Assembly (NCBI RefSeq): GCF_044324785.1
Contig: NZ_CP172127.1
Origin: Escherichia coli
GTDB lineage: Bacteria > Pseudomonadota > Gammaproteobacteria > Enterobacterales > Enterobacteriaceae
DNA length: 64,000 nucleotides
Reading direction: 5' to 3' (one strand)
Part shown: positions 1-64,000 of the stretch, piece after piece
Layout of the letters: the number at the start of each line of letters is the position of its first letter
Position numbering within the stretch: the first letter of the stretch is position 1
Notes under the pieces: model-generated
The model's database searches: none
Seen by the model: the letters and a program-made list of their open reading frames with translations, nothing else
What the model was told of the DNA's origin: nothing
Translations under genes and position numbers: made by a program

Positions 1-204
1 CGTGTCGTCATCACCTACGCGACCAATAAAATCAACCTGCGCCCCCAGCCTTGCCGCCGCAACCGCTGCCGTCGCCGCTGGCCCGCCACCAACTTCCGTA
101 TAATTTCTCGCCACGTATTTACCGCTCTCCGTCGGTAATCCTTCCACGTAATAAATACGATCCATCACGGTAATACCTACACAAGCAACACGAATCATGG
201 TCAT
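1..204 (-). CDS. yihV: PfkB-family sugar kinase (6-deoxy-6-sulfofructose kinase), N-terminal 68 codons; gene runs off the window start
   Basis: Reverse-strand ATG at 204; translation MTMIRVACVGITVMDRIYYVEGLPTESGKYVARNYTEVGGGPAATAAVAAARLGAQVDFIGRVGDDDT is open to the window edge; divergent from yihU as in the E. coli cluster. Confidence 0.75.
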   Translation of the reverse strand, partial: MTMIRVACVGITVMDRIYYVEGLPTESGKYVARNYTEVGGGPAATAAVAAARLGAQVDFIGRVGDDDT

Positions 205-365
205 TCCTTAAGCATTTTGGGATGCGTTCATTTTAATTTCACCAATTGTTTAAAAAGTGACGGCTGTCAATTTTTTGACGATAAATTACAAATACGATCA
301 AAAACAGACAAGCAAAGCATGTCATAAATGACAAAAAGTGACATCACTGTATTCAGGAGAGGGTT

Positions 366-1262
366 ATGGCAGCAATCGCGTTTATCGGTTTAGGACAAAT
401 GGGTTCGCCAATGGCGAGCAATTTATTGCAGCAAGGGCATCAACTTCGCGTCTTTGATGTGAACGCCGAAGCTGTGCGGCATCTGGTAGACAAAGGTGCG
501 ACTCCCGCCGCCAACCCGGCGCAGGCCGCTAAAGATGCCGAATTTATCATTACCATGTTGCCGAATGGCGATCTGGTGCGCAGCGTGTTGTTCGGTGAAA
601 ACGGCGTTTGCGAAAGCTTATCTACCGATGCGCTGGTCATCGATATGTCGACCATCCATCCGCTGCAAACCGATAAATTGATTGCCGATATGCAAGCCAA
701 AGGCTTCAGCATGATGGATGTTCCGGTAGGCCGTACTTCTGCAAATGCCATTACCGGTACTCTGTTACTGCTGGCTGGCGGCACCGCTGAACAAGTTGAA
801 CGCGCCACACCGATCCTGATGGCGATGGGCAGTGAGTTGATCAACGCGGGCGGCCCGGGCATGGGGATCCGCGTTAAGCTCATCAACAACTACATGAGCA
901 TCGCGCTCAATGCGCTTTCGGCAGAAGCCGCCGTTTTGTGCGAAGCCCTGAATCTTCCCTTCGATGTTGCCGTCAAGGTGATGAGCGGCACCGCCGCCGG
1001 TAAAGGCCACTTCACCACTTCCTGGCCAAACAAAGTCCTCAGCGGGGATCTTTCTCCCGCCTTCATGCTCGATCTTGCCCATAAGGATCTTGGTATCGCC
1101 CTTGATGTCGCCAACCAGCTGCATGTGCCAATGCCGCTGGGGGCCGCCTCACGGGAGGTTTATAGCCAGGCGCGCGCAGCGGGTCGCGGTCGCCAGGACT
1201 GGTCCGCCATTCTGGAACAGGTCCGTGTCAGTGCCGGGATGACTGCCAAAGTAAAAATGTAA
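366..1262 (+). CDS. yihU: 3-sulfolactaldehyde reductase (beta-hydroxyacid dehydrogenase family)
   Basis: 298-aa ORF with N-terminal Rossmann motif ([10 protein letters not shown]); recognised protein; synteny. Confidence 0.9.
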
Positions 1263-1285
1263 CGACTGGATAAAGGAATAAATGA

Positions 1286-2164
1286 ATGCATAAGTACACC
1301 ATCAACGACATTACGCGCGCATCGGGCGGTTTTGCCATGCTGGCGGTCGATCAACGCGAAGCCATGCGCATGATGTTTGCCGCGGCTGGGGCACCCGCTC
1401 CAGTAGCCGATAGCGTTTTAACTGATTTCAAAGTTAACGCTGCAAAGGCCCTCTCGCCTTACGCCTCCGCCATTCTGGTGGATCAACAGTTCTGTTACCG
1501 CCAGGTGGTTGAGCAAAACGCAATTGCCAAAAGTTGCGCCATGATTGTCGCCGCCGATGAGTTCATTCCTGGCAACGGTATTCCGGTAGATAGCGTGGTC
1601 ATTGACCGCAAAATCAACCCGCTACAAATCAAACAAGACGGTGGCAAAGCCTTAAAACTGCTGGTGCTGTGGCGTAGCGATGAAGATGCGCAGCAACGTC
1701 TGAATATGGTGAAAGAGTTCAACGAACTGTGCCATTCAAACGGTCTGGTGAGCATCATTGAGCCGGTTGTTCGCCCGCCGCGTCGTGGCGATAAATTCGA
1801 TCGCGAACAAGCGATCATTGATGCCGCCAAAGAGCTGGGCGACAGTGGCGCTGACCTCTACAAAGTTGAAATGCCGCTTTATGGCAAAGGTCCGCAACAA
1901 GAGCTTCTCAGTGCTTCACAACGTCTGAATGACCATATCAATATGCCGTGGGTGATCCTCTCATCCGGTGTCGACGAAAAACTGTTCCCGCGTGCCGTAC
2001 GCGTGGCAATGACAGCGGGTGCATCGGGCTTCCTGGCTGGTCGTGCCGTCTGGGCATCGGTTGTCGGTTTACCAGACAACGAGCTGATGCTGCGTGACGT
2101 TTGCGCACCGAAATTACAACAACTTGGCGATATCGTCGACGAAATGATGGCTAAACGCCGTTAA
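1286..2164 (+). CDS. yihT: 6-deoxy-6-sulfofructose-1-phosphate aldolase
   Basis: 292-aa ORF, recognised protein, 24-bp spacing after yihU. Confidence 0.88.
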
Positions 2165-2179
2165 GATGGGGATATAAAA

Positions 2180-3421
2180 ATGAAATGGTTTAACACCTTA
2201 AGTCACAACCGTTGGCTGGAACAGGAAACCGATCGCATCTTTGATTTTGGTAAAAATTCCGTAGTACCGACCGGATTTGGCTGGTTAGGCAATAAAGGGC
2301 AAATCAAAGAAGAGATGGGCACCCATCTGTGGATCACCGCTCGTATGTTGCACGTTTATTCTGTTGCTGCGGCGATGGGTCGACCTGGCGCTTACTCGTT
2401 GGTTGATCACGGTATCAAAGCCATGAACGGCGCACTGCGCGATAAAAAATATGGCGGTTGGTATGCCTGCGTGAATGACGAGGGCGTGGTGGATGCCTCC
2501 AAACAGGGCTATCAACACTTCTTTGCTCTGCTGGGTGCCGCCAGCGCGGTCACAACGGGTCACCCGGAAGCACGCAAGCTGCTCGATTACACCATTGAAA
2601 TTATCGAGAAATACTTCTGGAGCGAAGAAGAGCAGATGTGCCTTGAGTCCTGGGACGAAGCCTTCAGCAAAACCGAAGAATATCGCGGTGGCAATGCCAA
2701 CATGCACGCGGTAGAAGCCTTCCTGATTGTCTATGACGTCACGCATGACAAAAAATGGCTGGATCGCGCCATTCGCGTGGCTTCCGTGATTATCCACGAT
2801 GTCGCCAGAAATAATCATTATCGCGTTAACGAGCACTTCGATACCCAGTGGAATCCGCTGCCGGATTACAACAAAGATAACCCGGCGCACCGCTTCCGCG
2901 CGTTCGGAGGTACTCCGGGCCACTGGATCGAATGGGGCCGTTTAATGCTGCACATCCACGCTGCCCTGGAAGCCCGCTTCGAACAGCCGCCTGCCTGGCT
3001 GCTAGAAGATGCCAAAGGTCTGTTTAACGCCACCGTGCGCGATGCCTGGGCACCCGATGGCGCGGACGGGATTGTTTATACCGTTGACTGGGAAGGAAAA
3101 CCGGTGGTCCGCGAACGTGTGCGTTGGCCTATCGTCGAAGCGATGGGTACGGCCTACGCGCTCTACACCGTCACCGGCGATCGCCAGTATGAAACCTGGT
3201 ATCAGACATGGTGGGACTACTGCATTAAGTACCTGATGGACTATGAAAATGGTTCCTGGTGGCAGGAGCTGGATGCGGACAATAAGGTCACCACCAAAGT
3301 CTGGGACGGCAAACAGGATATTTATCACCTGCTGCATTGCCTGGTGATCCCGCGTATCCCGTTAGCGCCAGGCCTGGCTCCGGCAGTTGCGGCGGGTCTG
3401 CTGGATATTAACGCGAAATAA
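2180..3421 (+). CDS. yihS: sulfoquinovose isomerase (AGE-fold)
   Basis: 413-aa ORF, recognised protein, synteny. Confidence 0.88.
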
Positions 3422-3487
3422 CTGACTAAAAAAACGACATATCAGGCTGCACGCCGGGTATGTCGTTATTCAATAAAGGTACCTCGT

Positions 3488-4390
3488 ATGCAAATCACCA
3501 ACATGCATTGCAGTGGACAGACCGTTTCACTTGCCGCGGGGGATTATCACGCGACTATCGTGACGGTTGGTGCTGGTCTGGCTGAATTAACCTTTCAGGG
3601 TTGTCATTTAGTCATCCCGCACAAACCCGAAGAGATGCCGCTGGCGCATCTGGGTAAAGTGCTTATTCCGTGGCCGAACCGGATCGCCAACGGCTGTTAC
3701 CGCTATCAGGGGCAGGACTATCAGTTACCCATTAATGAACATAGTTCAAAAGCCGCTATTCACGGGCTGCTTGCCTGGCGTGACTGGCAAATTAGCGAAT
3801 TAACCGCCACCAGCGTTACCCTGACAGCTTTTCTGCCGCCCAGTTACGGCTATCCGTTTATGCTGGCTTCACAAGTTGTTTATTCGCTCAATGCTCGCAC
3901 GGGCCTTTCCGTTGAGATCGCAAGCCAGAATATTGGTACTGTGACCGCACCTTATGGTGTGGGTATTCATCCTTATTTAACCTGTGACTTAACGCCTGTT
4001 GATGACTATCTTTTCCAGCTTCCGGCAGAACAGGTTTATGCCGTCGATGAGCACGCAAATCCGACAACGCTTCACCACGTTGATGAGCTGAATTTAAATT
4101 TCACGCGGGCGACAAAAATAGCCGCGACAAAAATCGACCACACCTTTAAAACCGCTAATGATCTGTGGGAAATGACCATTACCCATCCACAGCATTTGCT
4201 TTCGGTGAGCCTCTGTTCCGATCAACCCTGGGTGCAGGTTTATAGCGGTGAAAAATTACAGCGTCAGGGACTGGCAGTTGAACCTATGAGTTGCCCGCCT
4301 GATGCGTTTAATTCAGGTATCGACTTATTATTACTGGAACCAGGAAAAACGCACCGCCTGTTTTTTAATATTCACGGGCAGCACAATTAA
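3488..4390 (+). CDS. yihR: aldose 1-epimerase family protein (sulfoquinovose mutarotase)
   Basis: 300-aa ORF, recognised protein, synteny. Confidence 0.85.
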   Translation: MQITNMHCSGQTVSLAAGDYHATIVTVGAGLAELTFQGCHLVIPHKPEEMPLAHLGKVLIPWPNRIANGCYRYQGQDYQLPINEHSSKAAIHGLLAWRDWQISELTATSVTLTAFLPPSYGYPFMLASQVVYSLNARTGLSVEIASQNIGTVTAPYGVGIHPYLTCDLTPVDDYLFQLPAEQVYAVDEHANPTTLHHVDELNLNFTRATKIAATKIDHTFKTANDLWEMTITHPQHLLSVSLCSDQPWVQVYSGEKLQRQGLAVEPMSCPPDAFNSGIDLLLLEPGKTHRLFFNIHGQHN

Positions 4391-4450
4391 TTTTATTAAG
4401 AAAAGAACGAGATCATTGTTTAGGGTTGTATTTACACAACAGGAAAGATT

Positions 4451-5326
4451 ATGGACTTTTTTACATTATTTACGCCGGACGGGGCCATGGTGGAAACAAG
4501 CGTGGTATGTATCGTTATCGCGTTAATGTTTCTTTATACCTTTGTGGGGATATGCGCGGGATTTGGCGGTGGTTTAACCACTATGCCGCTCGTCACGTTA
4601 ATGCTCCCCGTAAAAATGGCAACTCCGCTCTCGGTGATTGTCGGCACCGCAACCGCCTTGTACGCCACCTGGCTGTCACGTAAAGAAACGGATTGGCGAT
4701 CGGCAATGGTACTGATTATTTTCTCGTTTCTGGGAATACCCGTCGGTTTATATGCGCTGTCGTATTTACCCGACCATTTTATGAAAGTGGGCTTAGGCGG
4801 ATTCCTTATCCTTTACTCGTTTTACAGCATGTTTATTCCTCGCCTGCCGATTTATGACCGTAACTGGATCGCCGCACCTATCGGCGCAGTAGCTGGTGCA
4901 TTAGGTGCGGCGTTCTCAACCAACGGACCGCCGATGGTTATCTACGGTATGCTGCGTAACTTAGGCCCGGCGGCATTTCGCGGCACTTTGAACGCTTTCT
5001 TCACCGCAAACAACATCGCGGTGATCGGCGGGCTGGCAACCAGCGGAATTTTGACTGTCTCTATCTTTAAACTGGTGTTGTTTTGTATTCCCACCATGAT
5101 CCTCGGTTCACTGGTTGGACAATATGTGCATAAACGCATTTCGGTCAAAGTGTTCCGTGTGATGGTCTTTTTATTGCTGATTGCCTCCGGTTCTATGTTG
5201 ATAAAAGGCGCGCTGGGAATTCCCGCCGCTGCCGCACTTCTGCCTCCGTTTACCTTGTTAGTTATACTGCAACTGGCATTCGGTAAAAAAGTGGCGGCAA
5301 TCCGCCGGGCTGAAGAAAGTAAATAA
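4451..5326 (+). CDS. TSUP / TauE-SafE family (DUF81) polytopic membrane permease; candidate sulfonate or sulfite exporter
   Basis: 291-aa ORF with SD AGGA 6 nt upstream of ATG; multiple hydrophobic helices and the family's Gly-rich motif (GFGGGLTTMPL); function is inferred from family and context only. Confidence 0.8.
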   Translation: MDFFTLFTPDGAMVETSVVCIVIALMFLYTFVGICAGFGGGLTTMPLVTLMLPVKMATPLSVIVGTATALYATWLSRKETDWRSAMVLIIFSFLGIPVGLYALSYLPDHFMKVGLGGFLILYSFYSMFIPRLPIYDRNWIAAPIGAVAGALGAAFSTNGPPMVIYGMLRNLGPAAFRGTLNAFFTANNIAVIGGLATSGILTVSIFKLVLFCIPTMILGSLVGQYVHKRISVKVFRVMVFLLLIASGSMLIKGALGIPAAAALLPPFTLLVILQLAFGKKVAAIRRAEESK

Positions 5327-5431
5327 TCATTATGCGGGTTTTAATTTATACCCGCACACATTCTTTAATTAATGAAACCTGTAATAACAGGATGGCATGA
5401 AATATTAGCTTTATATCTATGGAGATTATTT

Positions 5432-7468
5432 ATGGATACGCCACGCCCACAGTTACCAGATTTTAAATTTCATCATAATAACGACCGTTTTACCCTACGT
5501 TTTCAGGGCCGTCTTATTTTATCCCATAGTAAAGATAATCCTTGTTTATCGATTGGCTCAGGTATTGCGGATATTGATATGTTCCGTGGCAATTTCAGCA
5601 TTAAAGATAAATTGCAGGAGAAGATTGCGCTTACCGACGCTACCGTCAGCCAGTCACCGGATGGCTGGTTAATCCATTTCAGCCGTGGTTCTGACATTAG
5701 CGCCACGCTGAATATCTCTGCCGACGATCAGGGCCGTTTATTGCTGGAACTACAAAACGACAACCATCACCACAACCGCATCTGGCTGCGCCTTGCCGCT
5801 CAACCAGAGGACCATATCTACGGCTGCGGTGAACAATTCTCCTACTTTGATCTGCGCGGCAAACCGTTCCCGCTATGGACCAGTGAACAAGGCGTTGGTC
5901 GCAACAAGCAAACCTATGTCACCTGGCAGGCCGACTGCAAAGAGAACGCGGGCGGCGACTATTACTGGACTTTCTTCCCGCAGCCTACGTTTGTCAGCAC
6001 GCAGAAGTATTACTGCCATGTTGATAACAGTTGCTACATGAACTTCGACTTTAGTGCCCCGGATTACCACGAACTGGCGCTGTGGGAAGACAAAGCAACG
6101 CTGCGTTTTGAATGTGCTGATACATACATCTCCCTGCTGGAAAAATTAACTGCCCTGCTGGGACGCCAGCCAGAACTGCCCGACTGGATTTATGACGGGG
6201 TAACGCTCGGCATTCAGGGCGGGACGGAAGTGTGTCAGAAGAAACTGGACACCATGCGTAACGCGGGCGTGAAGGTTAACGGCATCTGGGCGCAGGACTG
6301 GTCCGGGATCCGTATGACCTCTTTTGGCAAACGCGTGATGTGGAACTGGAAGTGGAACAGCGAAAACTATCCGCAACTGGACTCACGTATTAAGCAGTGG
6401 AACAAAGAGGGCGTTCAGTTCCTTGCCTATATCAACCCGTATGTCGCCAGTGATAAAGACCTCTGTGCCGAAGCAGCAAAACACGGCTATCTGGCAAAAG
6501 ATGCCTGTGGCGGTGACTATCTGGTGGAATTCGGCGAGTTCTACGGCGGCGTTGTCGATCTCACTAATCCGGAAGCCTACGCCTGGTTCAAGGAAGTGAT
6601 CAAAAAGAACATGATTGAACTCGGCTGCGGCGGCTGGATGGCTGACTTCGGCGAGTATCTGCCCACCGACACTTACCTGCATAACGGCGTTAGCGCCGAA
6701 ATTATGCATAACGCCTGGCCCGCACTGTGGGCGAAGTGTAACTACGAAGCCCTTGAAGAAACGGGCAAGCTCGGCGAGATCCTTTTCTTTATGCGCGCCG
6801 GTTCTACCGGTAGCCAGAAATACTCCACCATGATGTGGGCGGGCGACCAGAACGTCGACTGGAGTCTGGACGATGGCCTGGCGTCGGTCGTCCCGGCGGC
6901 GCTGTCGCTGGCAATGACCGGACATGGCCTGCATCACAGTGACATTGGCGGTTATACCACCCTGTTTGAGATGAAGCGCAGCAAAGAGCTGCTGCTGCGC
7001 TGGTGCGATTTCAGCGCCTTCACGCCGATGATGCGCACCCACGAAGGCAACCGCCCCGGTGACAACTGGCAGTTTGACGGCGACGCGGAAACTATCGCCC
7101 ATTTTGCCCGTATGACCACCGTCTTCACCACCCTGAAACCTTACCTGAAAGAGGCCGTCGCGCTGAATGCGAAATCCGGCCTGCCAGTTATGCGCCCGCT
7201 GTTCCTGCATTACGAAGACGACGCGCAGACCTACACCCTGAAATATCAGTACCTGTTAGGCCGCGACATTCTGGTCGCTCCGGTGCATGAAGAAGGCCGT
7301 AGCGACTGGACGCTCTATCTGCCGGAGGATAACTGGGTCCATGCCTGGACGGGAGAAACCTTCCACGGGGGAGAAATAACCGTTGAAGCGCCCATCGGCA
7401 AGCCGCCGGTCTTTTATCGCGCCGATAGCGAATGGGCGGCACTGTTCGCGTCGTTAAAAAGCATCTAA
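5432..7468 (+). CDS. yihQ: sulfoquinovosidase, glycoside hydrolase family 31
   Basis: ORF track starts at 5372; the in-frame ATG at 5432 gives the 678-aa protein beginning MDTPRPQLPDF that I recognise. Confidence 0.9.
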   Translation: MDTPRPQLPDFKFHHNNDRFTLRFQGRLILSHSKDNPCLSIGSGIADIDMFRGNFSIKDKLQEKIALTDATVSQSPDGWLIHFSRGSDISATLNISADDQGRLLLELQNDNHHHNRIWLRLAAQPEDHIYGCGEQFSYFDLRGKPFPLWTSEQGVGRNKQTYVTWQADCKENAGGDYYWTFFPQPTFVSTQKYYCHVDNSCYMNFDFSAPDYHELALWEDKATLRFECADTYISLLEKLTALLGRQPELPDWIYDGVTLGIQGGTEVCQKKLDTMRNAGVKVNGIWAQDWSGIRMTSFGKRVMWNWKWNSENYPQLDSRIKQWNKEGVQFLAYINPYVASDKDLCAEAAKHGYLAKDACGGDYLVEFGEFYGGVVDLTNPEAYAWFKEVIKKNMIELGCGGWMADFGEYLPTDTYLHNGVSAEIMHNAWPALWAKCNYEALEETGKLGEILFFMRAGSTGSQKYSTMMWAGDQNVDWSLDDGLASVVPAALSLAMTGHGLHHSDIGGYTTLFEMKRSKELLLRWCDFSAFTPMMRTHEGNRPGDNWQFDGDAETIAHFARMTTVFTTLKPYLKEAVALNAKSGLPVMRPLFLHYEDDAQTYTLKYQYLLGRDILVAPVHEEGRSDWTLYLPEDNWVHAWTGETFHGGEITVEAPIGKPPVFYRADSEWAALFASLKSI

Positions 7469-7513
7469 TCACGTCCGCCCGTGGGGAAACTCACGGGCAA
7501 AGGGAGAACAACG

Positions 7514-8899
7514 ATGAGTCACATCACAACGGAAGATCCGGCTACTTTACGTCTGCCCTTTAAAGAGAAACTCTCTTACGGTATCGGCGATCTGGCCTCT
7601 AACATCCTGCTGGATATCGGCACGCTTTATCTTTTGAAGTTTTATACCGACGTTCTGGGGCTGCCCGGCACCTATGGCGGCATTATCTTTTTGATTTCAA
7701 AGTTCTTTACCGCCTTTACCGATATGGGTACCGGCATTATGTTGGATTCCCGACGCAAGATCGGTCCAAAAGGCAAATTCCGCCCTTTTATTCTGTATGC
7801 ATCATTCCCGGTCACCCTGTTGGCGATCGCCAACTTTATCGGCACACCGTTTGATGTCACCGGTAAAACGGTGATGGCCACCATCCTGTTTATGCTTTAC
7901 GGACTGTTTTTCAGCATGATGAACTGCTCCTACGGCGCAATGGTCCCCGCTATTACTAAAAACCCCAACGAACGTGCATCGCTGGCAGCATGGCGTCAGG
8001 GTGGCGCTACATTGGGCCTGCTGCTGTGTACGGTGGGATTCGTGCCGGTTATGAATCTTATCGAAGGTAATCAGCAACTTGGCTATATCTTCGCCGCCAC
8101 GCTGTTTTCACTGTTCGGCCTGCTGTTTATGTGGATCTGCTACTCGGGCGTGAAAGAGCGTTATGTCGAAACCCAACCTGCAAATCCGGCGCAAAAGCCT
8201 GGCCTGCTGCAGTCTTTCCGCGCGATTGCTGGTAACCGCCCACTATTCATTCTGTGTATTGCCAACCTCTGCACTTTAGGGGCGTTTAACGTCAAGCTCG
8301 CCATTCAGGTCTATTACACGCAGTACGTGCTTAACGATCCCATCCTGTTGTCGTATATGGGATTTTTCAGCATGGGCTGTATTTTCATCGGCGTGTTCCT
8401 GATGCCTGGTGCAGTCAGACGTTTTGGTAAGAAGAAGGTCTATATCGGCGGCCTGCTGATTTGGGTGCTGGGCGATCTGCTCAACTATTTCTTTGGCGGC
8501 GGCTCGGTCAGCTTTGTGGCGTTCTCCTGCCTGGCGTTCTTCGGCTCAGCGTTTGTTAACAGCCTGAACTGGGCGCTGGTTTCTGACACCGTCGAGTACG
8601 GCGAGTGGCGCACCGGTGTGCGTTCGGAAGGTACGGTCTACACCGGCTTCACTTTCTTTCGCAAAGTGTCTCAGGCGCTGGCTGGTTTCTTCCCCGGCTG
8701 GATGCTGACGCAAATCGGCTATGTGCCAAACGTGGCGCAGGCTGACCATACCATCGAAGGTTTACGCCAGCTGATCTTCATCTACCCAAGCGCACTGGCG
8801 GTAGTCACCATTGTGGCGATGGGTTGCTTCTACAGTCTGAACGAGAAAATGTACGTCCGCATTGTTGAAGAAATAGAAGCCCGTAAACGCACGGCATAA
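7514..8899 (+). CDS. yihP: GPH-family sugar:cation symporter
   Basis: ORF track starts at 7481; likely start ATG 7514 (MSHITTEDP...); 12-TM transporter, paralogous to yihO. Confidence 0.85.
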   Translation: MSHITTEDPATLRLPFKEKLSYGIGDLASNILLDIGTLYLLKFYTDVLGLPGTYGGIIFLISKFFTAFTDMGTGIMLDSRRKIGPKGKFRPFILYASFPVTLLAIANFIGTPFDVTGKTVMATILFMLYGLFFSMMNCSYGAMVPAITKNPNERASLAAWRQGGATLGLLLCTVGFVPVMNLIEGNQQLGYIFAATLFSLFGLLFMWICYSGVKERYVETQPANPAQKPGLLQSFRAIAGNRPLFILCIANLCTLGAFNVKLAIQVYYTQYVLNDPILLSYMGFFSMGCIFIGVFLMPGAVRRFGKKKVYIGGLLIWVLGDLLNYFFGGGSVSFVAFSCLAFFGSAFVNSLNWALVSDTVEYGEWRTGVRSEGTVYTGFTFFRKVSQALAGFFPGWMLTQIGYVPNVAQADHTIEGLRQLIFIYPSALAVVTIVAMGCFYSLNEKMYVRIVEEIEARKRTA

Positions 8900-10202
8900 A
8901 TAATAAACAACGCCCTGCGGGGCGTTATAAGGAGTGATTATGTCTGACCATAATCCACTGACATTAAGACTGAATCTGCGGGAAAAAATCGCCTATGGCA
9001 TGGGCGACGTCGGTTCGAATTTAATGCTTAGCATCGGCACTCTGTATCTCCTCAAATTTTATACCGATGAATTAGGGATGCCTGCTTACTATGGCGGGAT
9101 TATCTTTCTGGTAGCGAAGTTTTTTACCGCGTTTACCGATATGCTCACCGGATTTTTACTCGACTCGCGGAAAAATATTGGGCCTAAAGGCAAATTTCGT
9201 CCCTTTATTTTATATGCAGCGGTTCCGGCGGCGTTAATTGCAACGCTCCAGTTTATCGCCACCACTTTTAGTTTGCCGGTTAAAACGACGATTGCCACCG
9301 CGCTGTTTATGATGTTTGGACTTTCATACAGTCTGATGAACTGCTCGTATGGCGCGATGATCCCGGCAATTACCAAAAACCCCAATGAGCGCGCGCAGCT
9401 TGCGGCTTACCGCCAGGGTGGTGCAACCATAGGGCTATTGATTTGTACCGTGGCGTTTATTCCGTTGCAGTCGCTTTTTTCTGACTCCACCGTCGGTTAT
9501 GCCTGTGCGGCACTTATGTTCTCCATTGGCGGCTTTATTTTTATGATGCTGTGCTACAGAGGCGTCAAAGAGCATTATGTGGACACAACGCCAACCGGAC
9601 ATAAAGCCAGTATTCTCAAATCATTTTGCGCGATATTTCGGAATCCGCCATTGCTGGTTTTGTGCATTGCTAACCTGTGTACCCTGGCGGCATTTAATAT
9701 CAAACTGGCGATTCAGGTCTATTACACCCAGTATGTGCTGAATGATATTAACTTATTGTCGTGGATGGGATTCTTCAGTATGGGATGCATCCTCATCGGC
9801 GTATTGCTGGTGCCATTAAGCGTAAAATGTTTTGGTAAAAAACAGGTTTATTTAGCTGGCATGGTGCTGTGGGCGGTGGGGGATATCCTGAATTATTTCT
9901 GGGGAAGTAACTCTTTCACTTTCGTCATGTTCTCTTGTATCGCCTTTTTTGGCACGGCCTTTGTAAACAGCCTGAACTGGGCACTGGTGCCAGATACCGT
10001 AGATTACGGTGAATGGAAAACCGGTATTCGTGCCGAAGGTTCTGTTTATACCGGTTATACCTTCTTTCGTAAAATTTCTGCCGCACTTGCTGGCTTCTTG
10101 CCAGGCATTATGCTGACGCAAATCGGTTATATTCCCAACATCGCGCAGGTGATGCTGCCAACTTACTGATTTAGTGTATGATGGTGTTTTTGAGGTGCTC
10201 CA

Positions 10203-10478
10203 GTGGCTTCTGTTTCTATCAGCTGTCCCTCCTGTTCAGCTACTGACGGGGTGGTGCGTAACGGCAAAAGCACCGCCGGACATCAGCGCTATCTCTGCTC
10301 TCACTGCCGTAAAACATGGCAACTGCAGTTCACTTACACCGCTTCTCAACCCGGTACGCACCAGAAAATCATTGATATGGCCATGAATGGCGTTGGATGC
10401 CGGGCAACTGCCCGCATTATGGGCGTTGGCCTCAACACGATTTTACGTCACTTAAAAAACTCAGGCCGCAGTCGGTAA
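10203..10478 (+). CDS. insA: IS1 InsA
   Basis: 91-aa [27 protein letters not shown]..., recognised. Confidence 0.95.
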
Positions 10479-10900
10479 CCTCGCGCATACAGCCGGGCAG
10501 TGACGTCATCGTCTGCGCGGAAATGGACGAACAGTGGGGCTATGTCGGGGCTAAATCGCGCCAGCGCTGGCTGTTTTACGCGTATGACAGTCTCCGGAAG
10601 ACGGTTGTTGCGCACGTATTCGGTGAACGCACTATGGCGACGCTGGGGCGTCTTATGAGCCTGCTGTCACCCTTTGACGTGGTGATATGGATGACGGATG
10701 GCTGGCCGCTGTATGAATCCCGCCTGAAGGGAAAGCTGCACGTAATCAGCAAGCGATATACGCAGCGAATTGAGCGGCATAACCTGAATCTGAGGCAGCA
10801 CCTGGCACGGCTGGGACGGAAGTCGCTGTCGTTTTCAAAATCGGTGGAGCTGCATGACAAAGTCATCGGGCATTATCTGAACATAAAACACTATCAATAA
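10397..10900 (+). CDS. insB: IS1 InsB (made as InsAB' transposase by -1 frameshift at the A6C motif near 10453..10463)
   Basis: ORF in -1 frame overlapping insA; TTAAAAAACTC slippery motif present. Confidence 0.9.
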
Positions 10901-11186
10901 GTTGGAGTCATTACCCATCGCGCAAAGTGATGCGACATTACAGGGTTTGCGTCAGCTCATTTTTATCTGGCCTTGTGCACTGGCAATTATTGCTGCATTG
11001 ACGATGGGATTCTTTTACACACTCAATGAAAAACGGTTTGCGTTGATTATTGAGGAAATCAACCAACGCAAAAATAAAGAGATGGCGACAGAAGAAAAAA
11101 CGGCTTCCGTAACGTTATAAATGTCAATAGCCGCTATTTCCATCCTGGTGGGTGGCGGCCTCCCTACGTTTAAAAATGGACTTATT

Positions 11187-11879
11187 ATGAAAAATATTAA
11201 TGCAATAATTTTATTATCTTCTCTGACCTCTGCCTCAGTATTCGCTGGCGCATACGTCGAAAACAGGGAGGCATATAATCTCGCCTCCGATCAGGGCGAG
11301 GTTATGCTACGTGTGGGTTATAACTTCGATATGGGCGCGGGTATTATGTTAACCAATACCTACACCTTTCAGCGAGAAGATGAACTAAAACATGGATATA
11401 ACGAAATTGAAGGTTGGTATCCTTTATTTAAACCAACCGATAAATTAACCATCCAGCCCGGTGGCTTAATTAATGACAAGAGTATCGGTTCGGGTGGTGC
11501 CGTTTATCTGGATGTTAACTACAAATTTACTCCGTGGTTTAACCTGACGGTGCGTAATCGCTATAACCATAATAATTACAGCTCTACAGATTTGAACGGC
11601 GAATTGGATAATAACGACACCTATGAAGTTGGCACCTACTGGAACTTTAAAATAACAGAAAAATTTTCCTATACATTTGAACCACATTACTTCATGCGAG
11701 TGAATGACTTTAATAGTAGCAACGGGAAAGATCATCATTGGGAAATCACTAACACCTTCCGTTACCGTATTAATGAACACTGGCTTCCTTATTTCGAATT
11801 GCGCTGGTTAGACCGCAACGTCGAACCGTACCACCGCGAGCAAAACCAGATCCGTATCGGGACGAAGTATTTCTTCTGA
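11187..11879 (+). CDS. ompL: outer membrane porin OmpL
   Basis: ORF track starts at 11121; likely start ATG 11187 (MKNINAIILLSSLTSASVFA signal peptide), C-terminal aromatic residue typical of OM beta-barrels. Confidence 0.85.
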   Translation: MKNINAIILLSSLTSASVFAGAYVENREAYNLASDQGEVMLRVGYNFDMGAGIMLTNTYTFQREDELKHGYNEIEGWYPLFKPTDKLTIQPGGLINDKSIGSGGAVYLDVNYKFTPWFNLTVRNRYNHNNYSSTDLNGELDNNDTYEVGTYWNFKITEKFSYTFEPHYFMRVNDFNSSNGKDHHWEITNTFRYRINEHWLPYFELRWLDRNVEPYHREQNQIRIGTKYFF

Positions 11880-11885
11880 TGTGAA

Positions 11886-11966
<81 letters not shown>

Positions 11967-11969
11967 TAA

Positions 11970-13235
11970 TTAAGCTTCAGCCGCCAGCATCTCTTTCTTA
12001 CGTTGGCTAATACGCTTAACCAGCATTACGGAAACCACCGCACCACAGAATGCGAAGCAGGCCATAATGCCAAACACGATTTTGTAGCCAATAATCCCCG
12101 GATTTAAATCCAGAATGTAGCCATACAGACTGAAGCAGAACATCGCCGGGGCGTAACCAATAAAGCTACCCAACGCCATCGCCGCGCCTGTTTTATTTTC
12201 AGCAATTTTTGCTTCGCCGATAGGTGCAAAAAATACGGCTCGCTGTGTAAAGACTATCGCGCCAAAGCCCAGCGTACATGCCATCCCTAAATAGACCGGC
12301 ATACTTTCGTGCGGCAGCATAATCAACAGTACGAGCGCAGCGGTACTGATGATAAAGGTGTAACATAGATATTTACTCGGCGATTTCAGGATCTTATCTG
12401 AAATCATGCCACCAATCGGTCCACCAATCATTTTCAGACAGTATTGGTTAATGATGCCGTAAGCCCCCACCAGCGCAACGGGCAATAGATAGATGTTTTT
12501 CAGGAATGGAATGAAGAATGTCAGGCCACAGTAAACCGCGTAAACGAAGAAGACGTTGAAAGCGATAAGCCAGATAGTTTTGTCTTTCAGCACCGAGGTC
12601 ATACTGGTGTTTTTCGATGCTCCGTCTTCTTTTTTCACCTCAACGGACGGTGCCTCTTCTTTGTCATTCAGAACAAAGAAAATGATAATGCCTACGGCAA
12701 TCACAATAAGGGAATAGAACCAGATGCCTGCTTTAAAACCCAATAAGCCACTGCCAAACCAGGTAAATACTGCCAACGCAGAAAATGCCACCACGGTATC
12801 GACAATGCCACGCCCTGTTTCGAAGAAGCCAAACAACCGACCTTGTTGTTCGCTATTGCCTAATCGACTTACCGACTTGAGCAAGACCGGCCAGTTCATC
12901 ATGTCGCAAGTAACGCCAAATAGCGCCCAGACAAAGAGGATGCCCCAATACCCCGGCATTGTCGTCAAATAAACACCCAGTAATCCTGTCGCAATGAGTG
13001 AGAATGACATGGTGTATCTGCGCGGTAGTTTATCGGCAAAATAAATAGACAGAAAAAAGCCCACTGTCGTGACAAATGAGTTTACCGACATAGCATTACC
13101 AATTTGACCATTGGTCAAATGGAAATATTCCTGCATCGGGATATAAAACGCATCTTTCAGCGACGGTAATTTATAAATTGTACCGCCACACAATGTTAAT
13201 AGACTAAATAACGCCCATTTCTTTTTCGTGAGCAT
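11970..13235 (-). CDS. yihN: MFS transporter
   Basis: 421-aa ORF, hydrophobic, recognised, synteny. Confidence 0.88.
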   Translation of the reverse strand: MLTKKKWALFSLLTLCGGTIYKLPSLKDAFYIPMQEYFHLTNGQIGNAMSVNSFVTTVGFFLSIYFADKLPRRYTMSFSLIATGLLGVYLTTMPGYWGILFVWALFGVTCDMMNWPVLLKSVSRLGNSEQQGRLFGFFETGRGIVDTVVAFSALAVFTWFGSGLLGFKAGIWFYSLIVIAVGIIIFFVLNDKEEAPSVEVKKEDGASKNTSMTSVLKDKTIWLIAFNVFFVYAVYCGLTFFIPFLKNIYLLPVALVGAYGIINQYCLKMIGGPIGGMISDKILKSPSKYLCYTFIISTAALVLLIMLPHESMPVYLGMACTLGFGAIVFTQRAVFFAPIGEAKIAENKTGAAMALGSFIGYAPAMFCFSLYGYILDLNPGIIGYKIVFGIMACFAFCGAVVSVMLVKRISQRKKEMLAAEA

Positions 13236-13336
13236 AACATCCCCTAAGCGATTTTTAAAATCACTGTTTTAAAGGCAATAAGATACCGACCATTCATATC
13301 GAATGGTTTTATTAACTGCGTATGAGTTAAAACTTA

Positions 13337-14317
13337 TTAGTGGTTCAGAAGATGGTTTGCCTCTTGTTTGATTTGTTGTAGTACGTTACGCACATGATTT
13401 ATCTGATTAATTGCATCTTCTTTTTCTTTACGTAACCGCGCATCCAGTAAATGATTTTCTGGCAATGGTGTTTCACTCATCTGGCGATAAGGGATCCACG
13501 GATTATCATCTTCGTCTTCAAAGCGGAACGCCGGCGCATAGTAATCAACCTCTTCTTCCAGGCCATATGCCGTCACCTGCGGCTCATCATCACCAAGGCA
13601 GATAAGGTGCGTTAATAACGCTTTGAACGGCATATCACCCTGACCTGAAATACAGGCTTTATGACCCAGGCCACCCTGTTCTTTAACGATCAAGGCATCT
13701 TTAATATGGACCTGGGTAATATGCGGTGCCATCGTTTTTAAGGCGTCGATGGGATGCTCATTTGCATTGATCATGTTCGCAAAATCAAACAGTAAGGAAA
13801 GAGACTCCATCTCACTTTCTTTGACCAGCGACACCAGCTCATGACTTTTTAAATCTTCATGCTGCTCAATCGTAAAAGTCAGGCCGCTGTCCTGATACGT
13901 TTCCCGTACATAGGCAATGTCGTTAGCGATAATCGATAATACGTCGCGCAAATTACCTTCATAACGTGGATAAAAACGTACGGACGATGCCCCAGTTTTC
14001 AACGCAATGGCGACGGCTTCGTCAATAGATGCCTTATCTGAAGCGCTGGTTTCAATATGAATATCAAGGTTCAGACGGCGGGCTTTATCCCCAAAGGCAG
14101 AGAGTTCTTTATCGTCCATATTACCAAGAGAAAAACGCTCGCCATCCAGAACATGGATTTTGACGCCACGTAGATTATTTTCACTTGCGATATCAAGTAA
14201 ATCAGCAGGCAACACTCTTTCCAGCCGCATATTTAAATGAAAGGCATAAGCATGTAAATAAAGAGGAAGAGTGTCGACACGTTGTAGAATCTTTCTTGCG
14301 TTATTTATTGTCACCAT
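13337..14317 (-). CDS. yihM: sugar phosphate isomerase/epimerase (xylose-isomerase-like TIM barrel)
   Basis: 326-aa ORF, synteny. Confidence 0.85.
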   Translation of the reverse strand: MVTINNARKILQRVDTLPLYLHAYAFHLNMRLERVLPADLLDIASENNLRGVKIHVLDGERFSLGNMDDKELSAFGDKARRLNLDIHIETSASDKASIDEAVAIALKTGASSVRFYPRYEGNLRDVLSIIANDIAYVRETYQDSGLTFTIEQHEDLKSHELVSLVKESEMESLSLLFDFANMINANEHPIDALKTMAPHITQVHIKDALIVKEQGGLGHKACISGQGDMPFKALLTHLICLGDDEPQVTAYGLEEEVDYYAPAFRFEDEDDNPWIPYRQMSETPLPENHLLDARLRKEKEDAINQINHVRNVLQQIKQEANHLLNH

Positions 14318-14324
14318 AAAACAC

Positions 14325-15035
14325 CTACAGATTAATGATGAGGTCTACGGCCTCAAATCGCCAATATTCAATATCTATCTGGACAATATTGCCTTGCTGG
14401 TCGGCGCGATGCTTTTCAATTAAGATCGCTGGCATACCCGCAGAACCGCCAAGATACTTGCTGATATCGCCCGGCATTCTGACGGGTTTGAAAATCAATT
14501 TTTTTACTACCGTCTCTTTTTGGTAGCACTTTTCCCAGACTGCAGAAAATGAGTGGTTTTCAAGTTGTTCAATAAAACCCGGAGCAACTTCAGGATTAAT
14601 ATATGTTTCGTGATAGAAAACTTTATGTCCTTCCAGCGCCCCCCAGCCGGTGATGCGATAGAGTTCAGTTGATGGTGTCACTGCAATCAGTGGCGCGAGC
14701 GTCTCGGGAATATCGCTGGTACGGTTTTTCTCGGTAAACCCCCAGGAAGGCTCTCGTCTTTGCTCAATTGCGGCCCGCTGAAAGCTCGCTGACAGCTCCG
14801 GACTGTAATTAAATCGCGGCTGGGTCACGAACCACCCCTTACGATCCTTACGGAAGATTTTGGATTCTGCCTCGAGGTTCAACAACGCCTGGCGCAGCGT
14901 CATACGTTTAATGCCCAGCAGTTCTCCCAGCTCTCTTTCTGAAGGGAGTTTTCCACCCGGCGTGGTGATGCCATCTTTCAACCACCGATCCAGTTTCTCT
15001 TTTGCATTTTCTACGGTGGATTGATTCTCCGCCAT
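14325..15035 (-). CDS. yihL: GntR-family transcriptional regulator
   Basis: 236-aa ORF, N-terminal HTH region, synteny. Confidence 0.85.
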   Translation of the reverse strand: MAENQSTVENAKEKLDRWLKDGITTPGGKLPSERELGELLGIKRMTLRQALLNLEAESKIFRKDRKGWFVTQPRFNYSPELSASFQRAAIEQRREPSWGFTEKNRTSDIPETLAPLIAVTPSTELYRITGWGALEGHKVFYHETYINPEVAPGFIEQLENHSFSAVWEKCYQKETVVKKLIFKPVRMPGDISKYLGGSAGMPAILIEKHRADQQGNIVQIDIEYWRFEAVDLIINL

Positions 15036-15201
15036 TGTTTAATCCTTTTGGTTTAAACCAGATGAAGCATCTTACGCTTACGCCAAAAAAGAAAGCAATT
15101 AACGGTGTATGACTTTGCAGATAATTGTGACAAAGCTCTCTATTGACGTAATCACAGACTTATAAGGGAGATACTCGCATTGGTGTGCGCTCACGACAGG
15201 T

Positions 15202-15233
15202 AAAAAAAACCTGCCAGCGATGGCAGGTTTTTT
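15202..15233 (-). terminator. rho-independent terminator downstream of typA (hairpin CCTGCCA..TGGCAGG flanked by A/T runs; potentially bidirectional)
   Basis: Stem-loop plus U-tract read directly. Confidence 0.6.
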
Positions 15234-15250
15234 ATGACTGAAAAGCGAAA

Positions 15251-17074
15251 TTAATCGTCTTTCGGTGCGCGGTTGGCGCGACGACGATCGTTTTCCGTCA
15301 GGTGACGTTTACGAATACGGATAGAGGTCGGAGTCACTTCTACCAGTTCGTCATCATCGATGAACTCCAGAGCTTGTTCCAGAGTCATGCGGATAGGCGG
15401 AACCAGAACAACGGCTTCGTCAGTACCGGAAGCACGCATGTTGGTCAGTTTCTTACCGGTCAGGCAGTTTACAGTCAGGTCGTTAGAGCGGCTGTGAATA
15501 CCGATAATTTGACCTTCGTAAACTTCTGCACCGTGACCGAGGAACAGCTTACCGCGATCCTGCAGACCGAACAGCGCGAACGCTACCGCTTTACCCTGAC
15601 CGTTAGAGATCAGTACACCGTTCTGACGCTGACCCACTTCGCCCGGACGTACGTCGTCGTAGTGGCTGAAGGTGGAGTACAGCAGACCAGTACCGGAAGT
15701 CATGGTCATGAACTCAGAACGGAAGCCAATCAGACCACGGCTTGGGATCACGTAGTCGAGACGTACGCGGCCTTTACCGTCTGGATTCATGTTTTTCAGG
15801 TCGCCTTTACGTTCGCCCAGCGCCTGCATCACAGAACCCTGATGCTGTTCTTCAACGTCCAGCGTCACGTTTTCATACGGCTCTTGTTTACGACCGTCGA
15901 TTTCACGGAAGATTACTTTCGGACGGGATACCGCCAGTTCGAAACCTTCACGACGCATGTTTTCGATAAGAACAGACAGGTGCAGTTCGCCACGACCAGA
16001 AACGCGGAACGCATCGGCGTCTTCGGTTTCTTCTACGCGCAGCGCAACGTTGTGTACCAGTTCTTTGTTCAGACGATCCAGGATCTGACGAGACGTTACG
16101 AACTTACCTTCTTTACCGCAGAACGGCGAGGTGTTAACGCAGAAGAACATAGAAACGGTCGGCTCATCAACGGAGAGTGCCGGCAGCGCTTCAACGTTTT
16201 GCGTGTCGCAAACGGTGTCAGAAATGTTCAGTTCGCCCAGGCCCGTGATCGCCACGATATCGCCAGCTTCCGCCAGATCGGTTTCAATACGTTCCAGACC
16301 GAGGTGGCCCAGCACTTTACCGACTTTCGCGTTACGGGTTTTGCCTTCGCTATCGATGATAGTGACCTGTTGGTTCGGCTTCACTTTACCGCGCTTGATG
16401 CGGCCAATGCCGATAACGCCAACATAGCTGTTGTAATCGAGCTGAGAAATCTGCATCTGGAACGGACCGTCAAGGTCAACGTCCGGCGCAGGAACGTGGT
16501 CAACAATCGCCTGGTACAGCGGAGTCATGTCTTCCGCCATATCTTCGTGGTCCAGACCCGCGATACCGTTCAGCGCAGAAGCGTAAACGATCGGGAAGTC
16601 CAGCTGCTCGTCGGTCGCGTCGAGGTTAACGAACAGATCGAATACCTGATCCACAACCCAGTCAGGACGCGCGCCAGGGCGGTCAACTTTGTTGATAACA
16701 ACAATCGGCTTCAGGCCGTAAGCAAACGCTTTTTTGGTTACGAAGCGCGTTTGCGGCATCGGGCCGTCAAATGCGTCAACCACCAGCAGCACTGAGTCTA
16801 CCATGGACATTACACGTTCAACTTCACCACCGAAGTCGGCGTGCCCCGGGGTATCAACGATGTTGATACGGTAATCATTCCATTTGATAGCGGTGTTTTT
16901 CGCGAGGATGGTAATCCCACGCTCTTTCTCCAAATCGTTGGAGTCCATCACGCGCTCTTGGGTTTCGGCACGAGAGTCGAACGTACCGGATTGTTGGAGC
17001 AGCTTGTCTACCAGGGTGGTTTTACCATGGTCTACGTGCGCGATGATGGCGATATTACGCAATTTTTCGATCAC
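15251..17074 (-). CDS. typA: ribosome-associated translational GTPase BipA/TypA
   Basis: 607-aa ORF, G1 motif AHVDHGKTT, recognised. Confidence 0.95.
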
Positions 17075-17225
17075 AACTTTGCCTCAGGCATTAGAAATAG
17101 CGCGTTATTGTACACGGATTAATCGCACTACAAAACAGGATCACAAACATCCTCCGCAAACAAGTATTGCAGAGTCCCTTTGTGATCGCTTTCACGGAGC
17201 ATAAAAAGGGTTATCCAAAGGTCAT

Positions 17226-17274
17226 TGCACCAATATGGTGCTTAATGTTTCCATTGAAGCACTATATTGGTGCA
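17226..17274 (+). promoter_or_regulatory. two NtrC (NRI) enhancer sites upstream of glnA (TGCACCAATATGGTGC and GCACTATATTGGTGCA)
   Basis: Inverted-repeat TGCACC-N-GGTGCA-type sites read directly; established glnA regulation. Confidence 0.6.
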
Positions 17275-17346
17275 ACATTCACATCATGGTGCAGCCCTTT
17301 TGCACGATGTTAAGCATGATAACGCCTTTTAGGGGCAATTTAAAAG

Positions 17347-17363
17347 TTGGCACAGTTTTCGCT
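17347..17363 (+). promoter_or_regulatory. sigma-54 promoter glnAp2 (TGGCAC-N5-TCGCT, GG-N10-GC)
   Basis: -24/-12 elements read directly upstream of glnA. Confidence 0.7.
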
Positions 17364-17446
17364 TTATCTTTTTTACGGCGACACGGCCAAAATAATTGCA
17401 GATTTCGTTACCACGACGACCATGACCAATCCAGGAGAGTTAAAGT

Positions 17447-18856
17447 ATGTCCGCTGAACACGTACTGACGATGCTGAACGAGCACGAAGTGAAGTTTGTT
17501 GATTTGCGCTTCACCGATACCAAAGGTAAAGAACAGCACGTCACTATCCCTGCTCATCAGGTGAATGCTGAATTCTTCGAAGAAGGCAAAATGTTTGACG
17601 GCTCCTCGATTGGCGGCTGGAAAGGCATTAACGAATCCGACATGGTGCTGATGCCAGACGCATCCACCGCAGTGATTGACCCGTTCTTCGCCGATTCTAC
17701 CCTGATTATCCGTTGCGACATCCTTGAACCTGGCACCCTGCAAGGCTATGACCGTGACCCGCGCTCCATCGCGAAGCGCGCCGAAGATTACCTGCGTTCT
17801 ACTGGCATTGCCGACACCGTACTGTTCGGGCCAGAACCTGAATTCTTCCTGTTCGATGACATCCGTTTCGGATCTTCTATCTCCGGTTCCCACGTTGCTA
17901 TCGACGATATCGAAGGCGCATGGAACTCCTCCACCCAATACGAAGGTGGTAACAAAGGTCACCGTCCGGCAGTGAAAGGCGGTTACTTCCCGGTTCCGCC
18001 GGTAGACTCTGCTCAGGATATTCGTTCTGAAATGTGTCTGGTGATGGAACAGATGGGTCTGGTGGTTGAAGCCCATCACCACGAAGTAGCGACTGCTGGT
18101 CAGAACGAAGTGGCTACCCGCTTCAATACCATGACCAAAAAAGCTGACGAAATTCAGATCTACAAATACGTTGTGCACAACGTAGCGCACCGCTTCGGTA
18201 AAACCGCGACCTTTATGCCAAAACCGATGTTCGGTGATAACGGCTCCGGTATGCACTGCCACATGTCACTGTCTAAAAACGGCGTCAACCTGTTCGCGGG
18301 TGACAAATATGCAGGTCTGTCTGAACAGGCGCTGTACTACATTGGCGGCGTAATCAAACACGCTAAAGCGATTAACGCCCTGGCAAACCCGACCACCAAC
18401 TCTTACAAGCGTCTGGTGCCGGGCTACGAAGCACCGGTAATGCTGGCTTACTCTGCGCGTAACCGTTCTGCGTCTATCCGTATTCCGGTGGTTTCTTCTC
18501 CGAAAGCACGTCGTATCGAAGTACGTTTCCCGGATCCGGCGGCTAACCCGTACCTGTGCTTTGCTGCCCTGCTGATGGCCGGTCTTGATGGTATCAAGAA
18601 CAAGATCCATCCGGGCGAAGCCATGGACAAAAACCTGTATGACCTGCCGCCAGAAGAAGCGAAAGAGATCCCACAAGTTGCAGGCTCTCTGGAAGAAGCA
18701 CTGAACGAGCTGGATCTGGACCGCGAGTTCCTGAAAGCCGGTGGCGTGTTCACGGATGAAGCGATCGATGCGTACATCGCTCTGCGTCGCGAAGAAGATG
18801 ACCGCGTACGTATGACTCCGCATCCGGTAGAGTTTGAGCTGTACTACAGCGTCTAA
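17447..18856 (+). CDS. glnA: glutamine synthetase
   Basis: 469-aa ORF, recognised. Confidence 0.97.
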
Positions 18857-18916
18857 TAGTTGAAGTTGTACTACCCGGCGCAACAACGCCGGGATTTAGT
18901 TGCCGTGGAAACTTTC

Positions 18917-18943
18917 AGCCCATCTCTGCATGGGCTTTTTTCT
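18917..18943 (+). terminator. rho-independent terminator after glnA (AGCCCATCTCTGCATGGGCT + T-run)
   Basis: Hairpin plus T-tract read directly. Confidence 0.7.
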
Positions 18944-18991
18944 CCGTCAATTCTCTGATGCTTCGCGCTTTTTATCCGTAAAAAGCTATAA

Positions 18992-19008
18992 TGCACTAAA
19001 ATGGTGCA
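18992..19008 (+). promoter_or_regulatory. NtrC binding site overlapping the glnL promoter (TGCACTAAAATGGTGCA next to TATAAT)
   Basis: Palindromic NtrC-type site read directly. Confidence 0.5.
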
Positions 19009-19029
19009 ACCTGTTCAGGAGACTGCTTT

Positions 19030-20079
19030 ATGGCAACAGGCACGCAGCCCGATGCTGGGCAGATCCTCAACTCGCTGATTAACAGTATTTTGTTAATCGA
19101 TGACAACCTGGCGATCCATTACGCCAACCCCGCCGCGCAACAACTGCTCGCCCAAAGCTCCCGCAAATTGTTTGGTACACCGTTACCGGAACTGTTGAGC
19201 TACTTCTCATTAAATATCGAGCTGATGCAAGAAAGTCTGGAGGCGGGGCAAGGTTTTACCGATAACGAAGTGACGCTGGTCATCGACGGGCGCTCGCATA
19301 TCCTTTCTGTGACGGCCCAGCGTATGCCGGACGGCATGATCCTGCTGGAGATGGCACCGATGGATAACCAGCGCCGCTTAAGTCAGGAACAGCTACAGCA
19401 CGCCCAGCAGGTTGCTGCCCGTGATTTAGTGCGCGGCCTGGCACATGAGATTAAAAATCCGCTTGGCGGTTTACGTGGCGCGGCGCAGCTACTCAGCAAA
19501 GCATTACCTGACCCGTCACTACTGGAATATACCAAAGTGATTATCGAACAGGCGGACCGGCTGCGAAATCTGGTCGACCGTCTGTTGGGGCCGCAGCTGC
19601 CCGGTACGCGCGTTACCGAAAGTATTCACAAAGTAGCTGAACGCGTGGTAACGCTGGTGTCGATGGAACTGCCGGACAACGTGCGGTTGATTCGTGATTA
19701 CGATCCCAGCCTGCCGGAACTGGCGCACGACCCGGATCAAATTGAACAGGTCTTGCTGAATATTGTGCGCAATGCGCTACAGGCGCTGGGGCCGGAAGGC
19801 GGTGAAATCATTCTGCGTACCCGCACCGCGTTTCAACTGACCTTACACGGCGAACGCTACCGGCTGGCGGCGCGGATTGATGTGGAAGATAACGGGCCAG
19901 GCATTCCGCCTCATTTGCAGGATACGCTGTTTTATCCGATGGTCAGTGGCCGCGAAGGTGGCACCGGGCTTGGCTTATCCATCGCCCGTAATTTGATTGA
20001 TCAGCATTCAGGCAAAATTGAATTTACCAGTTGGCCAGGTCATACCGAGTTCTCGGTTTACCTGCCTATCAGGAAATAA
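19030..20079 (+). CDS. glnL: nitrogen regulation sensor kinase NtrB (NRII)
   Basis: 349-aa ORF, H-box HEIKNPLGG, recognised. Confidence 0.95.
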
Positions 20080-20090
20080 AGGTGACGTTT

Positions 20091-21500
20091 ATGCAACGAG
20101 GGATAGTCTGGGTAGTCGATGACGATAGTTCCATCCGTTGGGTGCTTGAACGTGCGCTCGCTGGAGCGGGTTTAACCTGTACGACATTTGAGAACGGCGC
20201 GGAAGTACTGGAGGCGCTGGCGAGCAAAACGCCGGATGTGCTGCTTTCAGATATCCGTATGCCGGGAATGGACGGGCTGGCGCTGCTCAAGCAGATTAAA
20301 CAGCGCCATCCGATGCTTCCGGTCATCATTATGACCGCACATTCCGATCTGGATGCTGCCGTCAGCGCCTATCAACAAGGGGCATTTGATTATCTGCCCA
20401 AACCGTTTGATATCGACGAAGCCGTGGCGCTGGTTGAGCGCGCCATCAGTCATTACCAGGAACAGCAGCAGCCGCGTAATGTTCAGCTTAACGGCCCAAC
20501 GACCGATATCATCGGCGAAGCGCCAGCCATGCAGGACGTGTTCCGGATTATCGGTCGGCTTTCACGTTCTTCTATTAGCGTGCTGATTAACGGCGAGTCC
20601 GGCACCGGTAAAGAACTGGTCGCTCATGCCCTTCATCGCCACAGTCCGCGAGCCAAAGCGCCATTTATCGCGCTCAATATGGCGGCTATCCCGAAGGATT
20701 TGATCGAATCCGAACTGTTTGGTCACGAGAAAGGCGCGTTTACCGGCGCGAATACCATTCGTCAGGGGCGTTTTGAACAGGCTGATGGTGGCACATTATT
20801 CCTCGATGAAATTGGCGATATGCCGCTGGATGTGCAGACGCGTTTGCTGCGCGTGCTGGCAGACGGTCAGTTTTATCGCGTTGGCGGCTATGCGCCGGTG
20901 AAAGTGGATGTGCGGATTATCGCTGCCACTCACCAGAATCTTGAACAGCGGGTGCAGGAAGGTAAGTTCCGTGAGGATCTGTTCCACCGCCTGAACGTTA
21001 TCCGCGTTCATCTGCCGCCATTGCGTGAGCGTCGGGAAGATATTCCCCGCCTGGCACGCCATTTTTTACAGGTTGCCGCGCGTGAACTGGGCGTAGAAGC
21101 GAAGTTACTGCATCCGGAAACCGAAGCCGCGCTGACGCGTCTGGCGTGGCCAGGCAACGTGCGCCAGCTGGAAAACACCTGTCGCTGGCTAACGGTGATG
21201 GCCGCCGGGCAGGAAGTGTTGATTCAGGATTTGCCCGGTGAACTGTTTGAATCAACGGTTGCGGAGAGTACTTCTCAAATGCAACCGGACAGTTGGGCGA
21301 CACTTTTAGCGCAGTGGGCAGACAGAGCGCTGCGTTCCGGTCATCAAAACCTGCTTTCCGAAGCGCAGCCTGAGCTGGAGCGGACGTTACTGACGACCGC
21401 GTTGCGACATACGCAGGGGCATAAACAGGAAGCGGCGCGGCTACTCGGCTGGGGGCGTAACACTCTGACGCGGAAGTTAAAAGAGCTGGGGATGGAGTGA
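20091..21500 (+). CDS. glnG: nitrogen regulation response regulator NtrC (NRI), sigma-54 activator
   Basis: ORF track starts at 20031; likely start ATG 20091 ([12 protein letters not shown]), 469 aa; Walker A GESGTGKE. Confidence 0.95.
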
Positions 21501-21611
21501 TTCACGGCTTGTGTGTAAAGATTGATTATTGAGCGCAAATTGCTGGTATTTTGCGCTTTACTGTTCCGATAAGTTCAGTATGATCTTGCCCGGAAAACGG
21601 GGAGAGTCATT

Positions 21612-21722
21612 ATGCTGGAATCAATAATTAATCTGGTATCGAGTGGCGCAGTTGACAGCCACACACCGCAAACTGCCGTTGCTGCCGTGCTGTGTGCCGC
21701 GATGATTGGGCTGTTTAGTTGA
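21612..21722 (+). CDS. yshB: small hydrophobic protein (36 aa) MLESIINLVSSGAVDSHTPQTAVAAVLCAAMIGLFS
   Basis: Short ORF below the track cutoff; matches my recollection of YshB between glnG and hemN. Confidence 0.5.
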   Translation: MLESIINLVSSGAVDSHTPQTAVAAVLCAAMIGLFS

Positions 21723-21755
21723 GTTTCAGATTGCTGATGAAGTGCTCTTTGTTCA

Positions 21756-21845
21756 TGCCGGATGCGGCGTGAACGCCTTATCCGGTCTACAAAAGCAATA
21801 TTTTCAACAGGTTTTGTAGGCCTGATAAGCGTAGCGCATCAGGCA
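21756..21845. repeat. REP/BIME palindromic units
   Basis: TGCCGGATGCGGCGTGAACGCCTTATCCGG and GTAGGCCTGATAAGCG..CATCAGGCA read directly. Confidence 0.8.
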
Positions 21846-21911
21846 ATCTTGTTCTCAGCACATTGATGGCGCTTTCGTTTTCTACTTTGTAAACGAAGCG
21901 CCATTCACTAT

Positions 21912-23285
21912 TTAAATCACCCGAGAGAACTGCTGCATCCGCGCTTTCTGGCGCAGATAGGTATCAAAGCACATGCAAATGTTGCGGATCAGCAAGCGAC
22001 CTTTCGCCGTCACCTGTATTCCCTTCTCATCCACATCCACCAGCCCATCTTTTGCTAACGGGGCGAGCAGCTTGAGATCTTCCGCAAAGTAATCAGCGAA
22101 GTGCAAATCCCACTGTTTCTCAATAGGGGCGTAATCCAGACGGAAGTTGCAGATGAGCGACTTAATCACATCGCGGCGAATACAGTCATCACGCGTTAGC
22201 GCAATACCACGCCACAGCGCATTGCCTTGTTCATCCACTTGCTGATAGTACTGCTTCAACTCTTTCTGGTTCTGCGCGTAGCAGTCGCCAATCATGCTGA
22301 TGGCGGAAACGCCCATCCCCAGCAGATCGGTATCGCCCTGAGTGGTGTAGCCCTGGAAGTTACGGTGCAGCACGCCTTCACGCTGGGCCACCGCCAGCTC
22401 GTCATCCGGACGGGCAAAGTGATCCATACCGATAAACTGATAGCCCGATTGCGTCAGGAAGGCGATGGTTTCCTGCAGGATATCGAGTTTTTGCTGCGGA
22501 CTCGGCAGGTCAGCATCTTTGATTTTGCGCTGAGCAGCAAAAATGGTCGGCAGATGCGCGTAGTTAAAGACACTCAGACGATCGGGGTTCAGCTCCGCCA
22601 CGCGTTTCAGGGTAAAAGCGAAACTCTCCGGCGTCTGTTTCGGCAGGCCGTAAATCAGGTCGATGTTGGTGGAGGTAAAACCAATCTCACGCGCATGGTT
22701 AAGCAGTGCAAAGATGAACTCTTCATCCTGCTCGCGGTTAACCAGACGTTGCACTTCTTTGTTGAAGTCCTGCACGCCCATGCTCAGGCGATTAAAGCCC
22801 TCGGCGCGTAAATGATCGAGTACATCCAGTTCGATTTCGCGCGGATCGACTTCGATCGAAATCTCCGCATCGGCATTGAACTGGAAGTTTTCGCGCAGCA
22901 GCTTCATCAGACGGCTGATTTGCGCTTTGTTCAGATACGTCGGCGTACCACCGCCCCAGTGCAGCTGGCTCACCTTGCGCCCGGCAAAAAGCGGTGCACG
23001 ATGGACGATTTCTTGCTCCAGCGCGTCCAGATACTGATCGGCCTTGTGCTGCTGGCGAGTAACAATCTTATTGCAACCGCAGAAGTAACAAAGCTTATGG
23101 CAGAACGGAATATGTACGTAGAGAGATAATGGACGCTCAGGATAGCGCGCCACGGCTTGTAAAAACGCCTGTTCGCCGAAGTCTTCTGAAAACTCCAGCG
23201 CGGTCGGGTACGAGGTGTATCGTGGCCCGGAATAGTTATATTTCTGGATCAGGGCCAGATCCCAGTCGATTTGCTGTACAGACAT
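21912..23285 (-). CDS. hemN: oxygen-independent coproporphyrinogen III dehydrogenase (radical SAM)
   Basis: ORF track starts at 23291; ATG at 23285 gives MSVQQIDWDL; CxxxCxxC radical-SAM motif (CHKLCYFC). Confidence 0.93.
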   Translation of the reverse strand: MSVQQIDWDLALIQKYNYSGPRYTSYPTALEFSEDFGEQAFLQAVARYPERPLSLYVHIPFCHKLCYFCGCNKIVTRQQHKADQYLDALEQEIVHRAPLFAGRKVSQLHWGGGTPTYLNKAQISRLMKLLRENFQFNADAEISIEVDPREIELDVLDHLRAEGFNRLSMGVQDFNKEVQRLVNREQDEEFIFALLNHAREIGFTSTNIDLIYGLPKQTPESFAFTLKRVAELNPDRLSVFNYAHLPTIFAAQRKIKDADLPSPQQKLDILQETIAFLTQSGYQFIGMDHFARPDDELAVAQREGVLHRNFQGYTTQGDTDLLGMGVSAISMIGDCYAQNQKELKQYYQQVDEQGNALWRGIALTRDDCIRRDVIKSLICNFRLDYAPIEKQWDLHFADYFAEDLKLLAPLAKDGLVDVDEKGIQVTAKGRLLIRNICMCFDTYLRQKARMQQFSRVI

Positions 23286-23474
23286 GCTCACTCCTTCCGA
23301 TGGCGTCTCTGGCGGCTACGGCGTACCGGCGAATGCCCGTTTCGGGTCATCAACCGGTTGCGCAGCCACTTTTGTCGCCGCGACAACCGCTGTAGTTTAA
23401 CGAATAACCACACCAGATAACATATAACCGGAAGGGTTATCAGCAGAACGGGAAGGCCCACGGCGGCAATTCCG

Positions 23475-23984
23475 TTAGTTGCCCCGCAGCAGACGCATCA
23501 TGTCTTCTTGCTTCTCGTCTTCTTCCTCTTCTTCGTCATCGTCATAAGAGAGGCCGAGTTTCTGCATCAACTCATCAATACGATCCAGTTTGGCATCCAC
23601 CCAGGATTGCTCTTCGGCACTCAGGGTTTCGCCTGCTTCCAGACGTTCCAGCAGCGCATCCAGACGCTCATCCGTTTCCAGTAATTCCAACTCCGCCTGC
23701 GGTGAAAGCATAGGTTTCTCACTCTTCGGTTTGTGCTGTTTGGTGACTTTTTCAGTCACGCCCAATGGAATAGGGGTTTTACTGCCAATACGTGGATCTT
23801 TCGGTGCGTTCTGGCCTTTGCTGCCTGACGTGGTGTTACCGCCCGCTGCGCGGCTGCCCGGCGCATGACCTCGACGTTTTTTCTGACGCTTACGGTCACG
23901 AGCTTCCTGATCCAGCTCCTCGCGTGTTTTTCGACGCGCTTTTGCATGACCTTTGCTGCGTGAGTTTGAAGATGATGGTTTCAT
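23475..23984 (-). CDS. yihI: Der GTPase-activating protein YihI
   Basis: ORF track starts at 24047; likely start at 23984 ([13 protein letters not shown]...), basic N-terminus and acidic C-terminus. Confidence 0.88.
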
Positions 23985-24052
23985 AATGGTTCGTCTTTTA
24001 GCCGTTTTATTCAGTATAGATTTGCGGCGGAATCTAACAGAAAGCAAGCAAA

Positions 24053-24295
24053 GAAAAAAGGCGACAGATTACTCTGTCGCCTTTTTTCCTGACTCATAAC
24101 CCTTAACGGGTCTTACAATCCTTGCAGGCCGCCAACACACCCTGTTTTTCCATTAGCCGGAACAATCCGTGTTGATTCCATTTCCGTTTAATTACGTCTC
24201 CGGACGTTTGTCTTCCTGACAATCCTCTGTCTTCGCCTCCTGGCGCTCCTGACCCTCATCCTGAGTCATTGTTCCTGTTAGCGTCCTCGCTCTAT
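24053..24295 (-). ncRNA. csrC: CsrC small RNA (CsrA-sequestering), multiple GGA motifs, intrinsic terminator at its 3' end
   Basis: Reverse complement reads ATAGAGCGAGGACGCTAACAGGAACAATGACTCAGGATGAGGGTCAGGAGCGCCAGGAGG... ending in GGCGACAG..CTGTCGCC + U-run; matches CsrC as I recall it in the yihI–engB intergenic region. Confidence 0.8.
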
Positions 24296-24565
24296 GGGTG
24301 CTACTTTACGCCTTTGCTTTAAACAAACAATCAACCGCCATCAGTATTTGCACATTTTCAGAGTTTTATATAAAAGCAATTAACTGATTTATATAGCTTA
24401 TTTGACATGCATCGCAGAATTTTCTCTGCTATTTCGCATAAAGACTATCGGCAATGTCTCACAAAGCGTATGGCTTTTACTTACAACGCTCACGCCGAAA
24501 AATCCGCCTTTTATTATGGTTCAGGTATAATCGCCGCAAAGCTTTGACTGACGGAGACGACCGCT

Positions 24566-25198
24566 TTGACTAATTTGAATTATCAACAGACGCATTTTGT
24601 GATGAGTGCGCCTGATATTCGCCACTTACCTTCCGATACCGGAATTGAAGTGGCTTTTGCAGGCCGTTCCAACGCAGGTAAATCCAGCGCGCTGAACACG
24701 CTGACTAACCAGAAAAGCCTGGCTCGTACCTCAAAAACCCCAGGGCGCACCCAGCTTATCAACCTGTTTGAAGTGGCTGACGGCAAGCGTCTGGTTGACC
24801 TGCCCGGCTATGGCTACGCGGAAGTCCCGGAAGAGATGAAGCGCAAATGGCAACGCGCGCTCGGCGAATACCTCGAAAAACGTCAGAGCCTGCAAGGTCT
24901 GGTGGTGCTAATGGATATTCGCCATCCGCTGAAAGATTTGGATCAACAGATGATTGAGTGGGCGGTAGACAGCAATATCGCCGTGCTGGTGCTACTGACC
25001 AAAGCGGACAAACTGGCAAGCGGCGCACGTAAAGCGCAATTGAATATGGTGCGTGAAGCGGTGCTGGCGTTTAACGGTGATGTGCAGGTTGAAACGTTCT
25101 CTTCACTGAAGAAACAAGGCGTGGACAAGCTGCGGCAGAAACTGGATACCTGGTTTAACGAGATGCAGCCTGTAGAAGAAACGCAGGACGGCGAATAA
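24566..25198 (+). CDS. engB: ribosome biogenesis GTPase EngB (YihA); TTG start
   Basis: 210-aa [24 protein letters not shown]..., G1 motif GRSNAGKSS. Confidence 0.9.
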
Positions 25199-25323
25199 TT
25201 TTCTTGCCTTAATGCTTGTGCCGGATGTGGCGTATCCGGCCCGTAAATTCAATAGATTACACTTCTACCGTTGGCCTGATAAACATGGCGCATCAGGCAT
25301 TACGGATCTTTTCTTTCGCCCAA

Positions 25324-25432
25324 TAAAAAACGCCCCAGTCATTACTGACTGGGGCGGCTAAAATATTCAGCCAAATCCGATTACGTGAAGTAAAAGGTCT
25401 GAAAGATAGAACATCTTACCTCTGTACCCTAC
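25324..25432 (-). ncRNA. spf: Spot 42 small RNA
   Basis: Reverse complement reads GTAGGGTACAGAGGTAAGATGTTCTATCTTTCAGACCTTTTACTTCACGTAATCGGATTTGGCTGAATATTTTAGCCGCCCCAGTCAGTAATGACTGGGGCGTTTTTTA. Confidence 0.9.
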
Positions 25433-25579
25433 GCGACTAACTTTACTCTTTTTTGTTCAGTTCAGAAAGCACTTTTTGTAATTTTTTTTCAGTTGTTGCA
25501 TAGGAATTTCTAATAGCCATCACAAAACGTGACAGCTTATGTTGCTTACTTACGAAAAAAGGGCATGTTCAGGTGAATC

Positions 25580-28366
25580 TTAGTGCGCCTGATCCCAGTT
25601 TTCGCCACTCCCCACTTCCACCAGCAGCGGCACATCCAGACGGGTACAGTTTTCCATCAGTTGATGAATCTGCTTCGCGACGGCATCGACATCATCTTTA
25701 TGAACTTCAAATACCAGTTCATCGTGTACCTGCATGATCATACGCACACGCGGTTGCTCAGCCTGTAGCCACGCATCAACGGCAATCATCGCCCGTTTGA
25801 TAATGTCGGCGGCGGTTCCCTGCATTGGCGCGTTAATGGCTGCACGTTCAGCCGCTGCACGACGAGCCCCATTGCTGGATTTGATATCCGGCAGATACAG
25901 ACGGCGTCCGTCCAGCGTTTCAACGTAGCCCTGCTCTTTCGCCTGAGCACGGGTGCGTTCCATATACTCCAGCACGCCAGGGTAGCGTTCGAAGTAAAGG
26001 TCCATGTACTTCTGCGCTTCTTTACGTGGAATGTTCAATTGCCGCGCCAGACCGAAAGCACTCATGCCATAAATCAGACCAAAGTTGATCGCTTTCGCGC
26101 TACGGCGTTGCTCGCTGGTTACGGTTTCCAGTGGCAAACCAAACACTTCTGCCGCCGTAGCCCGGTGGATATCTTTTCCTTCCGCGAATGCGGTCAGCAA
26201 GCCTTTGTCACGCGAGAGATGCGCCATAATGCGCAGTTCAATCTGCGAGTAGTCCGCTGAGACAATCACATAATCCTCTGGCGCAATAAACGCCTGGCGG
26301 ATACGACGACCTTCTTCGTTACGCACCGGAATGTTTTGCAGGTTAGGATCGGTTGACGATAAACGTCCCGTTGCAGTTACTGCCTGGTGATAAGAGGTAT
26401 GCACACGCCCGGTTTTCGGGTTGATCATCAGCGGCAGCTTGTCGGTGTAAGTCGATTTCAGCTTCGCCAGACCACGATACTCCAGAATCACTTTTGGCAA
26501 CGGATAGTCCAGCGCCAGTTCTTCCAGTACCTCTTCCGACGTTGACGGCGCGCCACCCGGCGTTTTCTTCAGCGGTTTAATTCCCTGTTTTTCAAACAGA
26601 ATGGTTTGCAACTGCTTGGTGGAGGAAAGGTTAAATTCTTCACCTGCAATTTCATGCGCTTTCTTTTCCAGCTCAGCCAGACGAAGAGTGAGCTCTTCAG
26701 AATGATTGTGCAGCACTTTCGGATCGATCTTCACACCGTTACGTTCAATGCGTGAAAGCACCGGCACTAGCGGCATTTCGATATTCTCGAAGACGTTCAA
26801 CGGCCCTTTGTGTTTTTGCAGATCCGGCCACATTTTCAGATGCAACTGCAAGGTGACATCTGCATCTTCGGCGGCGTAACGTCCGGCCTCTTCGAGAGCA
26901 ATCTGGTTAAAGGTCAGTTGATTTTTGCCTTTACCCGCAATCTCTTCAAAAGTGATGGTTTTGTGCTTCAACCAACGTTCCGCGAGGCTGTCCATATCGT
27001 GACGCCCGGCAACGCTATTGAGAATGTAGGACTCCAGCATGGTATCAAACGCAATCCCACGCAGCTCAATGCCGTAATTCGCCAGAATACCGCGATCGTA
27101 TTTCAGGTTTTGCCCAACCTTCAGCGCCTTTTCATCTTCCAGCAGCGGTTTTAGCAACTCGAGTGCACGCTCGCGAGAGATTTGATCGGGCGCATCAAGA
27201 TAATCATGAGCAACCGGAATATATGCCGCTACGCCTGGCTCGATAGCAAAAGAAAGCCCGACCAGGTTAGCAGAGATGTTATCAAGGCTGTCGGTTTCGG
27301 TATCAAATGCAAATACCGGCGCTTTTTCCAGCTTCGCAATCCACGCTTTCAGTGTTTCTTCATCAAGGATGGTGACGTAGTTGTCATAAGAAATCACCGT
27401 TGCCGTCACTTCTGGTGCTTCGTCTGCAACACTGGTTTCCTGTGGCTTCGCGGCTGGTTTTGCCCCTTTGGCCTGTAACCATTTGCCCGCTTCGACATCA
27501 GCAGTCCAGCGTTTGAACTCATACTTTTTGAACAGCCCCAACAACTCTTCCGCTGCCGGTTGCTGCACTTCCAGTTGTTCACAGGTCAGCTCCAGTTCAA
27601 CGTCGGTTTTAATCGTCGCCAGCTGGTATGAGAGATAAGCAACTTCTTTGTTTTGCTCGAGCTTCGCTGCCATTGTTTTCGCGCCACGGAAGCTCAACCC
27701 AGCAATTTTTTCTGGCTCGGCATACAGCGTATCCAGGCCGCCAAGACCTTGCAGCAATGCCTGCGCGGTTTTTTCACCGACGCCCGGTACGCCAGGAATG
27801 TTATCAGAGGAGTCACCCATCAGCGCCAGGAAATCGATGATCAGTTCTGGCGGCACGCCGTACTTATTCACCACCTCTTCCGGTCCGAGGATGGTATTCG
27901 TCATGGTATTGATAAGCGTAATATTTGGCGTCACCAGCTGCGCCATATCTTTATCGCCAGTGCTGATCAGCACCGGACGCCCGGCTTTTTCGGCTTCGCG
28001 CGCCAGAGTACCGATAACGTCGTCCGCTTCTACGCCAGAAACCGCCAGCAGCGGCAGTCCCATCGCTTTAACCATCGCGTGCAAGGGTTCGATTTGTGCA
28101 CGCAGATCGTCCGGCATTGGTGGGCGATGTGATTTGTAATGTTCAAACAGTTCATCACGAAAGGTTTTTCCCTTGGCGTCAAAGACCACCGCTGCATGCG
28201 TCGGTTTATATTGCATGATCAGACTGCGCAGCATGTTGAGGACACCATACATCGCACCGGTCGGCTCGCCTGCGCTGTTAGTCAGCGGGGGAAACGCGTG
28301 ATATGCGCGATAAAGATAAGATGAACCATCTACAAGGATAAGTGGATTTTGGGGGATCTGAACCAT
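25580..28366 (-). CDS. polA: DNA polymerase I
   Basis: 928-aa ORF, recognised. Confidence 0.97.
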
Positions 28367-28729
28367 AATGTCCGTGCCTGTTTATCAGATTATGGGTAAA
28401 GGATGCCACAGACAGGATGAAAACATGAGTTTTTCACCGCTTTTCGTGAAAATCTTTTGTAGATCTTCTGGATCGCTCGCAAATCGTCATGTGGATAACT
28501 TTGTGCATAAATTATTTACATCGCTTTTAATTTATTATCATGCTTTTTACAGCATGATGTTTGTCTTTGTTTTTCATGAAGTTAAAAATAAGACCATCCC
28601 TAATAATTGAGATAATGGGATTTTTTCTAATGTGGATAGATATGAATTATTTTTCTCCTTAAGGATCATCCGTTATTTGGGTCGTTTTCTGCTAAAATCT
28701 GCGCCTTGCGCTTCTTTAGCGCACTGTCT

Positions 28730-29662
28730 ATGGCTAACCTTTTGAATAAATTCATTATGACGAGAATACTCGCTGCGATAACCCTTTTGCTGAGTATCGT
28801 ATTGACCATTTTGGTCACTATTTTTTGCTCCGTCCCGATCATCATTGCCGGGATTGTAAAACTATTGCTCCCTGTGCCAGTCATTTGGCGAAAGGTTTCG
28901 CGGTTTTGTGATTTTATGATGTATTGCTGGTGTGAAGGTCTGGCGGTATTACTGCATCTGAACCCACACCTGCAATGGGAAGTTCACGGGCTGGAAGGGT
29001 TAAGTAAGAAGAACTGGTATCTGCTTATTTGTAACCACCGTAGTTGGGCAGATATTGTCGTACTGTGCGTGCTGTTTCGTAAGCACATTCCGATGAATAA
29101 ATATTTCCTCAAGCAACAGCTGGCCTGGGTGCCATTTCTTGGCCTAGCATGCTGGGCGCTGGATATGCCGTTTATGAAGCGTTATTCCCGCGCTTATTTA
29201 TTACGTCATCCGGAGAGACGTGGTAAAGATGTTGAAACTACTCGGCGTTCTTGTGAAAAGTTTCGCCTGCATCCCACCACCATTGTCAATTTCGTTGAAG
29301 GCTCCCGTTTCACGCAAGAAAAACATCAGCAAACGCACTCCACTTTTCAAAACTTGTTGCCACCAAAGGCGGCAGGCATTGCGATGGCGCTAAATGTACT
29401 GGGTAAACAATTCGATAAACTGCTTAATGTTACGCTGTGTTATCCGGACAATAACCGTCAGCCGTTCTTAGATATGTTAAGCGGTAAACTGACGCGAATT
29501 GTCGTACATGTGGATTTACAGCCTATTGCCGATGAGTTACATGGCGACTACATCAATGACAAAAGCTTTAAGCGCCATTTTCAGCAATGGCTGAACTCAC
29601 TGTGGCAGGAAAAAGACCGACTTCTGACGTCTCTCATGTCATCACAGCGTCAGAATAAGTAA
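28730..29662 (+). CDS. yihG: PlsC-family acyltransferase
   Basis: ORF track starts at 28706; likely start 28730 ([10 protein letters not shown]...); NHRSWxD acyltransferase motif. Confidence 0.85.
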
Positions 29663-29702
29663 GTTTTACTCGCCTCTGAATGAGCAGAGGCGAGTGAGTA
29701 TT

Positions 29703-31133
29703 TTAATGAACAAAACGTCCGGCACGAGACATAAATTCTTCTTCGCTCATTTCCTGTCCGTTAAAAACAACTTTACCCGGTGTATAACGCAGTTGCAGCG
29801 AGGCGGTATTGTTGTCAATCGTGATTAACTGAAACATCTGACCTAATGTCATCATCCCGCTGATTTGTTTATCAGCCCGCTTTTGCGCTTTTTCAGCATC
29901 CATTCCTTCAGATAAATTAAGCTGTTTTGCGGTTTCTGTGACGACATTAAGCGGTAACTTCACATCAAAATTGAGCGATTTAATATCTTTGTTTGTGGAT
30001 GATGAGGATTTGGCTGGGTCGGCAATACTGATATCCAGATTGGCATTTAGTTCGCCGAGTGCATTCTTCCATCTTACCGGTTGTTTAATGGTCGGCTCAC
30101 TTTTTTGTAATAACGGTAAATACTCTTTGAACAATGCAGCATTCACTTCTTGCAGAGCAACTTCATCGTTTGCTAACTCAGGGTGTGCAGCAAGCTGCTT
30201 CTGCATCGCAATGTTATACTGGATGACAAATTGGCGCACCGCTGAGGGATCAATAGATTCAGCAATCAATGACCACTCACCACTACCGAGTTGCTGATTC
30301 CCTTTTGTTAACTTATCAAGTTCGTAGGTCAGATTGACATTGATATAATCTTTGTCTTTAACGCGATCCAGCCTGGTTTTTGCAACGAAAGCATCGATTT
30401 GGGCAACGTCTTCCCCGTGATTGATAATGTTAATCTGGTTAAATTTCGACTCGCTTTCGCCAACCGGAAATTTCTTTTCTTCTAATCGCGTTAGAGAATC
30501 AATGGTAAAACTTTTCGCCGTTACTTTGTTCAATGGCGATAGTTCTAAAACAATATCTTCGACTTTGCCTTCAATATCCAGGTTAGATAATGAACTACCA
30601 TCACCATTAAAAGTAAACTGGCCCTTACCAAAGGAAAACTTTCCATACTCTGCAGGGGCAACATCTAATGTCGTGGAGAATGAGCTACCAAACGCGAATC
30701 GCAATGTCGCTTCCACGGGCGATTTATTTTTTGCGGCGATAAATAGCGGTTGTGTCAGTTCATTATTCACAAAGTTCACTTTTGCCGCTGCCAGTGCGGG
30801 GATGACATTACCACGCATTAACATTGTGATGGGCAACGGACCGTGCTCAACATCCACATCAAATGCAACTTTCTGGCCTGGCTTGATATTGAGATCGGGT
30901 GCACCGTTATCAAATGTTATTTGCATTTGAAAATGAGAATTAAAAAAGCCTTTGTCAAAGTTTTTATAACTTAACGTCATATCGTAGGCATGTTCACCTT
31001 TCTTTTTAGCATCGTTAAAATCTTTAATAAATTTTTCGACACCAGGCTGAATTTGCGTACCTGTGTACCATGTGCCACCACCCCAGATTACGGCTAACGC
31101 AACAATAACACCTGTAGCTGACTTACGTATCAT
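29703..31133 (-). CDS. yihF: DUF945-family protein
   Basis: ORF track starts at 31175; likely start 31133 (MIRKSATGVIVALAVIWGGG), synteny. Confidence 0.82.
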   Translation of the reverse strand: MIRKSATGVIVALAVIWGGGTWYTGTQIQPGVEKFIKDFNDAKKKGEHAYDMTLSYKNFDKGFFNSHFQMQITFDNGAPDLNIKPGQKVAFDVDVEHGPLPITMLMRGNVIPALAAAKVNFVNNELTQPLFIAAKNKSPVEATLRFAFGSSFSTTLDVAPAEYGKFSFGKGQFTFNGDGSSLSNLDIEGKVEDIVLELSPLNKVTAKSFTIDSLTRLEEKKFPVGESESKFNQINIINHGEDVAQIDAFVAKTRLDRVKDKDYINVNLTYELDKLTKGNQQLGSGEWSLIAESIDPSAVRQFVIQYNIAMQKQLAAHPELANDEVALQEVNAALFKEYLPLLQKSEPTIKQPVRWKNALGELNANLDISIADPAKSSSSTNKDIKSLNFDVKLPLNVVTETAKQLNLSEGMDAEKAQKRADKQISGMMTLGQMFQLITIDNNTASLQLRYTPGKVVFNGQEMSEEEFMSRAGRFVH

Positions 31134-31286
31134 ATAAATATTCCCTGATAAAACAGCAAAACTTTGAATATCCACTTATGCTGAAATAATGTCCAGCGGC
31201 AGGATGCATTATCAGAATGTATTTATATTTATTAAATAATAAAAAAGCCCGTGAATATTCACGGGCTTTATGTAATTTACATTGAA

Positions 31287-31913
31287 TTATTTTTTCTCGG
31301 ACAGATATTTCACTGTATCAGCATACTGCTGAACAAAAACATCCATATTGCTGGTATCCATACCCTGCGGATTCAGCTGATATTTACCGTTAACAAACAT
31401 CGCCGGAACACCACGCAATTGCACGTCAGCTGCAGCTTTTTCCTGCTGAGCGACCAGAGATTTCACCACGAAGCTGTTCCACGCCGCGTCGTACTCTTCA
31501 CCTTTAATACCTGCGTTGATAAATACATCGCGGATATCAGATGCTGAACGAATGGTCTGGGTTTTCTGTACGCCTTCAAACAGCGGAACAGTCACTTTGT
31601 CTTCCACGCCCAGCGCCATCGCCACAGCCCATGCCTGAGTCAGATCTTTGCCCAGGTCACCACCCATGAAGTTGACGTGGTATTTAGTCATCTTCACGCC
31701 TTCCGGCAGTTTTTTCTTCACATTATCAGAAATATGCAGAACTTCTTCAAACTGATAGCAGTGCGGGCAGAAGAAAGAGAAAAACTCCAGCACTTGCGGC
31801 GCGCCAGCTACCGGTTTTTCCAGGGTAGTGTACTGTTTACCATCTTCATACTGCGCCGCCGATGCGCTAAACGCTAAAACTAAACCAGCCAGCGCCAGCC
31901 AAATCTTTTTCAT
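31287..31913 (-). CDS. dsbA: periplasmic thiol:disulfide oxidoreductase DsbA
   Basis: 208-aa ORF, signal peptide, CPHC active site. Confidence 0.95.
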
Positions 31914-31929
31914 GATCTACTCTCTCCGA

Positions 31930-32916
31930 TTAATACATAGGTGTTAATTGCAAAGGGGGTTCTTGTAGAACTTTTGCCTGTTCTATAAAAGTCGCCGTCT
32001 GTCGTAGCCAGTAATCTTCCCCGGTTAACCACGGGAAATTTTTCAGGAACGCGGGATCAGCCCAACGCCGCATTAGCCAGGCAAGATAATAAACCAAACG
32101 CATGGCGCGTAAAGGTTCAATCAGTCCGATTTCAGCGGTGTCGAACTCGCTAAATTCTTCATAAGCTTCAATAATAGTTTCCAGTTGCATCCGCTGCTCG
32201 GCTTTATCGCCATTGAGCAACATCCACAAATCCTGAATAGCTGGACCATTACGTGCATCATCCAGATCAACAAACATTGGACCATCGCGCCAGAAAATAT
32301 TCCCGGCGTGGCAGTCTCCATGTAGCCGCAGAACGGTGAAATCTTCCCGCCAGTGTGCTGTAACGGCGGCGATCAGCTCATCTGTCGCTTTCAGAAATGC
32401 CGCTTTCAACCCGGAAGGTATCAGTGTAGCGTCCTCAAACAGCTTGCGAGGCTCAATGAGATATTCATTCAGACCGATGGTCGGGCGATGGATAAAAAGC
32501 TGTTTGCGCCCCGTCTGGTGCATACGCCCTAAATAACGCCCAACCGCTTCCATCTGATCGATATTATCAGCTTCGAACTGGCGACCACCGACGCTTGGAA
32601 AAACAGCGAAATAAAATCCCTGATGATTCAATAAAGTCTGACCGTTAAAGGCCACAGGTGCTGCGACCGGAACTTCATCATTTACCAACTGCAACGCAAA
32701 TTGATGTTCTTCGAGGATTTGATCGGGTGTCCAACGTTCAGGACGATAAAATTTGACGACAAAACGTCGACGATCTTCGTCCTGAAATTGATAGACACGG
32801 TTTTCATAGCTGTTAAGCGGGGTAAGACCGGAATCCACCCGGATCCCTTGCTCAAACAGAGCATCCATGATGGTATCCGGGTGTAGTGTCTGGAAAGTAA
32901 AAGCGCTGTTGTTCAT
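31930..32916 (-). CDS. srkA: stress response Ser/Thr kinase SrkA (YihE)
   Basis: 328-aa ORF, recognised, synteny. Confidence 0.9.
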   Translation of the reverse strand: MNNSAFTFQTLHPDTIMDALFEQGIRVDSGLTPLNSYENRVYQFQDEDRRRFVVKFYRPERWTPDQILEEHQFALQLVNDEVPVAAPVAFNGQTLLNHQGFYFAVFPSVGGRQFEADNIDQMEAVGRYLGRMHQTGRKQLFIHRPTIGLNEYLIEPRKLFEDATLIPSGLKAAFLKATDELIAAVTAHWREDFTVLRLHGDCHAGNIFWRDGPMFVDLDDARNGPAIQDLWMLLNGDKAEQRMQLETIIEAYEEFSEFDTAEIGLIEPLRAMRLVYYLAWLMRRWADPAFLKNFPWLTGEDYWLRQTATFIEQAKVLQEPPLQLTPMY

Positions 32917-32992
32917 CCCATCATCCGGAAAACATTACGAATGATGAAGGATATCATTTCACGATGATTTTGGTGGCACCGCTTACAAGCTT

Positions 32993-33262
32993 TTACTCTT
33001 TAATTACGCCGCGAGCGCGTAACAGCGCCGTTTTGAAGTCTTCTTCATAATCTTTCTGCAAACCCGGGATCACCGCATCTTTCGCGGAATCACGCATTTT
33101 CAGGTGATAGATCAGAATGTCATCCGTCAAATCCGCCAGTTCGCCGTCAAAACCTGACTCTTTCGCCAGTTTCTGCAAAAATTGCAACAGGTTAAGGTCT
33201 GGCTCTTTTTGCCAGGCTGGCTGGAGGAGTTCAATAACTTCATTCAGACGTTTACATTTCAT
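32993..33262 (-). CDS. yihD: small conserved protein YihD
   Basis: ORF track starts at 33292; likely start 33262 ([14 protein letters not shown]...). Confidence 0.8.
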
Positions 33263-33331
33263 AGTGATGCTCCTTACTCTTGAGACAGACACGTTAGCAG
33301 GGTCAATCCCACAATAAAAGAGGCGATATCG

Positions 33332-33916
33332 GTGAATCTGATGACGACGATAACAGGCGTTGTGCTGGCAGGCGGTAAAGCCAGACGAATGGGCGGCGTA
33401 GATAAAGGATTGCTTGAATTAAACGGCAAACCATTATGGCAACATGTCGCTGACGCGCTTATGACGCAGCTCTCTCACGTCGTGGTTAATGCTAATCGTC
33501 ATCAGGAAATCTATCAGGCAAGCGGTCTGAAAGTGATTGAAGATTCACTGGCGAATTACCCAGGCCCTCTGGCAGGAATGCTTTCAGTAATGCAGCAGGA
33601 AGCTGGTGAGTGGTTTTTGTTTTGTCCGTGCGATACGCCTTACATTCCCCATGATTTAGCCGCCCGGCTTAATCATCAGCGCAAAGATGCGCCTGTCGTG
33701 TGGGTCCATGACGGTGAACGCGATCACCCGACTATTGCTCTGGTAAACCGCGCTATTGAGCCTTTATTACTAGAATATCTGCAAGCAGGAGAACGCCGGG
33801 TAATGGCATTTATGCGTCTGGCTGGCGGGCATGCGGTTGATTTCAGCGATCATAAAGATGCATTTGTTAACGTGAATACGCCAGAGGAGCTTGCCCGATG
33901 GCAGGAAAAACGATGA
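33332..33916 (+). CDS. mobA: molybdenum cofactor guanylyltransferase MobA
   Basis: 194-aa [14 protein letters not shown] motif. Confidence 0.9.
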
Positions 33917-34425
33917 TACCGTTACTCGCCTTTGCCGCGTGGAGTGGTACCGGAAAAACTACGCTTTTGAAAAAACTGATCCCGGCATTATGCGCCAGAG
34001 GGATCCGTCCAGGGCTGATTAAGCATACGCACCATGATATGGATGTTGATAAGCCAGGCAAAGATAGCTATGAGCTGCGCAAGGCTGGCGCGGCACAAAC
34101 CATCGTTGCCAGCCAGCAACGATGGGCCTTGATGACGGAAACACCAGACGAAGAAGAGCTGGATCTACATTTTCTCGCAAGTCGAATGGATACCTCAAAG
34201 CTGGATTTGATTCTGGTCGAAGGGTTTAAGCATGAAGAGATCGCAAAGATTGTGCTGTTTCGCGATGGAGCCGGACATCGACCGGAAGAATTAGTGATAG
34301 ACAGACATGTTATTGCTGTAGCCAGTGATGTGCCGCTTAATCTTGATGTCGCGTTACTGGATATTAATGATGTTGAGGGGCTGGCTGATTTTGTGGTGGA
34401 GTGGATGCAAAAGCAGAACGGATAA
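33898..34425 (+). CDS. mobB: molybdopterin-guanine dinucleotide biosynthesis adapter MobB
   Basis: 175-aa ORF, P-loop GTGKTT, overlaps mobA 3' end. Confidence 0.9.
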
Positions 34426-34452
34426 GCAAGAGTAGGCTGGATAAGACGCGCC

Positions 34453-35208
<756 letters not shown>

Positions 35209-35312
35209 ATCAGCATACTTGTCCTTAGCCTTCTGCAGTGACAGCTGGTAGTACAGCGTGCTTCTGGCCAGCCCTGCAGCCTTTAACAGGTCAGACTGGC
35301 AGTGTCCGCACC

Positions 35313-35843
35313 TCAGGCTCCGGATGACTTTCGTTTTTTCTCCAGCTCCTGGCGCTTTTTTTCCAGGAGATGCTCCTGCATGGCTTTCAGATATGCATTT
35401 TCTGCGCGAAGATAACGCAGCTCATTCTTCATCTCTTCCGGCGTCATGTTTGCCTCGTTTTCATGGGTATCATCAGAACGGGTCATGCTTTTCTCCTTCC
35501 TGCGCCTGATAAAGGCCTCATTACCAGATTTGCGGTAGCCTTTTATCCAGTTTTTAACCGTGTTGTGGCTGGGAATGTTAAACCGGGCAGCTACCCGGGG
35601 TAGAGACTCAGAATGCCCGAGAGCATAAAGAACCACGCAAAGTTTATCTTCAGGAGAATAGCTACGCTTGTGTCTGCAATCCAGTGCCCGAGGACCGTGA
35701 AGAAGAAAAAGATTAATCCAGTGTGAGAGGCTGGTGTGAGAAAGTTGAAAGAGTTTTGCCGTAGAAATGATGCCTGCATGACCGGCCAGGTAATGATTTA
35801 CAGCGGCAAGTTTTACTTCAAATGAATGTTTCATAAACTGCAC
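35313..35843 (-). CDS. IS3-family transposase OrfA (HTH, leucine zipper)
   Basis: 176-aa ORF inside the IS; 3' end carries the AAAAAAG frameshift heptamer. Confidence 0.85.
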   Translation of the reverse strand: MQFMKHSFEVKLAAVNHYLAGHAGIISTAKLFQLSHTSLSHWINLFLLHGPRALDCRHKRSYSPEDKLCVVLYALGHSESLPRVAARFNIPSHNTVKNWIKGYRKSGNEAFIRRRKEKSMTRSDDTHENEANMTPEEMKNELRYLRAENAYLKAMQEHLLEKKRQELEKKRKSSGA

Positions 35844-35915
35844 CTTCAGATGTCAGATTGTGTCCAACATTTGGGGTGCAGTTCAGCCAGCGTCGCATCC
35901 GGCATTTTTTTCACC

Positions 35916-35945
35916 AACGCAAAAAGGCCATCCTGACGGATGGCC
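35916..35945 (-). terminator. rrn operon terminator T2-like hairpin (GGCCATCC..GGATGGCC + U-run)
   Basis: Closely resembles the rrnB T2 sequence as I recall it. Confidence 0.7.
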
Positions 35946-36082
35946 TTCTGCTAAATTTGATGCCTGGCAGTTTATGGCGGGCGTCCTGCCCGCCACCCTC
36001 CGGGCCGTTGCTTCGCAACGTTCAAATCCGCTCCCGGCGGATTTGTCCTGGTTGGGAGAGCGTTCACCGACAAACAACAGAT

Positions 36083-36124
36083 AAAACAAAAGGCCCAGTC
36101 TTTCGACTGAGCCTTTTGTTTTAT
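36083..36124 (-). terminator. rrn operon terminator T1-like hairpin immediately 3' of 5S rRNA
   Basis: AAGGCTCAGTCGAAAGACTGGGCCTT hairpin with flanking A/U runs. Confidence 0.75.
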
Positions 36125-36127
36125 TTG

Positions 36128-36247
36128 ATGCCTGGCAGTTCCCTACTCTCGCATGGGGAGACCCCACACTACCATCGGCGCTACGGCGTTTCACTTCTGA
36201 GTTCGGCATGGGGTCAGGTGGGACCACCGCGCTACGGCCGCCAGGCA
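36128..36247 (-). rRNA. rrfA: 5S ribosomal RNA
   Basis: Exact 120-nt match by eye to E. coli 5S (reverse complement). Confidence 0.97.
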
Positions 36248-36340
36248 AATTCTGTTTCATCAGACCGCTTCTGCGTTCTGATTTAATCTGTATCAGGCTG
36301 AAAATCTTCTCTCAATCCGCCAAAACAGCTTCGGCGTTGT

Positions 36341-39245
<2,905 letters not shown>

Positions 39246-39419
39246 TCACAACCCGAAGATGTTTCACTTCAGAGTTGCGAAAATTTGAGAGACTCACGAA
39301 CAACTTTCGTTGTTCAGTGTTTCAATTTTCAGCTTGATCCAGATTTTTAAAGAGCAAAACTTCGCAGTGAACCTTTGCAGGTACACTCTGAAGTATTTTT
39401 TATTTAATCACTACAGAGA

Positions 39420-39495
39420 TGGTGGAGCTATGCGGGATCGAACCGCAGACCTCCTGCGTGCAAAGCAGGCGCTCTCCCAGCTGAGCTATAGCCCC
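39420..39495 (-). tRNA. alaT: tRNA-Ala (anticodon UGC)
   Basis: Reverse complement GGGGCTATAGCTCAGCTGGGAGAGCGCCTGCTTTGCACGCAGGAGGTCTGCGGTTCGATCCCGCATAGCTCCACCA. Confidence 0.97.
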
Positions 39496-39537
39496 ATAAC
39501 ATGTAGTTAAAACCTCTTCAAATTTGCGGTGCAAATT

Positions 39538-39614
<77 letters not shown>

Positions 39615-39682
39615 GTAGAGGTTTTACTGCTCATTTTCATCAGACAATCTGTGTGAGCACTGCAAAGCACAGTTCTTTAAGG

Positions 39683-41224
<1,542 letters not shown>

Positions 41225-41344
41225 AAAAGTTTGATGCTCAAAGAATTAAACTTCGTAATGAATTACGTGTTCACTCTTGAGACTTGGTATTCATTTTTCG
41301 TCTTGCGACGTTAAGAATCCGTATCTTCGAGTGCCCACACAGAT

Positions 41345-41550
41345 TGTCTGATAAATTGTTAAAGAGCAGTGCCGCTTCGCTTTTTCTCAGCGGCGCGGGG
41401 TGTGCATAATACGCTTTCCCGCTACAGAGTCAAGCATTTTTTGCTTTTCTCTGTTGAGATTCTCAGGAGAACCCCGCTGACCCGGCGGCGTGTTTGCCGT
41501 TGTTCCGTGTCAGTGGTGGCGCATTATAGGGAGTTATTCCGGCCTGACAA
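41345..41550 (-). promoter_or_regulatory. rrn leader: tandem promoters P1 (TTGTCA..TATAAT) and P2 (TTGACT..TATTAT) plus boxA antitermination element (TGCTCTTTAACAA)
   Basis: Sequence elements read on reverse strand upstream of the 16S gene. Confidence 0.7.
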
Positions 41551-41599
41551 GAGGAAATTTAAAATAATTTTCTGACCGCGCATTTTTTATTCTTTATGC

Positions 41600-42145
41600 T
41601 TATTTCAGCGTCGGTTTGTCGGTTAAATGGGCGATTTCTCGGGCGAAATTCGCCACCTGCTCCCAATCGGTATAGACAACTTCTTTGCGCGTATCCGTTT
41701 CACCGCCTGACATCTTCATAATCAGCTTGATCATAAAACGGTCGTACCAGCGGTAACGTGGATAACGCAGCGCCCCGGCAATGACGGCACAGCGATCGGG
41801 ACGCCATTGTGAATTCATCAGAAACTTCCGCGCGTAGCTGTTGGTCTGTGGAGTACGCTTCTCCGGTTTACGCGCCACCAGGTTTACGGAGTAAAAGGCG
41901 CTCGGCATCGAATTCAGCCGCGTCGCATGCTTTTTAACAAATTCCTGGAACGCAGAGTGGTAGTGACCATAGCGAATAGAAGCACCAATGACCACACGGT
42001 CATAGTTTTCCCATTGTGGTTCTTCAATGCGGTGCACATTGGCGACATCCGCCTGGATCCCCAGTTCTTTCAGTTCCGAAGCCAGGTAGGAGGCAATCTC
42101 GCGCGTTTGTCCGTCCCTTGTTGAGAAAAGAATTAATGTTTTCAC
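41600..42145 (-). CDS. hemG: protoporphyrinogen oxidase (flavodoxin-like)
   Basis: 181-aa ORF, recognised. Confidence 0.9.
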
Positions 42146-42156
42146 GTATTACTCCA

Positions 42157-43608
42157 TCATTCACGCCAGAAAGTCGGGGTAAAGAGCACCAGCAATGTAA
42201 AGACCTCGAGACGACCAAACAGCATGTTGGCAATCAGGATCCATTTAGCCACCGGGTTCATACTGGTAAAGTTATCAGCAACCACGCCAAGCCCTGGCCC
42301 CAGGTTATTCAATGTCGCAACAACTGAGGCAAAGGCAGAAAAGTCATCCACGCCCGTGGCGATAATCGCCAGCATACTGACAATAAACACCAATGCATAG
42401 GCGGAGAAAAATCCCCAAACGGCTTCGAGGATACGTTCCGGCAGTGCGCGATTCCCCAGCTTAATGCTATAGACGGCGTTCGGATGCACCAGTCGTTTCA
42501 GCTCACGGTTCCCCTGCTTAAACAGCAGCAGGATGCGGATCACTTTCAGGCCACCGCCCGTTGACCCGGCGCAACCGCCGATAAAAGCTGAACATAAAAG
42601 CAGTACCGGCAAAAAGAGCGGCCAGCGGGCAATGCTGTCAGTCGTAAACCCGGCGGTTGTCGCCATCGATACCACCTGGAAAAACGCCTGGTTAATTGTC
42701 ATCAGCGCCGAACTGTAGACATTATGAAACCACAGTACGAGTGTACAAATAACCACCAGCGTAAACTGTACGCCGATAAACATGCGAAATTCCGGATCGC
42801 GCCAATAAACCTTCAGACTACGCCCACTTAACAGTGAAAAGTGCAGACCGTAGTTACAGCCGGAGATCAGCAGGAAGATAGCAATGATAGTGTTAATAGT
42901 CGGGCTGTCGAAATAACCGATACTGGCATCATGTGTCGAGAAGCCGCCAATAGCGATAGTCGCAAAGCTATGGCCGATGGCATCAAAGGCATCCATTCCG
43001 GCAAACCACAACGCCAGCGCACAGGCGACGGTCAGCAAGACATAAATCAACCATAGGGTTTTCGCCGTTTCCGCAATTCGCGGGCGCATTTTGTTATCTT
43101 TCAGCGGGCCGGGCATTTCTGCGCGATAGAGCTGCATCCCACCCACGCCGAGGATAGGCAGTATCGCAACCGCCAACACGATGATCCCCATCCCGCCAAA
43201 CCATTGCAGCATCTGGCGATAAAAGAGGATGGCGTGAGGGAGCGAATCCAGCCCCACCAGCGTAGTGGCCCCCGTGGTGGTCAGGCCAGAGAAAGATTCA
43301 AAAAACGCATCGGTAATCGTGAGGTTCGGGCTTTCCGAGAAGATAAAAGGGAGCGCACCGACGCTACCCAGCACGGTCCAGAACAGCACCACTATCAGAA
43401 ACCCCTCACGGGATTTCAGTTCGCCCTTCTCTTTGCGGTTCGGCCACCACAGCATAGAGCCAATGGCGAGGGCGACAAAAAAGGTCTGGGTAAAAGCGCG
43501 GCCCGCTCCATCCCGGTAGATGAGTGCTACCAGTCCAGGGATAATCATGGTCCCTGAAAATAAGATGACCAGTAGTCCAACGATTCGGGTAATGGCGCGA
43601 AAATGCAT
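42157..43608 (-). CDS. trkH: Trk potassium uptake protein TrkH
   Basis: 483-aa polytopic membrane ORF, recognised. Confidence 0.93.
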   Translation of the reverse strand: MHFRAITRIVGLLVILFSGTMIIPGLVALIYRDGAGRAFTQTFFVALAIGSMLWWPNRKEKGELKSREGFLIVVLFWTVLGSVGALPFIFSESPNLTITDAFFESFSGLTTTGATTLVGLDSLPHAILFYRQMLQWFGGMGIIVLAVAILPILGVGGMQLYRAEMPGPLKDNKMRPRIAETAKTLWLIYVLLTVACALALWFAGMDAFDAIGHSFATIAIGGFSTHDASIGYFDSPTINTIIAIFLLISGCNYGLHFSLLSGRSLKVYWRDPEFRMFIGVQFTLVVICTLVLWFHNVYSSALMTINQAFFQVVSMATTAGFTTDSIARWPLFLPVLLLCSAFIGGCAGSTGGGLKVIRILLLFKQGNRELKRLVHPNAVYSIKLGNRALPERILEAVWGFFSAYALVFIVSMLAIIATGVDDFSAFASVVATLNNLGPGLGVVADNFTSMNPVAKWILIANMLFGRLEVFTLLVLFTPTFWRE

Positions 43609-43646
43609 CTCTGCCGCTTCCTTAGTTCTGCAAAACGAAGTGGGGA

Positions 43647-44264
43647 TTATTCTTCAATCGCTAACAATTGCAATGAACCACGGCTAAAATCCGCCAGCTT
43701 CGCGGAAAATTCAGCCACTTTCGCCGCCGGAAGCGCCACCCGCAGCAGAACGAATGCCTGATAATCACTGTTGATAATTTTGCCGTCACACTGCCCCAGC
43801 AACGCTTCAATGCCGGTTAACTGACTATATTCACATTGCAAAGTATATTCGGTTAATGGCGTCTTGCGTTGGGTCGTTAGCTGGCGCAGCGCCTGATTCA
43901 CGCCGCCGCCATACGCTTTCACTAACCCACCGGTGCCAAGCAATATGCCGCCGTAGTAGCGCACTACCACAGCGGTAATTTCCCCGACGCCGCTGCCCAT
44001 TAGCTGGGCGAGCATCGGTTTACCTGCCGTTCCCGCCGGCTCCCCGTCGTCAGAGAAACCCAGCTGTTGAGAATCATCCGGCGCACCCGCCACCCACGCC
44101 ACGCAATGGTGGCGGGCATCGGGGTGTTCTGCCCGCACCGATTCAACAAACGCTTTCGCCGCCTCAACGCCATCGGTATGCGCCAACATCGTTATGAAGC
44201 GGCTTTTTTTGATCTCTTCAACGACCGTGACCGGTGCCGCAGGAATTAACCAGCTTTCCATCAC
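43647..44264 (-). CDS. yigZ: IMPACT-family protein YigZ
   Basis: 205-aa ORF, synteny. Confidence 0.85.
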
Positions 44265-45592
44265 GCCAGTTTCAGATCCCGGGTCATGTTTTCCACGTTG
44301 TTTTCGTGGATCACCACGTTGTCTTCGATACGAATGCCGCCGAACGGTTTCAGTGCTTCAATTTTCTGCCAGTTGAAGTGCTTGCTGAACTGCCCTTCAC
44401 GCCACGGTGCCAGTAGCGATTCAATGAAGTAGATACCCGGTTCGATGGTTAACACCATGCCCGGCTGGAGAATACGGGTGCAGCGCAGGTACGGATATTT
44501 TGCCGGTGCCGCGAGGTGCGTACCGCTATCATCCTGCATAAAACCAGCGACGTCATGCACCTGCAGGCCCAGCGGATGGCCGATACCGTGCGGCATAAAC
44601 GGTCCGGTGAGATCGTTTTCGACCATCGCTTCTTCACTCATATCGGTGATGATTTGATGTTTACGCAGCAATTTGGCGATGCGCTGATGGAACTGGATGT
44701 GGTAATCCACATAGCTGACGCCTGCTTTCATGGTGGCGATTAGCGCCAGTTGTTCATCATTTACGTCTTTCACCAGCTGTGCGTAGTCGTTGTCGCTTTT
44801 TGCCGACCAGGTACGGGTCAGGTCAGCCGCATAGCCGTTATATTCGGCCCCGGCATCCAGCAGGAAGCTGCGCATCTCTTCCGGCGCCTGATGATCCAGT
44901 TTGGTGTAATGCAGCACCGCAGCGTGTTCGTTGAGCGCCACAATGTTGCTGTAAGGCACGTCGGTATCACGATGACCGGTCGCGGTCAGATAGGCAATGT
45001 TGATATCGAACTCGCTCATGCCAGAACGGAACGCTTCTTCTGCCGCGCGATGACCGTTGACCGCCATTTTCTGCGCTTCACGCATACAGGCCAGTTCGTA
45101 CTCGGTTTTGAAGGAGCGATAGTAATGCAGGTAGTCGATCACCCCTTTCGGGTTGATGTTGCTGGCCTCAATACCCAGTTGCAGCGCACGTTCCGGCACC
45201 GGACCGATATAACCGATATTGCCGCGCGCAGCAGGCAACAGACTACCAATGCCATCGGCTTTCGGCAGCGCGATCACTTCCACGTCTTCAGTCCAGAAAG
45301 AGGTCGGCAGCGGTTCGACGTTGTGCCAGTAATCAACCGGCAGATAGAACCACAGTTTCGGCTTGTTCACGCCATCCACCAGCAGCCAGCAGTTTGGCAC
45401 CTGAGTTACCGGCACCCACGCTTTGAATTGCGGGTTCACTTTAAACGGATAGGGATGATCGTCGAGAAAAACGTTGAACAGTTCGCCGGAGTGAATAAGT
45501 AACGCATCCAGCTTGAAGCGCGCCAGCGCATCGCGAGTCCGTTCTTGTAAGGTAGCTATATGATTTTTATAGAGCGAGGCCAGTGATTCCAT
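44261..45592 (-). CDS. pepQ: Xaa-Pro dipeptidase (prolidase)
   Basis: 443-aa ORF, recognised. Confidence 0.93.
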
Positions 45593-45739
45593 TTTTTACC
45601 CTTCTGTTTTTTTGACCTTAAGTCTCCGCATCTTAGCACATCGTTCATCCAGAGCGTGATTTCTGCCGAGCGTGATCAGATCGGCATTTCTTTAATCTTT
45701 TATTTGCATATTTTTAACACAAAATACACACTTCGATGC

Positions 45740-45756
45740 ATCTGGTACGACCAGAT
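45740..45756 (+). promoter_or_regulatory. FadR operator in fadBA promoter (ATCTGGTACGACCAGAT)
   Basis: Palindromic FadR box read directly upstream of the fadB start. Confidence 0.65.
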
Positions 45757-45781
45757 CACCTTGCGGATTCAGGAGACTGAC

Positions 45782-47971
45782 ATGCTTTACAAAGGCGACA
45801 CCCTGTACCTTGACTGGCTGGAAGATGGCATTGCCGAACTGGTATTTGATGCCCCAGGTTCAGTTAATAAACTCGACACTGCGACCGTCGCCAGCCTCGG
45901 CGAGGCCATCGGCGTACTGGAACAGCAATCAGATCTAAAAGGGCTGCTGCTGCGTTCGAACAAAGCAGCCTTTATCGTCGGTGCTGATATCACCGAATTT
46001 TTGTCCCTGTTCCTCGTTCCTGAAGAACAGTTAAGCCAGTGGCTACATTTTGCCAATAGCGTGTTTAATCGCCTGGAAGATCTGCCGGTGCCGACCATTG
46101 CTGCCGTCAACGGCTATGCGCTGGGCGGTGGCTGCGAATGCGTGCTGGCGACCGATTATCGTCTGGCGACGCCGGATCTGCGCATCGGTCTGCCGGAAAC
46201 CAAACTGGGCATCATGCCGGGCTTTGGCGGTTCTGTACGTATGCCACGTATGCTGGGCGCTGACAGTGCGCTGGAAATCATTGCCGCCGGTAAAGATGTC
46301 GGCGCGGATCAAGCGCTGAAAATCGGTCTGGTGGATGGCGTAGTCAAAGCAGAAAAACTGATTGAAGGGGCGATGGCGATTTTACGCCAGGCCATTAACG
46401 GCGACCTCGACTGGAAAGCGAAACGTCAGCCGAAGCTGGAACCGCTAAAACTGAGCAAGATTGAAGCCACCATGAGTTTCACCATCGCTAAAGGGATGGT
46501 CGCACAAACGGCGGGGAAACATTATCCGGCCCCCATCACCGCAGTAAAAACCATTGAAGCGGCGGCCCGTTTTGGTCGTGAAGAAGCATTAAATCTGGAA
46601 AACAAAAGCTTTGTCCCGCTGGCGCACACCAACGAAGCCCGCGCACTGGTCGGCATTTTCCTTAACGATCAATATGTAAAAGGCAAAGCGAAGAAACTCA
46701 CCAAAGACGTTGAAACACCGAAACAGGCCGCTGTACTGGGCGCAGGCATCATGGGTGGCGGCATTGCTTACCAGTCTGCGTGGAAAGGTGTGCCGGTTAT
46801 CATGAAAGATATCAACGACAAGTCGTTAACCCTCGGCATGACCGAAGCCGCGAAACTGCTGAACAAGCAGCTTGAGCGCGGCAAGATCGATGGTCTGAAA
46901 CTGGCTGGCGTGATCTCCACAATCCACCCAACGCTCGACTACGCCGGATTTGACCGCGTGGATGTTGTGGTAGAAGCGGTTGTCGAAAACCCGAAAGTGA
47001 AAAAAGCCGTGCTGGCAGAAACCGAGCAAAAAGTACGCCCGGATACCGTGCTGGCGTCTAACACTTCAACCATTCCTATCAGCGAGCTGGCCAACGCGCT
47101 GGAACGTCCGGAAAACTTCTGCGGAATGCACTTTTTTAACCCGGTACACCGGATGCCGTTGGTAGAAATTATTCGCGGCGAGAAAAGCTCCGACGAAACC
47201 ATCGCGAAAGTCGTCGCCTGGGCGAGCAAGATGGGCAAAACGCCGATTGTGGTTAACGACTGCCCCGGATTCTTCGTTAACCGCGTGCTGTTCCCCTACT
47301 TCGCGGGTTTCAGCCAGCTGCTGCGCGACGGCGCGGATTTCCGCAAGATCGACAAAGTGATGGAAAAACAGTTTGGCTGGCCTATGGGTCCGGCATATCT
47401 GCTGGACGTTGTGGGCATTGACACCGCGCATCATGCCCAGGCTGTCATGGCAGCAGGCTTCCCGCAGCGGATGCAGAAAGATTATCGCGATGCCATCGAC
47501 GCGCTGTTTGATGCCAACCGCTTTGGTCAGAAGAACGGCCTCGGTTTCTGGCGTTATAAAGAAGACAGCAAAGGTAAGCCGAAGAAAGAAGAAGACGCCG
47601 TCGTTGACGACCTGCTGGCAGAAGTGAGCCAGCCGAAGCGCGATTTCAGCGAAGAAGAGATTATCGCCCGCATGATGATCCCGATGGTCAACGAAGTGGT
47701 GCGCTGTCTGGAAGAAGGCATTATCGCCACTCCGGCAGAAGCGGATATGGCGCTGGTCTACGGCCTGGGCTTCCCTCCGTTCCACGGTGGTGCGTTCCGC
47801 TGGCTGGACACCCTCGGTAGCGCAAAATACCTCGATATGGCACAGCAATATCAGCACCTCGGCCCGCTGTATGAAGTGCCGGAAGGTCTGCGTAATAAAG
47901 CGCGTCATAACGAACCGTACTATCCCCCGGTTGAGCCAGCCCGTCCGGTTGGCGACCTGAAAACGGCTTAA
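45782..47971 (+). CDS. fadB: fatty acid oxidation complex alpha subunit (enoyl-CoA hydratase / 3-hydroxyacyl-CoA dehydrogenase)
   Basis: ORF track starts at 45656; likely start 45782 ([16 protein letters not shown]), 729 aa. Confidence 0.95.
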
Positions 47972-49144
<1,173 letters not shown>

Positions 49145-49149
49145 CCACT

Positions 49150-49261
49150 TGCCGGATGCGGCGTAAACGCCTTATCCGGTCTACCGATCCTGCACCAATG
49201 TAGGCCTGATAAGACGCGCCAGCGTCGCATCAGGCATCGTGTGCCGAATGCCGGATGCGAC
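49150..49261. repeat. BIME: three REP palindromic units
   Basis: GCCGGATGCGGCGTAAACGCCTTATCCGG, GTAGGCCTGATAAGACGCGCCAGCGTCGCATCAGGCA, GCCGGATGCGAC read directly. Confidence 0.8.
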
Positions 49262-49334
49262 ATAGATCTAAATGCCACTGTATAAAGTTTTAGTTGCCGT
49301 TCTTCCCGCCTGTCAGGGGCGGGTTTTTTATATC

Positions 49335-50036
49335 TCAGATAAATGCAAACGCATCGCCAAACAGGCGATCTTCCCGCGCATTACGCTCACTGCAAAACAG
49401 GTCACGGGCAATTTTCGCCATCTCAAAACGTCCGGCAATATAGATATCATGCTCTGCCAGCGTACCGTGATCCTGCAATACCGCCGTTAACACGGTGCCA
49501 GTACGCCCACGCCAGCCCGCTTCCGGTTGTTCAACCACCGGCACCACTTGCAGACCAGGGTGCTTTAACGAAAGCGCTTCAAGCTCGGAGAGATCATAAA
49601 GATGCTGCTCTTCACGCCCGCCCCAGTAAATGGTGATATCACGGTTTGGGTTACGCGCCAGCGCCGTCAGCAAAATCGAGCGCGCATAAGAGAACCCGGT
49701 GCCACCCGCAATCAAAATCATCGGACGTTCTTCATCATCACGCAGCCACGCTTCTCCGTGGGGAATATCGACCACGATTTGATGATCTTTAAGAATGCGG
49801 TCCATGACTGCTTTCGCGTAAAGGTTGATTTCAGAAGCGCCAATATGCAGCTCGATGAAACCTTTTTCATCCGGCGTCGAAGCCATTGAGAACGGACGTT
49901 TGTCGCGCTCATCCATCACTACCATCAAATACTGACCAGCACGAAAAGAAAAGGCCGCGTCTGGTACGATTCGGACACGATATACGGTATCCGTGATAGC
50001 TTCTACCGAGGTCACTTTACAGCTTAAGGTTGTCAT
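49335..50036 (-). CDS. fre: NAD(P)H-flavin reductase
   Basis: ORF track starts at 50069; likely start 50036 ([16 protein letters not shown]), 233 aa. Confidence 0.9.
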
Positions 50037-50081
50037 GCGCTTTCTCTGTCGGATCGATAAATAGGGCAAAACAAACGCGCA

Positions 50082-51575
50082 TCAGGCGCTTTTACCGTTG
50101 TTAAAAATAGCCAGTTCATCCCAGATGGCGTCAATATGCGCGACAACATCCGGATCTTTTTTGATGGGACGTCCCCATTCACGCTGGGTTTCCCTTGGCC
50201 ATTTATTCGTGGCATCCAGCCCCATTTTTGAACCCAGCCCGGACACAGGCGAGGCAAAATCCAGATAATCAATAGGCGTATTTTCGACCAACACCGTGTC
50301 CCGCGCCGGGTCCATACGGGTGGTAATCGCCCAAATCACATCGTTCCAGTCGCGTGCGTTGACGTCATCATCGCAAACGATCACAAATTTAGTGTACATA
50401 AACTGGCGTAAGAACGACCAGACGCCCATCATGACGCGCTTCGCGTGTCCGGCGTACTGTTTTTTGATCGTCACTACCGCCAGGCGATAAGAGCAGCCTT
50501 CCGGCGGCAGGTAAAAATCGACAATTTCCGGGAACTGTTTTTGCAGAATCGGCACAAACACTTCGTTCAGTGCGACACCCAGCACCGCAGGTTCATCCGG
50601 CGGACGCCCGGTATAGGTGGAATGATAAATCGCATCTTCACGCTGGGTAATATGCGTCACAGTAAATACCGGGAAACTATCGACTTCGTTATAGTAACCG
50701 GTGTGGTCGCCATACGGCCCTTCCGGCGCAGTTTCGCCTTGTTCGATATACCCTTCCAGCACAATCTCCGCACTGGCGGGCACTTCGAGATCATTGGAAA
50801 TACACTTTACTACTTCGGTTTTGGTGCCGCGTAGCAATCCGGCAAACGCATACTCTGAAAGCGTATCTGGAACGGGCGTGACTGCACCGAGAATTGTGGC
50901 GGGATCAGCACCCAGCGCCACAGAAACCGGGAAACGTTCGCCCGGATGCGCCGCACACCACTCCTGATAATCCAGCGCGCCGCCGCGATGCGACAGCCAG
51001 CGCATAATCAATTTGTTTTTACCAATTAGCTGCTGGCGATAAATGCCCAGATTCTGCCGCTCTTTATGCGGGCCGCGCGTCACTGTCAGCCCCCAGGTAA
51101 TCAGCGGCGCGGCATCTTCTGGCCAGCAGGTCATAATGGGGATACGGTGAAGATCGACGTCATCGCCGGAGATAATTTTTTGCTGACACGGCGCACCACG
51201 CAGTCGCTTTGTCGGCATGTTCAATACTTGCTTGAACTGCGGCAGTTTATCAAACAGGTCGCGAAAGCCTTTTGGCGGCTCCGGCTCTTTCAGAAAGGCT
51301 AATAATTTACCGACTTCACGCAGCGCCGAAACATCTTCCTGCCCCATGCCCATCGCCACGCGCTTTGGCGTACCGAACAGGTTGCACAGCACCGGCATTG
51401 AGTAGCCTTTAGGGTTTTCGAACAACAGCGCAGGCCCACCGGCACGCAAAGTGCGGTCCGCAATTTCAGTGATTTCCAGATGCGGATCCACCGGGAGCGT
51501 GATACGTTTTAGCTCACCCTGCTGTTCAAGCAGCGTCAAGAAGTCGCGTAAATCGTTATATTTCATGGCGTCCAT
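50082..51575 (-). CDS. ubiD: 3-octaprenyl-4-hydroxybenzoate decarboxylase
   Basis: 497-aa ORF, recognised. Confidence 0.95.
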
Positions 51576-51696
51576 TGTAGCCTCTTAATCTGCGCCCATT
51601 ATACGGCGTTCATCTTTGCGATGCTGTAAATTTGTTAAATTAGCGTGAACTCTGACGGTATAACGCAAACCGGGGAATATAATTAACTTAGCGTAA

Positions 51697-53009
<1,313 letters not shown>

Positions 53010-53050
53010 CCTGTACTCCATATGACAACCGCCCTGACGGGCGGTTGAAT

Positions 53051-53827
53051 TTATTCTTCAGTTTTTTCGCTTTCTGCTTCCGCGTCGTTTTCCTCTTCCC
53101 GATTTCGCCCTTTACCAACGTAAAAGCGTGAGAAGAAGACACCGATTTCAAACAGGCAGTACATCGGGATCGCCAGCAGCGTTTGCGAGAAGACATCCGG
53201 CGGCGTCAGCAGCATCCCGACAACAAATGCGCCAACCAGCACATACGGACGTTTTTTGCGTAAGTCTTCTGGCGAGGTAATTCCCATCCAGCACAGCAGC
53301 ACAATTGCCACCGGCACTTCAAAGGAGACACCAAACGCCATAAACAGCGCCATAACGAAGCTTAAATAGCTGGCTATGTCGGTGGATACCTGTACCCCTT
53401 CCGGCGCAGTATTGGCAAGGAAGCCAAATGCCAGCGGAAAGACCACAAAGTAGGCGAACGCCATGCCGATATAAAACAACAGAGAGCTGGAAACCAGCAG
53501 CGGCACCACCAGGCGACGTTCATGCTTATACAGCGCTGGGGCGATAAACGCCCACACCTGATAGAGAATCACCGGCGCTGACAGAATCAGCGACACCATA
53601 AAGGTCAGCTTGATCGGCGTAAAGAACGGTGAGGCCACGTCGGTGGCGATCATCGTTGAACCTTGCGGCAACTGCTTGATCAATGGCGCGGATACCAGGT
53701 GATAGATGTCATTGGCGAAATAGACCAGACACAGGAATATCACGATCACCGCGATAATGCAGTTCAGCAGACGCTTACGCAGCTCAATCAGATGCGTGAT
53801 AAGCGGTTGAGTATCTTCTACAGACAT
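53051..53827 (-). CDS. tatC: twin-arginine translocase subunit TatC
   Basis: 258-aa polytopic ORF, recognised. Confidence 0.95.
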
Positions 53828-53829
53828 GT

Positions 53830-54345
53830 TTACGGTTTATCACTCGACGAAGGGGAAGGTGCAGCGGTTTTCGGTTCAGCGTCCGCAGCAGGTTTTACCA
53901 CCGGCTCTGGCGTGGTTTCTGGCTTCTGTTCCGGCGAACTGGCCTGCGTTTGTGCAGCAGCAGGCGTTACGCCTTCATGCGCAGCTTCATTGCCTTTCAC
54001 CACCGGGTTGTGGATGGTGTGCGCTTCATCGCTCGCCTTTTCAGGATCGTTTGCAACGTAGGAACGCTTCATCGACTCCGCGGCCTGGCGTAGTTCATCC
54101 ATCGACGCTTTCAGTTCGGGCGTCAGGTTAGTGAGGCTCGCCTTTTCAACCTTTTTCAGACTGTCCTGAAACTCCTGGAGTTTTAACTCCTGGGTCAGTT
54201 CGTTCTGCACCGTTGTCGCCAGTGAACGCAACGCGCGAATCCAGCCCGCGACCGTTTTTACCGCCACAGGCAGTCGTTGCGGCCCCAGAACAACGAGGCC
54301 GATGATGAACACCAATAGCAGTTCGCTAAAACCGATATCAAACAC
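53830..54345 (-). CDS. tatB: twin-arginine translocase subunit TatB
   Basis: 171-aa [29 protein letters not shown]. Confidence 0.93.
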
Positions 54346-54348
54346 GGA

Positions 54349-54618
54349 TTACACCTGCTCTTTATCGTGGCGCTTCGCGTCTTCTGTTTTAGCCTGTTCC
54401 TGATTCGTATCCGCCTGCTTATCGGCGATAGTTTTCGCAGTAAAATCAGCATCCTGACTGGTTTTATCCTGCTTTGGTTCATCATCGCTCATTGCTTTTT
54501 TAAAGCCTTTGATCGACGCACCAAGATCGGAACCGATGGAGCCGAGCTTTTTGGTGCCAAAAAGCAGTACAACGATGACGGCAATAATCAATAACTGCCA
54601 AATACTGATACCACCCAT
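54349..54618 (-). CDS. tatA: twin-arginine translocase subunit TatA
   Basis: ORF track starts at 54660; likely start 54618 ([25 protein letters not shown]), 89 aa. Confidence 0.93.
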
Positions 54619-54696
54619 ACATGTTCCTCTGTGGTAGATGATGATTAAACAAGGCCGCATTATACGTTACACGGCCCGCCTTGAGCGATGAAAAAA

Positions 54697-56939
<2,243 letters not shown>

Positions 56940-56952
56940 TTCCGGTCTCCTG

Positions 56953-57708
56953 TCAGAACTTATAACCACGATGCAGCGCCACAACCCCTGCCGTCAGATT
57001 GTAGTAGTCGACACTTTCGAATCCGGCATCCTGCATCATGGCTTTCAGGGTATCCTGATCGGGATGCATACGGATGGATTCTGCCAGATAACGGTAGCTG
57101 TCGGCGTCGTTCGCGACCAATGAGCCAATACGCGGCAGCACATGGAAGGAGTATGCATCATAGGCTTTGCTCAGCGGCTCGATAATTGGCTTCGAGAACT
57201 CAAGCACCAGCAGGCGGCCGCCGGGTTTCAGCACGCGATACATTGAACGCAGTGCTTTATCTTTGTCGGTGACGTTACGCAGACCAAACGAAATGGTGAT
57301 GCAATCAAAGGTGTTATCCGGGAATGGCAGCGCCTCAGCGTTCGCCTGAACATACTCAACGTTGCCAATCACACCGATATTACGCAGCTTCTCGCGGCCC
57401 ATTTTGAGCATGGATTCATTGATATCAGCAAGGACCACTTTGCCAGTTTCTCCGACCAGGCGGGAGAATTTCGCTGTCAGGTCGCCGGTGCCACCAGCCA
57501 GATCCAGCACGGTCTGCCCACGGCGTACGCCGCTGCAATCAATCGTGAATCGCTTCCACAAACGATGAATACCAAATGACATCAAATCATTCATGACATC
57601 GTATTTTGATGCCACGGAATGGAAAACGTGGGCGACCATATCCGCTTTTTGTTCCTTCGCGACGGTCTGAAAACCAAAGTGCGTCGTTTCTTGTGACTTA
57701 TCCACCAT
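56953..57708 (-). CDS. ubiE: ubiquinone/menaquinone C-methyltransferase
   Basis: 251-aa ORF, SAM-binding motif [10 protein letters not shown]. Confidence 0.95.
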
Positions 57709-57802
57709 CTCAATGCCTGCTCATCAAAAAATTGTTCCAGAAGTGTAACAGATTGGGCGTCGATGCCCTAGATTTCTACCCGGCTTAACTACCCCCAATG
57801 GG

Positions 57803-59230
57803 CTAGCGCGACTGCTGATTATATTCATCATCGCGTTGATAAGCTTCATCATTCGGCTGCTCCGGAACCGACCGCAGTCGATACTCTTCATCCTGGCTCA
57901 CCGCTTGTTCAGCCAAATCCGGATTAATCTCGCGTTTAATTTCTACCCCTAAACCGCGAAACGCTTCTGCCTGCGCCAGCACATTTCCGCGACCTGAAGA
58001 GAGTTTTTTCATTGCCTGGCGATAGTTATCCTGCGCTTTGTCGAGACTTTGACCAATCGCTGACATGTCATCGACGAACAAACGCATCTTGTCGTACAGC
58101 TTGCTGGCGCGATCGGCTATTTTCTGGGCGTTACGACTTTGATGCTCATAGCGCCAGAGGTTGGCGATAGTGCGCAGCGCCACCAGCAGCGTGGTCGGGC
58201 TAACCAGCATGATATTGTTTTTCAACGCTTCGGTGATCAGCTCCGGCTGGCGGTCCAGCGCCAGTAAAAAAGCGGGTTCAACGGGAATAAACATCAGCAC
58301 GTAATCCAGGGTTCGCAGCCCCGGCAGCTGTTGATAATCTTTGCGTCCCAGCAAACGGATATGGTTACGCACCGACGCGATATGTTCCTGTAGCGCACTT
58401 TCGCGGGTGTAGTCATCTTCGGCGTTGAAATAGCGTTCATAGGCGACCAGCGTCATTTTGGCGTCGATCACCACATCTTTTCCCTGCGGCAACCGCACGA
58501 TGACATCCGGCTGCATCCGCGAGCGGGCGTCATTTTCGATGCTGACCTGAGTTTCATATTCATACCCTTCACGCAGACCGGAAGCCTCCAGCACCCGCGT
58601 CAATACCACCTCGCCCCAGTTGCCCTGAGTTTTATTGTCGCCTTTCAGCGCACGCGTCAGGTTGATCGCCTCCTGAGCCATTTGCGCGTTGAGCTGCTGG
58701 AGATTGCGAATTTCGTGGGTCAGGGTATGACGTTCCTGTGCTTCTTTACCGAAGCTGTCCTGAACCTGACGGCGGAAACCGTCCAGTTGTTCACGTAGCG
58801 GCGACAACAGGCTGTTCAGACTCTGACGGTTTTGCTCATCAACCCGGCGATTGCTGTGCTCAAAAATACGGTTGGCGAGGTTTTCAAACTGCTCACTGAG
58901 GCGCTGCTCGCTGTTAATCATCTGGCGAATTTTATCGTCAGCATGTTGCTGTGCGGCTTCCATCCGCGTGGTTACTTCGCGCAGATCGGCCTCCAGAGAG
59001 GTGTTAATACTTTGCAGGCTGCGCACTTCGTTATTGAGTAACTCGCACTCAGCGCGCCAGTGCTCGCTTTGGGTAATTTGTTGTTTTGCCGCGCTTAACT
59101 CCGCGACCATCTCTTCACGTTCAGCTAATTGCTCGGCTTTTTGCTGCGCATGTTGATAACTGGCAAACAGCCAGCCAATTGCCACACCCACCAACGCAAT
59201 AACTGCGTAAACCATGATTGAGAAATCCAC
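57803..59230 (-). CDS. rmuC: DNA recombination protein RmuC
   Basis: 475-aa ORF, N-terminal TM segment and long coiled-coil. Confidence 0.9.
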   Translation of the reverse strand: MDFSIMVYAVIALVGVAIGWLFASYQHAQQKAEQLAEREEMVAELSAAKQQITQSEHWRAECELLNNEVRSLQSINTSLEADLREVTTRMEAAQQHADDKIRQMINSEQRLSEQFENLANRIFEHSNRRVDEQNRQSLNSLLSPLREQLDGFRRQVQDSFGKEAQERHTLTHEIRNLQQLNAQMAQEAINLTRALKGDNKTQGNWGEVVLTRVLEASGLREGYEYETQVSIENDARSRMQPDVIVRLPQGKDVVIDAKMTLVAYERYFNAEDDYTRESALQEHIASVRNHIRLLGRKDYQQLPGLRTLDYVLMFIPVEPAFLLALDRQPELITEALKNNIMLVSPTTLLVALRTIANLWRYEHQSRNAQKIADRASKLYDKMRLFVDDMSAIGQSLDKAQDNYRQAMKKLSSGRGNVLAQAEAFRGLGVEIKREINPDLAEQAVSQDEEYRLRSVPEQPNDEAYQRDDEYNQQSR

Positions 59231-59322
59231 AACGCCTCCTGACGCAACAACTTACCCGCACAAAATAGAATTGTGCTGTACAAACGTCCAGTTGGAAAGG
59301 CATTTCCTGCGAGGCGCTACGC

Positions 59323-59351
59323 AAAAATACAAAAGGCCGAACGCGTCGGCC
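59323..59351 (-). terminator. rho-independent terminator downstream of udp (GGCCGACGCGTTCGGCC hairpin + U-run)
   Basis: Hairpin and flanking T/A runs read directly. Confidence 0.5.
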
Positions 59352-59370
59352 TTCAGACAGGAGAAGAGGA

Positions 59371-60132
59371 TTACAGCAGACGACGCGCCGCTTCCACCAC
59401 GATTTTCACCGCTTGGCTTTCAGTTTGTTTCATCGTCTCAGCATTCGGGATCTCTTGCTGGGTGCGGTTAACGATAACACCCGCTACCATACCGGCACGC
59501 AGGCCCTGACTTGCACACATGGTCAGCAGGGTTGCAGATTCCATTTCATAGTTCATTACGCCCATCGCCTGCCACTCTTCCATAGAACCTTTAAAGTGAC
59601 GAACTACGCGACCAGAGTAAGTATCGTAACGTTCCTGGCCTGGGTAGAAGGTATCAGAAGAAGCCGTCACGCCAACGTGAGTCGTCGCGCCAATGGATTT
59701 CGCCGCTTCAACCAGCGCAGTCGTACATTCGAAATCAGCGACAGCCGGGAATTCCAGCGGTGCGAAGTGCAAGCTCGCGCCATCCAGACGAACAGACGCC
59801 GTGGTAACCAGGACATCGCCAACATTAATATGCGGCTGAATAGCGCCCGTTGTACCGATACGCAGGAAGGTGCGAATGCCCAGCTGTGCCAGCTCTTCAA
59901 CAGCAATAGAGGTAGACGGGCCGCCGATACCGGTAGAGCAGACGATAACAGGTTTACCATCCAGCTCTGCACGCCAGGTGGTGAATTCGCGGTGAGATGC
60001 CAGCTTAACCGGCTTATCCATCAGCGCGGCGATCTTTTCCACACGATCCGGGTCGCCAGGGACGATGGCAAGCGTAGCCCCTTGTAAATCGTTTTTAGTG
60101 AGGCCGAGATGAAAAACATCAGACTTGGACAT
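59371..60132 (-). CDS. udp: uridine phosphorylase
   Basis: ORF track starts at 60138; likely start 60132 ([16 protein letters not shown]), 253 aa. Confidence 0.95.
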
Positions 60133-60255
60133 ATACAACTCCTCTGTGAATCGGTTTAGTCAGAAGAAGCAAAAAGACACTTTACCGAAGGGTTTAACAT
60201 TTTTTCGTGATACTCATCACCATGACGCAAATGCGTTGCATAAATTTACCCACCA

Positions 60256-60277
60256 AAAGTGATGCAAATCACATAAA
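60256..60277. promoter_or_regulatory. CRP-like site (AAGTGATGCAAATCACAT) in the udp promoter region
   Basis: TGTGA-N6-TCACA-like palindrome read directly; udp is known to be CRP/CytR regulated. Confidence 0.45.
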
Positions 60278-60393
60278 TCACTCTTCATTCTGCAGGACTG
60301 CATAAAAGATGAGCCGATTCAGGCAATGTGATTTGTTGCATGCTGACTATAGTTAACATTGCGCAACATTTTTATAAGGGTACGGAGAATACC

Positions 60394-61206
60394 ATGGCAA
60401 CAACACAACAATCTGGATTTGCACCTGCTGCATCGCCTCTCGCTTCGACCATCGTTCAGACTCCGGACGACGCGATTGTGGCGGGCTTCACCTCTATCCC
60501 TTCACAAGGGGATAACATGCCTGCTTACCATGCCAGACCAAAGCAGAGCGATGGCCCACTGCCAGTGGTCATTGTAGTGCAGGAAATTTTTGGCGTGCAT
60601 GAACATATCCGCGACATTTGTCGCCGTCTGGCGCTGGAGGGGTATCTGGCTATTGCACCTGAACTTTACTTCCGCGAAGGCGATCCGAATGATTTTGCCG
60701 ATATCCCCACGTTGCTTAGCGGTCTGGTAGCAAAAGTGCCTGACTCGCAGGTGCTGGCCGATCTCGATCATGTCGCCAGTTGGGCTTCCCGCAACGGCGG
60801 CGATGTTCATCGTTTAATGATCACCGGATTCTGCTGGGGTGGGCGCATCACCTGGCTGTATGCCGCGCATAATCCACAGCTAAAAGCCGCGGTGGCGTGG
60901 TACGGCAAGCTGACAGGCGATAAGTCGCTGAATTCACCGAAACAACCTGTTGATATCGCAACCGATCTTAACGCGCCGGTTCTCGGCTTATATGGTGGTC
61001 AGGATAACAGCATTCCGCAGGAGAGCGTGGAAACGATGCGCCAGGCGCTGCGGGCTGCTAATGCGAAAGCAGAGATTATCGTGTACCCGGATGCCGGGCA
61101 TGCATTCAACGCTGATTATCGCCCGAGCTATCATGCCGAATCTGCGAAAGACGGCTGGCAGCGAATGTTGGAATGGTTTAAGCAGTATGGTGGGAAGCGG
61201 AGTTAG
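60394..61206 (+). CDS. ysgA: dienelactone hydrolase family protein
   Basis: ORF track starts at 60328; likely start 60394 (MATTQQSGFAPAAS), 271 aa; nucleophile motif GFCWGG. Confidence 0.88.
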   Translation: MATTQQSGFAPAASPLASTIVQTPDDAIVAGFTSIPSQGDNMPAYHARPKQSDGPLPVVIVVQEIFGVHEHIRDICRRLALEGYLAIAPELYFREGDPNDFADIPTLLSGLVAKVPDSQVLADLDHVASWASRNGGDVHRLMITGFCWGGRITWLYAAHNPQLKAAVAWYGKLTGDKSLNSPKQPVDIATDLNAPVLGLYGGQDNSIPQESVETMRQALRAANAKAEIIVYPDAGHAFNADYRPSYHAESAKDGWQRMLEWFKQYGGKRS

Positions 61207-61598
61207 TTTCCTCTTAGTCTATATTTGAGATGGTGAGTGAACGAGTGCGTTTTGCTGCCATCTCTGTCCCCCAAAAAATAATCAGTATGAATTGATTGGA
61301 GATTACGACTCCGCTATTTGACCTTAAGAAAGTCGGCAAGTCATAGTCATAAATGAGTCTCTTCAATGGCAGACACCTTAGAGATTTACCATCAACTCCC
61401 ATTCACAAACAAACATTAATTATTATCAACACATTCACATTAATTATAAATCATCTCAGACCTTCCTGATAAAAAGATATTAAAGTGAAACATTTTGTTT
61501 TTCACATTTTAGTTCATCACTTTTAGGCGTAAATAAAGGTAAAAAAACAACAATACTATTTCTCTTTCACAAAAGAATTAACAAAAGGTTTTTCAAGG

Positions 61599-62747
61599 AT
61601 GAGTGATATTATTTACCTGAACATAACCGGAGAACAACAAGGATGTATTTCCTCTCGTTGTGGAACGAGCGCATCAATAGGTAATCGCTGGCAGATTGGC
61701 CATGAAGATGAAATCTTCGCGTTCTCGCTCTCTAATAGTATTACGAATACAGGCAAAGGGTCACAATTGCATGGCCTTAGTTTCTGTAAATTGATTGACA
61801 AAAGCTCCCCGTTACTTATTAACGCTATTAACAATAACGAGCAGTTGTTCATGGAGTTTGACTTCTATCGGATCAATAGATTTGGTCGATGGGAGAAATA
61901 TTACAACATTCAACTTCGCGGCGCGCTCTTATCAGCAATCAATCACCTGTTTACTGAGAACAATCTGGATACAGAAACCATCACTGTCAGTTATGAATAT
62001 ATACTCTCCAGGCATCTGATTGCTAATACTGAATTTAGTTATTTGGCATTTCCCGATAACTACAACCGTCTGTTTATACCACGGCCAAAAACTAAAGATG
62101 ATAATGGCCTCAAAACACTCAATAGTAAAGCGGTTGGCAGACTGCTTGCTGCTGGCGGCATATACAATGGGAATATCGAAGGATTCAGGGAAACAGCAAA
62201 CAAGTTGGGAGGAGATGCACCTGCTGGTTACGATCAAGTTATGGATAACAAAGGGTTACTCATCGCTGGTGCTTCAATAGTTGCTGGAGTTGTTCTGGGA
62301 AGAATGAGATTCCCTGATTTGGAATCACTTGAGCATTTCGGAGCCAGAGGAGCAGTATCAGGAAGACCATTTAATCCCGACCTTGCCGGTGGTCCAATAG
62401 AAAATCTGACGACAGATGGCGTAACAATCAACAGGGAAGGTATCGCTATTGTTGAAAAACACATAGCCAGATTTGGTCATGACCCTGTAAATGAAGTGAT
62501 GATCAATAGACTGAAAGACATTGAGAAAGGAAAAATCCCCCCAGAACAAGTAGATCTTAACTTCTATACTCATGAATGTCGGGAATATCAGCGTTACTGT
62601 AATCTTGGTTGGGAAACAGGACAACCTGATGGTGACGCAGGCTATGCACTCTGGAATCATACGCATACTGCTACTCTAGAAGATTATAAACTTAAGGGAG
62701 AACTTAATGACTTATACCACCAGGATGCACTTGACTATGATAACTGA
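61599..62747 (+). CDS. Hcp (T6SS TssD) N-terminal domain fused to an unassigned ~215-aa C-terminal domain; candidate 'extended Hcp' T6SS effector
   Basis: 382-aa ORF in an AT-rich island; residues 1–~165 show Hcp-family signatures (GLSFCKLIDKSSPLL, FDFYRINRFGRWEKYYNIQLRGALLSAIN, ETITVSYEYI); C-terminal domain is my inference from architecture. Confidence 0.8.
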   Translation: MSDIIYLNITGEQQGCISSRCGTSASIGNRWQIGHEDEIFAFSLSNSITNTGKGSQLHGLSFCKLIDKSSPLLINAINNNEQLFMEFDFYRINRFGRWEKYYNIQLRGALLSAINHLFTENNLDTETITVSYEYILSRHLIANTEFSYLAFPDNYNRLFIPRPKTKDDNGLKTLNSKAVGRLLAAGGIYNGNIEGFRETANKLGGDAPAGYDQVMDNKGLLIAGASIVAGVVLGRMRFPDLESLEHFGARGAVSGRPFNPDLAGGPIENLTTDGVTINREGIAIVEKHIARFGHDPVNEVMINRLKDIEKGKIPPEQVDLNFYTHECREYQRYCNLGWETGQPDGDAGYALWNHTHTATLEDYKLKGELNDLYHQDALDYDN

Positions 62748-62982
62748 AACTGAAATTAACGTACTGAAAGTTATGGCTGAGAAAGATATAAACTGGAACT
62801 GGATGAATCTCGATCGCACACTATCTATAAGGCAAATTCCAGGATTCGGTAATGTTGTTAACATTGTTAACAAATTAGCTAACGAGGGTTTGGTTATTAT
62901 TGAGGATAGCGGACATAAGTCTATGCCTCACTACCACGTTACTGAAAAGGGATACAATCTCGTGAAAAGTGAGAATAAATAA
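62707..62982 (+). CDS. small protein (91 aa) translationally coupled to the Hcp-fusion gene; candidate immunity protein
   Basis: Strong SD (AGGGAG, 6-nt spacer) before ATG 62707; overlaps upstream stop by 41 nt; alternative in-frame starts at 62725 and 62737; function inferred from position only. Confidence 0.55.
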   Translation: MTYTTRMHLTMITETEINVLKVMAEKDINWNWMNLDRTLSIRQIPGFGNVVNIVNKLANEGLVIIEDSGHKSMPHYHVTEKGYNLVKSENK

Positions 62983-63130
62983 CGTAGCGTTGATTACTGA
63001 ACAAATCGCTCAGGATTATATTTTGCGAAAAAAATGATTCGGTTATTTCTGTGTCTGAACGGCCGCAGATAGCAAAATGGCTTCCGGTGATGGAAGCCAT
63101 CAGATTATTGGCAAAGTGCGTGTTGTTCAT

Positions 63131-63218
63131 GCCGGATGCGGCGTGAACGCCTTATCTGGCCAACTAAATCTTGAAAATTCAATAAATTGAAGAAATTATG
63201 TAGGCCTGGTATCAGGCA
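63131..63218. repeat. REP palindromic units downstream of metE
   Basis: GCCGGATGCGGCGTGAACGCCTTATCTGGCC and GTAGGCCTGGTATCAGGCA read directly. Confidence 0.75.
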
Positions 63219-63268
63219 GTTTTGCCTCTTTCATCGTACTGCAATTTACAGTGACTCGTTAATACTCA

Positions 63269-64000
63269 TCACCCCCGTCGCAAATTCTGCGCCGCCTGCA
63301 CCATGTTCGCCAGTGCCGCGCGGGTTTCTGGCCAGCCGCGCGTTTTCAGGCCACAGTCCGGGTTTACCCACAGACGCTCTGCCGGAATGCGTTTTGCCGC
63401 TTTCTTCAGCAGGGCTTCAATCCATTCCACGCTCGGTACGTTTGGCGAGTGAATGTCATAGACGCCTGGACCGATTTCATTCGGATAATCAAACTCTTCG
63501 AACGACTCCAGCAACTCCATGTCAGAACGCGAGGTTTCGATGGTGATGACGTCTGCGTCCAGCGCCGCAATCGAATCCATGATGTCGTTGAACTCGCAGT
63601 AACACATGTGAGTGTGGATTTGTGTGTCATCTTTCGCCACGGCGGCGTTGATACGGAAAGCCTCCACGCCCCACTGGAGATAGGCATCCCAGTCGCTGCG
63701 ACGCAGCGGTAAACCTTCGCGCAGTGCCGGTTCATCAATCTGGATGATGCCAATTCCAGCGGCTTCCAGGTCCGCCACTTCATCACGCAGCGCCAGCGCA
63801 ATTTGTTTGGCGATGGTTTCACGGCTGACATCTTCACGCGGGAACGACCAACAGAGTATGGTAACCGGCCCCGTCAGCATCCCTTTCACCGGTTTGTCGG
63901 TCAGCGATTGTGCATATTTCGCCCACTCCACGGTAATTGGTGCCGGGCGGCTAACGTCACCAATGACAATCGGCGGCTTCACGCAGCGGGAACCGTAGCT
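63269..64000 (-). CDS. metE: cobalamin-independent methionine synthase, C-terminal part; gene runs off the window end
   Basis: Reverse-strand ORF open to window end; C-terminal sequence ...[33 protein letters not shown] recognised. Confidence 0.93.

Follow-up and report, generated by a model that had tools for sequence, protein, structure and literature searches.

A standard enterobacterial sulfo-EMP (yih) gene cluster with a recent IS1 insertion in yihO in Escherichia coli

The locus described here occupies the first 11,879 positions of a 64,000-nucleotide stretch of Escherichia coli DNA (contig NZ_CP172127.1 of assembly GCF_044324785.1; the whole stretch is referred to as the window). We deduce, with a probability of roughly 0.8, that it is a standard enterobacterial sulfo-EMP (yih) cluster for the catabolism of sulfoquinovose, a sulfo-sugar of plants, in the ancestral Salmonella-like arrangement, to which one recent IS1 insertion in yihO has been added as early gene decay. 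An earlier note on the same DNA had regarded the locus as remodelled rather than conserved, a view that our survey contradicts, because apart from one fresh IS1 the cluster retains the conserved ancestral arrangement.

Composition of the cluster

The genes are ordered yihV, yihU-yihT-yihS-yihR-tauE-yihQ-yihP-yihO-ompL, with yihV on the opposite strand. Those outside the broken yihO are the following.

1..198 (-): yihV, 5' end (first 66 codons), sulfofructose kinase; translation starts MIRVACVGITVMDR; lies where E. coli N3 and GN03590 have yihV
366..1262 (+): yihU, sulfolactaldehyde 3-reductase, 298 aa, intact; NF012005 equivalog, 601 bits (cutoff 348); K-12 identity 295/298
1286..2164 (+): yihT, sulfofructose-1-phosphate aldolase, 292 aa, intact; K-12 identity 288/292; annotated as yihT in close relatives
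2180..3421 (+): yihS, sulfoquinovose isomerase, 413 aa, intact; K-12 identity 410/413
3488..4390 (+): yihR, aldose-1-epimerase (SQ mutarotase), 300 aa, intact; NF011719, 608 bits; K-12 identity 281/300
4451..5326 (+): tauE-type TSUP permease gene between yihR and yihQ, 291 aa; not in K-12
5432..7468 (+): yihQ, sulfoquinovosidase, 678 aa, intact; NF007746, 1240 bits; K-12 identity 657/678
7514..8899 (+): yihP, GPH-family transporter, putative K-12 DHPS exporter, 461 aa, intact; TIGR00792, 536 bits, profile positions 1-437; K-12 identity 458/461
11187..11879 (+): ompL, porin, 230 aa, intact; NF007434 equivalog, 472 bits (cutoff 288); K-12 identity 224/230

The sulfo-EMP core enzymes YihS, YihT and YihU are encoded together, and YihV is represented by its first 66 codons only; csqR and the remainder of yihV are located beyond the left edge of the window, and pathway integrity is read for the genes inside it only. 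Among the accessory genes, yihQ, yihR, yihP and ompL are intact and yihO is present, split by IS1. As the earlier note had stated, the cluster has an intact paralogous YihP, matching TIGR00792 over its full length, and the OmpL porin, which scores above the NF007434 cutoff.

The K-12 cluster (ompL-yihOPQRSTUV-csqR) has the same genes in the same order at the same locus, beside yihN/yihM/typA, and the window proteins are 94-99% identical to their K-12 counterparts; it was described by Denger et al. 2014, as related in PMC6278857, PMC8006165 and PMC12608037. Unlike K-12, the window has tauE in the yihR-yihQ interval and IS1 in yihO. Its central 1.5-9 kb moreover represent a divergent haplotype (93-97% nucleotide identity to K-12, against 98-99% at the edges), and the yihR allele is likewise divergent from that of K-12. 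The yihU-yshA (ompL) cluster of Salmonella enterica shows an identical architecture (yihU, T, S, R, tauE, yihQ, P, O, ompL), but with an intact yihO and with typA following directly, without yihN, yihM and yihL. In the division of E. coli yih cassettes into long and short ones by Kaznadzey et al. 2025 (PMC12608037), the window has the 'long' type, at the conserved position; that study describes the locus as evolutionarily labile and recombining. The main text of the same paper makes no mention of a tauE-containing long-cassette subtype, which amounts to about a third of long cassettes (1295/3893).

Disruption of yihO by IS1

The disrupted YihO of the earlier note is confirmed: the gene is split by a 768-bp IS1 flanked by a 9-bp duplication, with the following parts.

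8940..10147 (+): yihO, 5' part, codons 1-403; the frame runs 6 codons into IS1, with a stop at 10167-10169
10139..10147 and 10916..10924: target-site duplication, 9 bp, CATCGCGCA, direct repeat; copies 777 nt apart
10148..10915 (+): IS1, intact, 768 bp; 23-nt terminal inverted repeats; insA 10203-10478, insB frame 10397-10900
10925..11120 (+): yihO, 3' part, codons 404-467, encoding the final transmembrane helix plus the C-terminal tail; separated from its start

The break follows nucleotide 1208 of yihO, and the encoded product consists of 403 native residues followed by VMLPTY and a stop (409 aa). It covers only positions 1-389 of the 437 in TIGR00792 and hence falls short of a full-length 12-helix GPH protein; the final hydrophobic peak of YihO is at residues 408-432. 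Both ORFs of the element match the IS1 transposase model NF033558 and an A6C frameshift motif, TTAAAAAAC, is located at about 10452-10460, so that length, terminal repeats, target duplication and transposase with frameshift motif all assign the element to IS1. The case follows the standard anatomy of IS1 insertional gene inactivation, and nothing about it is unusual. When IS1 is removed in silico (8940-10147 joined to 10925-11120), a full-length YihO of 467 aa is restored, with 461/467 identity to K-12 and no secondary damage.

IS1 is a multicopy element in E. coli (about 10 matching places in the median genome) and repeats are often misassembled, which might suggest that a repeat was misplaced in yihO during assembly. 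However, we consider such an artefact extremely improbable: the ends of the element are exact, the 9-bp duplication is perfect, removal restores the frame exactly, and the same yihO-IS1 junction occurs at 100% identity in an independent short-read contig found in 3 samples.

Origin and spread of the insertion

E. coli N3 matches the window at 100% identity across 4.5-11.5 kb, and GCA_044152125.1 differs by one mismatch and one gap in 10,156 nt; both have an intact yihO. The exact yihO-IS1 junction was found in none of the 5426 complete E. coli genomes (0/5426), and the truncated 409-aa YihO is recorded on only two contigs, one of which comes from 3 samples, has 100% identity with the window along 7237 nt and breaks off within IS1. 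Since a near-identical genome keeps yihO intact, the insertion is, judging from these genomes, very recent, and it is confined to one clone.

IS1 copies near the 3' end of yihO are also present in the natural isolates GN03590/GN03507 and PSS-08-1. The junction is nevertheless not shared with GN03590/GN03507, where another IS1 isoform (93% identical) was inserted 27 bp further on. Nor does the yihO 3'/ompL region appear to be a hot spot for the element, as IS1 lies within about 1.2 kb of it in only about 10/3893 genomes, close to the random expectation from 10 IS1 copies per 4.6-Mb genome. A Shigella-like, IS1-rich source genome was also considered and dismissed, the 64 kb containing a single IS1 end and the nearest relative, N3, few IS1 matches.

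Distribution and conservation of tauE

The TSUP protein matches Pfam PF01925 (TauE/SafE) with E=4.7e-35, residues 23-248 aligning to model positions 2-235/237, and it is therefore a full-length member of the family. An identical gene in E. coli N3 bears the RefSeq label 'sulfite exporter TauE/SafE family protein'; for the cluster TauE we found no NCBIfam equivalog and no solved structure. In complete E. coli genomes tauE occurs in 1295/5426 (24%), always single-copy and chromosomal, a total of about a third of the number of genomes with yihQ (3893/5426). It lies at the same yihR-yihQ position in Salmonella enterica, whose TauE shares 87% amino acid identity with that of the window, and in Escherichia whittamii, and both have the gene order of the window. 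Orthologues with 75-85% amino acid identity are found in the sulfo-EMP clusters of Kluyvera, Pantoea, Atlantibacter, Lelliottia and Klebsiella. Within Escherichia the dN/dS ratio of tauE is 0.04-0.08, while synonymous sites are saturated in the comparison with Salmonella. On these comparisons, the gene is subject to strong purifying selection and regularly forms part of the sulfo-EMP clusters of enterobacteria.

The yihR-yihQ interval of K-12 MG1655 contains, in place of tauE, an unrelated AT-rich segment of about 150 bp and no remnant of the gene, the only match being of 20 nt, in the shared flank. The sequence pattern indicates that tauE is ancestral to the cluster and that the K-12-type haplotype is a deletion variant. 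The 'extra' TSUP permease of the earlier note is accordingly present, but extra relative to K-12 only, and ancestral elsewhere. An intact yihO is normally found beside tauE across Salmonella, E. whittamii, tauE-positive E. coli and other Enterobacterales; being ancestral, widespread and usually accompanied by an intact yihO, the TSUP gene is hence unlinked to the yihO lesion.

We also searched E. coli for a tauE-linked sulfo-ED-type cluster, a possible cause of SQ growth with short cassettes, but this was rejected, as tauE alone was matched, in 1293 genomes.

Consequences for sulfoquinovose uptake

The insertion at codon 403 leaves YihO without its last transmembrane helix and C-terminal tail, and would thereby probably inactivate this sulfoquinovose (SQ) importer. 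Uptake of SQ would then be lost or severely reduced with the catabolic enzymes kept, a state potentially reversible by precise excision of IS1. Simple loss or impairment of SQ uptake is therefore deduced as the most likely outcome from the gene structure, in agreement with that alternative of the earlier note in which import through YihO was lost and the enzymes were kept: yihO is broken by IS1 and the catabolic genes in the window are intact. The ompL gene lies downstream of IS1, and its expression may be lowered by polarity.

With 86% of the protein and 11 predicted helices kept, YihO without helix 12 could retain some activity, and the IS1 copies near the yihO 3' end in GN03590/GN03507 and PSS-08-1 might mean that this end is tolerant of insertions. 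That the truncated protein (403 native and 6 IS1-encoded residues) still imports, leaving the insertion phenotypically silent, seems nonetheless very unlikely. GPH profile positions 390-437 are gone, and an IS1 frequency near the site that is close to random gives no sign of tolerance. Transporters of the 12-helix MFS/GPH type, LacY and MelB among them, become unstable when their last helix is lost, and by analogy the same may be expected of YihO.

Roles of the transporters

Among the clusters examined, TauE always occurs with a separate sugar-type symporter, which belongs to the GPH family in sulfo-EMP clusters and to SSF in sulfo-ED-type clusters; the SDR of the latter has the SQ 1-dehydrogenase of P. 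putida as its best match (9gwu, E=7e-96). The transporter sets found are YihO+TauE, YihO+YihP, or all three. No sulfo-EMP cluster without a YihO-type gene was seen among about a dozen surveyed, the copy of Lelliottia wanjuensis being frameshifted, and TauE and YihP can each be missing where the other is present. A YihP+TauE-only cluster in L. wanjuensis, which would make YihP an importer, was considered and rejected, since the apparent gap contains the frameshifted yihO. The constancy of the YihO-type gene, together with the absence of either TauE or YihP where the other is present, fits a role of YihO as importer and of YihP and TauE as exporters. The change of the current assignments (YihO importer, YihP exporter) that the earlier note foresaw is thus unsupported; the gene content of these clusters fits the existing roles.

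As its genomic setting suggests, the most likely role of TauE is export of DHPS, the C3-sulfonate end product, alongside YihP. It shares with the TauE/SafE (TSUP, PF01925) sulfonate permeases both the full-length domain and a position in a catabolic operon producing a sulfonate, while substrate and direction for this orthogroup are putative. The TauE of Cupriavidus necator is reported to be a sulfite exporter (Weinitschke 2007). Sulfolactate export has also been proposed for it (cited in PMC8873060), and the occurrence of TauE proteins in clusters of both the sulfo-EMP and the sulfo-ED type had been pointed out before (PMC8940949, citing Denger 2014 and Felux 2015).

According to the earlier note, uptake and export might instead be re-routed through YihP and the TSUP protein. 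SQ would then enter by either or both of these and the product leave by the other, making the K-12 assignments wrong or strain-dependent. YihP is a homologue of GPH sugar:cation symporters and 65% identical to YihO, which makes import biochemically plausible, and every catabolic gene in the window is intact. The TSUP family also includes importers, its name deriving from TsaS, a permease for the uptake of toluenesulfonate. In one paper the TauE proteins encoded in SQ clusters are regarded as importers (PMC8940949), and SQ uptake by TauE is possible. Several observations nevertheless leave re-routing with little probability and without support. In K-12, deletion of yihO abolishes growth on SQ despite the presence of yihP (PMC6278857, citing Denger 2014); YihP is therefore unlikely to replace YihO in import, and the YihP of the window is identical to that of K-12 at 458/461 positions. 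Nor was tauE acquired in compensation, since the closest relatives, as well as Salmonella and further genera, combine it with an intact yihO. The IS1 event is too young for co-adaptation, and a YihO-type gene was present in each of the sulfo-EMP clusters surveyed, albeit with a frameshift in the L. wanjuensis assembly.

A further arrangement of the ancestral cluster, in which TauE is the main DHPS exporter and YihO and YihP are both importers, for instance of free SQ and SQ-glycerol, is unlikely, though somewhat less so than re-routing. This reading starts from K-12, the basis of the transporter assignments, being a deletion variant. If it were true, some sulfoquinovose glycosides could still be used by a yihO::IS1 strain that has both tauE and yihP. 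The transporter roles of YihO, YihP and TauE are assigned mostly by inference.

Conclusions

The locus is a textbook pathway in its commonest ancestral layout, in which IS1 has newly knocked out yihO in a single clone, and this insertion is an early step of ordinary gene decay rather than a redesigned transport system. Annotation and pathway models based on K-12 omit a conserved TauE permease that about a quarter of complete E. coli genomes carry, as do Salmonella and the remaining enterobacterial sulfo-EMP clusters of this survey. The roles of these transporters could conveniently be tested in a natural yihO::IS1 strain with both tauE and yihP.

Gene content of the yih cluster and the lesion in yihO

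Window positions 1-11879, read on the + strand, represent the E. coli yih (sulfo-EMP) cluster for sulfoquinovose (SQ). All of its proteins except YihO are full length, with 94-99% identity to their K-12 counterparts, yihV being assessed to codon 66 only since the remainder of this gene and csqR lie outside the window.

Genes of the yih cluster (window coordinates, strand, identity)
1-198, minus, yihV, first 66 codons
366-1262, +, yihU
1286-2164, +, yihT
2180-3421, +, yihS
3488-4390, +, yihR
4451-5326, +, TauE/TSUP permease gene (tauE); Pfam PF01925, E=4.7e-35, whole model covered
5432-7468, +, yihQ
7514-8899, +, yihP; protein 458/461 identical to K-12
8940-10147 and 10925-11120, +, yihO, split by IS1
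11187-11879, +, ompL

The TSUP gene, disrupted yihO, intact yihP and ompL listed in the earlier note are hence all correctly described. A short GC-stem hairpin, ATGCGGGT...ACCCGCAC (5330-5360), is located right behind the tauE stop codon within the 105-nt tauE-yihQ spacer; a terminator scan did not flag it.

The interruption of yihO consists of one intact IS1 (10148-10915; 768 bp, with 23-nt terminal inverted repeats). Its insA and insB frames each match the transposase model for IS1, and it shows the A6C frameshift motif. The element is flanked by two perfect copies of CATCGCGCA, the 9-bp target duplication. When IS1 and one copy of the duplication are removed in silico, a 467-aa ORF is restored that is identical to K-12 YihO at 461/467 positions; yihO has undergone no decay after the insertion. 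The product now encoded comprises 403 native residues and six IS1-encoded residues before a stop, and lacks positions 390-437 of the GPH profile together with the last hydrophobic helix (residues 408-432).

Age and spread of the insertion

An intact yihO is present in the close relative E. coli N3, whose sequence matches the window at 100% over ~4.5-11.5 kb, and in GCA_044152125.1, where one mismatch and one gap are the only differences over 10,156 nt. The yihO-IS1 junction of the window was found in 0/5426 complete E. coli genomes, and the 409-aa truncated product is recorded on only two contigs. Taken together, the intact gene in near-identical relatives and the rarity of the junction and its product show that IS1 entered yihO very recently and in a single clone. 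One of the two contigs was recovered from three samples; it matches the window at 100% identity over 7237 nt and terminates 29 nt into IS1, and an assembly artefact at the junction is thereby ruled out.

Other natural E. coli isolates also carry IS1 at ompL or the 3' end of yihO, acquired independently and of differing isoforms. GN03590 (locus L001, 11675-12442) and GN03507 carry a different isoform 27 bp beyond the window's site, PSS-08-1 has an IS1 inside yihO (L032, about 2166-2935), and in A27 (L033) a nearby IS1 is accompanied by an adjacent deletion in which ompL-yihN was lost. Six further strains have IS1 in ompL, and AR_0019 (L031, 2575-3342) is another of the isolates with IS1 at yihO or ompL. 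A hot spot for IS1 at yihO/ompL was considered and rejected, because such insertions (about 10/3893 genomes, within about 1.2 kb) are about as frequent as expected at random when a 4.6-Mb genome contains some ten copies of IS1.

Distribution and ancestry of tauE

The tauE gene is "extra" only in comparison with K-12, where the yihR-yihQ spacer consists of about 150 bp of unrelated AT-rich DNA in which no tauE remnant was found. It is single-copy and chromosomal in 1295/5426 complete E. coli genomes (1293 by a more sensitive search), O157:H7 and O55:H7 among them; with yihQ, the marker of the long cassette, in 3893 genomes, about a third of long cassettes bear tauE. Salmonella enterica has the same gene order as the window (yihU-T-S-R-tauE-yihQ-P-O-ompL) and a TauE 87% identical, and the order is also shared by Escherichia whittamii. 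Orthologues with 75-85% identity occur in the sulfo-EMP clusters of Kluyvera, Pantoea, Atlantibacter, Lelliottia, Klebsiella quasipneumoniae and further Enterobacteriaceae, there placed between yihQ and the GPH genes. Within Escherichia the dN/dS of tauE is 0.04-0.08, close to that of yihQ, synonymous sites being saturated against Salmonella. On the most parsimonious reading of these sequences, tauE has belonged to the cluster ancestrally and is maintained under selection, and the K-12 haplotype has lost it.

Compared with K-12 (L003), the edges and flanks of the cluster show 98-99% nucleotide identity and the centre (~1.5-9 kb) 93-97%, and of the 3893 genomes with yihQ, 3246 carry an allele <95% identical to that of the window. 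The central divergence between conserved edges indicates that the tauE-bearing centre is an old haplotype moving by recombination, in agreement with the description of the yih locus as labile in PMC12608037.

Against N3, a mosaic tract of 94.6-99.2% identity is limited to yihS-yihR (window 2001-4500), the remainder being 100% identical, which indicates a recent recombination import in either the window strain or N3. In the RefSeq annotation of N3 (CP031609; L002, 1-768 and 1866-2761), csqR and yihU are marked as frameshifted, and yihU is intact in the window; the frameshifts are probably homopolymer assembly errors rather than biology.

A sulfo-ED-type operon ending in tauE

The TauE orthogroup also provides the last gene of a second operon type, found in Hafnia, Enterobacter kobei, Raoultella, Edwardsiella, Mixta, Leminorella, Citrobacter amalonaticus and Vibrio owensii. 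One side of this operon encodes a LacI regulator and an SSF symporter, and the other an IlvD/Edd dehydratase, HpcH/HpaI aldolase, epimerase, SGL lactonase, YihU-like reductase, SDR dehydrogenase and TauE.

Examples of the tauE-ending operon (locus, coordinates, host)
L026, 1092-9888, Hafnia
L027, 95-9876, Enterobacter kobei
L030, 53-9885, Raoultella
L012, 56-8885, Edwardsiella

The best solved relative of the SDR is the P. putida sulfoquinovose 1-dehydrogenase (9gwu, E=7e-96), far ahead of the next (2e-58), and the operon is therefore a sulfo-ED-type cluster. It is widespread across Enterobacterales, besides Vibrio owensii, and was found in none of the complete E. coli genomes. The presence of a reductase instead of a sulfolactaldehyde dehydrogenase suggests DHPS rather than sulfolactate as its product.

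In Raoultella ornithinolytica (L030, 9001-13639) this operon directly adjoins typA-glnA, the chromosomal neighbourhood in which E. coli and Salmonella have their yih cluster (cf. window 11879-18856); hence the locus beside typA-glnA appears to take alternative sulfoglycolysis cassettes. An E. kobei contig (L027, 3037-18876; Logan SRR28780521) has both cluster types about 1.5 kb apart, with Hcp/Tlde1-like genes between them. Its sulfo-EMP cluster (csqR, yihV | yihU, T, S, Q, GPH) contains neither yihR nor tauE, so that two adjacent routes are accompanied by a single tauE in one strain.

Transporter assignments

TauE is accompanied by a separate sugar-type symporter in both cluster types, and a C3 sulfonate is the product class common to both pathways; this gene context favours TauE as a putative sulfonate exporter. 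TauE in such clusters is usually read as an exporter (PMC8873060), but one paper describes those of SQ clusters as importers (PMC8940949). Its occurrence in sulfo-EMP and sulfo-ED clusters was already noted there (PMC8940949, citing Denger 2014 and Felux 2015).

Three transporter sets were encountered: YihO+YihP in K-12; YihO+YihP+TauE in the window's relatives, Salmonella, Kluyvera, Pantoea and Atlantibacter; and a YihO-like GPH protein with TauE in K. quasipneumoniae and L. nimipressuralis. A YihO-type gene is present in every sulfo-EMP cluster examined, and either YihP or TauE can be lacking beside the other. Import by YihO and export by both YihP and TauE would produce such a pattern, which with about a dozen clusters surveyed is supportive rather than conclusive. 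Lelliottia wanjuensis (GCA_030238365.1), a candidate for a cluster with YihP and TauE only, was rejected because the apparent gap (L028, 11285-12705) contains yihO in two frames, split at about codon 311 and uncalled as a gene; the split reflects either a true pseudogene or an error in the draft assembly.

The earlier note had proposed that the locus was remodelled, either by loss of YihO import with the catabolic enzymes kept, or by re-routing through YihP and the TSUP protein. The first alternative is supported by the split yihO and the otherwise full-length proteins. The second finds no support, because SQ does not support growth of K-12 delta-yihO even with yihP in place (PMC6278857, citing Denger 2014) and the window's YihP is nearly that of K-12 (458/461). 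Nor is there support for revising YihO as importer and YihP as exporter, given the constancy of the YihO-type gene in the clusters surveyed and the absence, in some of them, of either YihP or TauE beside the other.

The tauE-bearing subtype is absent from the main text of the 2025 yih cassette survey (PMC12608037), which is one small gap, and IS1 knockouts are routine. The locus is best explained as a conserved cluster of ancestral type whose importer gene has just been lost to IS1 in one clone. SQ uptake is predicted to be lost or strongly impaired, ompL expression may be reduced through polarity, and precise excision of the element could reverse the loss.

What the first reader, a model, noticed from the sequence alone, without database searches (positions are those of the whole stretch)
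4451..5326. TSUP/TauE-family permease gene embedded in the sulfoquinovose cluster
Between yihR and yihQ there is a 291-aa polytopic membrane ORF with a good RBS and the Gly-rich signature of the TSUP (TauE/SafE, DUF81) family. As I recall, K-12 has yihR and yihQ adjacent and only one TSUP gene (yfcA) elsewhere, so this looks like an accessory or ancestral component missing from the reference cluster. TSUP proteins export sulfite and sulfonates in other sulfonate pathways, so it is a plausible exporter for the C3-sulfonate end product (DHPS or sulfolactate) or for sulfite.
Basis: partly seen in the sequence, partly recalled or inferred. Interest (0 to 1): 0.6.

Follow-up and report, generated by a model that had tools for sequence, protein, structure and literature searches.

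The report
Overlooked sulfonate permease in sulfoquinovose operon
A real membrane-transporter gene sits inside this E. coli strain's operon for eating the plant sulfo-sugar sulfoquinovose; it is an ancestral part of the operon that the laboratory strain K-12 has lost, and it most likely pumps out the sulfonate waste product, but it is already annotated in many genomes and belongs to a known kind.

Summary
Window 4451-5326 (+) is an intact 291-codon gene between yihR and yihQ. It matches Pfam TauE/TSUP (E 4.7e-35) and is under strong purifying selection (dN/dS 0.01-0.11).

K-12 has only a 198-bp spacer at this position. The gene is not rare: it is annotated as "sulfite exporter TauE/SafE family protein" in 1287 of 5426 complete E. 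coli genomes. That is about one third of the genomes that carry yihS.

An ortholog sits at the same position in Salmonella enterica and E. whittamii, and between yihQ and yihP in Kluyvera, Klebsiella, Pantoea, Atlantibacter and Lelliottia. It is therefore ancestral, and K-12 lost it.

The same tight orthogroup (74-95% identical) also ends a second operon type, a sulfo-Entner-Doudoroff variant with a sulfolactaldehyde reductase. A 2026 paper showed that variant produces DHPS in Vibrio. Both operon types carry their own sugar-type importer and no desulfonating enzyme.

The best reading, by inference only, is a DHPS exporter and not a sulfite exporter. K-12 excretes DHPS without this gene, so it is dispensable there.

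I found no paper that mentions this gene, and reviews still assign DHPS export to YihP. It is a new member of a known kind, of moderate interest.

The parts
4441..4447 (+). Shine-Dalgarno sequence AGGAAAG of the TSUP gene
   Evidence: Read directly from the sequence. It lies 6 nt upstream of the ATG at 4451. A diverged copy of this RBS plus ATG appears to survive in the K-12 spacer, though that similarity is only suggestive.
4451..5326 (+). TSUP/TauE-family permease gene (291 aa), the subject of the finding
   Evidence: ORF found. Pfam PF01925 E 4.7e-35. dN/dS 0.014-0.107. AF2 pLDDT 95.4 with two repeats of TM helix, short helix and three TM helices, plus an extra C-terminal helix at 259-290. 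100% nucleotide identity to the RefSeq CDS WP_042002955.1 of E. coli N3.
5327..5375 (+). Conserved hairpin just after the TSUP stop codon; it has no U-tract, so it is not a canonical terminator
   Evidence: RNA fold -12.5 kcal/mol, z -3.5 against shuffles. Conserved in O157, E-1246 and E. whittamii. No + strand terminator-like site was found between yihR, the TSUP gene and yihQ.
366..1262 (+). yihU (sulfolactaldehyde reductase, forms DHPS), first gene of the operon
   Evidence: ORF list. 100% amino-acid identity to the aligned part of yihU in N3 and 99% to K-12 yihU.
1286..2164 (+). yihT (sulfofructose-phosphate aldolase)
2180..3421 (+). yihS (sulfoquinovose isomerase)
3488..4390 (+). yihR (sulfoquinovose mutarotase), immediately upstream of the TSUP gene
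5432..7468 (+). yihQ (sulfoquinovosidase), immediately downstream of the TSUP gene
7481..8899 (+). yihP (GPH/MFS_2 permease; the literature assigns it DHPS export). The listed ORF starts at a GTG; the start annotated in RefSeq homologs corresponds to about 7514.
   Evidence: YihP is 65% identical to YihO.
8934..11120 (+). yihO (GPH/MFS_2 permease, the sulfoquinovose importer in K-12), split here by an IS1 insertion into a 5' part (to 10148) and a 3' part (10917-11120)
   Evidence: Collinear with N3 yihO except for a 768-bp insertion.
10149..10916 (+). IS1 element (768 bp) inside yihO, flanked by the 9-bp target duplication CATCGCGCA
   Evidence: Sequence read. insA- and insB-like ORFs at 10203-10478 and 10397-10900. 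Boundaries and duplication determined. The insertion is absent from strain N3.

Best explanation
Window 4451-5326 encodes a functional inner-membrane secondary transporter of the TSUP (TauE/SafE, PF01925) family. It is transcribed as part of the sulfoquinovose operon yihU-T-S-R-[TSUP]-Q-P-O-ompL. It is an ancestral component of the enterobacterial sulfoglycolysis cluster, and the K-12-type lineages of E. coli lost it, leaving a 198-bp spacer. Its most likely job is to export 2,3-dihydroxypropane-1-sulfonate (DHPS), the cytoplasmic end product made by the sulfolactaldehyde reductase YihU. As an anion carrier it would probably be driven outward by the membrane potential. Shown here: the gene is real, it belongs to the family, it is under selection, it sits in the operon, it has the stated distribution, and it is ancestral. 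Inferred: the substrate (DHPS), the direction (export) and the energetics. My confidence is about 0.97 for the gene, family and ancestry part and about 0.55 for the DHPS-export part; the score given is for the whole statement.
For: Gene and family:
- Pfam TauE E 4.7e-35 over the full model.
- dN/dS 0.014-0.107.
- AF2 pLDDT 95.4.
- GC 49.5% against 50.6% for the window, so there is no sign of recent foreign origin.

Operon membership:
- Same strand, 60-nt and 105-nt gaps to its neighbours, its own RBS, and no + strand terminator-like site.

Ancestry:
- Salmonella enterica (87% identical, very large cluster) and E. whittamii have yihR-TSUP-yihQ.
- Kluyvera, Atlantibacter, Pantoea, Lelliottia, Klebsiella quasipneumoniae and two unnamed Enterobacteriaceae have yihQ-TSUP-yihP/O.
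- TSUP identity to these genera (74-82%) is in line with the neighbouring genes yihU/T/S/Q/P (77-89%), consistent with co-descent.
- TSUP-less E. coli spacers are a single homologous allele.

Function:
- The orthogroup is a single 50%-identity cluster among 1.84 billion representatives. The next relatives are at most 38% identical.
- All 19 genomic contexts examined are sulfoglycolysis clusters.
- It occurs in two biochemically different pathways: sulfo-EMP, and a sulfo-ED variant with dehydrogenase, lactonase, dehydratase and aldolase.
- Besides this TSUP, those two pathways share only the mutarotase and an HIBADH-type sulfolactaldehyde reductase. The ED variant was shown to make DHPS stoichiometrically in Vibrio splendidus (PMC13372026).
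- Each pathway has its own sugar-type importer: GPH YihO/YihP, or an SSF symporter.
- Klebsiella quasipneumoniae and Lelliottia clusters have one GPH permease plus the TSUP, a minimal import and export pair.
- No cluster contains a desulfonating enzyme.
- Family precedent: TauE-type proteins are the predicted sulfolactate, DHPS or isethionate exporters in sulfo-TAL (SftE), sulfo-TK (SqwE) and Arthrobacter sulfo-EMP clusters (PMC7491151; PMC12890257; PMC8873060).
- YihP, the textbook DHPS exporter, is a 65%-identical paralog of the sugar importer YihO, and its export role is only 'most likely' in the source (PMC6278857).
Against: - K-12 lacks the gene, yet it grows on sulfoquinovose and excretes DHPS (pathway as described in PMC6278857). 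The transporter is therefore dispensable for export in at least that background.
- About two thirds of E. coli genomes with the long yih cassette have lost it.
- No member of this orthogroup has any transport, knockout or expression data that I could find.
- The direction of transport cannot be read from sequence, and the family is named after an uptake system (TsaS).
- No solved structure exists for the family that could guide a substrate-site argument.
- The similarity of the K-12 spacer to the TSUP 5' end is weak, and the central spacer has no detectable remnant of the gene. 'Deletion' therefore rests on outgroups, not on a visible scar.
Confidence: 0.55

Rival explanations
1. The gene encodes an uptake permease that brings in sulfoquinovose, sulfoquinovosyl-glycerol or another sulfonated substrate, as the family name (toluene sulfonate uptake permease) suggests.
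For: The direction of TSUP transport is not established for any member. The substrate (sulfoquinovose) is shared by the two operon types just as the product is. In this window yihO, the K-12 importer, is broken by IS1 while the TSUP gene and yihP are intact.
Against: Every cluster already encodes a sugar-type symporter: GPH YihO/YihP, or SSF. K-12 delta-yihO cannot grow on sulfoquinovose, and K-12 imports it without a TSUP (PMC6278857). TauE-type proteins in other sulfoglycolytic clusters sit alongside separate importers and are read as exporters.
Confidence: 0.15
2. It is a relief valve for other sulfonated anions in the pathway, such as sulfolactaldehyde, sulfolactate or sulfofructose, or a broad-specificity small-anion exporter, and not a dedicated DHPS exporter.
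For: It is dispensable in K-12. It was lost in about two thirds of E. coli genomes with the long cassette. TauE-type proteins are associated with several different sulfonates in other bacteria.
Against: The orthogroup was found only next to HIBADH-type reductases, which give DHPS, and never next to a sulfolactaldehyde dehydrogenase in the 19 contexts examined. Strong purifying selection and 74-95% identity across two pathway types point to one specific substrate.
Confidence: 0.15
3. It is a sulfite exporter, as the RefSeq product name says.
For: The database name is 'sulfite exporter TauE/SafE family protein'. TauE of Cupriavidus necator was proposed to be a sulfite exporter (cited).
Against: The name is a family-level label, and no NCBIfam equivalog model matches the protein. 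None of the clusters encodes a C-S bond-cleaving enzyme. The sulfo-EMP and reductive sulfo-ED pathways excrete DHPS without releasing sulfite. The protein is at most 38% identical to any TSUP outside its own orthogroup.
Confidence: 0.05
4. The gene is a decaying or functionless passenger with no role in sulfoquinovose metabolism.
For: It is frequently lost in E. coli. The yih locus is prone to IS1 hits and frameshifts.
Against: dN/dS is 0.014-0.107. The reading frame is intact in all alleles examined except one IS1-truncated copy. The gene is conserved within the operon across at least nine genera.
Confidence: 0.03

Closest known systems
TauE-type predicted sulfonate exporters of other sulfoglycolysis clusters (SftE in sulfo-TAL of Bacillus aryabhattai and Enterococcus gilvus; SqwE in sulfo-TK; the TauE permease of Arthrobacter sp. 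AK04 sulfo-EMP)
   Same: Same Pfam family (PF01925). Each is encoded inside a sulfoquinovose catabolic cluster alongside a separate sugar importer. Each is proposed to expel the C2 or C3 sulfonate end product (PMC7491151, PMC12890257, PMC8873060).
   Different: This orthogroup is confined to Enterobacterales and Vibrio and is at most 38% identical to any other TSUP cluster. It is about 290 aa against the usual 240 or so, with a conserved N-terminal MDFFTLFTPDG motif and an extra C-terminal helix followed by FGKKVAAIR. I could not compare sequences directly with SftE or SqwE. None of these proteins, this one included, has direct transport data in the papers I read.
TauE of Cupriavidus necator H16 and SafE (the founding 'sulfite/sulfoacetate exporter' members of DUF81/TSUP)
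   Same: Same family, with the same Gly- and Pro-rich helix-break motifs.
   Different: Those proteins accompany desulfonating pathways that release sulfite or sulfoacetate. This one accompanies pathways that release DHPS and no sulfite.
YihP of E. coli K-12 (GPH/MFS_2 permease, assigned as the DHPS exporter in the literature)
   Same: Encoded in the same operon, and it is the only other candidate for the same step (PMC6278857, PMC12890257).
   Different: It belongs to an unrelated fold and family. YihP is a 65%-identical paralog of the sugar importer YihO, which fits a second sulfoquinovose or sulfoquinovosyl-glycerol importer better than a C3-sulfonate exporter. YihP is present in K-12 and the TSUP is not.
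YfcA, the E. coli K-12 TSUP-family protein (from my own background knowledge)
   Same: Same family, according to database naming. Some JGI records label orthologs of this gene 'uncharacterized membrane protein YfcA'.
   Different: It is not in the yih cluster. I made no sequence comparison, because no YfcA sequence was available to the tools.

Membership tests
TSUP / TauE-SafE family (Pfam PF01925, TC 2.A.102) | Significant full-length match to the family profile | tested here: met
   PF01925 E 4.7e-35, residues 23-248 against model positions 2-235 of 237. 5629 library representatives at E <= 1e-3, and all close hits carry PF01925.
TSUP / TauE-SafE family (Pfam PF01925, TC 2.A.102) | Polytopic core of eight membrane helices built from two four-helix halves | tested here: met
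   The AF2 model (pLDDT 95.4) has helices at 16-36, 40-48 (short), 54-75, 82-105 and 108-128, then at 138-155, 159-168 (short), 173-198, 203-227 and 232-255. That is the same pattern twice, followed by an extra helix at 259-290. Sequence similarity between the two halves is weak on its own (BLASTP E 0.25).
TSUP / TauE-SafE family (Pfam PF01925, TC 2.A.102) | Conserved Gly- and Pro-rich motifs at the helix breaks | tested here: met
   G37 and G99 are invariant. F38, G39, P46, G95, P97, G145, G149, G152, G159, P160 and P161 are at least 90% conserved in a 103-sequence alignment.
TSUP / TauE-SafE family (Pfam PF01925, TC 2.A.102) | Transport of sulfite or an organosulfonate | not testable with these tools
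Sulfoglycolysis-cluster sulfonate exporters (SftE/SqwE-like role) | Encoded within a sulfoquinovose catabolic operon next to the enzyme that forms the excreted sulfonate | tested here: met
   In this window it lies between yihR and yihQ, in the same operon as yihU. The same holds in 19 contexts across sulfo-EMP and reductive sulfo-ED clusters.
Sulfoglycolysis-cluster sulfonate exporters (SftE/SqwE-like role) | A separate importer for the sugar is present in the same cluster | tested here: met
   GPH YihO/YihP in sulfo-EMP clusters, and an SSF symporter transcribed divergently with LacI in sulfo-ED clusters.
Sulfoglycolysis-cluster sulfonate exporters (SftE/SqwE-like role) | Induced by sulfoquinovose and required for sulfonate excretion | not testable with these tools
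   No expression or knockout data were found. The published transcriptomes are from K-12 and Nissle 1917, which were not checked here for this gene (PMC12608037).
Enterobacterial sulfo-EMP (yih) operon, core component | Conserved in the operon across genera with divergence like its neighbours | tested here: met
   TSUP is 74-87% identical across genera, against 77-89% for yihU, T, S, Q and P. The position differs: yihR/yihQ in Escherichia and Salmonella, yihQ/yihP elsewhere.
Enterobacterial sulfo-EMP (yih) operon, core component | Present in all functional versions of the operon | tested here: not met
   It is absent from K-12 and from 2610 of about 4000 E. coli genomes that carry yihS. K-12 is the experimentally validated sulfoquinovose degrader. 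The gene is therefore an accessory, dispensable component, not an essential one.

The most novel reading that the evidence does not exclude
This TSUP, and not YihP, is the native DHPS exporter of gamma-proteobacterial sulfoglycolysis, in both the sulfo-EMP and the reductive sulfo-ED pathways. On this reading K-12 is a degenerate model that lost its dedicated exporter, YihO and YihP are both importers (for sulfoquinovose and its glycerol glycoside), and DHPS leaves K-12 by an unidentified or moonlighting route. The orthogroup would then be the first TSUP subfamily with a defined organosulfonate substrate and a distinctive nine-helix architecture.
Probability: 0.4. Interest if true: 0.55.

Novelty: new member of a known kind. 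Interest (0 to 1): 0.35.

Why it matters
Sulfoquinovose turnover is a large flux in the sulfur cycle. DHPS released by Enterobacteria feeds sulfide-producing gut bacteria.

The pathway model used everywhere comes from K-12, which lacks this gene. Reviews up to 2026 assign DHPS export to YihP without direct evidence. A 2025 survey of yih cassette variants in E. coli describes only the long and short forms and does not mention this gene.

Two points follow from recognising the gene:
- A dedicated TSUP permease belongs to the ancestral operon. It is still present in Salmonella, O157:H7 and about a third of yihS-carrying E. coli genomes.
- The export step gets a concrete, testable candidate, and the poorly characterised TSUP family gets a possible defined substrate.

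This refines a known system and does not reveal a new kind of system.

Tried and rejected
- NCBIfam gave no hit for the protein, so no curated equivalog exists.
- PDB sequence and profile searches found nothing. Foldseek against the PDB gave no match at E <= 0.001; the best was TM 0.43-0.49 to the BacA phosphatase. No structure-based substrate inference was possible.
- I looked for a remnant of the gene in the K-12 spacer. The central 75 nt scores no better than shuffles (9.0 against a mean of 9.7). Only the first 60 nt or so (through the RBS and ATG) and the last 55 nt or so align. The deletion reading therefore rests on outgroups.
- The Salmonella spacers are too diverged to help.
- Sequence-level evidence for the internal 4+4 repeat is weak (E 0.25).
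- Recent horizontal insertion into this strain is rejected. GC is ordinary, cross-genus divergence matches the neighbouring genes, and the position is shared with Salmonella.
- The 'sulfite exporter' label is rejected as the likely function, because the clusters contain no sulfite-forming enzyme.
- Literature searches for STM4019 (a locus tag recalled from memory) found nothing. One search was badly designed and uninformative.
- Denger et al. 2014 (Nature) is not in the library. I could not check whether its extended data mention this gene.

Full report
**1. The observation**

Window 4451-5326 (+) is an open reading frame of 291 codons starting at ATG. An AGGAAAG ribosome-binding site lies 6 nt upstream.

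The ORF sits in a run of same-strand genes that BLAST and RefSeq annotation identify as follows:
- yihU (366-1262)
- yihT (1286-2164)
- yihS (2180-3421)
- yihR (3488-4390)
- yihQ (5432-7468)
- yihP (to 8899)
- yihO

The product matches Pfam TauE (PF01925) over essentially the whole model, E 4.7e-35. It carries the Gly- and Pro-rich motifs that are the most conserved columns of the family.

It is a real gene:
- Pairwise dN/dS among five Escherichia alleles is 0.014-0.107.
- AlphaFold2 returns a confident all-helical membrane model, pLDDT 95.4 and pTM 0.91.

K-12 strains have yihR and yihQ separated by a 198-bp spacer with no ORF of this kind.

**2. How common it is**

The gene is not unusual in E. 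coli. Megablast finds it on the chromosome of 1287 of 5426 complete RefSeq E. coli genomes at 95-100% identity. In every case it is annotated 'sulfite exporter TauE/SafE family protein'.

For comparison, yihS is in 4017 genomes and the K-12-type spacer is in 2610. About one third of genomes with the long yih cassette therefore carry the gene. O157:H7 is among them. The collection over-represents some lineages, so these figures are not population frequencies.

The closest relative of the window is E. coli N3, at 99.3% over the cluster with an identical TSUP gene.

TSUP-less spacers from divergent strains are a single homologous allele.

**3. Ancestral or acquired**

A scan of one genome per GTDB species, followed by tblastn of the window's yih proteins, gave orthologs at 74-99% identity in 15 species.
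- E. whittamii has the same order, yihR-TSUP-yihQ.
- Salmonella enterica has an 87%-identical ortholog, a very large cluster, at exactly this position between yihR and yihQ.
- Kluyvera, Atlantibacter, Pantoea, Lelliottia, Klebsiella quasipneumoniae and two unnamed Enterobacteriaceae also have the gene inside the sulfo-EMP cluster, but between yihQ and the GPH permease genes.

Cross-genus identity of the TSUP (74-82%) is like that of yihU, T, S, Q and P (77-89%). Its GC content is ordinary.

The simplest history is that the gene belongs to the ancestral enterobacterial cluster and was lost in the K-12-type allele.

The spacer itself gives only weak support for a deletion. Its first 60 nt or so align through the TSUP RBS and ATG, and its last 55 nt or so align with the yihQ leader. 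Its centre shows no remnant of the gene.

**4. A second genomic context that bears on function**

In Edwardsiella, Hafnia, Mixta, Leminorella, Citrobacter amalonaticus, Enterobacter and Vibrio owensii, the same orthogroup is the last gene of a seven-gene operon. Orthogroup members are 74-95% identical to each other and to the sulfo-EMP copies.

The operon encodes the following:
- an IlvD/EDD-family dehydratase
- an HpcH/HpaI aldolase
- an aldose epimerase
- an SMP-30/gluconolactonase-type lactonase
- an HIBADH-family reductase
- an SDR dehydrogenase

A LacI regulator and an SSF sodium:solute symporter are transcribed divergently from it.

This is the enzyme set of the sulfo-Entner-Doudoroff pathway, with a reductase in place of the sulfolactaldehyde dehydrogenase. 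A June 2026 paper showed by growth, proteomics, knockout and metabolite analysis that Vibrio splendidus uses such a modified sulfo-ED cluster and excretes DHPS stoichiometrically. The same paper predicted DHPS as the product of all Vibrio sulfo-ED clusters (PMC13372026).

In Enterobacter kobei this module lies about 1.4 kb from a sulfo-EMP cluster that itself lacks yihR and the TSUP.

**5. What the gene most likely does**

The orthogroup is very compact. Among 1.84 billion 50%-identity representatives it forms one full-length cluster, and the next TSUP relatives are at most 38% identical and about 240 aa long. All 19 contexts I examined are sulfoglycolysis clusters.

Besides this TSUP, the two pathway types share only the substrate-side mutarotase and the HIBADH-type reductase that makes DHPS. 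Each pathway brings its own sugar-type importer. Two sulfo-EMP clusters have just one GPH permease plus the TSUP. No cluster has a C-S-cleaving enzyme, so sulfite is not produced.

TauE-type proteins are the accepted, though still only predicted, exporters of the end-product sulfonate in the sulfo-TAL, sulfo-TK and Arthrobacter sulfo-EMP clusters.

I therefore favour export of DHPS, with the anion moved outward by a secondary carrier. Substrate, direction and driving force are all inference.

The main counter-evidence is that K-12 excretes DHPS without the gene, and that most E. coli genomes with the long cassette have lost it. The rivals are an importer role, a broader sulfonate relief valve, and the literal 'sulfite exporter'. 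They are weighed in the structured fields.

**6. Relation to the literature**

The pathway papers and reviews I could read name YihO as importer and YihP as DHPS exporter. In the source the YihP assignment is worded 'most likely' (PMC6278857; PMC12890257). YihO and YihP are 65%-identical GPH paralogs, which fits two importers better than an importer and an exporter.
[quoted passage not shown] It contains none of the words TauE, sulfite, exporter or permease (PMC12608037).
- Salmonella papers call the operon yihUTSRQPO (PMC7922415) or 'syntenic' to E. coli (PMC8006165).
- The Vibrio paper does not mention TauE or an exporter.

Within the searchable library the gene is thus unmentioned, although databases annotate it.

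**7. Structure and family membership**

The model shows the same pattern twice: a transmembrane helix, a short helix after a Gly-rich break, then three more transmembrane helices. An additional C-terminal helix (259-290) follows, which typical 240-aa TSUPs lack.

That helix, the motif FGKKVAAIR after it, and the N-terminal MDFFTLFTPDG are conserved across the orthogroup.

No solved structure is related by sequence, profile or Foldseek. Membership of the TSUP family is met on every sequence and structural criterion tested. Transport activity is untestable here.

**8. Verdict**

However, the gene is widespread, already annotated, and of a kind (TauE-type permease in a sulfoglycolysis cluster) that is familiar.

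The added value is threefold:
- It is an ancestral operon member missing from the model strain.
- It forms a distinct subfamily shared by two DHPS-forming pathways.
- It is a better-motivated candidate for the DHPS export step than YihP.

I rate it a new member of a known kind, with interest 0.35.

Noticed in passing
window 10149-10916 (within yihO, 8934-11120): A 768-bp IS1 element with a 9-bp target duplication (CATCGCGCA) interrupts yihO, the sulfoquinovose importer that K-12 needs for growth on the sugar. The close relative E. coli N3 lacks the insertion but has frameshifted csqR and yihU. Other strains have IS1 in yihQ or IS1-mediated deletion of the TSUP-to-yihN region (L020, L021). The locus seems prone to decay.
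   Followed up: partly
window 3488-4390 (yihR): yihR is far more divergent than its neighbours. It is 54-60% amino-acid identical to other genera, against 77-89% for yihU, T, S, Q and P. It is 87.7% identical to E. whittamii and 93.7% to K-12, against 96-99% for the other genes. One TSUP-less strain (HR5-1) carries a yihR protein accession (WP_001167544.1) close in series to those of TSUP-carrying strains, and its yihR region matches the window better than K-12-type genomes do. This hints at recombination breakpoints around the yihR-TSUP junction.
   Followed up: no
window 5327-5375: A hairpin lies directly after the TSUP stop codon (-12.5 kcal/mol, z -3.5). It is conserved in E. coli and E. 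whittamii carriers and has no U-tract. Its function is unknown; it could act in mRNA stability or processing between the TSUP gene and yihQ.
   Followed up: partly
L024/L025 (Edwardsiella), L029 (Hafnia), L031 (Enterobacter kobei), L008, L013: A seven-gene reductive sulfo-ED operon is spread among distantly related Enterobacterales. It encodes dehydratase, aldolase, mutarotase, lactonase, HIBADH reductase, SDR dehydrogenase and the TSUP, with divergent LacI and an SSF symporter. Its TSUPs are 89-95% identical across these hosts, which suggests horizontal transfer. In E. kobei it sits about 1.4 kb from a sulfo-EMP cluster that lacks yihR and the TSUP. The pathway type was recently demonstrated in Vibrio (PMC13372026).
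   Followed up: partly
L008 7957-14656 (Citrobacter amalonaticus, minus strand): Downstream of the sulfo-ED operon lies a further cluster. It has a true YihU equivalog (565 bits), a YihT-like aldolase, a Zn-dependent dehydrogenase, two MFS transporters and an unassigned 295-aa protein. It may be related to the 'short' yihTUVW cassette described in E. coli.
   Followed up: no
window 4451-4483 and 5225-5323 (protein residues 1-11 and 259-291): The orthogroup has features that ordinary 240-aa TSUP proteins lack: a nearly invariant N-terminal MDFFTLFTPDG, which is a short beta-hairpin in the model, and a ninth helix followed by FGKKVAAIR. The ninth helix would place the two termini on opposite sides of the membrane.
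   Followed up: partly
E. coli genome collection: About 1400 of 5426 complete E. coli genomes have no yihS at all. This is consistent with the 'short' yihTUVW cassette reported in 2025. One genome has two places matching the TSUP gene.
   Followed up: no

Follow-up and report, generated by a model that had tools for sequence, protein, structure and literature searches.

The closest described counterpart of the insertion sequence analyzed here is IS1A of Escherichia coli K-12, which shares with it the length of 768 bp, the terminal inverted repeats (IRs), the insA/insB' layout, the -1 frameshift at an A6C motif and the 9-bp target duplication. IS1 elements are relaxed in their choice of target, with a preference for AT-rich DNA, and their duplications are mostly 9 bp long (PMC10359306). 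For yihO, the gene interrupted by the element, the passages of PMC6278857 that cite Denger et al. 2014 describe a K-12 deletion mutant that does not grow on sulfoquinovose under either aerobic or fermentative conditions. The substrates of YihO and the neighboring YihP are only proposed, and the transport role of YihO was derived from genetics, not biochemistry (PMC6278857). In K-12, sulfoquinovose induces ompL along with yihO and yihP (PMC12608037). A short form of the yih cassette (yihTUVW), present in E. coli Nissle 1917 and many pathogenic strains, is devoid of ompL and yihOPQRS (PMC12608037).

The window, i.e. the entire 64-kb stretch of E. coli DNA under analysis, differs from this short form in carrying the long cassette, complete apart from a single IS1 insertion and extended by a TauE/SafE gene. 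The genes are arranged in the order yihU-yihT-yihS-yihR-TauE/SafE-yihQ-yihP-yihO::IS1-ompL, followed by yihN, yihM and yihL in opposite orientation, and all of the listed genes except yihO are full-length and free of internal stops. This order is collinear with that of E. coli N3 (NZ_CP031609.1) as well as with K-12, in the latter case with the exception of the TauE gene. Both the short cassette and the allele in the window would represent natural routes to the loss of sulfoquinovose uptake, with the short form giving up the early steps of the pathway as well. The features of the interrupted locus are the following:

8940-10147, plus strand: 5' part of yihO with native codons 1-403 and the left target copy, collinear with and identical to N3 yihO
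10139-10147: left copy of the target-site duplication, CATCGCGCA, 9 bp, single-copy in the N3 empty site
10148-10915, plus strand: IS1 (IS1A-type), 768 bp, with insA co-directional with yihO
10148-10170, plus strand: IRL, left terminal inverted repeat, encoding VMLPTY and the TGA (10167-10169) that ends YihO
10155-10182, plus strand: promoter-like CTGCCA-16-TATGAT in IRL, from the promoter scan
10203-10478, plus strand: insA, 91 aa, GTG start, identical to K-12 InsA
10397-10900, plus strand: insB frame, catalytic part of the InsAB' transposase, matching NF033558
10452-10460, plus strand: TTAAAAAAC, motif of the programmed -1 frameshift
10893-10915, minus strand: IRR, right terminal inverted repeat
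10916-10924: right copy of the target-site duplication, CATCGCGCA, 9 bp
10925-11120, plus strand: orphan 3' remnant of yihO, codons 404-467 (TM12, cytoplasmic tail, stop), identical to N3
11187-11879, plus strand: ompL, intact, 100% identical to N3 ompL, matching NF007434 (porin OmpL) with 472 bits

An earlier note on this DNA had described a complete 768-bp IS1 with intact insA and insB and a frameshift motif, flanked by a perfect 9-bp duplication, and both parts of this description held. The element spans 10148-10915, the -1 shift at TTAAAAAAC (10452) yields an InsAB' of 232 aa, and upon re-inspection the copies of CATCGCGCA at 10139-10147 and 10916-10924 were identical, with identity stopping at 9 bp and no third copy of this 9-mer on the plus strand of the window. 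The two ends, IRL GGTGATGCTGCCAACTTACTGAT and the reverse complement of IRR GGTAATGACTCCAACTTATTGAT, match at 18 of 23 positions, and the window contains the IRL 23-mer once (0 expected from shuffled sequences) and a single IS1 copy. The InsB part matched the IS1 family transposase model NF033558 with 143.7 bits (cut-off 100), InsA alone covered positions 1-81 of the same model (91.3 bits), and InsA also matched the zinc-binding domain NF050000 (41 bits, cut-off 28). The assignment to the IS1 family is thus based on the length of about 768 bp, imperfect IRs of about 23 bp starting with GGT, the insA/insB' arrangement with the A6C frameshift, the match to the transposase model and a target duplication in the 8-9 bp range that is single-copy in the unoccupied site.

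Compared to K-12 IS1A, 766 of 768 bases are identical, while the chromosomal location is new. The two differences, at element positions 262 and 687, are both silent and leave InsA and the fusion protein InsAB' unchanged; the nominal insB ORF exhibits one change relative to K-12 (S5C), which precedes the frameshift site and does not form part of InsAB'. IS1 copies in records of phage P1, SfIV and GER2 are 99.3-99.7% identical. Judging from the intact ends and the unchanged proteins, the element would be competent for transposition. Its target has a G+C content of 67%, which is unusual for an element with a preference for AT-rich sites, yet inside the documented range (PMC10359306).

The unoccupied form of the locus is found in N3, which contains one copy of CATCGCGCA and reads CCCAACATCGCGCAAAGTGATGCG across the site. 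Mapped onto N3, the left flank of the insertion extends to position 791334 and the right one begins at 791326, so that the two overlap by 9 bp. Window and N3 are collinear over the whole 64 kb at 99.1-99.3% identity, with the IS1 as the sole large difference, and when the element and one repeat are removed the restored yihO shows no differences from N3 yihO over 1404 bases. Since the N3 flanks are collinear and overlap by exactly 9 bp, the insertion is a simple one that was not accompanied by an adjacent deletion or inversion.

The junction between IS1 and yihO was absent from all of the 5,426 complete E. coli genomes searched, the nearest relative included, and the exact 44-nt left junction had no match among GTDB species-representative genomes. 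A 20-nt junction pattern fitting either IS1 orientation gave nine matches in JGI metagenomes, all of them due to chance, as the contigs concerned were unrelated and resembled neither yihO nor IS1. The truncated 409-aa YihO is encoded by only two public contigs, while the restored 467-aa protein, which is a common E. coli allele, has exact matches on 241 contigs. Taken together, the 0/1404 differences, the absence from 5,426 genomes and the ratio of two to 241 contigs identify the insertion as evolutionarily very recent. The recent origin suggested earlier is therefore confirmed, though not on the ground given for it, because a perfect 9-bp repeat is weak evidence of age: 18 bp cannot resolve time.

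In the window, YihO retains residues 1-403 (ATG at 8940) up to IPNIAQ and continues with VMLPTY to the TGA at 10167-10169, for a total of 409 aa. The replacement of about 65 residues by six IS-encoded ones, as previously described, was correct with respect to the VMLPTY tail, while the loss amounts to 64 residues (404-467). The restored 467-aa protein matched TIGR00792 (GPH:cation symporter) over residues 16-451 with 527.9 bits (cut-off 231) and aligned along its length with MelB (4M64, E = 3e-40); the match to the GPH model and the position between yihP and ompL identify the gene as a member of the YihO family. In the MelB alignment, the break at NIAQ/SDATLQG lies within the loop that leads to the final helix. 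Both the segment of YihO with the highest hydrophobicity in the hydropathy analysis (414-432) and the region of the last MelB helix are located downstream of IS1, in the lost part, which bears out the proposed loss of the final transmembrane helix. No single frame encodes the 12-helix fold, as the frame ends at residue 403 plus the six IS-encoded residues, and because TM12 (414-432) lies downstream of IS1, yihO is a pseudogene here and probably no longer a functional member of its family. The truncated product would comprise 11 helices, with its end in the periplasmic loop that precedes TM12.

MFS transporters without their last helix are expected to be unstable or inactive, and LacY and MelB lose stability or activity once a truncation from the C-terminus extends into the last helix; the literature searched contained no truncation experiment on YihO or MelB. 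The loss of TM12 together with the phenotype of the K-12 deletion mutant suggests that the function of the importer is likely lost, and YihO-dependent growth on sulfoquinovose is predicted to be absent despite intact genes for the enzymes of the pathway.

Downstream of the insertion, ompL starts 271 bp from the end of IS1. Rho-dependent polarity has classically been described for IS1 insertions. Since translation stops 22 nt into IS1 and only the short insA is well translated before ompL is reached, we infer a polar effect, and reduced expression of ompL through Rho-dependent polarity is plausible.

The window is not the only case in which the transporter or porin gene of a long yih cassette is broken. 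Additional alleles were drawn from the protein cluster of truncated YihO and checked on DNA, a cluster that is biased toward products of nearly full length. The yihO of GCA_036033365.1 (JAYXHL010000077.1) shows 53 differences from that of the window over 1190 bases, and at the end of its contig AACATCGCGCA is directly followed by GGTAATGACT; the latter corresponds to the other IS1 end, joined at the same base as in the window (10147/10148) in opposite orientation, with 10 nt of it visible. The target CATCGCGCA was apparently used twice, as an IS1 end of opposite orientation is joined to a divergent allele at the same base, and this insertion is independent of the one in the window. GCA_001286445.1 carries an IS1 in reverse orientation 27 bp upstream of the window site. 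A nonsense allele, W418* (TGG to TGA, corresponding to window 10966-10968), which removes most of TM12, was checked in three E. coli assemblies and is widespread, with 84 index blocks of the collection listing it. Downstream of the window site, IS1 is inserted after yihO nt 1233 in GN03590 (25 bp from the window site, a 93% identical variant) and IS1X2 after nt 1293 in PSS-08-1 (85 bp from the window site); the IS1 variants of these two strains are 93-94% identical to the element in the window. Complete genomes also contain IS1 at about nt 558 and nt 792 of yihO, at the 3' end of yihO in A27, where ompL, yihN and part of yihM are gone, and within ompL in two separate genome groups. In all, IS1 disruptions of yihO or ompL were found in GN03590, PSS-08-1, FAHZZU6724, fS25a, A27, the AR_0019 group and HE_50. 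Because position, IS1 variant or orientation, and yihO alleles differ, these lesions represent independent events.

Several other readings of the locus have to be weighed. IS1 is a multi-copy element and a frequent cause of misassembly, and a copy could have been misplaced into yihO during assembly. The duplication of a target present only once in the empty site, however, is the mark of true transposition, and the identical left junction is present over 4237 of 4237 bases in the Logan assembly contig ERR13187251, which was derived from a separate read set and reported for three samples. As this independent contig carries the junction, we rule out an artefact, which is hardly credible in any case. 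A phenotypically silent insertion, with either an active 11-helix YihO or import of sulfoquinovose by YihP or another transporter, would be in line with the intact yihP (7514-8899), a close relative from the same family (TIGR00792, 536 bits), with the additional TauE/SafE transporter that is present in this cassette but not in K-12, and with the proposed status of the YihO and YihP substrates. Other natural alleles devoid of TM12 also persist, among them W418* and the further IS1 insertions. On the other hand, an entire helix of the C-terminal six-helix bundle is gone, truncations of LacY or MelB into the last helix cost stability or activity, and in K-12 yihP does not rescue the yihO deletion on sulfoquinovose (PMC6278857). 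A silent insertion is unlikely on this evidence.

The insertion could also have activated or rewired ompL through a promoter carried by IS1 or formed at its border, and altered expression by way of an IS-borne promoter had indeed been proposed. The only promoter-like site on the plus strand from the insertion to ompL is the one at 10155-10182 in IRL, which we take to be the IS1 promoter reading toward ompL; the IRL promoter of IS1 is weak and repressed by InsA. Between IRR and ompL the plus strand yielded no promoter-like site in the scan, which was consensus-based and could be escaped by weak or non-sigma-70 promoters. IS1 is known to form fusion promoters where the flank provides a -10 hexamer at the right distance (PMC9330008), and a -35-like TTGGAG is present in IRR, but the hexamers that follow 16-18 nt on (AAAGTG, AAGTGA and AGTGAT) match TATAAT at only one, one and three of six positions, so that the right border of IS1 was rejected as the site of a fusion promoter. 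Since a usable -10 at proper spacing is missing, an IS-created ompL promoter, as suggested earlier, finds no support, and we regard activation of ompL as very unlikely. A different question is whether the site was hit at random or is a preferred IS1 target, or whether loss of the YihO C-terminus is under selection. The fact that the IS1 end in the divergent yihO of GCA_036033365.1 abuts precisely this base (the probability that two among the collected events coincide at one base by chance is about 0.02-0.03) and the further insertions 27 bp upstream as well as 25 and 85 bp downstream argue for a non-random event, and the native yihO sequence to the right of the target, AGTGATGC, matches seven of the first eight bases of the IS1 end. 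However, the sampled protein cluster is biased toward C-terminal truncations, GCA_036033365.1 shows just 10 nt of the IS, the insertions in complete genomes are scattered over yihO (about nt 558, 792, 1233 and 1293) and ompL, and IS1 is not strict in its target choice. About 4% of random positions have a 7/8 match within 12 bp, and the resemblance was rejected as a cause of site choice because it fell short of significance (p 0.04-0.12 according to the flank permitted). We consider a non-random insertion possible, though doubtful. The more specific proposal that the base after CATCGCGCA and the approximately 110 bp around it form an IS1 hot spot, maybe guided by AGTGATGC, or that removal of the C-terminus is repeatedly selected, appears slightly more doubtful still; if true, hot spot or selection would lead independent lineages to converge on the same yihO lesion. 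Either version is compatible with a simple IS1 insertion and does not replace it.

The explanation we favor with considerable confidence is a very recent insertion of an IS1A-type element at yihO codon 403/404 in an N3-like lineage, with YihO function likely lost and polarity on ompL probable. A competent element of this type would have entered yihO by ordinary IS1 transposition in an E. coli lineage near N3, duplicating the 9-bp target CATCGCGCA with no further rearrangement. The 467-aa, 12-TM permease has thereby become a 409-aa product that likely fails to fold or function. With translation ending 22 nt into the element, ompL would be preceded by some 1 kb of RNA with little translation, and polarity would lower the ompL transcription that starts from the CsqR-controlled promoters further upstream. 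As such, the event follows the textbook pattern of IS1, with a copy close to canonical IS1A, and its biology is ordinary and already known.

The value of yihO::IS1 is chiefly local, and it raises no new mechanistic question. It provides a clean, datable case of pseudogene formation driven by IS1. A strain that is predicted to be unable to grow on the plant sulfosugar sulfoquinovose with all of its catabolic enzymes intact also calls for caution in inferring metabolic capacity from gene presence. The recurrent IS1 insertions and the nonsense allele in yihO add to the evidence from long and short cassettes for frequent loss of sulfoquinovose utilization in E. coli.

The TauE/SafE-family gene of the cassette (291 aa, window 4451-5326, plus strand; Pfam PF01925, E = 5e-35) is located between yihR and yihQ, where K-12 has a 198-bp spacer with no TauE/SafE gene. 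It was detected in 1,287 of the 5,426 complete E. coli genomes, O157:H7 among them, and is not mentioned by that name in the 2025 comparison of long and short yih cassettes (PMC12608037). The encoded protein is a plausible candidate for an exporter of sulfonate or DHPS.

Identity between window and N3 was distributed as a mosaic, with TauE, yihQ, yihP, yihO and ompL at 100% and lower values for yihR (96.2%), glnG (96.9%), fadA (96.3%) and ubiD (96.9%), which suggests recombination between lineages and not uniform divergence. A transposase gene of the IS3 family resembling IS1397 was present at about 34486-35834 (minus strand), with mobB on one side and the 5S end of an rRNA operon on the other, and was 99.6% identical to an N3 copy at the same place. 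Being common to window and N3, this insertion predates that of IS1. An origin of the window from Shigella, whose genomes abound in IS1, was considered and rejected as unsupported in view of the single IS1 copy in 64 kb, the full collinearity with N3, which extends to the IS1397, and the E. coli labels of the exactly matching proteins. The search for inverted repeats at this gene returned only a hairpin at 36066-36139.

Within the IS1 itself, the silent C to T change at position 687 (window 10834) creates a longer T run after a weak hairpin (10808-10825) that was flagged as terminator-like by the scan. This hairpin is probably meaningless and was discounted because its stem comprises only 5 bp with a loop of 8 nt. 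At the right border, native yihO sequence at window 10925-10941, AAGTGATGCGACATTAC, resembles the left end of IS1, GGTGATGCTGCCAACTTAC. The Rfam scan of positions 1-36000 returned only ES222 (17156-17263), CsrC (24042-24295) and Spot 42 (25324-25442), all on the minus strand, presumably at their usual E. coli locations, none near the insertion and all unrelated to it.

Three genes that are frameshifted or start-shifted in the N3 annotation are intact in the window, namely yihU (366-1262), polA (28355 region, minus strand, around codon 5) and a tssD-like gene (61599-62747). A frameshift of polA in the window was considered and rejected, as the 1-base deletion belongs to N3; the window polA starts with MVQIPQNP, which we take to be the start of K-12 polA as well.

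What the first reader, a model, noticed from the sequence alone, without database searches (positions are those of the whole stretch)
8900..8939. GC-rich hairpin between the paralogous transporters yihP and yihO
Immediately after the yihP stop there is a perfect inverted repeat AACGCCCTGCGGGGCGTT (about 8909..8926) followed by TATAAGGAGTGATTATG, i.e. a stem-loop sitting 13 nt before the yihO Shine–Dalgarno. It could be a partial terminator or RNA-stability element that sets the yihP:yihO expression ratio.
Basis: seen in the sequence. Interest (0 to 1): 0.2.

Follow-up and report, generated by a model that had tools for sequence, protein, structure and literature searches.

The report
Conserved RNA hairpin before yihO
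The short GC-rich hairpin between the two sulfoquinovose-operon transporter genes yihP and yihO is a real mRNA structure, conserved across many enterobacterial genera, that is not a transcription terminator and most likely shields the upstream message from degradation; this is an ordinary kind of element, not described before at this locus.

Summary
The hairpin AACGCCC-UGCG-GGGCGUU is at 8909-8926: 9 nt after the yihP stop, 3 nt before the yihO Shine-Dalgarno and 13 nt before the AUG.

A single 7-bp hairpin is not beyond chance in 64 kb. Comparative evidence shows it is real:
- 45 of 72 Enterobacterales loci carry it at the same place.
- There are 43 distinct variants, 94% of cells pair, and 5 of 8 pairs show compensatory changes.
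- Mismatches are G-U wobbles on the sense strand and never A-C.
- 30 of 43 loops are extra-stable UNCG tetraloops.

It is therefore an RNA structure in the yihPO mRNA. No variant has a U-tract. Published RNA-seq on sulfoquinovose gives a yihO/yihP read density of about 0.76, so it is not an intrinsic terminator.

A second covarying hairpin (7477-7498) sits the same way before the yihP Shine-Dalgarno.

Best explanation (confidence 0.4): an exonuclease-blocking hairpin like the galE hairpin, protecting yihQ-yihP mRNA. The main rival is a role at the yihO translation start. It matches no Rfam family and I found no paper on it.

In this strain IS1 (10148-10915) disrupts yihO.

Verdict: new member of a known kind, modest interest.

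The parts
5432..7468 (+). yihQ (sulfoquinovosidase), first gene of the + strand run yihQ-yihP-yihO-ompL
   Evidence: RefSeq annotation of 99.5%-identical E. coli N3 mapped onto the window; ORF 5372..7468
7477..7498 (+). H0, the twin hairpin GCCCGUGGG-GAAA-CUCACGGGC in the yihQ-yihP spacer. Its foot is 3-4 nt before the yihP SD (GGGAG) and 15 nt before the ATG at 7514.
   Evidence: Sequence. Fold -20.1 kcal/mol, z -3.8. Across 32 distinct orthologous sequences 98.3% of cells pair and 6 of 9 pairs show double changes; 0 of 500 shuffles reach any measure.
7514..8899 (+). yihP (MFS transporter; named as a putative 2,3-dihydroxypropane-1-sulfonate exporter in MG1655)
8897..8908 (+). yihP stop codon plus an AU-rich spacer (UAAAUAAUAAAC). 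The spacer is a length-polymorphic (TAA)n-like tract; K-12-like strains have four in-frame TAA codons.
   Evidence: Alignment of 7 E. coli sequences and the intergenic listing
8909..8926 (+). H1, the reported hairpin: 5' arm 8909-8915, UGCG tetraloop 8916-8919, 3' arm 8920-8926
   Evidence: Covariation on 38 sequences. The covariance model hits only this site in the window, at 58 bits.
8929..8934 (+). yihO Shine-Dalgarno AAGGAG, outside the H1 stem
   Evidence: Sequence. A purine-rich GAGGA/AAGGA block is conserved at this position in all variants.
8933..8959 (+). H2, a weaker hairpin AGUGAUUAUG / CAUAAUC-CACU that pairs the yihO AUG and the 3' end of the SD with codons 4-7
   Evidence: Predicted. 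In 16 Escherichia/Citrobacter/Salmonella-type sequences 94% of cells pair, against 23-42% for slid controls, but covariation does not exceed shuffles. Lineage-restricted; support is weak.
8940..10147 (+). yihO, 5' part (putative sulfoquinovose transporter), truncated in this strain
10148..10915 (+). IS1 insertion (768 bp) inside yihO, flanked by the 9-bp target duplication CATCGCGCA (10139-10147 and 10916-10924)
   Evidence: blastn against strain N3; terminal sequences; InsA and IS1 transposase Pfam hits
10916..11120 (+). yihO, 3' part
   Evidence: coordinate mapping
11130..11159 (+). Stem-loop GCCGC...GCGGC in the yihO-ompL spacer; not studied further
   Evidence: -19.7 kcal/mol, z -1.8

Best explanation
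H1 is a constitutively folded, tetraloop-capped stem-loop in the polycistronic yihQ-yihP-yihO-ompL mRNA. It acts after transcription as a barrier to 3'-to-5' exoribonucleases (an 'exo-block').

The proposed sequence of events:
1. Translation of yihO sometimes fails to start. This may be helped by H2, which pairs the AUG.
2. The message is then ended or cut inside yihO, by Rho or by RNase E.
3. Exonucleases trim it back only as far as the foot of H1.
4. A stable yihQ-yihP mRNA remains, and yihP is expressed somewhat more than yihO.

H0 would do the same for yihQ.

**Shown here:** the RNA structure, its selection on the sense strand, the absence of terminator features, and mostly read-through transcript levels.

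**Inferred:** the exonuclease barrier, the origin of the downstream 3' ends, and the effect on the expression ratio.
For: **Anatomy**
- The hairpin is stable at -8.9 to -20.4 kcal/mol (mean -15.3). It has 7-10 bp stems, and 30 of 43 variants have c(UNCG)g loops.
- No variant has a U-tract.
- Covariation: 94% of cells pair against 37-53% for slid controls, and 5 of 8 pairs show double changes.
- All 14 wobble cells in the core pairs are G-U or U-G on the + strand, and none is A-C.
- The stem starts a modal 11 nt after the yihP stop. By inference from ribosome footprints, that is just beyond a terminating ribosome, so the hairpin can stay folded.

**Expression data**
- K-12 on sulfoquinovose gives a step-down at each junction. 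Reads per nt are about 0.34 for yihQ, 0.15 for yihP, 0.11 for yihO and 0.03 for ompL (counts from the PMC12608037 supplement).
- A Rho termination region has been reported inside yihP (PMC7815308).

**Tested precedent**
- The galE hairpin has the same size (8-bp stem, 4-nt loop, no U-tract). It blocks exonucleases after Rho termination or RNase E cleavage downstream and sets operon polarity (PMC11925234; PMC9239205).

**Context**
- A second covarying hairpin lies at the preceding junction, and REP elements follow ompL.
Against: - There is no 3'-end, half-life or mutant data for this locus.
- The RNA-seq gradient rests on about 150-700 reads per gene. It could equally reflect ordinary 5'-to-3' decline or Rho polarity.
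- The foot of the stem keeps a tight distance to the yihO AUG (10-15 nt, mode 11) in 43 variants.
- The hairpin stays next to the yihO SD where yihP is replaced by a TauE gene and the spacer is 55-70 nt longer (L052 and L076). A pure exo-block would not need that placement.
- Several genera have lost the hairpin cleanly (Atlantibacter, Kluyvera, Buttiauxella, Rahnella victoriana, Pantoea stewartii), so it is dispensable.
Confidence: 0.4

Rival explanations
1. H1 belongs to the yihO translation initiation region. It is a fixed helix at the 5' edge of the SD. It could insulate the start site from upstream sequence and ribosome traffic, block 70S scanning or re-initiation from yihP, stack on the SD/anti-SD helix, or serve as a 5'-terminal protective stem after cleavage in the AU-rich spacer. 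In any of these roles it tunes yihO translation or stability rather than yihP stability.
For: - The foot-to-AUG distance is 10-15 nt (mode 11) in 43 variants, and in many the SD begins directly at the foot.
- The hairpin is kept next to the yihO SD in L052 and L076, where the upstream gene is TauE rather than yihP.
- H0 has the same geometry before the yihP SD, about 15 nt to the ATG in nearly all genera.
- Loci without the hairpin have 9-25 nt spacers, which are compatible with direct translational coupling instead.
Against: - The whole spacer is short and conserved in length, so the constant distance could simply be inherited.
- The SD and AUG are never inside the H1 stem, so there is no obvious switch.
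- No alternative pairing of the H1 arms was found.
- There are no experimental data.
Confidence: 0.25
2. H1 is a weak intrinsic terminator or attenuator on the + strand that stops a fraction of RNA polymerases between yihP and yihO.
For: - It is a GC-rich hairpin placed far enough from the stop codon to fold.
- yihO read density is about 24% lower than yihP.
- One distant relative (Anaerobiospirillum, L075) has a canonical 13-bp stem plus T8 terminator at this junction.
Against: - The tail is AUAAGGAG here and (A/U)GAGGAUCG in most genera. No variant has a U-run.
- The terminator scan does not call the + strand.
- At least about 76% of transcript density continues into yihO.
- No Term-seq 3' end is listed at this junction, although those cultures were uninduced.
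Confidence: 0.08
3. The structure has no present function. It is a tolerated relic, for example of a terminator that predates the tandem duplication or operon fusion, or a neutral palindrome.
For: It has been lost cleanly and repeatedly, even between congeners (Rahnella L044 against L045, Pantoea L047 against L054).
Against: - Compensatory substitutions occur in 5 of 8 pairs.
- The wobbles are strand-specific.
- The loops are enriched for UNCG and GNRA tetraloops across many genera.
These patterns indicate continued selection for a stable sense-strand RNA helix.
Confidence: 0.1
4. It works on the minus strand as an intrinsic terminator of antisense transcription, or at the DNA level as a palindromic protein-binding site.
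For: In E. coli the minus-strand version has a 9-bp stem followed by UUAUUAUUUA. It is the only orientation called by the scan, and its fold has z -3.6.
Against: - The U-rich minus-strand tail is not conserved outside the Escherichia/Citrobacter type.
- The K-12 and O157 variants, and 14 cells overall, are G-U on the + strand. These would be A-C mismatches on the minus strand and break DNA dyad symmetry.
- The stem sequence itself varies (AACGCCC, AGCGCCC, GGCGCC, GCGCUC and others), which does not fit a sequence-specific operator.
Confidence: 0.05

Closest known systems
galE hairpin of the E. coli galETKM operon (exo-block hairpin that creates stable galE mRNA 3' ends; PMC11925234, PMC9239205)
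   Same: - It is a short, stable stem-loop (8-bp stem, 4-nt loop) with no U-tract, internal to a polycistronic mRNA near a cistron boundary.
- It is proposed to stop 3'-to-5' exonucleases after Rho termination or RNase E cleavage in the next cistron, giving promoter-proximal genes higher expression.
   Different: - The galE hairpin lies about 120 nt inside galT, whereas H1 lies in the spacer directly against the next gene's SD.
- The gal function is shown by mutants and 3' RACE, whereas nothing has been tested for yihPO.
- H1 has a twin (H0) at the preceding junction.
REP/BIME intercistronic stabilisers (malE-malF, hisJ-hisQ) and the Rhodobacter pufBA intercistronic hairpin (my own knowledge of the classical literature)
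   Same: They are intercistronic stem-loops that protect the upstream mRNA segment from exonucleases and cause differential expression within an operon.
   Different: - H1 is not a REP. It has no REP consensus.
- It is single-copy: the covariance model finds one site in the 64-kb window and one per orthologous locus.
- True REPs lie after ompL at 11890-11965.
Intrinsic (Rho-independent) terminators
   Same: It has a GC-rich stem with a stable tetraloop. C(UNCG)G hairpins are common in terminators and phage intercistronic regions (own knowledge: Tuerk et al. 1988).
   Different: - It has no U-tract on the sense strand in any ortholog.
- It lies inside an operon.
- Most transcript density continues past it.
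Engineered tunable intergenic regions and 5' hairpin stabilisers (own knowledge: Smolke, Carrier and Keasling 2000; Pfleger et al. 2006)
   Same: Hairpins are placed in spacers between cistrons to set relative mRNA stability and translation of neighbouring genes.
   Different: Those are synthetic. H1 and H0 would be natural counterparts, but this is unproven.

Membership tests
Intrinsic terminator | GC-rich stem-loop | tested here: met
   7-bp stem with 5 G-C pairs, -12.2 kcal/mol
Intrinsic terminator | U-rich tract immediately 3' of the stem on the transcribed strand | tested here: not met
   The tail is AUAAGGAGUG. The scan lists no + strand site here. The U-tract is absent in all 43 variants.
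Intrinsic terminator | Strong loss of downstream transcript, or mapped 3' ends in the U-tract | tested here: inconclusive
   Published counts give yihO/yihP density of about 0.76 on sulfoquinovose. Term-seq lists no 3' end at this junction, but the operon was uninduced.
Exo-block / intercistronic mRNA stabiliser hairpin (galE type) | Stable stem-loop without a U-tract, inside a polycistronic transcript, selected as RNA | tested here: met
Exo-block / intercistronic mRNA stabiliser hairpin (galE type) | Upstream cistron mRNA more abundant than downstream cistron mRNA | tested here: inconclusive
   0.15 against 0.11 reads per nt, from low counts, with gene-level data only
Exo-block / intercistronic mRNA stabiliser hairpin (galE type) | RNA 3' ends a few nt downstream of the stem foot; loss of these ends and of upstream stability when the stem is disrupted | not testable with these tools
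   Needs 3' RACE or Term-seq and stem mutants under sulfoquinovose induction
REP / BIME repeats | Dispersed multi-copy family with a REP consensus | tested here: not met
   The covariance model finds one site in the window and one per locus in 500 kb of orthologous loci. A motif scan finds no other copies.
Any Rfam family | Match to a curated covariance model | tested here: not met
   cmscan of 7300-10300 at E-value up to 10 gives only two chance-level hits elsewhere
SD/AUG-sequestering translational operator hairpin | SD or start codon base-paired within the element | tested here: not met
   The SD and AUG lie 3' of the H1 stem in every variant. The neighbouring H2 does pair the AUG, but only in one clade and without significant covariation.
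Palindromic DNA operator | Strand-symmetric conservation of a specific sequence | tested here: not met
   The stem sequence varies while pairing is kept. There are 14 G-U wobble cells and 0 A-C cells in the core pairs.

The most novel reading that the evidence does not exclude
H1 and H0 are two instances of an unrecognised natural design: an extra-stable, tetraloop-capped helix placed directly against the Shine-Dalgarno of an internal cistron. It would act at translation initiation, for example as a platform or stacking partner for the 30S subunit, or as a block to ribosome scanning from the upstream gene. Each transporter would then be translated independently of its neighbour. Together with start-site pairing (H2 in the E. 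coli type, and a UGGCAGG/CCUGUCA long-range pairing in Yersinia, Hafnia and Serratia), it would put yihO under translational control.
Probability: 0.15. Interest if true: 0.5.

Novelty: new member of a known kind. Interest (0 to 1): 0.3.

Why it matters
If confirmed, this would be a second, evolutionarily well-supported natural example of hairpins shaping expression within an operon. Here that would be the ratio of the putative sulfoquinovose importer YihO, the putative DHPS exporter YihP and the sulfoquinovosidase YihQ. It would also supply two compact, covariation-validated parts for operon engineering. For genome annotation, it shows that a GC-rich hairpin after a stop codon should not be read as a terminator when it runs straight into the next Shine-Dalgarno. 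The practical importance is modest.

Tried and rejected
- **Rfam:** a search of 7300-10300 and of the Yersinia-type spacer found no family.
- **Literature:** a search for yihP, yihO and terminator returned nothing. The CsqR and yih papers do not mention the junction.
- **Term-seq:** the tables of Adams et al. list no 3' end at the junction, only a Rho region inside yihP at MG1655 4066197(-), about 1 kb into the gene. The supplements of PMC9023263 are not held as text.
- **MG1655 RefSeq:** no feature is annotated in the 42-nt spacer.
- **Dispersed repeat or REP:** rejected.
- **Homology between H1 and H0:** the H1 model does not detect H0, so a common origin through the gene duplication cannot be shown.
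- **H2:** RNAalifold over -40..+36 returns only H1. H2 has two different registers in different clades, and its covariation is not above shuffles.
- **RNase E motif:** I looked by eye for an RN|WUU-type motif in the AU-rich spacer. It is absent in E. coli and inconsistent across genera.
- **Hairpin-stabilised RNA polymerase pause at the yihO AUG:** considered and set aside. The stem foot would be about 15 nt behind the pause site, too far for a his-type pause hairpin (inference only).

Full report
**1. The observation**

The window reads ...CGCACGGCA TAA ATAATAAAC AACGCCC TGCG GGGCGTT ATA AGGAG TGATT ATG....
- The inverted repeat occupies 8909-8926, the yihP stop is 8897-8899, AGGAG is 8930-8934 and the yihO ATG is 8940.
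- The hairpin therefore begins 9 nt after the stop. It ends 3 nt before the Shine-Dalgarno and 13 nt before the start codon.
- The 18-mer folds at -12.2 kcal/mol, z -3.8, with 0 of 200 shuffles as good.
- RefSeq annotation of matching E. coli genomes names the genes yihP and yihO, both MFS transporters. They are about 65% identical paralogues.
- A perfect 7-bp hairpin is not remarkable by itself. Markov simulations of the window give about 26 per 64 kb.

**2. The hairpin is a selected RNA structure of the sense strand**

Within E. coli the spacer is nearly invariant. The two stem polymorphisms I sampled keep pairing through wobble: GACGCCC in K-12-like strains gives G-U, and AAUGCCC in O157 gives U-G.

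A scan of one genome per species returned 72 loci from Enterobacterales and relatives.
- In most of these loci the yihP-yihO spacer is 36-47 nt and holds a hairpin at the same place, with different stem sequences such as AGCGCCC, GACGCCC, GGCGCC, GCGCUC and GCGCCG.
- On 38 distinct sequences, 94.1% of cells pair, against 37-53% when the partner column is slid.
- Five of 8 pairs show changes on both sides.
- No shuffle out of 500 reaches the observed percentage paired, the number of doubly changed cells, or the covariation score.
- RNAalifold recovers the same helix.
- All 14 wobble cells in the core pairs are G-U or U-G on the + strand. The four non-pairs are U-U, G-A and G-G, never A-C. These cells are not independent events. 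Even so, the asymmetry argues for an RNA helix in the mRNA sense and against a minus-strand RNA or a DNA palindrome.

A covariance model built from the alignment finds one site in the window (8900-8942, 58 bits). It finds exactly one + strand site, ending at the yihO ATG, in 45 of 72 loci, including loci not used to build it. The element is therefore locus-specific and not a dispersed repeat. No Rfam family matches.

Across 43 distinct variants:
- stability is -8.9 to -20.4 kcal/mol, mean -15.3;
- the loop is c(UNCG)g in 30 and GNRA in 2;
- the stem foot lies 10-15 nt from the AUG, mode 11.

UNCG and GNRA loops are the classic extra-stable tetraloops (my own knowledge), so selection appears to favour a helix that is always folded.

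**3. It is not a terminator**
- After the stem comes AUAAGGAG here and (A/U)GAGGAUCG in most genera. No variant has a U-run.
- The consensus scan lists only the minus-strand orientation, where the (TAA)n spacer supplies UUAUUAUUUA. That tail is not conserved in other genera, and the wobble pattern contradicts a minus-strand function.
- Published raw counts for MG1655 on sulfoquinovose are yihQ 676/699, yihP 204/212, yihO 149/169 and ompL 25/13 (PMC12608037 supplement).
- Dividing by gene lengths gives about 0.34, 0.15, 0.11 and 0.03 reads per nt. The yihO/yihP ratio is about 0.76, with a rough 95% interval of 0.65-0.87 from counting error.
- Most transcripts therefore continue through the junction.
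- Term-seq in LB and M63 glucose lists no 3' end at the junction, but the operon is silent there. The same study reports a Rho termination region inside yihP (PMC7815308).

**4. Context that bears on mechanism**

(a) The yihQ-yihP spacer holds a twin hairpin, H0 (7477-7498), GCCCGUGGG-GAAA-CUCACGGGC. Its foot is 3-4 nt before the yihP SD. H0 is even better supported: in 32 sequences 98.3% of cells pair, 6 of 9 pairs show double changes, and no shuffle reaches any measure. The yihO-ompL spacer also has a stem-loop, and REP elements follow ompL.

(b) In Lelliottia (L052) and a metagenomic Enterobacter (L076) there is no yihP. A TauE/SafE gene precedes the yihO-like gene, the spacer is 55-70 nt longer, and the hairpin still sits 11 nt before the ATG.

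(c) The hairpin has been excised cleanly in Atlantibacter, Kluyvera, Buttiauxella, Rahnella victoriana and Pantoea stewartii, leaving 9-25 nt spacers. It is therefore useful but dispensable.

(d) The yihO AUG and the 3' end of its SD can pair with codons 4-7 (H2, 8933-8959). In 16 Escherichia/Citrobacter/Salmonella-type sequences 94% of cells pair, but covariation is not beyond shuffles.

(e) The stem usually begins about 11 nt after the stop. From standard ribosome footprints, that is just beyond a terminating ribosome (inference).

**5. Mechanism**

The best-supported reading is an exo-block hairpin. The tested precedent is the galE hairpin, with an 8-bp stem, a 4-nt loop and no U-tract. There, transcripts ended by Rho or cut by RNase E inside the next cistron are trimmed back to the hairpin. 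This leaves a stable upstream mRNA and creates polarity (PMC11925234; PMC9239205).

H1 has the same anatomy and lies in an operon with a step-down at each junction. Rho termination has also been documented in this operon. I put this reading at 0.4.

The main rival, at 0.25, is that H1 and H0 are parts of the translation initiation regions. Their fixed position against the SD and point (b) above favour this. It could mean insulation, a block to ribosome scanning, stacking on the SD helix, or a 5' protective stem after processing. The two roles are not exclusive.

The remaining readings:
- weak intrinsic termination, 0.08;
- no present function, 0.1;
- a minus-strand or DNA-level role, 0.05.

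**6. Comparison and novelty**

H1 works like known intercistronic stabiliser hairpins: galE, the malE-malF REP and pufBA.
- It fails the defining U-tract test for intrinsic terminators.
- It fails the copy-number and consensus test for REPs.
- It matches no Rfam family.
- I found no paper on it, and MG1655 RefSeq annotates nothing in the spacer.

It is a new, well-conserved member of a known kind.

**7. A caveat for this window**

In this strain yihO is interrupted by IS1 at 10148-10915, with a 9-bp target duplication. Whatever H1 does for yihO expression is therefore moot here. A role in protecting the yihQ-yihP message would persist.

**Verdict**

The feature is real. Interest is modest (0.3).

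Noticed in passing
window 10148-10915: A 768-bp IS1 (InsA and InsB' ORFs at 10203-10478 and 10397-10900) is inserted in yihO, with the 9-bp target duplication CATCGCGCA. yihO is therefore a pseudogene in this strain. The closest genome (E. coli N3, 99.5% identical) lacks the insertion.
   Followed up: yes
window 7477-7498: A twin hairpin, GCCCGUGGG-GAAA-CUCACGGGC, lies in the yihQ-yihP spacer 3-4 nt before the yihP SD. It is conserved with strong covariation across 32 distinct orthologous sequences (98% paired, 6 of 9 pairs with double changes).
   Followed up: yes
window 8933-8959: A second hairpin, AGUGAUUAUG/CAUAAUC-CACU, pairs the yihO start codon and the end of the SD with codons 4-7. It includes a UTR position that changes together with the third position of a Pro codon between E. 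coli and Citrobacter. It is conserved in the Escherichia/Citrobacter/Salmonella type. Enterobacter-type sequences instead pair GGAUC of the SD with the Asp-Pro codons GAUCC.
   Followed up: partly
window 4451-5326: A TauE/SafE-family sulfite or organosulfonate exporter gene lies between yihR and yihQ. It is present here and in strain N3 but absent from the K-12-like cassette. At yihP/yihO the window is only about 96% identical to most E. coli; only 2 of 3887 matching genomes are at least 99% identical.
   Followed up: partly
window 8897-8908: The yihP stop lies in a length-polymorphic (TAA)n-like tract. K-12-like strains have four in-frame TAA codons, while this strain has TAAATAATAAAC. In E. 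coli this tract gives the minus strand a terminator-like U-rich tail after the hairpin.
   Followed up: partly
L051 2834-2985, L073, L055, L050, L061 (yihP-yihO spacers of Yersinia, Hafnia, Mixta, Serratia): These genera have an 87-240 nt spacer with a different, larger stem-loop. It carries a conserved exposed UGGCAGG (GACAGA in Serratia microhaemolytica) complementary to CCUGUCA (UCUGUC) between the yihO SD and AUG. This may be a long-range pairing with the start site that shows a compensatory change. There is no Rfam match.
   Followed up: partly
L052 1996-3000 and L076 about 2700-3000: This is a cassette variant in Lelliottia and an uncultured Enterobacter: GH31 yihQ, then a TauE exporter, then the H1-type hairpin, then a single yihO-like transporter, with no yihP. 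The order fits TauE replacing the putative DHPS exporter YihP.
   Followed up: partly
L075 about 2884-2960 (Anaerobiospirillum MAG): At the same junction this distant relative has a canonical intrinsic terminator, a 13-bp stem followed by T8, instead of the U-less hairpin.
   Followed up: no
window 11130-11159 and 11890-11965: A stem-loop (GCCGC...GCGGC) lies in the yihO-ompL spacer, and REP-type palindromes (GCCGGATGCGGCGTAAACGCCTTATCCGGCCTAC and TGGCCGGAT...ATCCGGCCA) lie after ompL, between the convergent ompL and yihN.
   Followed up: no
MG1655 4066197 (-), inside yihP (equivalent to about window 8510): Adams et al. 2021 list a Rho termination region (Rho score 4.0) about 1 kb into yihP in LB-grown cells. 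This shows the silent operon is subject to Rho-dependent polarity.
   Followed up: partly

Follow-up and report, generated by a model that had tools for sequence, protein, structure and literature searches.

The genes for two small regulatory RNAs, CsrC (csrC, 24050–24295) and Spot 42 (spf, 25322–25432), both lie on the minus strand of a 64,000-nucleotide stretch of Escherichia coli DNA (the window, by which the whole of the stretch analyzed is meant), in the ORF-free gaps on either side of engB (yihA). The gene order of the locus, hemN-yihI-csrC-engB-spf-polA, is that of K-12, with the window being reverse-complemented. The protein-coding genes are hemN (21912–23285, minus strand; HemN has one substitution relative to K-12, H104K), yihI (23475–23984, minus strand; 169 aa, protein identical to K-12), engB/yihA (24566–25198, plus strand; 210 aa from a TTG start, with one amino acid difference from K-12, S198N) and polA (25580–28366, minus strand; 928 aa, protein identical to K-12).

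Both RNAs were recovered in a scan with Rfam 15 at gathering thresholds, run first on positions 20000–30000 and then on the whole window. The CsrC model (RF00084) matched 24042–24295 on the minus strand over its full length (model positions 1–255 of 255), scoring 277.9 bits (gathering score 61; E = 1.8e-88), and the Spot_42 model (RF00021) matched 25324–25442, also on the minus strand and over its full length (1–115 of 115), scoring 122.8 bits (gathering score 80; E = 5.7e-25). A previous reading of the DNA made from the sequence only (the sequence-only reading) had placed CsrC and Spot 42 on the reverse strand in gaps left empty by the open reading frames, which agrees with where both models match, and the covariance-model check that it proposed returned scores far above gathering for both. 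In addition, both RNAs fold much better than shuffled sequences, with none of 200 shuffles as good for either.

The annotated K-12 MG1655 region (polA, spf, spfP, yihA, csrC, yihI and hemN) was aligned globally to the reverse complement of the window, and this base-by-base alignment confirms the identity, strand and gene order of CsrC and Spot 42. The identity of the locus to K-12 is 98.7% over 7 kb, and the window is therefore not K-12. The same reading had described both RNAs as unchanged relative to K-12, which holds for Spot 42 (111 of 111 bases identical to spf, b3864) and in the strict sense does not for CsrC, where alignment to csrC (b4457) gives one difference in 246, an A to U change at nt 144. 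The interval 24053–25432, to which the two RNAs had been assigned, extends from the U-tract at which CsrC terminates to precisely the base where Spot 42 begins in K-12, and also encloses the whole of engB/yihA. It is virtually certain that these are the canonical regulatory RNA genes that E. coli carries in its polA-hemN region, both of them transcribed from the minus strand, and everything tested about CsrC and Spot 42 here was known before.

The most diverged segment of the locus is engB, with 97.2% identity to K-12 compared with roughly 99% for its neighbors. Six of its 18 nucleotide differences fall within 18 bp (24800, 24805, 24808, 24811, 24814, and 24817), five of them at a spacing of three bases and none altering the protein, and this cluster may be a small recombination patch.

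CsrC, its control region and nucleotide 144

By the K-12 annotation CsrC is 246 nt long, and it ends in an intrinsic terminator (24051–24090, minus strand) with an 18-pair stem followed by a U tract, which was found by a terminator scan, as a hairpin in the Rfam consensus and in the minimum free energy (MFE) fold. The z-score of the fold is −6.98 against shuffled controls. CsrA binds at GGA motifs, most of which lie in the loops of hairpins or in single-stranded stretches (PMC7652899). CsrC carries 14 such motifs, compared with 8.9 ± 2.0 in dinucleotide-preserving shuffles (14 being reached in 19 of 2000), 3.1 expected from the density across the window and two when the other strand of csrC is read. 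Half of the motifs, seven in number, have no paired base in the MFE fold, and the Rfam consensus sets several in hairpin loops.

The binding site of phosphorylated UvrY at csrC in E. coli has been mapped by ChIP-exo and DNase I footprinting to an 18-nt imperfect inverted repeat, TGTGAGACATTGCCGATA (Zere et al., PMC4682653), and an exact match to this footprinted sequence lies at 24446–24463 on the minus strand, at −168 to −151. A TGTAAG half-site (24480–24485, minus strand; −190 to −185) is found 16 bp upstream of the inverted repeat, at the published spacing (PMC4682653).

CsrC is known to sequester CsrA dimers on its GGA sites and to be activated by BarA-UvrY, and as long as a preferred carbon source is available it is degraded via CsrD and RNase E (PMC7652899, PMC4682653). 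With 245 of 246 bases shared with the K-12 RNA that was studied, the same sequestration of CsrA and the same turnover would be expected here (PMC7652899). Phosphorylated UvrY bound to the inverted repeat at −168 to −151 would activate transcription of csrC, and the resulting RNA of roughly 245 nt would serve as a decoy, capturing CsrA in many copies and titrating it off mRNAs, as published work describes, with its decay probably dependent on CsrD and RNase E.

The sole difference from K-12 within the two sRNAs, at position 24152 (minus strand), concerns CsrC nt 144, which is U in the window, A in K-12 and G in Salmonella. This nucleotide is directly 5′ of a GGA motif (nt 145–147) that is conserved in all three, and it could thus be proposed that the A to U change alters the function of CsrC, either through the affinity of CsrA for the adjacent GGA or through the local fold, so that the RNA behaves unlike that of K-12. 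The folding predictions do lend themselves to this, as U144 is paired and the predicted unpaired probability of the nucleotide drops from 1.0 with A to 0.12 with U, and the MFE is −87.7 kcal/mol instead of −86.3 kcal/mol; the change is nevertheless small and local, and the overall architecture is kept. Against an effect on function, all 14 GGA motifs, the adjacent one at 145–147 included, are unchanged, and in the Rfam consensus nt 144, at the 3′ edge of a hairpin loop, shows weak conservation. Furthermore, the two alleles are about equally common in the species. Counts made with 31-mers centered on nt 144, for which the 28-base word of megablast matches only genomes with the same allele, found the U allele in 2516 of 5426 complete E. 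coli genomes and the A allele in 2626. With A and U near-equal in E. coli and G in Salmonella, nt 144 appears free to vary. An altered function for CsrC in this strain is therefore very unlikely, and we hold it to be just as doubtful that A/U at nt 144 constitutes a functional tuning site altering local pairing and the occupancy of one motif by CsrA. Were the latter true, it would mean lineage-specific set points of the Csr system, with E. coli split roughly in half. The A144/U144 difference is instead read as a neutral or near-neutral polymorphism.

Spot 42 and the encoded peptide SpfP

Spot 42 is 111 nt long by the K-12 annotation, whilst a length of 109 nt has been published (PMC8916003); from the same 5′ end, a 109-nt RNA would span 25324–25432. 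The MFE fold (z = −5.08) consists of a 5′ hairpin, an unpaired stretch at nt 49–60, a small hairpin and a terminator hairpin. The last of these is the intrinsic terminator at 25331–25356 (minus strand), with an 11-pair stem that includes eight G-C pairs followed by UUUUUU, as seen in both the fold and the terminator scan.

Within Spot 42, a 15-codon open reading frame with a UGA stop (25367–25414, minus strand) translates as MFYLSDLLLHVIGFG and occupies the position of K-12 spfP (b4837). Its AUG is preceded by GAGG, and the reading frame is intact and in agreement with both K-12 spfP and the peptide reported by Aoyama et al. (PMC8916003). Spot 42 is thus a dual-function RNA that encodes SpfP, and not purely non-coding.

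Transcription of Spot 42 takes place in glucose and is repressed by cAMP-CRP, and together with Hfq the RNA pairs with mRNAs needed to exploit non-preferred carbon sources, for example galK (PMC8916003 and works cited therein). The genes of these targets lie outside the window. SpfP binds CRP and so reinforces catabolite repression (Aoyama et al., PMC8916003). These studies concern sequences identical to those of the window, on which grounds Spot 42 here would be an Hfq-dependent RNA, repressed by cAMP-CRP, that silences mRNAs for non-preferred carbon sources, and the 15-aa SpfP translated from it would bind CRP as published.

Repression of spf by CRP is documented in K-12 (PMC8916003), and the upstream region of spf in the window is identical to that of K-12 from −130 to the transcription start. 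A consensus scan gave a candidate CRP half-match, TGTGATGGCTATTAGA (25509–25524, minus strand), centered at −84.5 from the spf start and with two mismatches, which can be taken as a lead only. It was rejected as evidence for a CRP site, since two-mismatch matches occur in the window at the frequency expected by chance (24 found, 26.9 expected).

Contents of the two gaps

The yihI-engB gap measures 581 bp, more than the roughly 500 bp of the sequence-only reading, and the engB-polA gap measures 381 bp. The former is made up of 65 bp that separate the csrC terminator from the ATG of yihI, the 246 bp of csrC and a 270-bp control region shared by the divergent csrC and engB. The latter comprises a 123-bp engB-spf spacer, the 111 bp of spf and the 147 bp that lie between the start of spf and the stop codon of polA. 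Two REP-like palindromes, GCCGGAT..ATCCGGC (25220–25240) and GCCTGAT..ATCAGGC (25274–25298), take up much of the 123-bp spacer. These have arms of only 7 bp and were found by direct pattern search, an inverted-repeat search of the spacer having returned none. They are two of six in the whole window, the others being at 11889–11918, 11943–11963, 21820–21844, and 49204–49235. The proposal that the sRNAs explain the gaps was borne out in that sRNA and upstream region, with the two palindromes beside spf, account for each of them.

Neither gap contains an open reading frame of at least 60 aa, except for a mechanical extension of yihI to a TTG at 24047. The start of yihI in the K-12 annotation is an ATG (23984), and the mechanical frame (23475–24047, minus strand) begins 21 codons upstream of it, reaching the base of the csrC terminator.

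It could still be asked whether the gaps hold more than the two sRNAs, such as a small protein gene, another sRNA or the remnant of a mobile element, given that csrC covers just 246 of 581 bp and spf 111 of 381 bp, that mechanical open reading frames of 42–49 aa occur in both gaps (three of 42–48 aa in the first and one of 49 aa in the second), and that in many genomes the position of csrC carries a "hypothetical protein" CDS assigned by PGAP. The space that is not sRNA is, however, largely taken. UvrY-related sites, including the footprinted one, extend to −190 within the 270 bp upstream of csrC, which must also hold the divergent engB promoter, and the engB-spf spacer is occupied by the two REP-like palindromes. 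The K-12 annotation has nothing further in the gaps apart from spfP. When both gaps were scanned with Rfam at a permissive cut-off (E up to 1), everything beyond the two true hits was sub-threshold and confined to the two terminators, in line with the earlier advice that the gaps should not be over-interpreted. The 12 matches concerned (a plus-strand partial CsrC, Thr_leader, miRNAs, VrrA and others) were rejected as falling on terminator hairpins, none of them reaching its gathering score.

The CDS over csrC is likewise better understood as a matter of annotation. A "hypothetical protein" is placed over csrC in all of the E. coli records among the matches listed, spanning 24102–24268 (minus strand) in the coordinates of the window (RefSeq/PGAP records), and both of the E. 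coli records that were inspected show it as a pseudo-CDS marked "frameshifted; internal stop", on the strand of the sRNA and inside the RNA. A Salmonella record has an intact 74-codon "hypothetical protein" within csrC, WP_001541209.1, which is plausibly the template that PGAP propagates into E. coli. Given its strand and its place inside the RNA, the PGAP CDS over csrC looks like a propagated annotation artifact. Further contents in the gaps thus appear highly improbable, and textbook regulatory RNAs together with the regions that control them suffice to explain these two sizeable non-coding gaps in full. As spf is unannotated in most of the E. coli RefSeq records among the matches listed, the spurious csrC pseudogene and the missing spf mean that annotation-based screens for empty intergenic regions will keep flagging this locus.

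That the CsrC and Spot 42 genes are silent or decayed here, as pseudo-sRNAs, is hardly conceivable, with Spot 42 identical to K-12 and CsrC one base different, just two differences from K-12 in each of the upstream regions, and the UvrY site and both terminators intact. A scan of 23900–25650 for the strict sigma-70 consensus found no sites, compared with 1.8 expected, and neither sRNA promoter fits that strict consensus; TAAAGT can be seen by eye upstream of both transcription starts. This null result does not argue against promoter function, because the upstream regions are nearly identical to those of K-12, in which both RNAs are expressed, and csrC depends on UvrY as an activator.

Elsewhere in the window, the Rfam scan gave gathering-level matches to Erse (RF02757; 56334–56585, minus strand, 315.2 bits), ES222 (RF02755; 17156–17263, minus strand, 133 bits) and StyR-44 (RF01830; 39253–39352, minus strand, 106.9 bits). 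The best match to the CRP consensus in the window, TGTGATCGCTTTCACG (one mismatch, 17181–17196), falls inside the ES222 match. The StyR-44 match is immediately upstream of the 23S rRNA gene of a complete rRNA operon (36130–41224, minus strand), consisting of 16S (39683–41224), 23S (36341–39245), and 5S (36130–36245) genes and two tRNAs (39541–39614 and 39423–39495). From its position relative to polA, this operon would correspond to rrnA of K-12.

Conservation and comparison with known systems

The 2251 bp around CsrC and Spot 42 were matched in 5425 of 5426 complete E. coli genomes, with the best match at 99.6% identity and no exact copy, so that the DNA of the window belongs to E. coli. Each of the two sRNA genes is present in 5424 of the 5426, spf with at least 99% identity in 5423 and csrC in 5359. 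Two places labeled as plasmid carry the locus among the E. coli genome matches. Mobile or plasmid-borne copies were considered and rejected, as three of the four E. coli matches in PLSDB are 4.8–4.9 Mb long and hence mislabeled chromosomes, and the fourth is 1.0 Mb. Two listed Salmonella "plasmids" (148 and 194 kb) carry hemN-polA chromosomal DNA including polA, and appear to be mislabeled or misassembled chromosomal DNA.

The closest known system is K-12 itself. CsrC of K-12 (RF00084, clan CL00106) belongs to the CsrB/RsmB family of CsrA-sequestering sRNAs, and apart from the common species-level polymorphism at nt 144 the RNA of the window shares its position between yihA/engB and yihI, strand relation, length, terminator, 14 GGA motifs, UvrY inverted repeat and TGTAAG half-site. 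Spot 42 is likewise the same as in K-12 in its position between polA and yihA/engB, three-hairpin fold, terminator and SpfP. In the 147 bp upstream of spf, the window differs from K-12 by one substitution and one 1-bp insertion (25574 and 25563), both by the polA stop and at least 131 bp upstream of the spf transcription start.

The order hemN-yihI-csrC-yihA-spf-polA is also shared by the Salmonella enterica record, in which the Rfam models score 313.3 bits for CsrC and 123.5 bits for Spot_42. In the CsrC of S. enterica, scattered substitutions and an insertion of 1 nt are concentrated in the 3′ half, the GGA motifs are largely retained, and the position of nt 144 is G. Its Spot 42 differs from that of E. 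coli in the terminator loop only, even though identity across the entire locus is about 83%.

Follow-up and report, generated by a model that had tools for sequence, protein, structure and literature searches.

Introduction

Hcp proteins fused to toxins (Hcp-ET1 to Hcp-ET5) were described by Ma et al. (2017, Virulence) and are summarized in two later articles (PMC6730261, PMC6099711). According to these summaries, Hcp-ET1-4 were reported as antibacterial toxins delivered by a type VI secretion system (T6SS) (PMC6730261), and the published clans comprise an HNH-DNase, a DUF2235 lipase, pyocin S3, a colicin-DNase, and a papain-like peptidase. Pse3 of Pantoea agglomerans pv. betae (Carobbi et al., bioRxiv 2023, Cell Rep 2024) is secreted by a T6SS, kills prey lacking pse3-psi3, and is neutralized by Psi3 (bioRxiv 10.1101/2023.07.16.549128). 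In pyocins, the translocation domain has been tied to the import of a nuclease into the cytoplasm (PMC9040868). The porcine ExPEC strain PCN033 has a T6SS reported to be functional, and its hcp3 gene was studied by Peng et al. (2016, Sci Rep, PMC4882540).

Here we describe an AT-rich island found in a 64,000-nt stretch of Escherichia coli DNA (the window). The island probably encodes a specialized ("evolved") Hcp effector and its immunity protein. An Hcp-toxin fusion is a kind of protein that is already known, and the gene itself has been published as hcp3.

Results

An AT-rich island between ysgA and metE

The island covered positions 61198..63270 (2,073 bp, 39.4% G+C, without strand assignment) and stood in place of the metE-ysgA spacer, which measures 39 bp in K-12 MG1655 and 38 bp in strain 55989. 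Compared by blastn with the empty site of 55989, the left edge of the island fell within ysgA, about 9 nt before its 3' end. A preliminary description of this DNA, made from the sequence by eye, had proposed an insertion between ysgA and metE with 35-40% G+C, and both proposals agreed with the computed values: the flanking genes had 54.9% (ysgA), 54.0% (udp), and 57.1% (metE) G+C, and within the island the hcp-ET gene had 41.6%, the immunity gene 35.8%, and the upstream spacer 32.7%. The same description gave K-12 a short spacer containing a REP element. The spacer was indeed short, but too short to need a REP element, and a REP-like piece was instead located inside the island, at its metE-proximal end (63125..63161, minus strand). 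This element matched the REP-derived Rfam family naRNA4 below threshold (32.1 bits against a gathering score of 59.5) and belongs to a short repeat (query positions 2001-2112) that virtually every E. coli genome carries. All Rfam matches on the island were sub-threshold and REP- or sRNA-like.

No mobility gene was found among the listed ORFs of the island and no meaningful direct or inverted repeats at its borders; a lysis gene was likewise absent from the island ORFs. The non-coding region upstream of hcp-ET (61207..61598, plus strand, 32.7% G+C) presumably holds the operon promoter and the ribosome-binding site. A promoter scan stayed at chance level (7 promoter-like sites against 5.9 +/- 2.5 in shuffled sequence, none recognized), as did a terminator scan of the island region. 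A 62-aa ORF on the minus strand of the upstream region (61214..61402) matched no NCBIfam family. An anti-phage defense system was rejected, PADLOC matching neither island protein. As the preliminary description had stated, T6SS structural genes were absent from the 64,000-nt window: bases 1-12500 were occupied by the yih sulfoquinovose genes, and positions 11915-61197 were colinear with core genes of 55989, except for one IS element.

The hcp-ET gene encodes an Hcp domain with a long C-terminal extension

Both ORFs of the preliminary description, one of 382 aa and an overlapping one of 91 aa, were found at the coordinates it gave. The first, the hcp-ET gene (61599..62747, plus strand; RefSeq name tssD), is the hcp3 gene of PCN033. 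All eight published PCN033 hcp3 primers matched the window exactly, among them T11/T12 at 61599 and 62724-62747, and the 1149-bp ORF and its neighbors were the same; the window protein was identical to PCN033 WP_001280045.1 at 379 of 382 residues (99.2%). The exact 382-aa protein was present on 287 public contigs.

Residues 1-147 (61599..62039, plus strand) formed the Hcp/TssD tube-protein domain that the preliminary description had read at the N-terminus, with matches to NCBIfam TIGR03344 TssD (E 2.9e-36, 124.9 bits, cutoff 58.9), to Pfam PF05638 (E 4.9e-14), and to the solved Hcp structure PDB 6a2v (E 7.6e-15). This domain was 40% identical to the 159-aa Hcp that ends the T6SS cluster of strain N3. 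The ~215-235 residues following it matched no Pfam family even at E<=10. Some 235 residues are thus added to the Hcp domain, beyond the >60 aa that mark an Hcp-ET extension, and the last ~137 of them appear Pse3-like by homology. Identity with Hcp-ET1 was rejected: strain 55989, a carrier of Hcp-ET1, has an empty ysgA-metE site, and the window protein gave no HNH/colicin-DNase profile match.

Between the Hcp domain and the C-terminal domain, residues ~165-240 (62091..62318, plus strand) formed a conserved segment, a putative linker or pre-toxin module. It holds a Gly/Ala-rich hydrophobic stretch (residues 219-234, 62253-62300) that was the hydropathy maximum of the whole protein. The segment was also found between PIX/DUF8093 N-domains and unrelated toxins (proteins P0118, P0119 with colicin D, and P0120), and a homologue search with the linker alone returned short fragments only. 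The equivalent region of Pse3/Pse4 is dispensable for secretion (bioRxiv 10.1101/2023.07.16.549128).

The C-terminal domain is of the Pse3 type

The preliminary description had noted that the C-terminal part is unrelated to Hcp. With a 215-aa query, 96% of which was aligned, this part showed 76-77% identity to the C-terminal region of Pantoea agglomerans proteins of 348 aa (e.g. WP_122889241.1), which we took as Pse3 orthologues by length, species, and architecture, the accession of the Pse3 paper being WP_064704874.1; they match Pse3 in length, PIX N-terminus, and domain boundaries. Homology and an alignment of invariant residues delimited a putative all-alpha toxin domain at residues ~245-382 (62331..62744, plus strand), with H288, F292, N298, D319, H325, E326, E329, R332, W352, and H356 invariant. 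The Ralstonia PAAR homologue named in the Pse3 paper was recovered among the fold matches (386 aa, 54% identity). The same domain ended pyocin-like, Rhs, and PAAR proteins, and in all it was spread over at least 473 sequence clusters whose carriers were Hcp, PIX, PAAR, Rhs, LysM-containing, and pyocin-like proteins. In many Pseudomonas, Serratia, and Salmonella proteins it followed translocation domains of the S-type pyocin or pyosin/cloacin kind on their C-terminal side, an association based on protein P0115 (PF06958) and on AFDB descriptions; domain scans of the long carriers P0186 and P0124 returned LysM and SH3-like N-terminal parts only and no translocation domain.

Neither the PDB nor the AlphaFold database sample contained a relative of the toxin fold, which also matched no known enzyme. 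A weak match to HNH_4 was seen in 1 of 46 members of the toxin family (E 0.097), and the labels "HNH endonuclease", "colicin", and colicin-DNase attached to fragments were supported by neither profile nor fold (no His-Me finger). The window protein and its motifs were sought in the supplements of Geller et al. 2024 and were absent from them. The invariant His, Glu, Asp, Asn, and Arg residues constitute a candidate active site. In S-type pyocins and colicin-like bacteriocins the domain sits where the nuclease domain would be, so nuclease-type activity, suggested by these domain associations, is our best guess. Tentatively, and with more doubt than confidence, we consider that the toxin might be an enzyme with a previously unseen fold, possibly with a new antibacterial activity, and that the linker might be an unrecognized module for crossing the inner membrane.

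The small downstream gene is the putative immunity gene

The ORF overlapping the 3' end of hcp-ET was described beforehand as a 91-aa ORF. The overlap was borne out, with the 91-aa ORF (62707..62982, plus strand) and the hcp-ET ORF sharing 41 nt; the length was not, as all homologues, like the RefSeq call, start at the internal ATG 62737, and the 10 residues that open the 91-aa version were unconserved. We therefore place the immunity gene, with its conserved core of 81 aa, at 62737..62982 (plus strand), the upstream ATG at 62707 being the alternative start.

The small ORF had 246 homologues, and it was 54% identical to the ORF that occupies the psi3 position, downstream of the Pse3 orthologue in Pantoea. 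Members of the family were also located 3' of remote toxin homologues whose N-termini differ (27-35% identity), always directly after the toxin domain, whichever N-terminus preceded it. An immunity role is suggested by this position and by the covariation with the toxin. The effector-immunity architecture proposed in the preliminary description is thus supported by homology of the toxin domain to Pse3-like proteins (76-77%) and of the small ORF to its counterpart at the psi3 position (54%). No signal peptide was found in the small ORF. A structural model of toxin and immunity protein fused in one chain reached a pLDDT of 87 and a pTM of 0.80; since a single correctly placed domain (137 of 248 residues) would cap pTM at ~0.55, we infer that the two parts were confidently docked.

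The predicted topology of the small protein was a bare winged helix (H-H-H-b-b-H). RefSeq labels it "MarR family" (transcriptional regulator) or hypothetical, and its sole NCBIfam match was Lrs14 HTH (E 0.021, 14.8 bits against a cutoff of 90). A MarR-family regulator was rejected on the basis of its 81 aa, compared with the ~140-aa MarR domain with its dimerization region, and of the sub-cutoff Lrs14 match.

Alleles, spread, and decay of the locus

The hcp-ET gene was carried by about 848 of 5426 complete E. coli genomes (~16%), and carriers beyond PCN033 included CFT073, UTI89, S88, and Nissle-type strains. The novelty implied in the preliminary description is not sustained by this frequency, by the architecture, which is that of the published Hcp-ET class, or by the study of the same gene as hcp3 in 2016. 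When the window protein was compared with a 377-aa allele, residues 1-288 were 99.7% identical and residues 289-382, the allele-specific toxin tip (62463..62744, plus strand), 60.6% identical; the DNA identity between the alleles fell from ~100% to 63-77% at about 62464. The 377-aa allele brings its own immunity gene, which encodes 85 aa, and the window-type copy is kept beside it as an orphan (89-96% DNA identity), an orphan that B2 strains retain. Such a joint swap of toxin tip and immunity gene, with an orphan immunity gene left behind, is a hallmark of polymorphic, interbacterial toxins.

In other genomes the toxin gene was disrupted, by an internal stop in CFT073 and by a split in 2014C-3599, and pieces of broken hcp-ET genes, among them an IS1 fusion in Shigella, went under the names "colicin" or "HNH endonuclease". 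Intact immunity genes stood beside the disrupted toxin gene in the examined relatives (CFT073, 2014C-3599, and the Shigella fragments), and the exact immunity protein occurred on 713 contigs, compared with 287 for the exact toxin. The frequent breakage of hcp-ET and the larger number of contigs with the immunity protein suggest that the toxin is possibly dispensable. It could be argued from these data, and from the orphan window-type immunity gene of B2 strains, that the island is an inactive relic kept mainly for immunity against armed neighbors, its hcp-ET gene being silent or its product not loaded on the T6SS; the lack of a recognized promoter fits such a relic, and the AT-rich DNA might be silenced. 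However, the 382-aa frame was intact in the window with every invariant residue of the toxin family kept, the protein was 99.2% identical to that of PCN033, and in PCN033 both deletion and complementation of hcp3 gave phenotypes (PMC4882540), so the gene is expressed there. The locus of strain N3, 99.9% identical to the window, carries an annotated frameshift that may be a sequencing error, the same assembly being frameshifted also in the core genes fhuB, dkgB, and tssA. We consider the relic unlikely and keep to the reading of an effector with its immunity protein.

T6SS apparatus and the published hcp3 work

The preliminary description had reasoned that delivery would need an apparatus encoded elsewhere, which fits what was found in related strains. 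Strain N3 has a cluster at aspV comprising tssB to tssM, two Hcp, VgrG, and Rhs. The tssA and VasL-domain genes of this cluster are annotated as frameshifted and may likewise reflect sequencing errors, as core genes of this assembly are frameshifted too. Together with the functional T6SS reported for PCN033 (PMC4882540), N3 stands as a proxy for the genome from which the window was taken.

In PCN033, deletion of hcp3 lowered PK-15 invasion, macrophage survival and replication, and mouse colonization, and killing of E. coli W3110 was not markedly reduced, Hcp2 being dominant (PMC4882540). These phenotypes, along with the RefSeq MarR label and the weak Lrs14 HTH match of the small ORF, would suit a protein that acts mainly as a host-interaction factor or an alternative structural Hcp, with a C-terminal half that is not antibacterial and a small ORF encoding a winged-helix regulator. 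We judge this very unlikely. The C-terminal domain shared 76-77% identity with the toxic domain of proteins resembling Pse3, itself demonstrated to act against bacteria; the same domain ended pyocin-like, Rhs, and PAAR proteins; the small ORF followed the toxin domain directly regardless of the N-terminus; and the exchange of tip plus immunity gene with an orphan left behind is typical of interbacterial toxins. Moreover, mapping of the primers showed that the published deletion also takes out both candidate start codons of the small ORF, and killing through hcp3 in the PCN033-W3110 assay may have been masked by other effectors. A host-interaction role and an antibacterial role of hcp-ET are in any case compatible with one another. 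A diffusible bacteriocin that leaves the cell without a T6SS, as the NCBI "colicin" names and the domain's common C-terminal position in S-type pyocin or colicin-like proteins might suggest, is hardly credible, given an N-terminus that is an Hcp domain and not a receptor-binding or translocation domain, an island without a lysis gene, and "colicin" fragments that are pieces of broken hcp-ET genes.

Discussion

We propose that the Hcp domain of the effector would be built into the tube of a T6SS encoded at another place in the genome, probably sharing rings with the Hcp of that cluster, and that the hcp-ET protein would be shot into neighboring bacteria. The Gly-rich hydrophobic linker might aid passage through the inner membrane, after which the 135-aa all-helical toxin domain would work in the target, most likely as a cytoplasmic metal-dependent hydrolase. 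A cytoplasmic target is proposed because the immunity protein lacks a signal peptide and because pyocin translocation domains are tied to nuclease import. The 81-aa winged-helix protein would bind the toxin and shield the producer and its kin, and the locus would evolve as a polymorphic toxin, with tip and immunity gene exchanged jointly and old immunity genes left as orphans.

With this reading, the Hcp3 of PCN033 is most likely, beyond a third tube protein, an Hcp-fused toxin with an immunity gene, which corrects the published reading; the virulence phenotypes of the hcp3 deletion may need to be re-read, because the start of the immunity gene was lost along with hcp3. A sixth toxin type would be added to the E. 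coli Hcp-ET repertoire, and a single killing domain would connect Hcp fusion in the T6SS, PIX cargo, and pyocin-like bacteriocins as three routes of delivery. In practice the opening is modest yet real, a putative toxin-immunity pair of E. coli that is easy to test.

Comparison with known systems

The window protein resembles the Hcp-ET proteins in its N-terminal Hcp, its toxin extension, the immunity gene just downstream, and a site away from the T6SS cluster, as well as in polymorphic C-termini and duplicated or orphan immunity genes. It differs in that its toxin belongs to none of the five clans as they are summarized in the reviews and has no Pfam match.

With Pse3/Psi3 it shares the linker, the toxin domain, and the immunity family, together with an orphan locus and an overlapping downstream immunity gene. 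Pse3, however, is delivered by the VgrG-binding PIX domain (Pfam DUF8093), whereas the window toxin is joined to Hcp, the tube protein; the window protein had no PF26362 match, its N-terminus being Hcp, and falls outside the PIX class.

The Hcp3 of Peng et al. is the product of the same gene. That study regarded it as a third Hcp with a second half that "showed no homology", recognized neither the toxin domain nor the immunity gene, and reported host-interaction phenotypes instead of interbacterial killing (PMC4882540).

Nuclease-type S-type pyocins and colicin-like bacteriocins carry the same domain at the C-terminal killing position and are accompanied by a small cytoplasmic immunity protein. 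They are diffusible and have receptor-binding and translocation domains, whereas the window protein would be delivered by its Hcp fusion, and its killing domain is not a characterized DNase, rRNase, or tRNase domain.

The displacement of toxins in Rhs and CdiA proteins offers a further parallel, with a constant delivery part, a sharp break in identity, a toxin tip and immunity gene swapped together, and the previous immunity gene retained downstream; in the window protein, unlike in Rhs and CdiA, the scaffold is Hcp and the break lies inside the toxin domain (~residue 289) and not at a demarcating motif.

Domain organization and a validated relative of the Hcp-ET protein

The two overlapping ORFs of the preliminary description were located at 61599..62747 (+ strand, 382 aa; the hcp-ET gene) and 62707..62982 (+ strand, 91 aa). 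The Hcp domain read at the N-terminus of the first was borne out: residues 1-147 form a genuine Hcp/TssD domain, matching NCBIfam TIGR03344 (E 2.9e-36; 124.9 bits vs a curated cutoff of 58.9), Pfam PF05638 (E 4.9e-14), and the solved Hcp 6a2v (E 7.6e-15). Outside this domain, the 382-aa protein gave zero Pfam matches, even at E<=10, and PADLOC returned no match for it or for the small ORF protein. Alignment with homologues divided the C-terminal extension into two modules, a linker and a toxin domain. The linker (residues ~165-240, KTLNSKAVGRLLAAGGIYNGN...GLLIAGASIVAGVVLG), in which the hydropathy peak of the protein falls, recurs nearly unchanged in homologues, joining other N-terminal domains to unrelated C-terminal toxins (colicin D in the homologue P0119, other toxins in P0118 and P0120).

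A search with the C-terminal part showed that the closest relatives outside E. coli were 348-aa proteins of Pantoea agglomerans, with 76-77% identity across linker and toxin. The Pantoea protein compared, WP_122889241.1, agrees with the effector Pse3 of P. agglomerans pv. betae (348 aa) in species, length, architecture, and domain boundaries, and was matched to it on those grounds. Secretion of Pse3 needs an intact T6SS, prey without pse3-psi3 is killed by Pse3, and the downstream-encoded Psi3 neutralises it; the N-terminal PIX domain (1-140) binds VgrG, region 141-200 is dispensable for secretion, and the C-terminal domain comprises 213-348, its mode of action not being assigned there (Carobbi et al., bioRxiv 10.1101/2023.07.16.549128). 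The Ralstonia PAAR homologue named by these authors was also among the matches (386 aa, 54% identity). Linker and toxin are common to Pse3 and the hcp-ET protein, whereas the N-terminus is PIX in the former and Hcp in the latter. Downstream of the Pantoea gene lies a 90-aa ORF (4-bp overlap) that shares 54% identity with the small ORF. The Hcp domain, the Pse3-like toxin, and the ORF in the psi3 position supported the effector-immunity reading proposed earlier. Judged by homology, the gene is an Hcp-ET with a Pse3-type toxin that lies outside all five named Hcp-ET clans.

The probable immunity gene

The small ORF had been described as 91 aa long with a strong ribosome-binding site. Of its two possible starts, the ATG at 62707 is preceded by the better Shine-Dalgarno sequence (AAGGGAG), but the ten residues gained there are unconserved. 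Every homologue begins at the residue corresponding to ATG 62737, so that the conserved immunity protein is 81 aa, as also called by RefSeq. Members of this family also lie downstream of distant toxin homologues with very different N-termini (27-35% identity); many carry the NCBI label 'MarR family transcriptional regulator'. No signal peptide was found in the immunity protein, which is predicted to adopt the topology of a bare winged helix. When toxin and immunity protein were modeled in AlphaFold2 as one chain, toxin-(G4S)6-immunity, pLDDT was 87 and pTM 0.80; as the toxin accounts for only 137 of the 248 residues, this pTM suggests that both parts are confidently placed relative to each other.

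Fold, carriers, and likely activity of the toxin domain

The toxin domain (residues ~245-382) was modeled as a compact, mostly helical fold (pLDDT 93, 46-sequence alignment). The best 50 of 120 Foldseek AFDB50 matches at E<=0.001 all carried the same toxin domain, with no other relative listed among them, and a PDB profile search gave chance-level matches only. When 1.84 billion representatives were searched exhaustively, the domain turned up in 473 clusters (345 at E<=1e-10), almost always at the extreme C-terminus of carriers from 130 to >5000 aa long. These many carriers include Hcp, PF26362, PAAR (Ralstonia), Rhs/YD-shell giants, a He_PIG/cadherin-repeat protein, LysM-containing proteins, and many S-type pyocin, 'pyosin/cloacin translocation', and colicin- or klebicin-like proteins from Pseudomonas, Serratia, Salmonella, Klebsiella, and Pectobacterium. 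On alignment we equate PF26362, which carried the database name DUF8093, with PIX, because proteins aligning with the Pantoea PIX effectors carry it at their N-terminus. One Foldseek AFDB50 match, A0AAP9IFZ4 of Pectobacterium parvum (507 aa), combines a 2Fe-2S ferredoxin domain with a C-terminal copy of this toxin domain. Its architecture recalls the ferredoxin-fused pectocins, which are bacteriocins, and suggests by analogy a further bacteriocin delivery route.

Ten residues are invariant (H288, F292, N298, D319, H325, E326, E329, R332, W352, and H356, full-length numbering); H325, E329, and R332 share one helix face, as do W352 and H356. This pattern suggests a candidate metal-dependent hydrolase. 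We favour a cytoplasmic target, probably nucleic acid, because the immunity protein is cytoplasmic, because the toxin domain occupies the nuclease-domain position in pyocin-like bacteriocins, and because the pyocin-S translocation domain has been linked to nuclease import (PMC9040868). The names 'HNH endonuclease' and 'colicin' given to fragments by NCBI were supported neither by profile nor by fold.

Insertion site and genomic surroundings

Comparison with strain 55989 by blastn delimited the island at 61198 and 63270. The right break lies at the metE stop codon and the left one within the ysgA 3' end; homology ends ~9 nt short of the stop codon of ysgA, whose last few codons (61198-61206) have thus been replaced through the insertion. 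The short ysgA-metE spacer given for K-12 in the preliminary description was confirmed in MG1655 (39 bp) and also seen in 55989 (38 bp). The AT-richness judged by eye held on computation, at 39.4% G+C for the island (upstream spacer, 32.7%; immunity gene, 35.8%) vs 54-57% in ysgA, udp, and metE. Neither repeats nor mobility genes were found in the flanks.

As first noted, the 64-kb window holds no T6SS structural genes. The sequence outside the island belongs to the core chromosome (yih genes, glnA, polA, an rrn operon, fadBA, ubi and tat genes, udp) and is colinear with 55989 except for one IS element. About 1.6 kb at 34454-36087, flanked by mobB and by the 5S rRNA gene of the rrn operon, is extra relative to 55989 and PCN033; its two overlapping minus-strand ORFs (176 and 240 aa) resemble orfA and orfB, the transposase genes of IS3-family elements. 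This element (34.5-35.8 kb) is absent from PCN033, and the window is thus distinct from that strain. Between the immunity gene and metE, sub-threshold Rfam matches were obtained to the REP-derived naRNA4 (63125-63161, - strand) and to the ES036/CssrF sRNA (63166-63207, + strand; 33.3 bits vs a gathering score of 37.6); relatives have a 41-aa hypothetical protein, WP_001230617.1, annotated in the stretch 63125-63207. In the B2-type strains ECE170 and CFT073, the module adjoins hxlB on its left in place of ysgA, and beyond hxlB lie ptsG-like, tkt, and regulator genes; a second, larger sugar-metabolism island thus occupies the same insertion hotspot.

Earlier deletion of the gene and the secretion apparatus

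The gene is already common, annotated, and previously knocked out. Peng et al. (2016) deleted it as hcp3 of the porcine ExPEC strain PCN033; the ORF, 1149 bp long, lies well away from the T6SS cluster, and they noted that its second half 'showed no homology' (PMC4882540). All eight published hcp3 primers match the window exactly, T11/T12 delimiting 61599..62747; the proteins differ at 3 of 382 residues, and the PCN033 layout is the same (metE, 41-aa ORF, 81-aa ORF, 382-aa tssD, ysgA). Deletion did not markedly lower killing of W3110 and lowered PK-15 invasion, macrophage replication, and mouse colonisation (PMC4882540). Because the deleted segment (61599-62747, primers P10/P11, PMC4882540) takes out both candidate immunity starts, 62707 and 62737, the mutant is probably a toxin-immunity double mutant, and its virulence phenotypes could trace to the toxin part or the Hcp part of the fusion, or to the missing immunity gene.

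The T6SS of PCN033 was reported to be functional (PMC4882540). Strain N3 (NZ_CP031609.1), whose locus is 99.9% identical, has a T6SS cluster at aspV with tssB, C, E, F, G, tagH, tssJ, K, dotU, clpV, vasI, tssA, and tssM, two Hcp, VgrG, and Rhs, which we read as apparatus genes and not necessarily as an intact apparatus, given the annotated frameshifts in tssA and a VasL-domain gene. The Hcp at the cluster end shares 40% identity with the hcp-ET Hcp domain. N3 hcp-ET is itself annotated as frameshifted; since fhuB, dkgB, and tssA are likewise frameshifted in this assembly, indel sequencing errors are plausible, rather than real pseudogenes.

Alleles and population distribution

The gene was carried by 848 of 5426 complete E. 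coli genomes, in two alleles whose counts are estimates from identity bands and sampled rows. The window-type allele (382 aa, one immunity gene, >=95% identity to the window) occurs in ~123 genomes, including PCN033, VTB96933v, and N3; the second (377 aa, two small ORFs, 80-95% identity) in ~725, including S88, CFT073, and Nissle-type strains. The toxin gene is frequently broken, with an internal stop in CFT073, a split in 2014C-3599, and fragments, among them an IS1 fusion in Shigella; the immunity genes are intact in such cases. The exact immunity protein was found on 713 contigs and the exact toxin on 287.

The alleles are 99.7% identical through residue 288 and 60.6% beyond. In the 377-aa allele, the toxin gene is followed by ~325 nt with its own 85-aa immunity gene and then by an 81-aa gene with 89-96% DNA identity to the window immunity gene. 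Read from its sequence, this arrangement is a displacement of the toxin tip in which an orphan immunity gene has been retained, the same pattern as in Rhs and CDI loci.

Follow-up and report, generated by a model that had tools for sequence, protein, structure and literature searches.

The AT-rich leader of an orphan Hcp-toxin gene between ysgA and metE of Escherichia coli: probable control region of a small horizontally acquired islet

The window analysed here, a stretch of 64,000 nucleotides of Escherichia coli DNA, has at its right end the rmuC-udp-ysgA ... metE region of E. coli. In K-12 the convergent ysgA and metE genes of this region are about 40-53 bp apart and have a strong hairpin terminator between them, and in the window the 53-bp K-12 spacer is, together with this terminator hairpin, substituted by an islet with a gene for an Hcp (TssD) fusion protein, a small ORF behind it and a long AT-rich leader in front of it. 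The features are, from left to right:

61195 to 61206, plus strand: left junction of the islet, in the 3' end of ysgA (sequence comparison)
61198 to 63270: Hcp-toxin islet, 2,073 bp with 39.4% G+C (blastn against the K-12 locus)
61198 to 61400: distal, lineage-specific half of the leader, 203 bp with 41% G+C
61402 to 61214, minus strand: ORF of 62 aa (ORF list)
61227 to 61264, plus strand: imperfect 38-nt hairpin with arms GAGATGG and CCATCTC (fold)
61401 to 61598, plus strand: proximal leader, 24.7% G+C, homologous to other Hcp-toxin leaders
61599 to 62747, plus strand: Hcp (TssD) fusion gene, 382 aa, intact (Pfam, TIGR03344)
62737 to 62982, plus strand: presumed immunity gene of 81 aa overlapping the toxin stop (hypothetical protein in strain N3)
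63125 to 63217: non-coding features of the right end of the islet (sub-threshold Rfam matches, terminator-like site)

In a blastn comparison with the K-12 ysgA-metE locus, the window is homologous up to 61197 and again from 63271 on, and alignment to the K-12 spacer thus fixes the junctions at 61197/61198 and 63270/63271. The homology gap from 61198 to 63270 and the low G+C of the islet agree with the proposal, made in an earlier sequence-only reading of the region, that the interval in front of the Hcp-fusion gene has been horizontally acquired. The same reading suggested that a small inverted repeat just after ysgA may mark the left junction, but the true junction is found 30 bp upstream of this repeat in the last codons of ysgA, the C-termini of which read ...GGKKSL* in K-12, ...GGKRS* in the window and ...GVKK* in B2 strains, and with the junctions thus corrected the 3' end of ysgA emerges as a recurrent recombination point. 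The right breakpoint is the metE stop codon (63269). Flanking direct repeats of the islet are limited to short ones at chance level, and no integrase ORF is present within the islet in the ORF list.

The inverted repeat does exist, but its arms are located at 61227-61233 and 61258-61264, about 6 nt to the left of where they had been put. They close a long imperfect stem with G-U pairs that is rich in AU and GU, and the 111 nt around it fold with a z of -2.3. The suggestion that the repeat marks the ysgA terminator does not hold, since the hairpin is followed by UGUCCCCCAAAAAA rather than by a U-run and is not called by the terminator scan, which also disposes of it as a canonical intrinsic terminator. 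A REP element was likewise considered and rejected, as the hairpin has only a chance-level similarity of 12/15 positions to the REP at 63135-63149 and is missed by the Rfam naRNA4 model. At the metE-proximal end of the islet a REP-like element on the minus strand (63125-63161) gives a sub-threshold match to naRNA4 and is adjoined by an equally sub-threshold ES036 match (63166-63207), and a terminator-like hairpin at 63204-63217 adjoins the metE stop. It is because of the REP that tens of thousands of extra BLAST places are obtained with a query running from ysgA to metE.

The Hcp domain of the fusion protein comprises residues 1-147 (Pfam T6SS_HCP PF05638 at 6-135, TIGR03344 at 1-147), and the protein as a whole is 92% identical to the annotated intact tssD product WP_001521777. 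Its C-terminal toxin domain of about 210 aa (62106-62744) has no sequence match in Pfam, NCBIfam or PDB; Lonsdalea and Enterobacter have related C-terminal regions (residues ~140/172-377), which there seem to be joined to other N-terminal carriers. The nearest genome, that of strain N3, is 99.85% identical but has lost 1 nt from a C-run at 62537, for which reason its tssD carries the annotation of a frameshifted pseudogene; the window copy is intact. In the B2 strain PU-1 the gene is annotated with an internal stop.

The presumed immunity gene is found singly in the window, whereas two paralogous small ORFs follow the toxin gene in other strains, as exemplified by the locus L004 (positions 3329-3906), and the toxin C-termini differ in step with this difference. 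Of the two small ORFs of L004, the second, an orphan, has 88% identity to the 81-aa ORF and the first only 63%. Judged by sequence, the orphan-ORF arrangement is that of a classic polymorphic-toxin displacement, in which a putative immunity gene is left behind as an orphan. Comparison of the window with PU-1 over 61401-62300 gives identities of 70.5% for the leader, 97.6% for the Hcp domain, 99% for the linker and 82% for the C-terminal toxin, and the comparison with L004 gives 100% for the Hcp domain and linker and 97% for ysgA and the leader. The identities point to recombination that keeps the N-terminal coding part uniform, with older histories surviving in the leaders, and the N-terminal coding part may be a homology arm for toxin swapping.

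Of 5426 complete E. coli genomes, 387 (about 7%) have the whole leader, which is 95-100% identical and always on the chromosome, and the carrier strains include ST38, O145, O121 and ETEC. The leader had been tied to the Hcp-fusion gene in the sequence-only reading, and it has not been found unchanged without it, since 384 of the 387 carriers hold at least 80% of a 2.6-kb ysgA-to-metE query (window positions 60900-63500), gene included, and three exceptions examined all proved to be IS events. One carrier has an IS1 with a 9-bp target duplication at 61515-61523, between the candidate -10 hexamer described below and the ATG, another has an IS1 at 61437 with the toxin gene deleted and an immunity gene kept, and some strains have an IS3 at 61232/61233 within the hairpin. 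In one strain the IS3-bearing allele is located beside T3SS genes instead of ysgA. Furthermore, the 387 genomes hold 422 match places, a surplus which suggests that the leader is split in as many as about 35 of them. IS3 and IS1 have repeatedly inserted into the leader.

Between the ysgA stop codon (TAG, 61204-61206) and the ATG of the Hcp-fusion gene at 61599 there are 392 bp (61207-61598) with a G+C content of 32.7% as opposed to 50.6% in the window, and only 0.16% of all 392-nt windows are as low, so that the description of this interval as about 390 very AT-rich base pairs is well founded; the AT-rich run quoted in its support is located at 61404-61452. The proximal leader is the 198-nt stretch with the lowest G+C of the entire window, and its nine A/T-tracts of at least 4 nt are likewise the window maximum, the distal leader having 41.4% G+C. 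Expressed as A+T, the values are 67% for the 392-bp interval, 75% for the proximal 198 bp, 58% for the gene body and 49% for the window. Other stretches in which the G+C over 198 nt is 30% or less are in the window confined to about 28440-28710 and about 31100-31320. The AT-rich leader is a real feature but one of an ordinary kind, which is of modest interest and leaves current concepts unchanged, and the interval, itself non-coding, probably has a regulatory role in the control of a small T6SS toxin gene gained by horizontal transfer.

The distal half of the leader is missing from B2 strains, and a distant blastn search of E. coli genomes detected no homolog outside the same 387 genomes, which we denote type A. 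Plasmids likewise gave no match, and neither did blastn against 30 fetched loci, for which six-frame tblastn had a best E of 0.015 that was judged to be chance. A remnant of a gene or of a repeat was rejected on these grounds, and the distal 203 bp would seem to be lineage-specific filler with one hairpin.

A small protein, or an RNA that is small or structured, must also be considered as a product of the interval, the more so as the 62-aa ORF on the minus strand is located downstream of the best promoter-like match of the region (minus strand, 61472-61443, 10/12 positions). Only one further ORF of at least 30 aa overlaps the interval, a 38-aa ORF on the plus strand, and no annotated feature is found under the leader match among the 40 matches listed of the 387 RefSeq records. 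The 62-aa ORF moreover lacks a Shine-Dalgarno sequence, and in an alignment with a 97%-identical variant, read by hand, it differs by 4 non-synonymous changes and 1 synonymous change. The two small ORFs are ruled out as genes by the annotation-free RefSeq matches listed and by the non-synonymous pattern, and the earlier notion that the interval contains no convincing ORF can thus be upheld. As for RNA, Rfam over 60000-64000 has no match within the leader at an E of 1 or less, its two sub-threshold matches both being outside the leader, the whole leader folds no better than its shuffles (z = -0.14), and RNAalifold finds in the aligned leaders a structure of just -1.6 kcal/mol with no covariation or compensatory pairs. 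A structured 5'UTR, a riboswitch and an sRNA were hence rejected for want of signal from Rfam, single-sequence fold and alignment fold alike, and it is highly improbable that a small product of either kind is what the interval is for.

The proximal part of the leader, some 170-200 bp, can on the other hand be aligned with the corresponding leaders in B2 E. coli, at Citrobacter and Salmonella-type loci and in front of yhhZ in K-12. In the B2 type, represented by about 461 additional genomes, a 14-kb metabolic island separates ysgA from the Hcp gene, the B2 ysgA..metE island being a listed genomic region (PMC12928451), and these loci retain the leader from 61401 on only, at about 70-72% identity. 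Relatives of the Hcp domain are furthermore found in two Citrobacter genomes, at K-12 yhhY-yhhZ, at the E. coli aroP locus and at six further chromosomal sites in other Enterobacteriaceae, and yhhX/pirin-flanked loci of the yhhZ type in other assemblies can be aligned as well, one of the protein clusters being named Salmonella enterica. The last 200 bp of the relatives' leaders have 23-31% G+C, with one exception at 41.5%. Our alignment A1 is confined to the clade in which the Hcp domain is at least about 73% identical and contains nine leaders, namely those of the window, a second type-A variant, the B2 type, two Citrobacter loci, K-12 yhhZ and three other yhhX/yhhY-flanked loci; leaders of family members with an Hcp identity of 69% or less could not be aligned. 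Orphan Hcp-toxin genes occur at many sites, such as aroP (aroP-pdhR), proP, tamB/ytfP, yncE and kdp/ybfA, all of them with 135-530 bp of AT-rich leader in front, but the leader sequence is common only to the closest clade among these dispersed loci. The elements of the proximal leader are:

61457 to 61469, plus strand: conserved block 1, CAGACCTTCCTGA (family consensus CAGAtTTtCCTCA), A1 columns 12-24
61481 to 61500, plus strand: conserved 20-bp box, TAAAGTGAAACATTTTGTTT, about 117 nt upstream of the ATG
61485 to 61513, plus strand: candidate sigma-70 promoter with -35 GTGAAA (61485-61490), a 17-nt spacer and -10 TTTAGT (61508-61513), from an approximate matrix scan
61525 to 61536, plus strand: conserved block, AGGCGTAAATAA, A1 columns 79-90
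61584 to 61588, plus strand: Shine-Dalgarno-like AAAGG (family consensus AAAAGGA), from sequence and A1

The most conserved of these is the 20-bp box, which is invariant at 16/20 positions in A1 and has a pairwise identity of 0.87 in the aligned leaders as compared with 0.55 for the leader overall. Each of 14 loci has a single copy of a degenerate pattern of the box, AAADTGWAAYRTTTTRTTT, which is placed 117 +/- 3 nt upstream of the ATG, and a search of 36 loci revealed no occurrence beyond these 14 leader copies; the single occurrence in the window should be seen against an expectation of 0.03 by chance. The register of leader and ATG is kept across at least four chromosomal sites. This phylogenetic footprint, common to paralogous and orthologous leaders, lends support to the idea, already put forward from sequence, that we are dealing with a promoter or regulatory region. 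The conservation of the proximal leader and the box across paralogous loci and genera, including K-12 yhhZ, is the modest new element of the present analysis, and no earlier description of the box was found in the literature examined.

It could nonetheless be argued that the interval is merely left over from donor DNA, without function and without a part in regulation, since the distal half is devoid of homologs and conserved features and since AT-rich DNA will yield promoter-like matches by chance. This seems improbable in view of the sharp conservation peak in otherwise diverged proximal leaders and of the ATG register retained across the different chromosomal sites.

What the box does is less readily decided. 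It may be the operator of a specific transcription factor, activator or repressor, that coordinates the dispersed orphan Hcp-toxin genes, instead of being part of a core promoter, and this is a possibility that we take seriously without favoring it. The fixed distance from box to ATG and the invariant positions across genera and loci are in agreement with an operator, the conservation is wider than a -35 hexamer needs, and an orphan nuclease-type Hcp was up-regulated together with T6SS genes in a transcriptome study (PMC6033998). However, no convincing match to the motifs of Cra, CRP, MetR, ArgR or sigma-54 could be seen by eye, the dyad GTGAAA-N9-TTTCAC is found in type-A leaders only, and the box is missing from the leaders of more distant family members. 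Of the sites inspected by eye in this way, Cra was rejected because only a TGAAAC half-site is present, which is not kept in yhhZ, CRP because the spacing is wrong, MetR (TGAA-N5-TTCA) because its second half agrees at 2/4 positions, ArgR because it agrees at 8/14 positions, and the sigma-54-like TGGCAG-N5-TTAG at 61366-61380 because it is type-A-specific and lacks the -12 GC. An even more far-reaching idea, which we regard as rather doubtful, is that the box and its flanking blocks, as the operator of a dedicated putative regulator or as a specialised promoter, unite the dispersed orphan Hcp-toxin genes as one regulon. Such a regulon would include the sites at ysgA-metE and yhhZ and the Citrobacter and Salmonella-type loci and would persist even in K-12, which is without a T6SS.

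The reading that we prefer is that the gene has its own promoter in the proximal part of the leader, where the conserved box would most likely supply the -35 or operator region. The candidate sigma-70 promoter given above would, going by its hexamers, start transcription near 61520 and give a 5'UTR of about 78 nt. The same -35 and -10 columns of the alignment score in 7/9 leaders when scanned with approximate sigma-70 matrices of our own making, the family having (G/T)TGAAA inside the box as its -35 and TTTAGT, TTAAAT or TATAC(G/A) 16-17 nt later. The hexamers of the candidate are weak, agreeing with the consensus at 4/6 and 3/6 positions, and a generic promoter scan gave 7 sites as against 6.1 expected from shuffles and did not call the candidate. 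As the generic scan thus shows no excess over shuffles, the position of the promoter is one that we infer, as we do the binding of H-NS discussed below.

Read-through from ysgA may instead be the main source of transcription of the Hcp-fusion gene, the leader then being a mere spacer. Since no terminator follows ysgA, read-through has to be considered as a rival or additional source of transcript: the K-12 hairpin terminator is missing from the window, the scan for terminator-like sites is negative on the plus strand of 61207-61598, and the 61227-61264 hairpin has no U-tail. The same proximal leader is however also found where the upstream neighbor is divergent (hxlB, in B2 strains) or unrelated, which means that the family must carry its own promoter, and the conserved box argues for a function as well. 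Read-through as the principal source is therefore rather unlikely.

Regarding H-NS, it seems plausible that the leader is bound and silenced by this protein. No match to the nucleation motif TCGATAAATT at up to two mismatches is present in 61207-61598, the nearest being inside the gene and at 63179; this motif is not obligatory for H-NS binding. In K-12 yhhZ and yrhA are H-NS-bound in two ChIP-chip data sets according to a compilation (PMC3661553, Table 1), but the published signal is placed inside yhhZ and yrhA and not explicitly over the yhhZ leader (PMC3661553), and two published supplements contain no start-site or H-NS entry for yhhZ. A T6SS cluster of E. coli (EHEC) is reported to be repressed by H-NS (Wan 2017, as cited in PMC6033998). 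Binding of H-NS to the leader is favored by its composition, by its IS1 and IS3 insertions, of a kind typical for AT-rich DNA of the H-NS type, and by the reports on yhhZ/yrhA and on the T6SS cluster, whereas the missing match to TCGATAAATT and the location of the K-12 signal in coding regions count against it.

Seen beside the observed islet boundaries, composition, gene linkage and conservation footprint, the preferred reading may be put as follows. We consider it reasonably, though by no means overwhelmingly, likely that a horizontally acquired effector/immunity islet of 2.07 kb has the interval as its 5' non-coding region, the proximal part of which carries the promoter of the gene and is predicted to be coated by H-NS. 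The proximal 170-200 bp or so would be the cis-regulatory leader that this clade of orphan Hcp-toxin genes (Hcp-ET) has inherited from its ancestor, and the 75% A+T, A-tract-rich leader would together with the 58% A+T gene body be coated by H-NS, leading to conditional expression of the Hcp-toxin gene. If the leader is indeed an H-NS-coated promoter, the antibacterial effector would be made only when de-repressed, which bears on when the carrier strains deploy it.

Several elements of the locus have counterparts in known systems. The terminator hairpin of K-12 ysgA/metE occupies the same position right after ysgA as the hairpin of the window, but the two are unrelated, since the former has 10 pairs, of which 7 are G-C, is followed by a T-run and is called as a terminator, whereas the latter has no U-tail. 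Silencing by H-NS is known for AT-rich regulatory regions of genes of foreign origin, among them bgl, proU and the SPI-6 T6SS of Salmonella. Like bgl, proU and T6SS clusters the leader is foreign, has an excess of A+T and many A-tracts and is a target of IS1 and IS3, but a high-affinity nucleation motif is missing from it at the two mismatches allowed. The gene itself is reminiscent of the orphan Hcp-ET effector/immunity modules (Ma et al. 2017, as summarised in PMC6730261 and PMC6099711), which have an Hcp domain with a C-terminal extension and a small downstream immunity-like gene and are found outside any T6SS cluster, as is the case in the window; what these two reviews summarise of the modules does not include the leader or its regulation. 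In terms of sequence the window gene has the pattern of an orphan Hcp-ET effector, with putative functions in delivery and immunity, but its C-terminal domain matches no Pfam family and the gene is therefore not placed in an Hcp-ET clan.

The closest counterpart of the leader is the yhhY-yhhZ intergenic region of K-12, which is the leader of the orphan Hcp-HNH gene yhhZ in the Hcp-ET1-type module yhhZ-yrhA and for which only the predicted promoters yhhZp5 and yhhZp7 are mentioned (PMC12428005). It differs from the window in its chromosomal site (yhhY/ggt as opposed to ysgA/metE) and in the toxin domain that follows (HNH), it is without the 203-bp distal segment, and outside the conserved blocks the two leaders are only about 55-60% identical. 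The DNA of the yhhZ Hcp domain is nonetheless 75% identical to that of the window gene, and the yhhZ leader is similarly AT-rich (27% G+C) and homologous to that of the window, with the box as TAAAGTGTAATATTTTATTT, the block as GGAGTAAATAA, AAAAGG as ribosome site and equal distances to the ATG. With the same leader and box in front of yhhZ in K-12, a standard laboratory strain is available for work on how this effector family is regulated.
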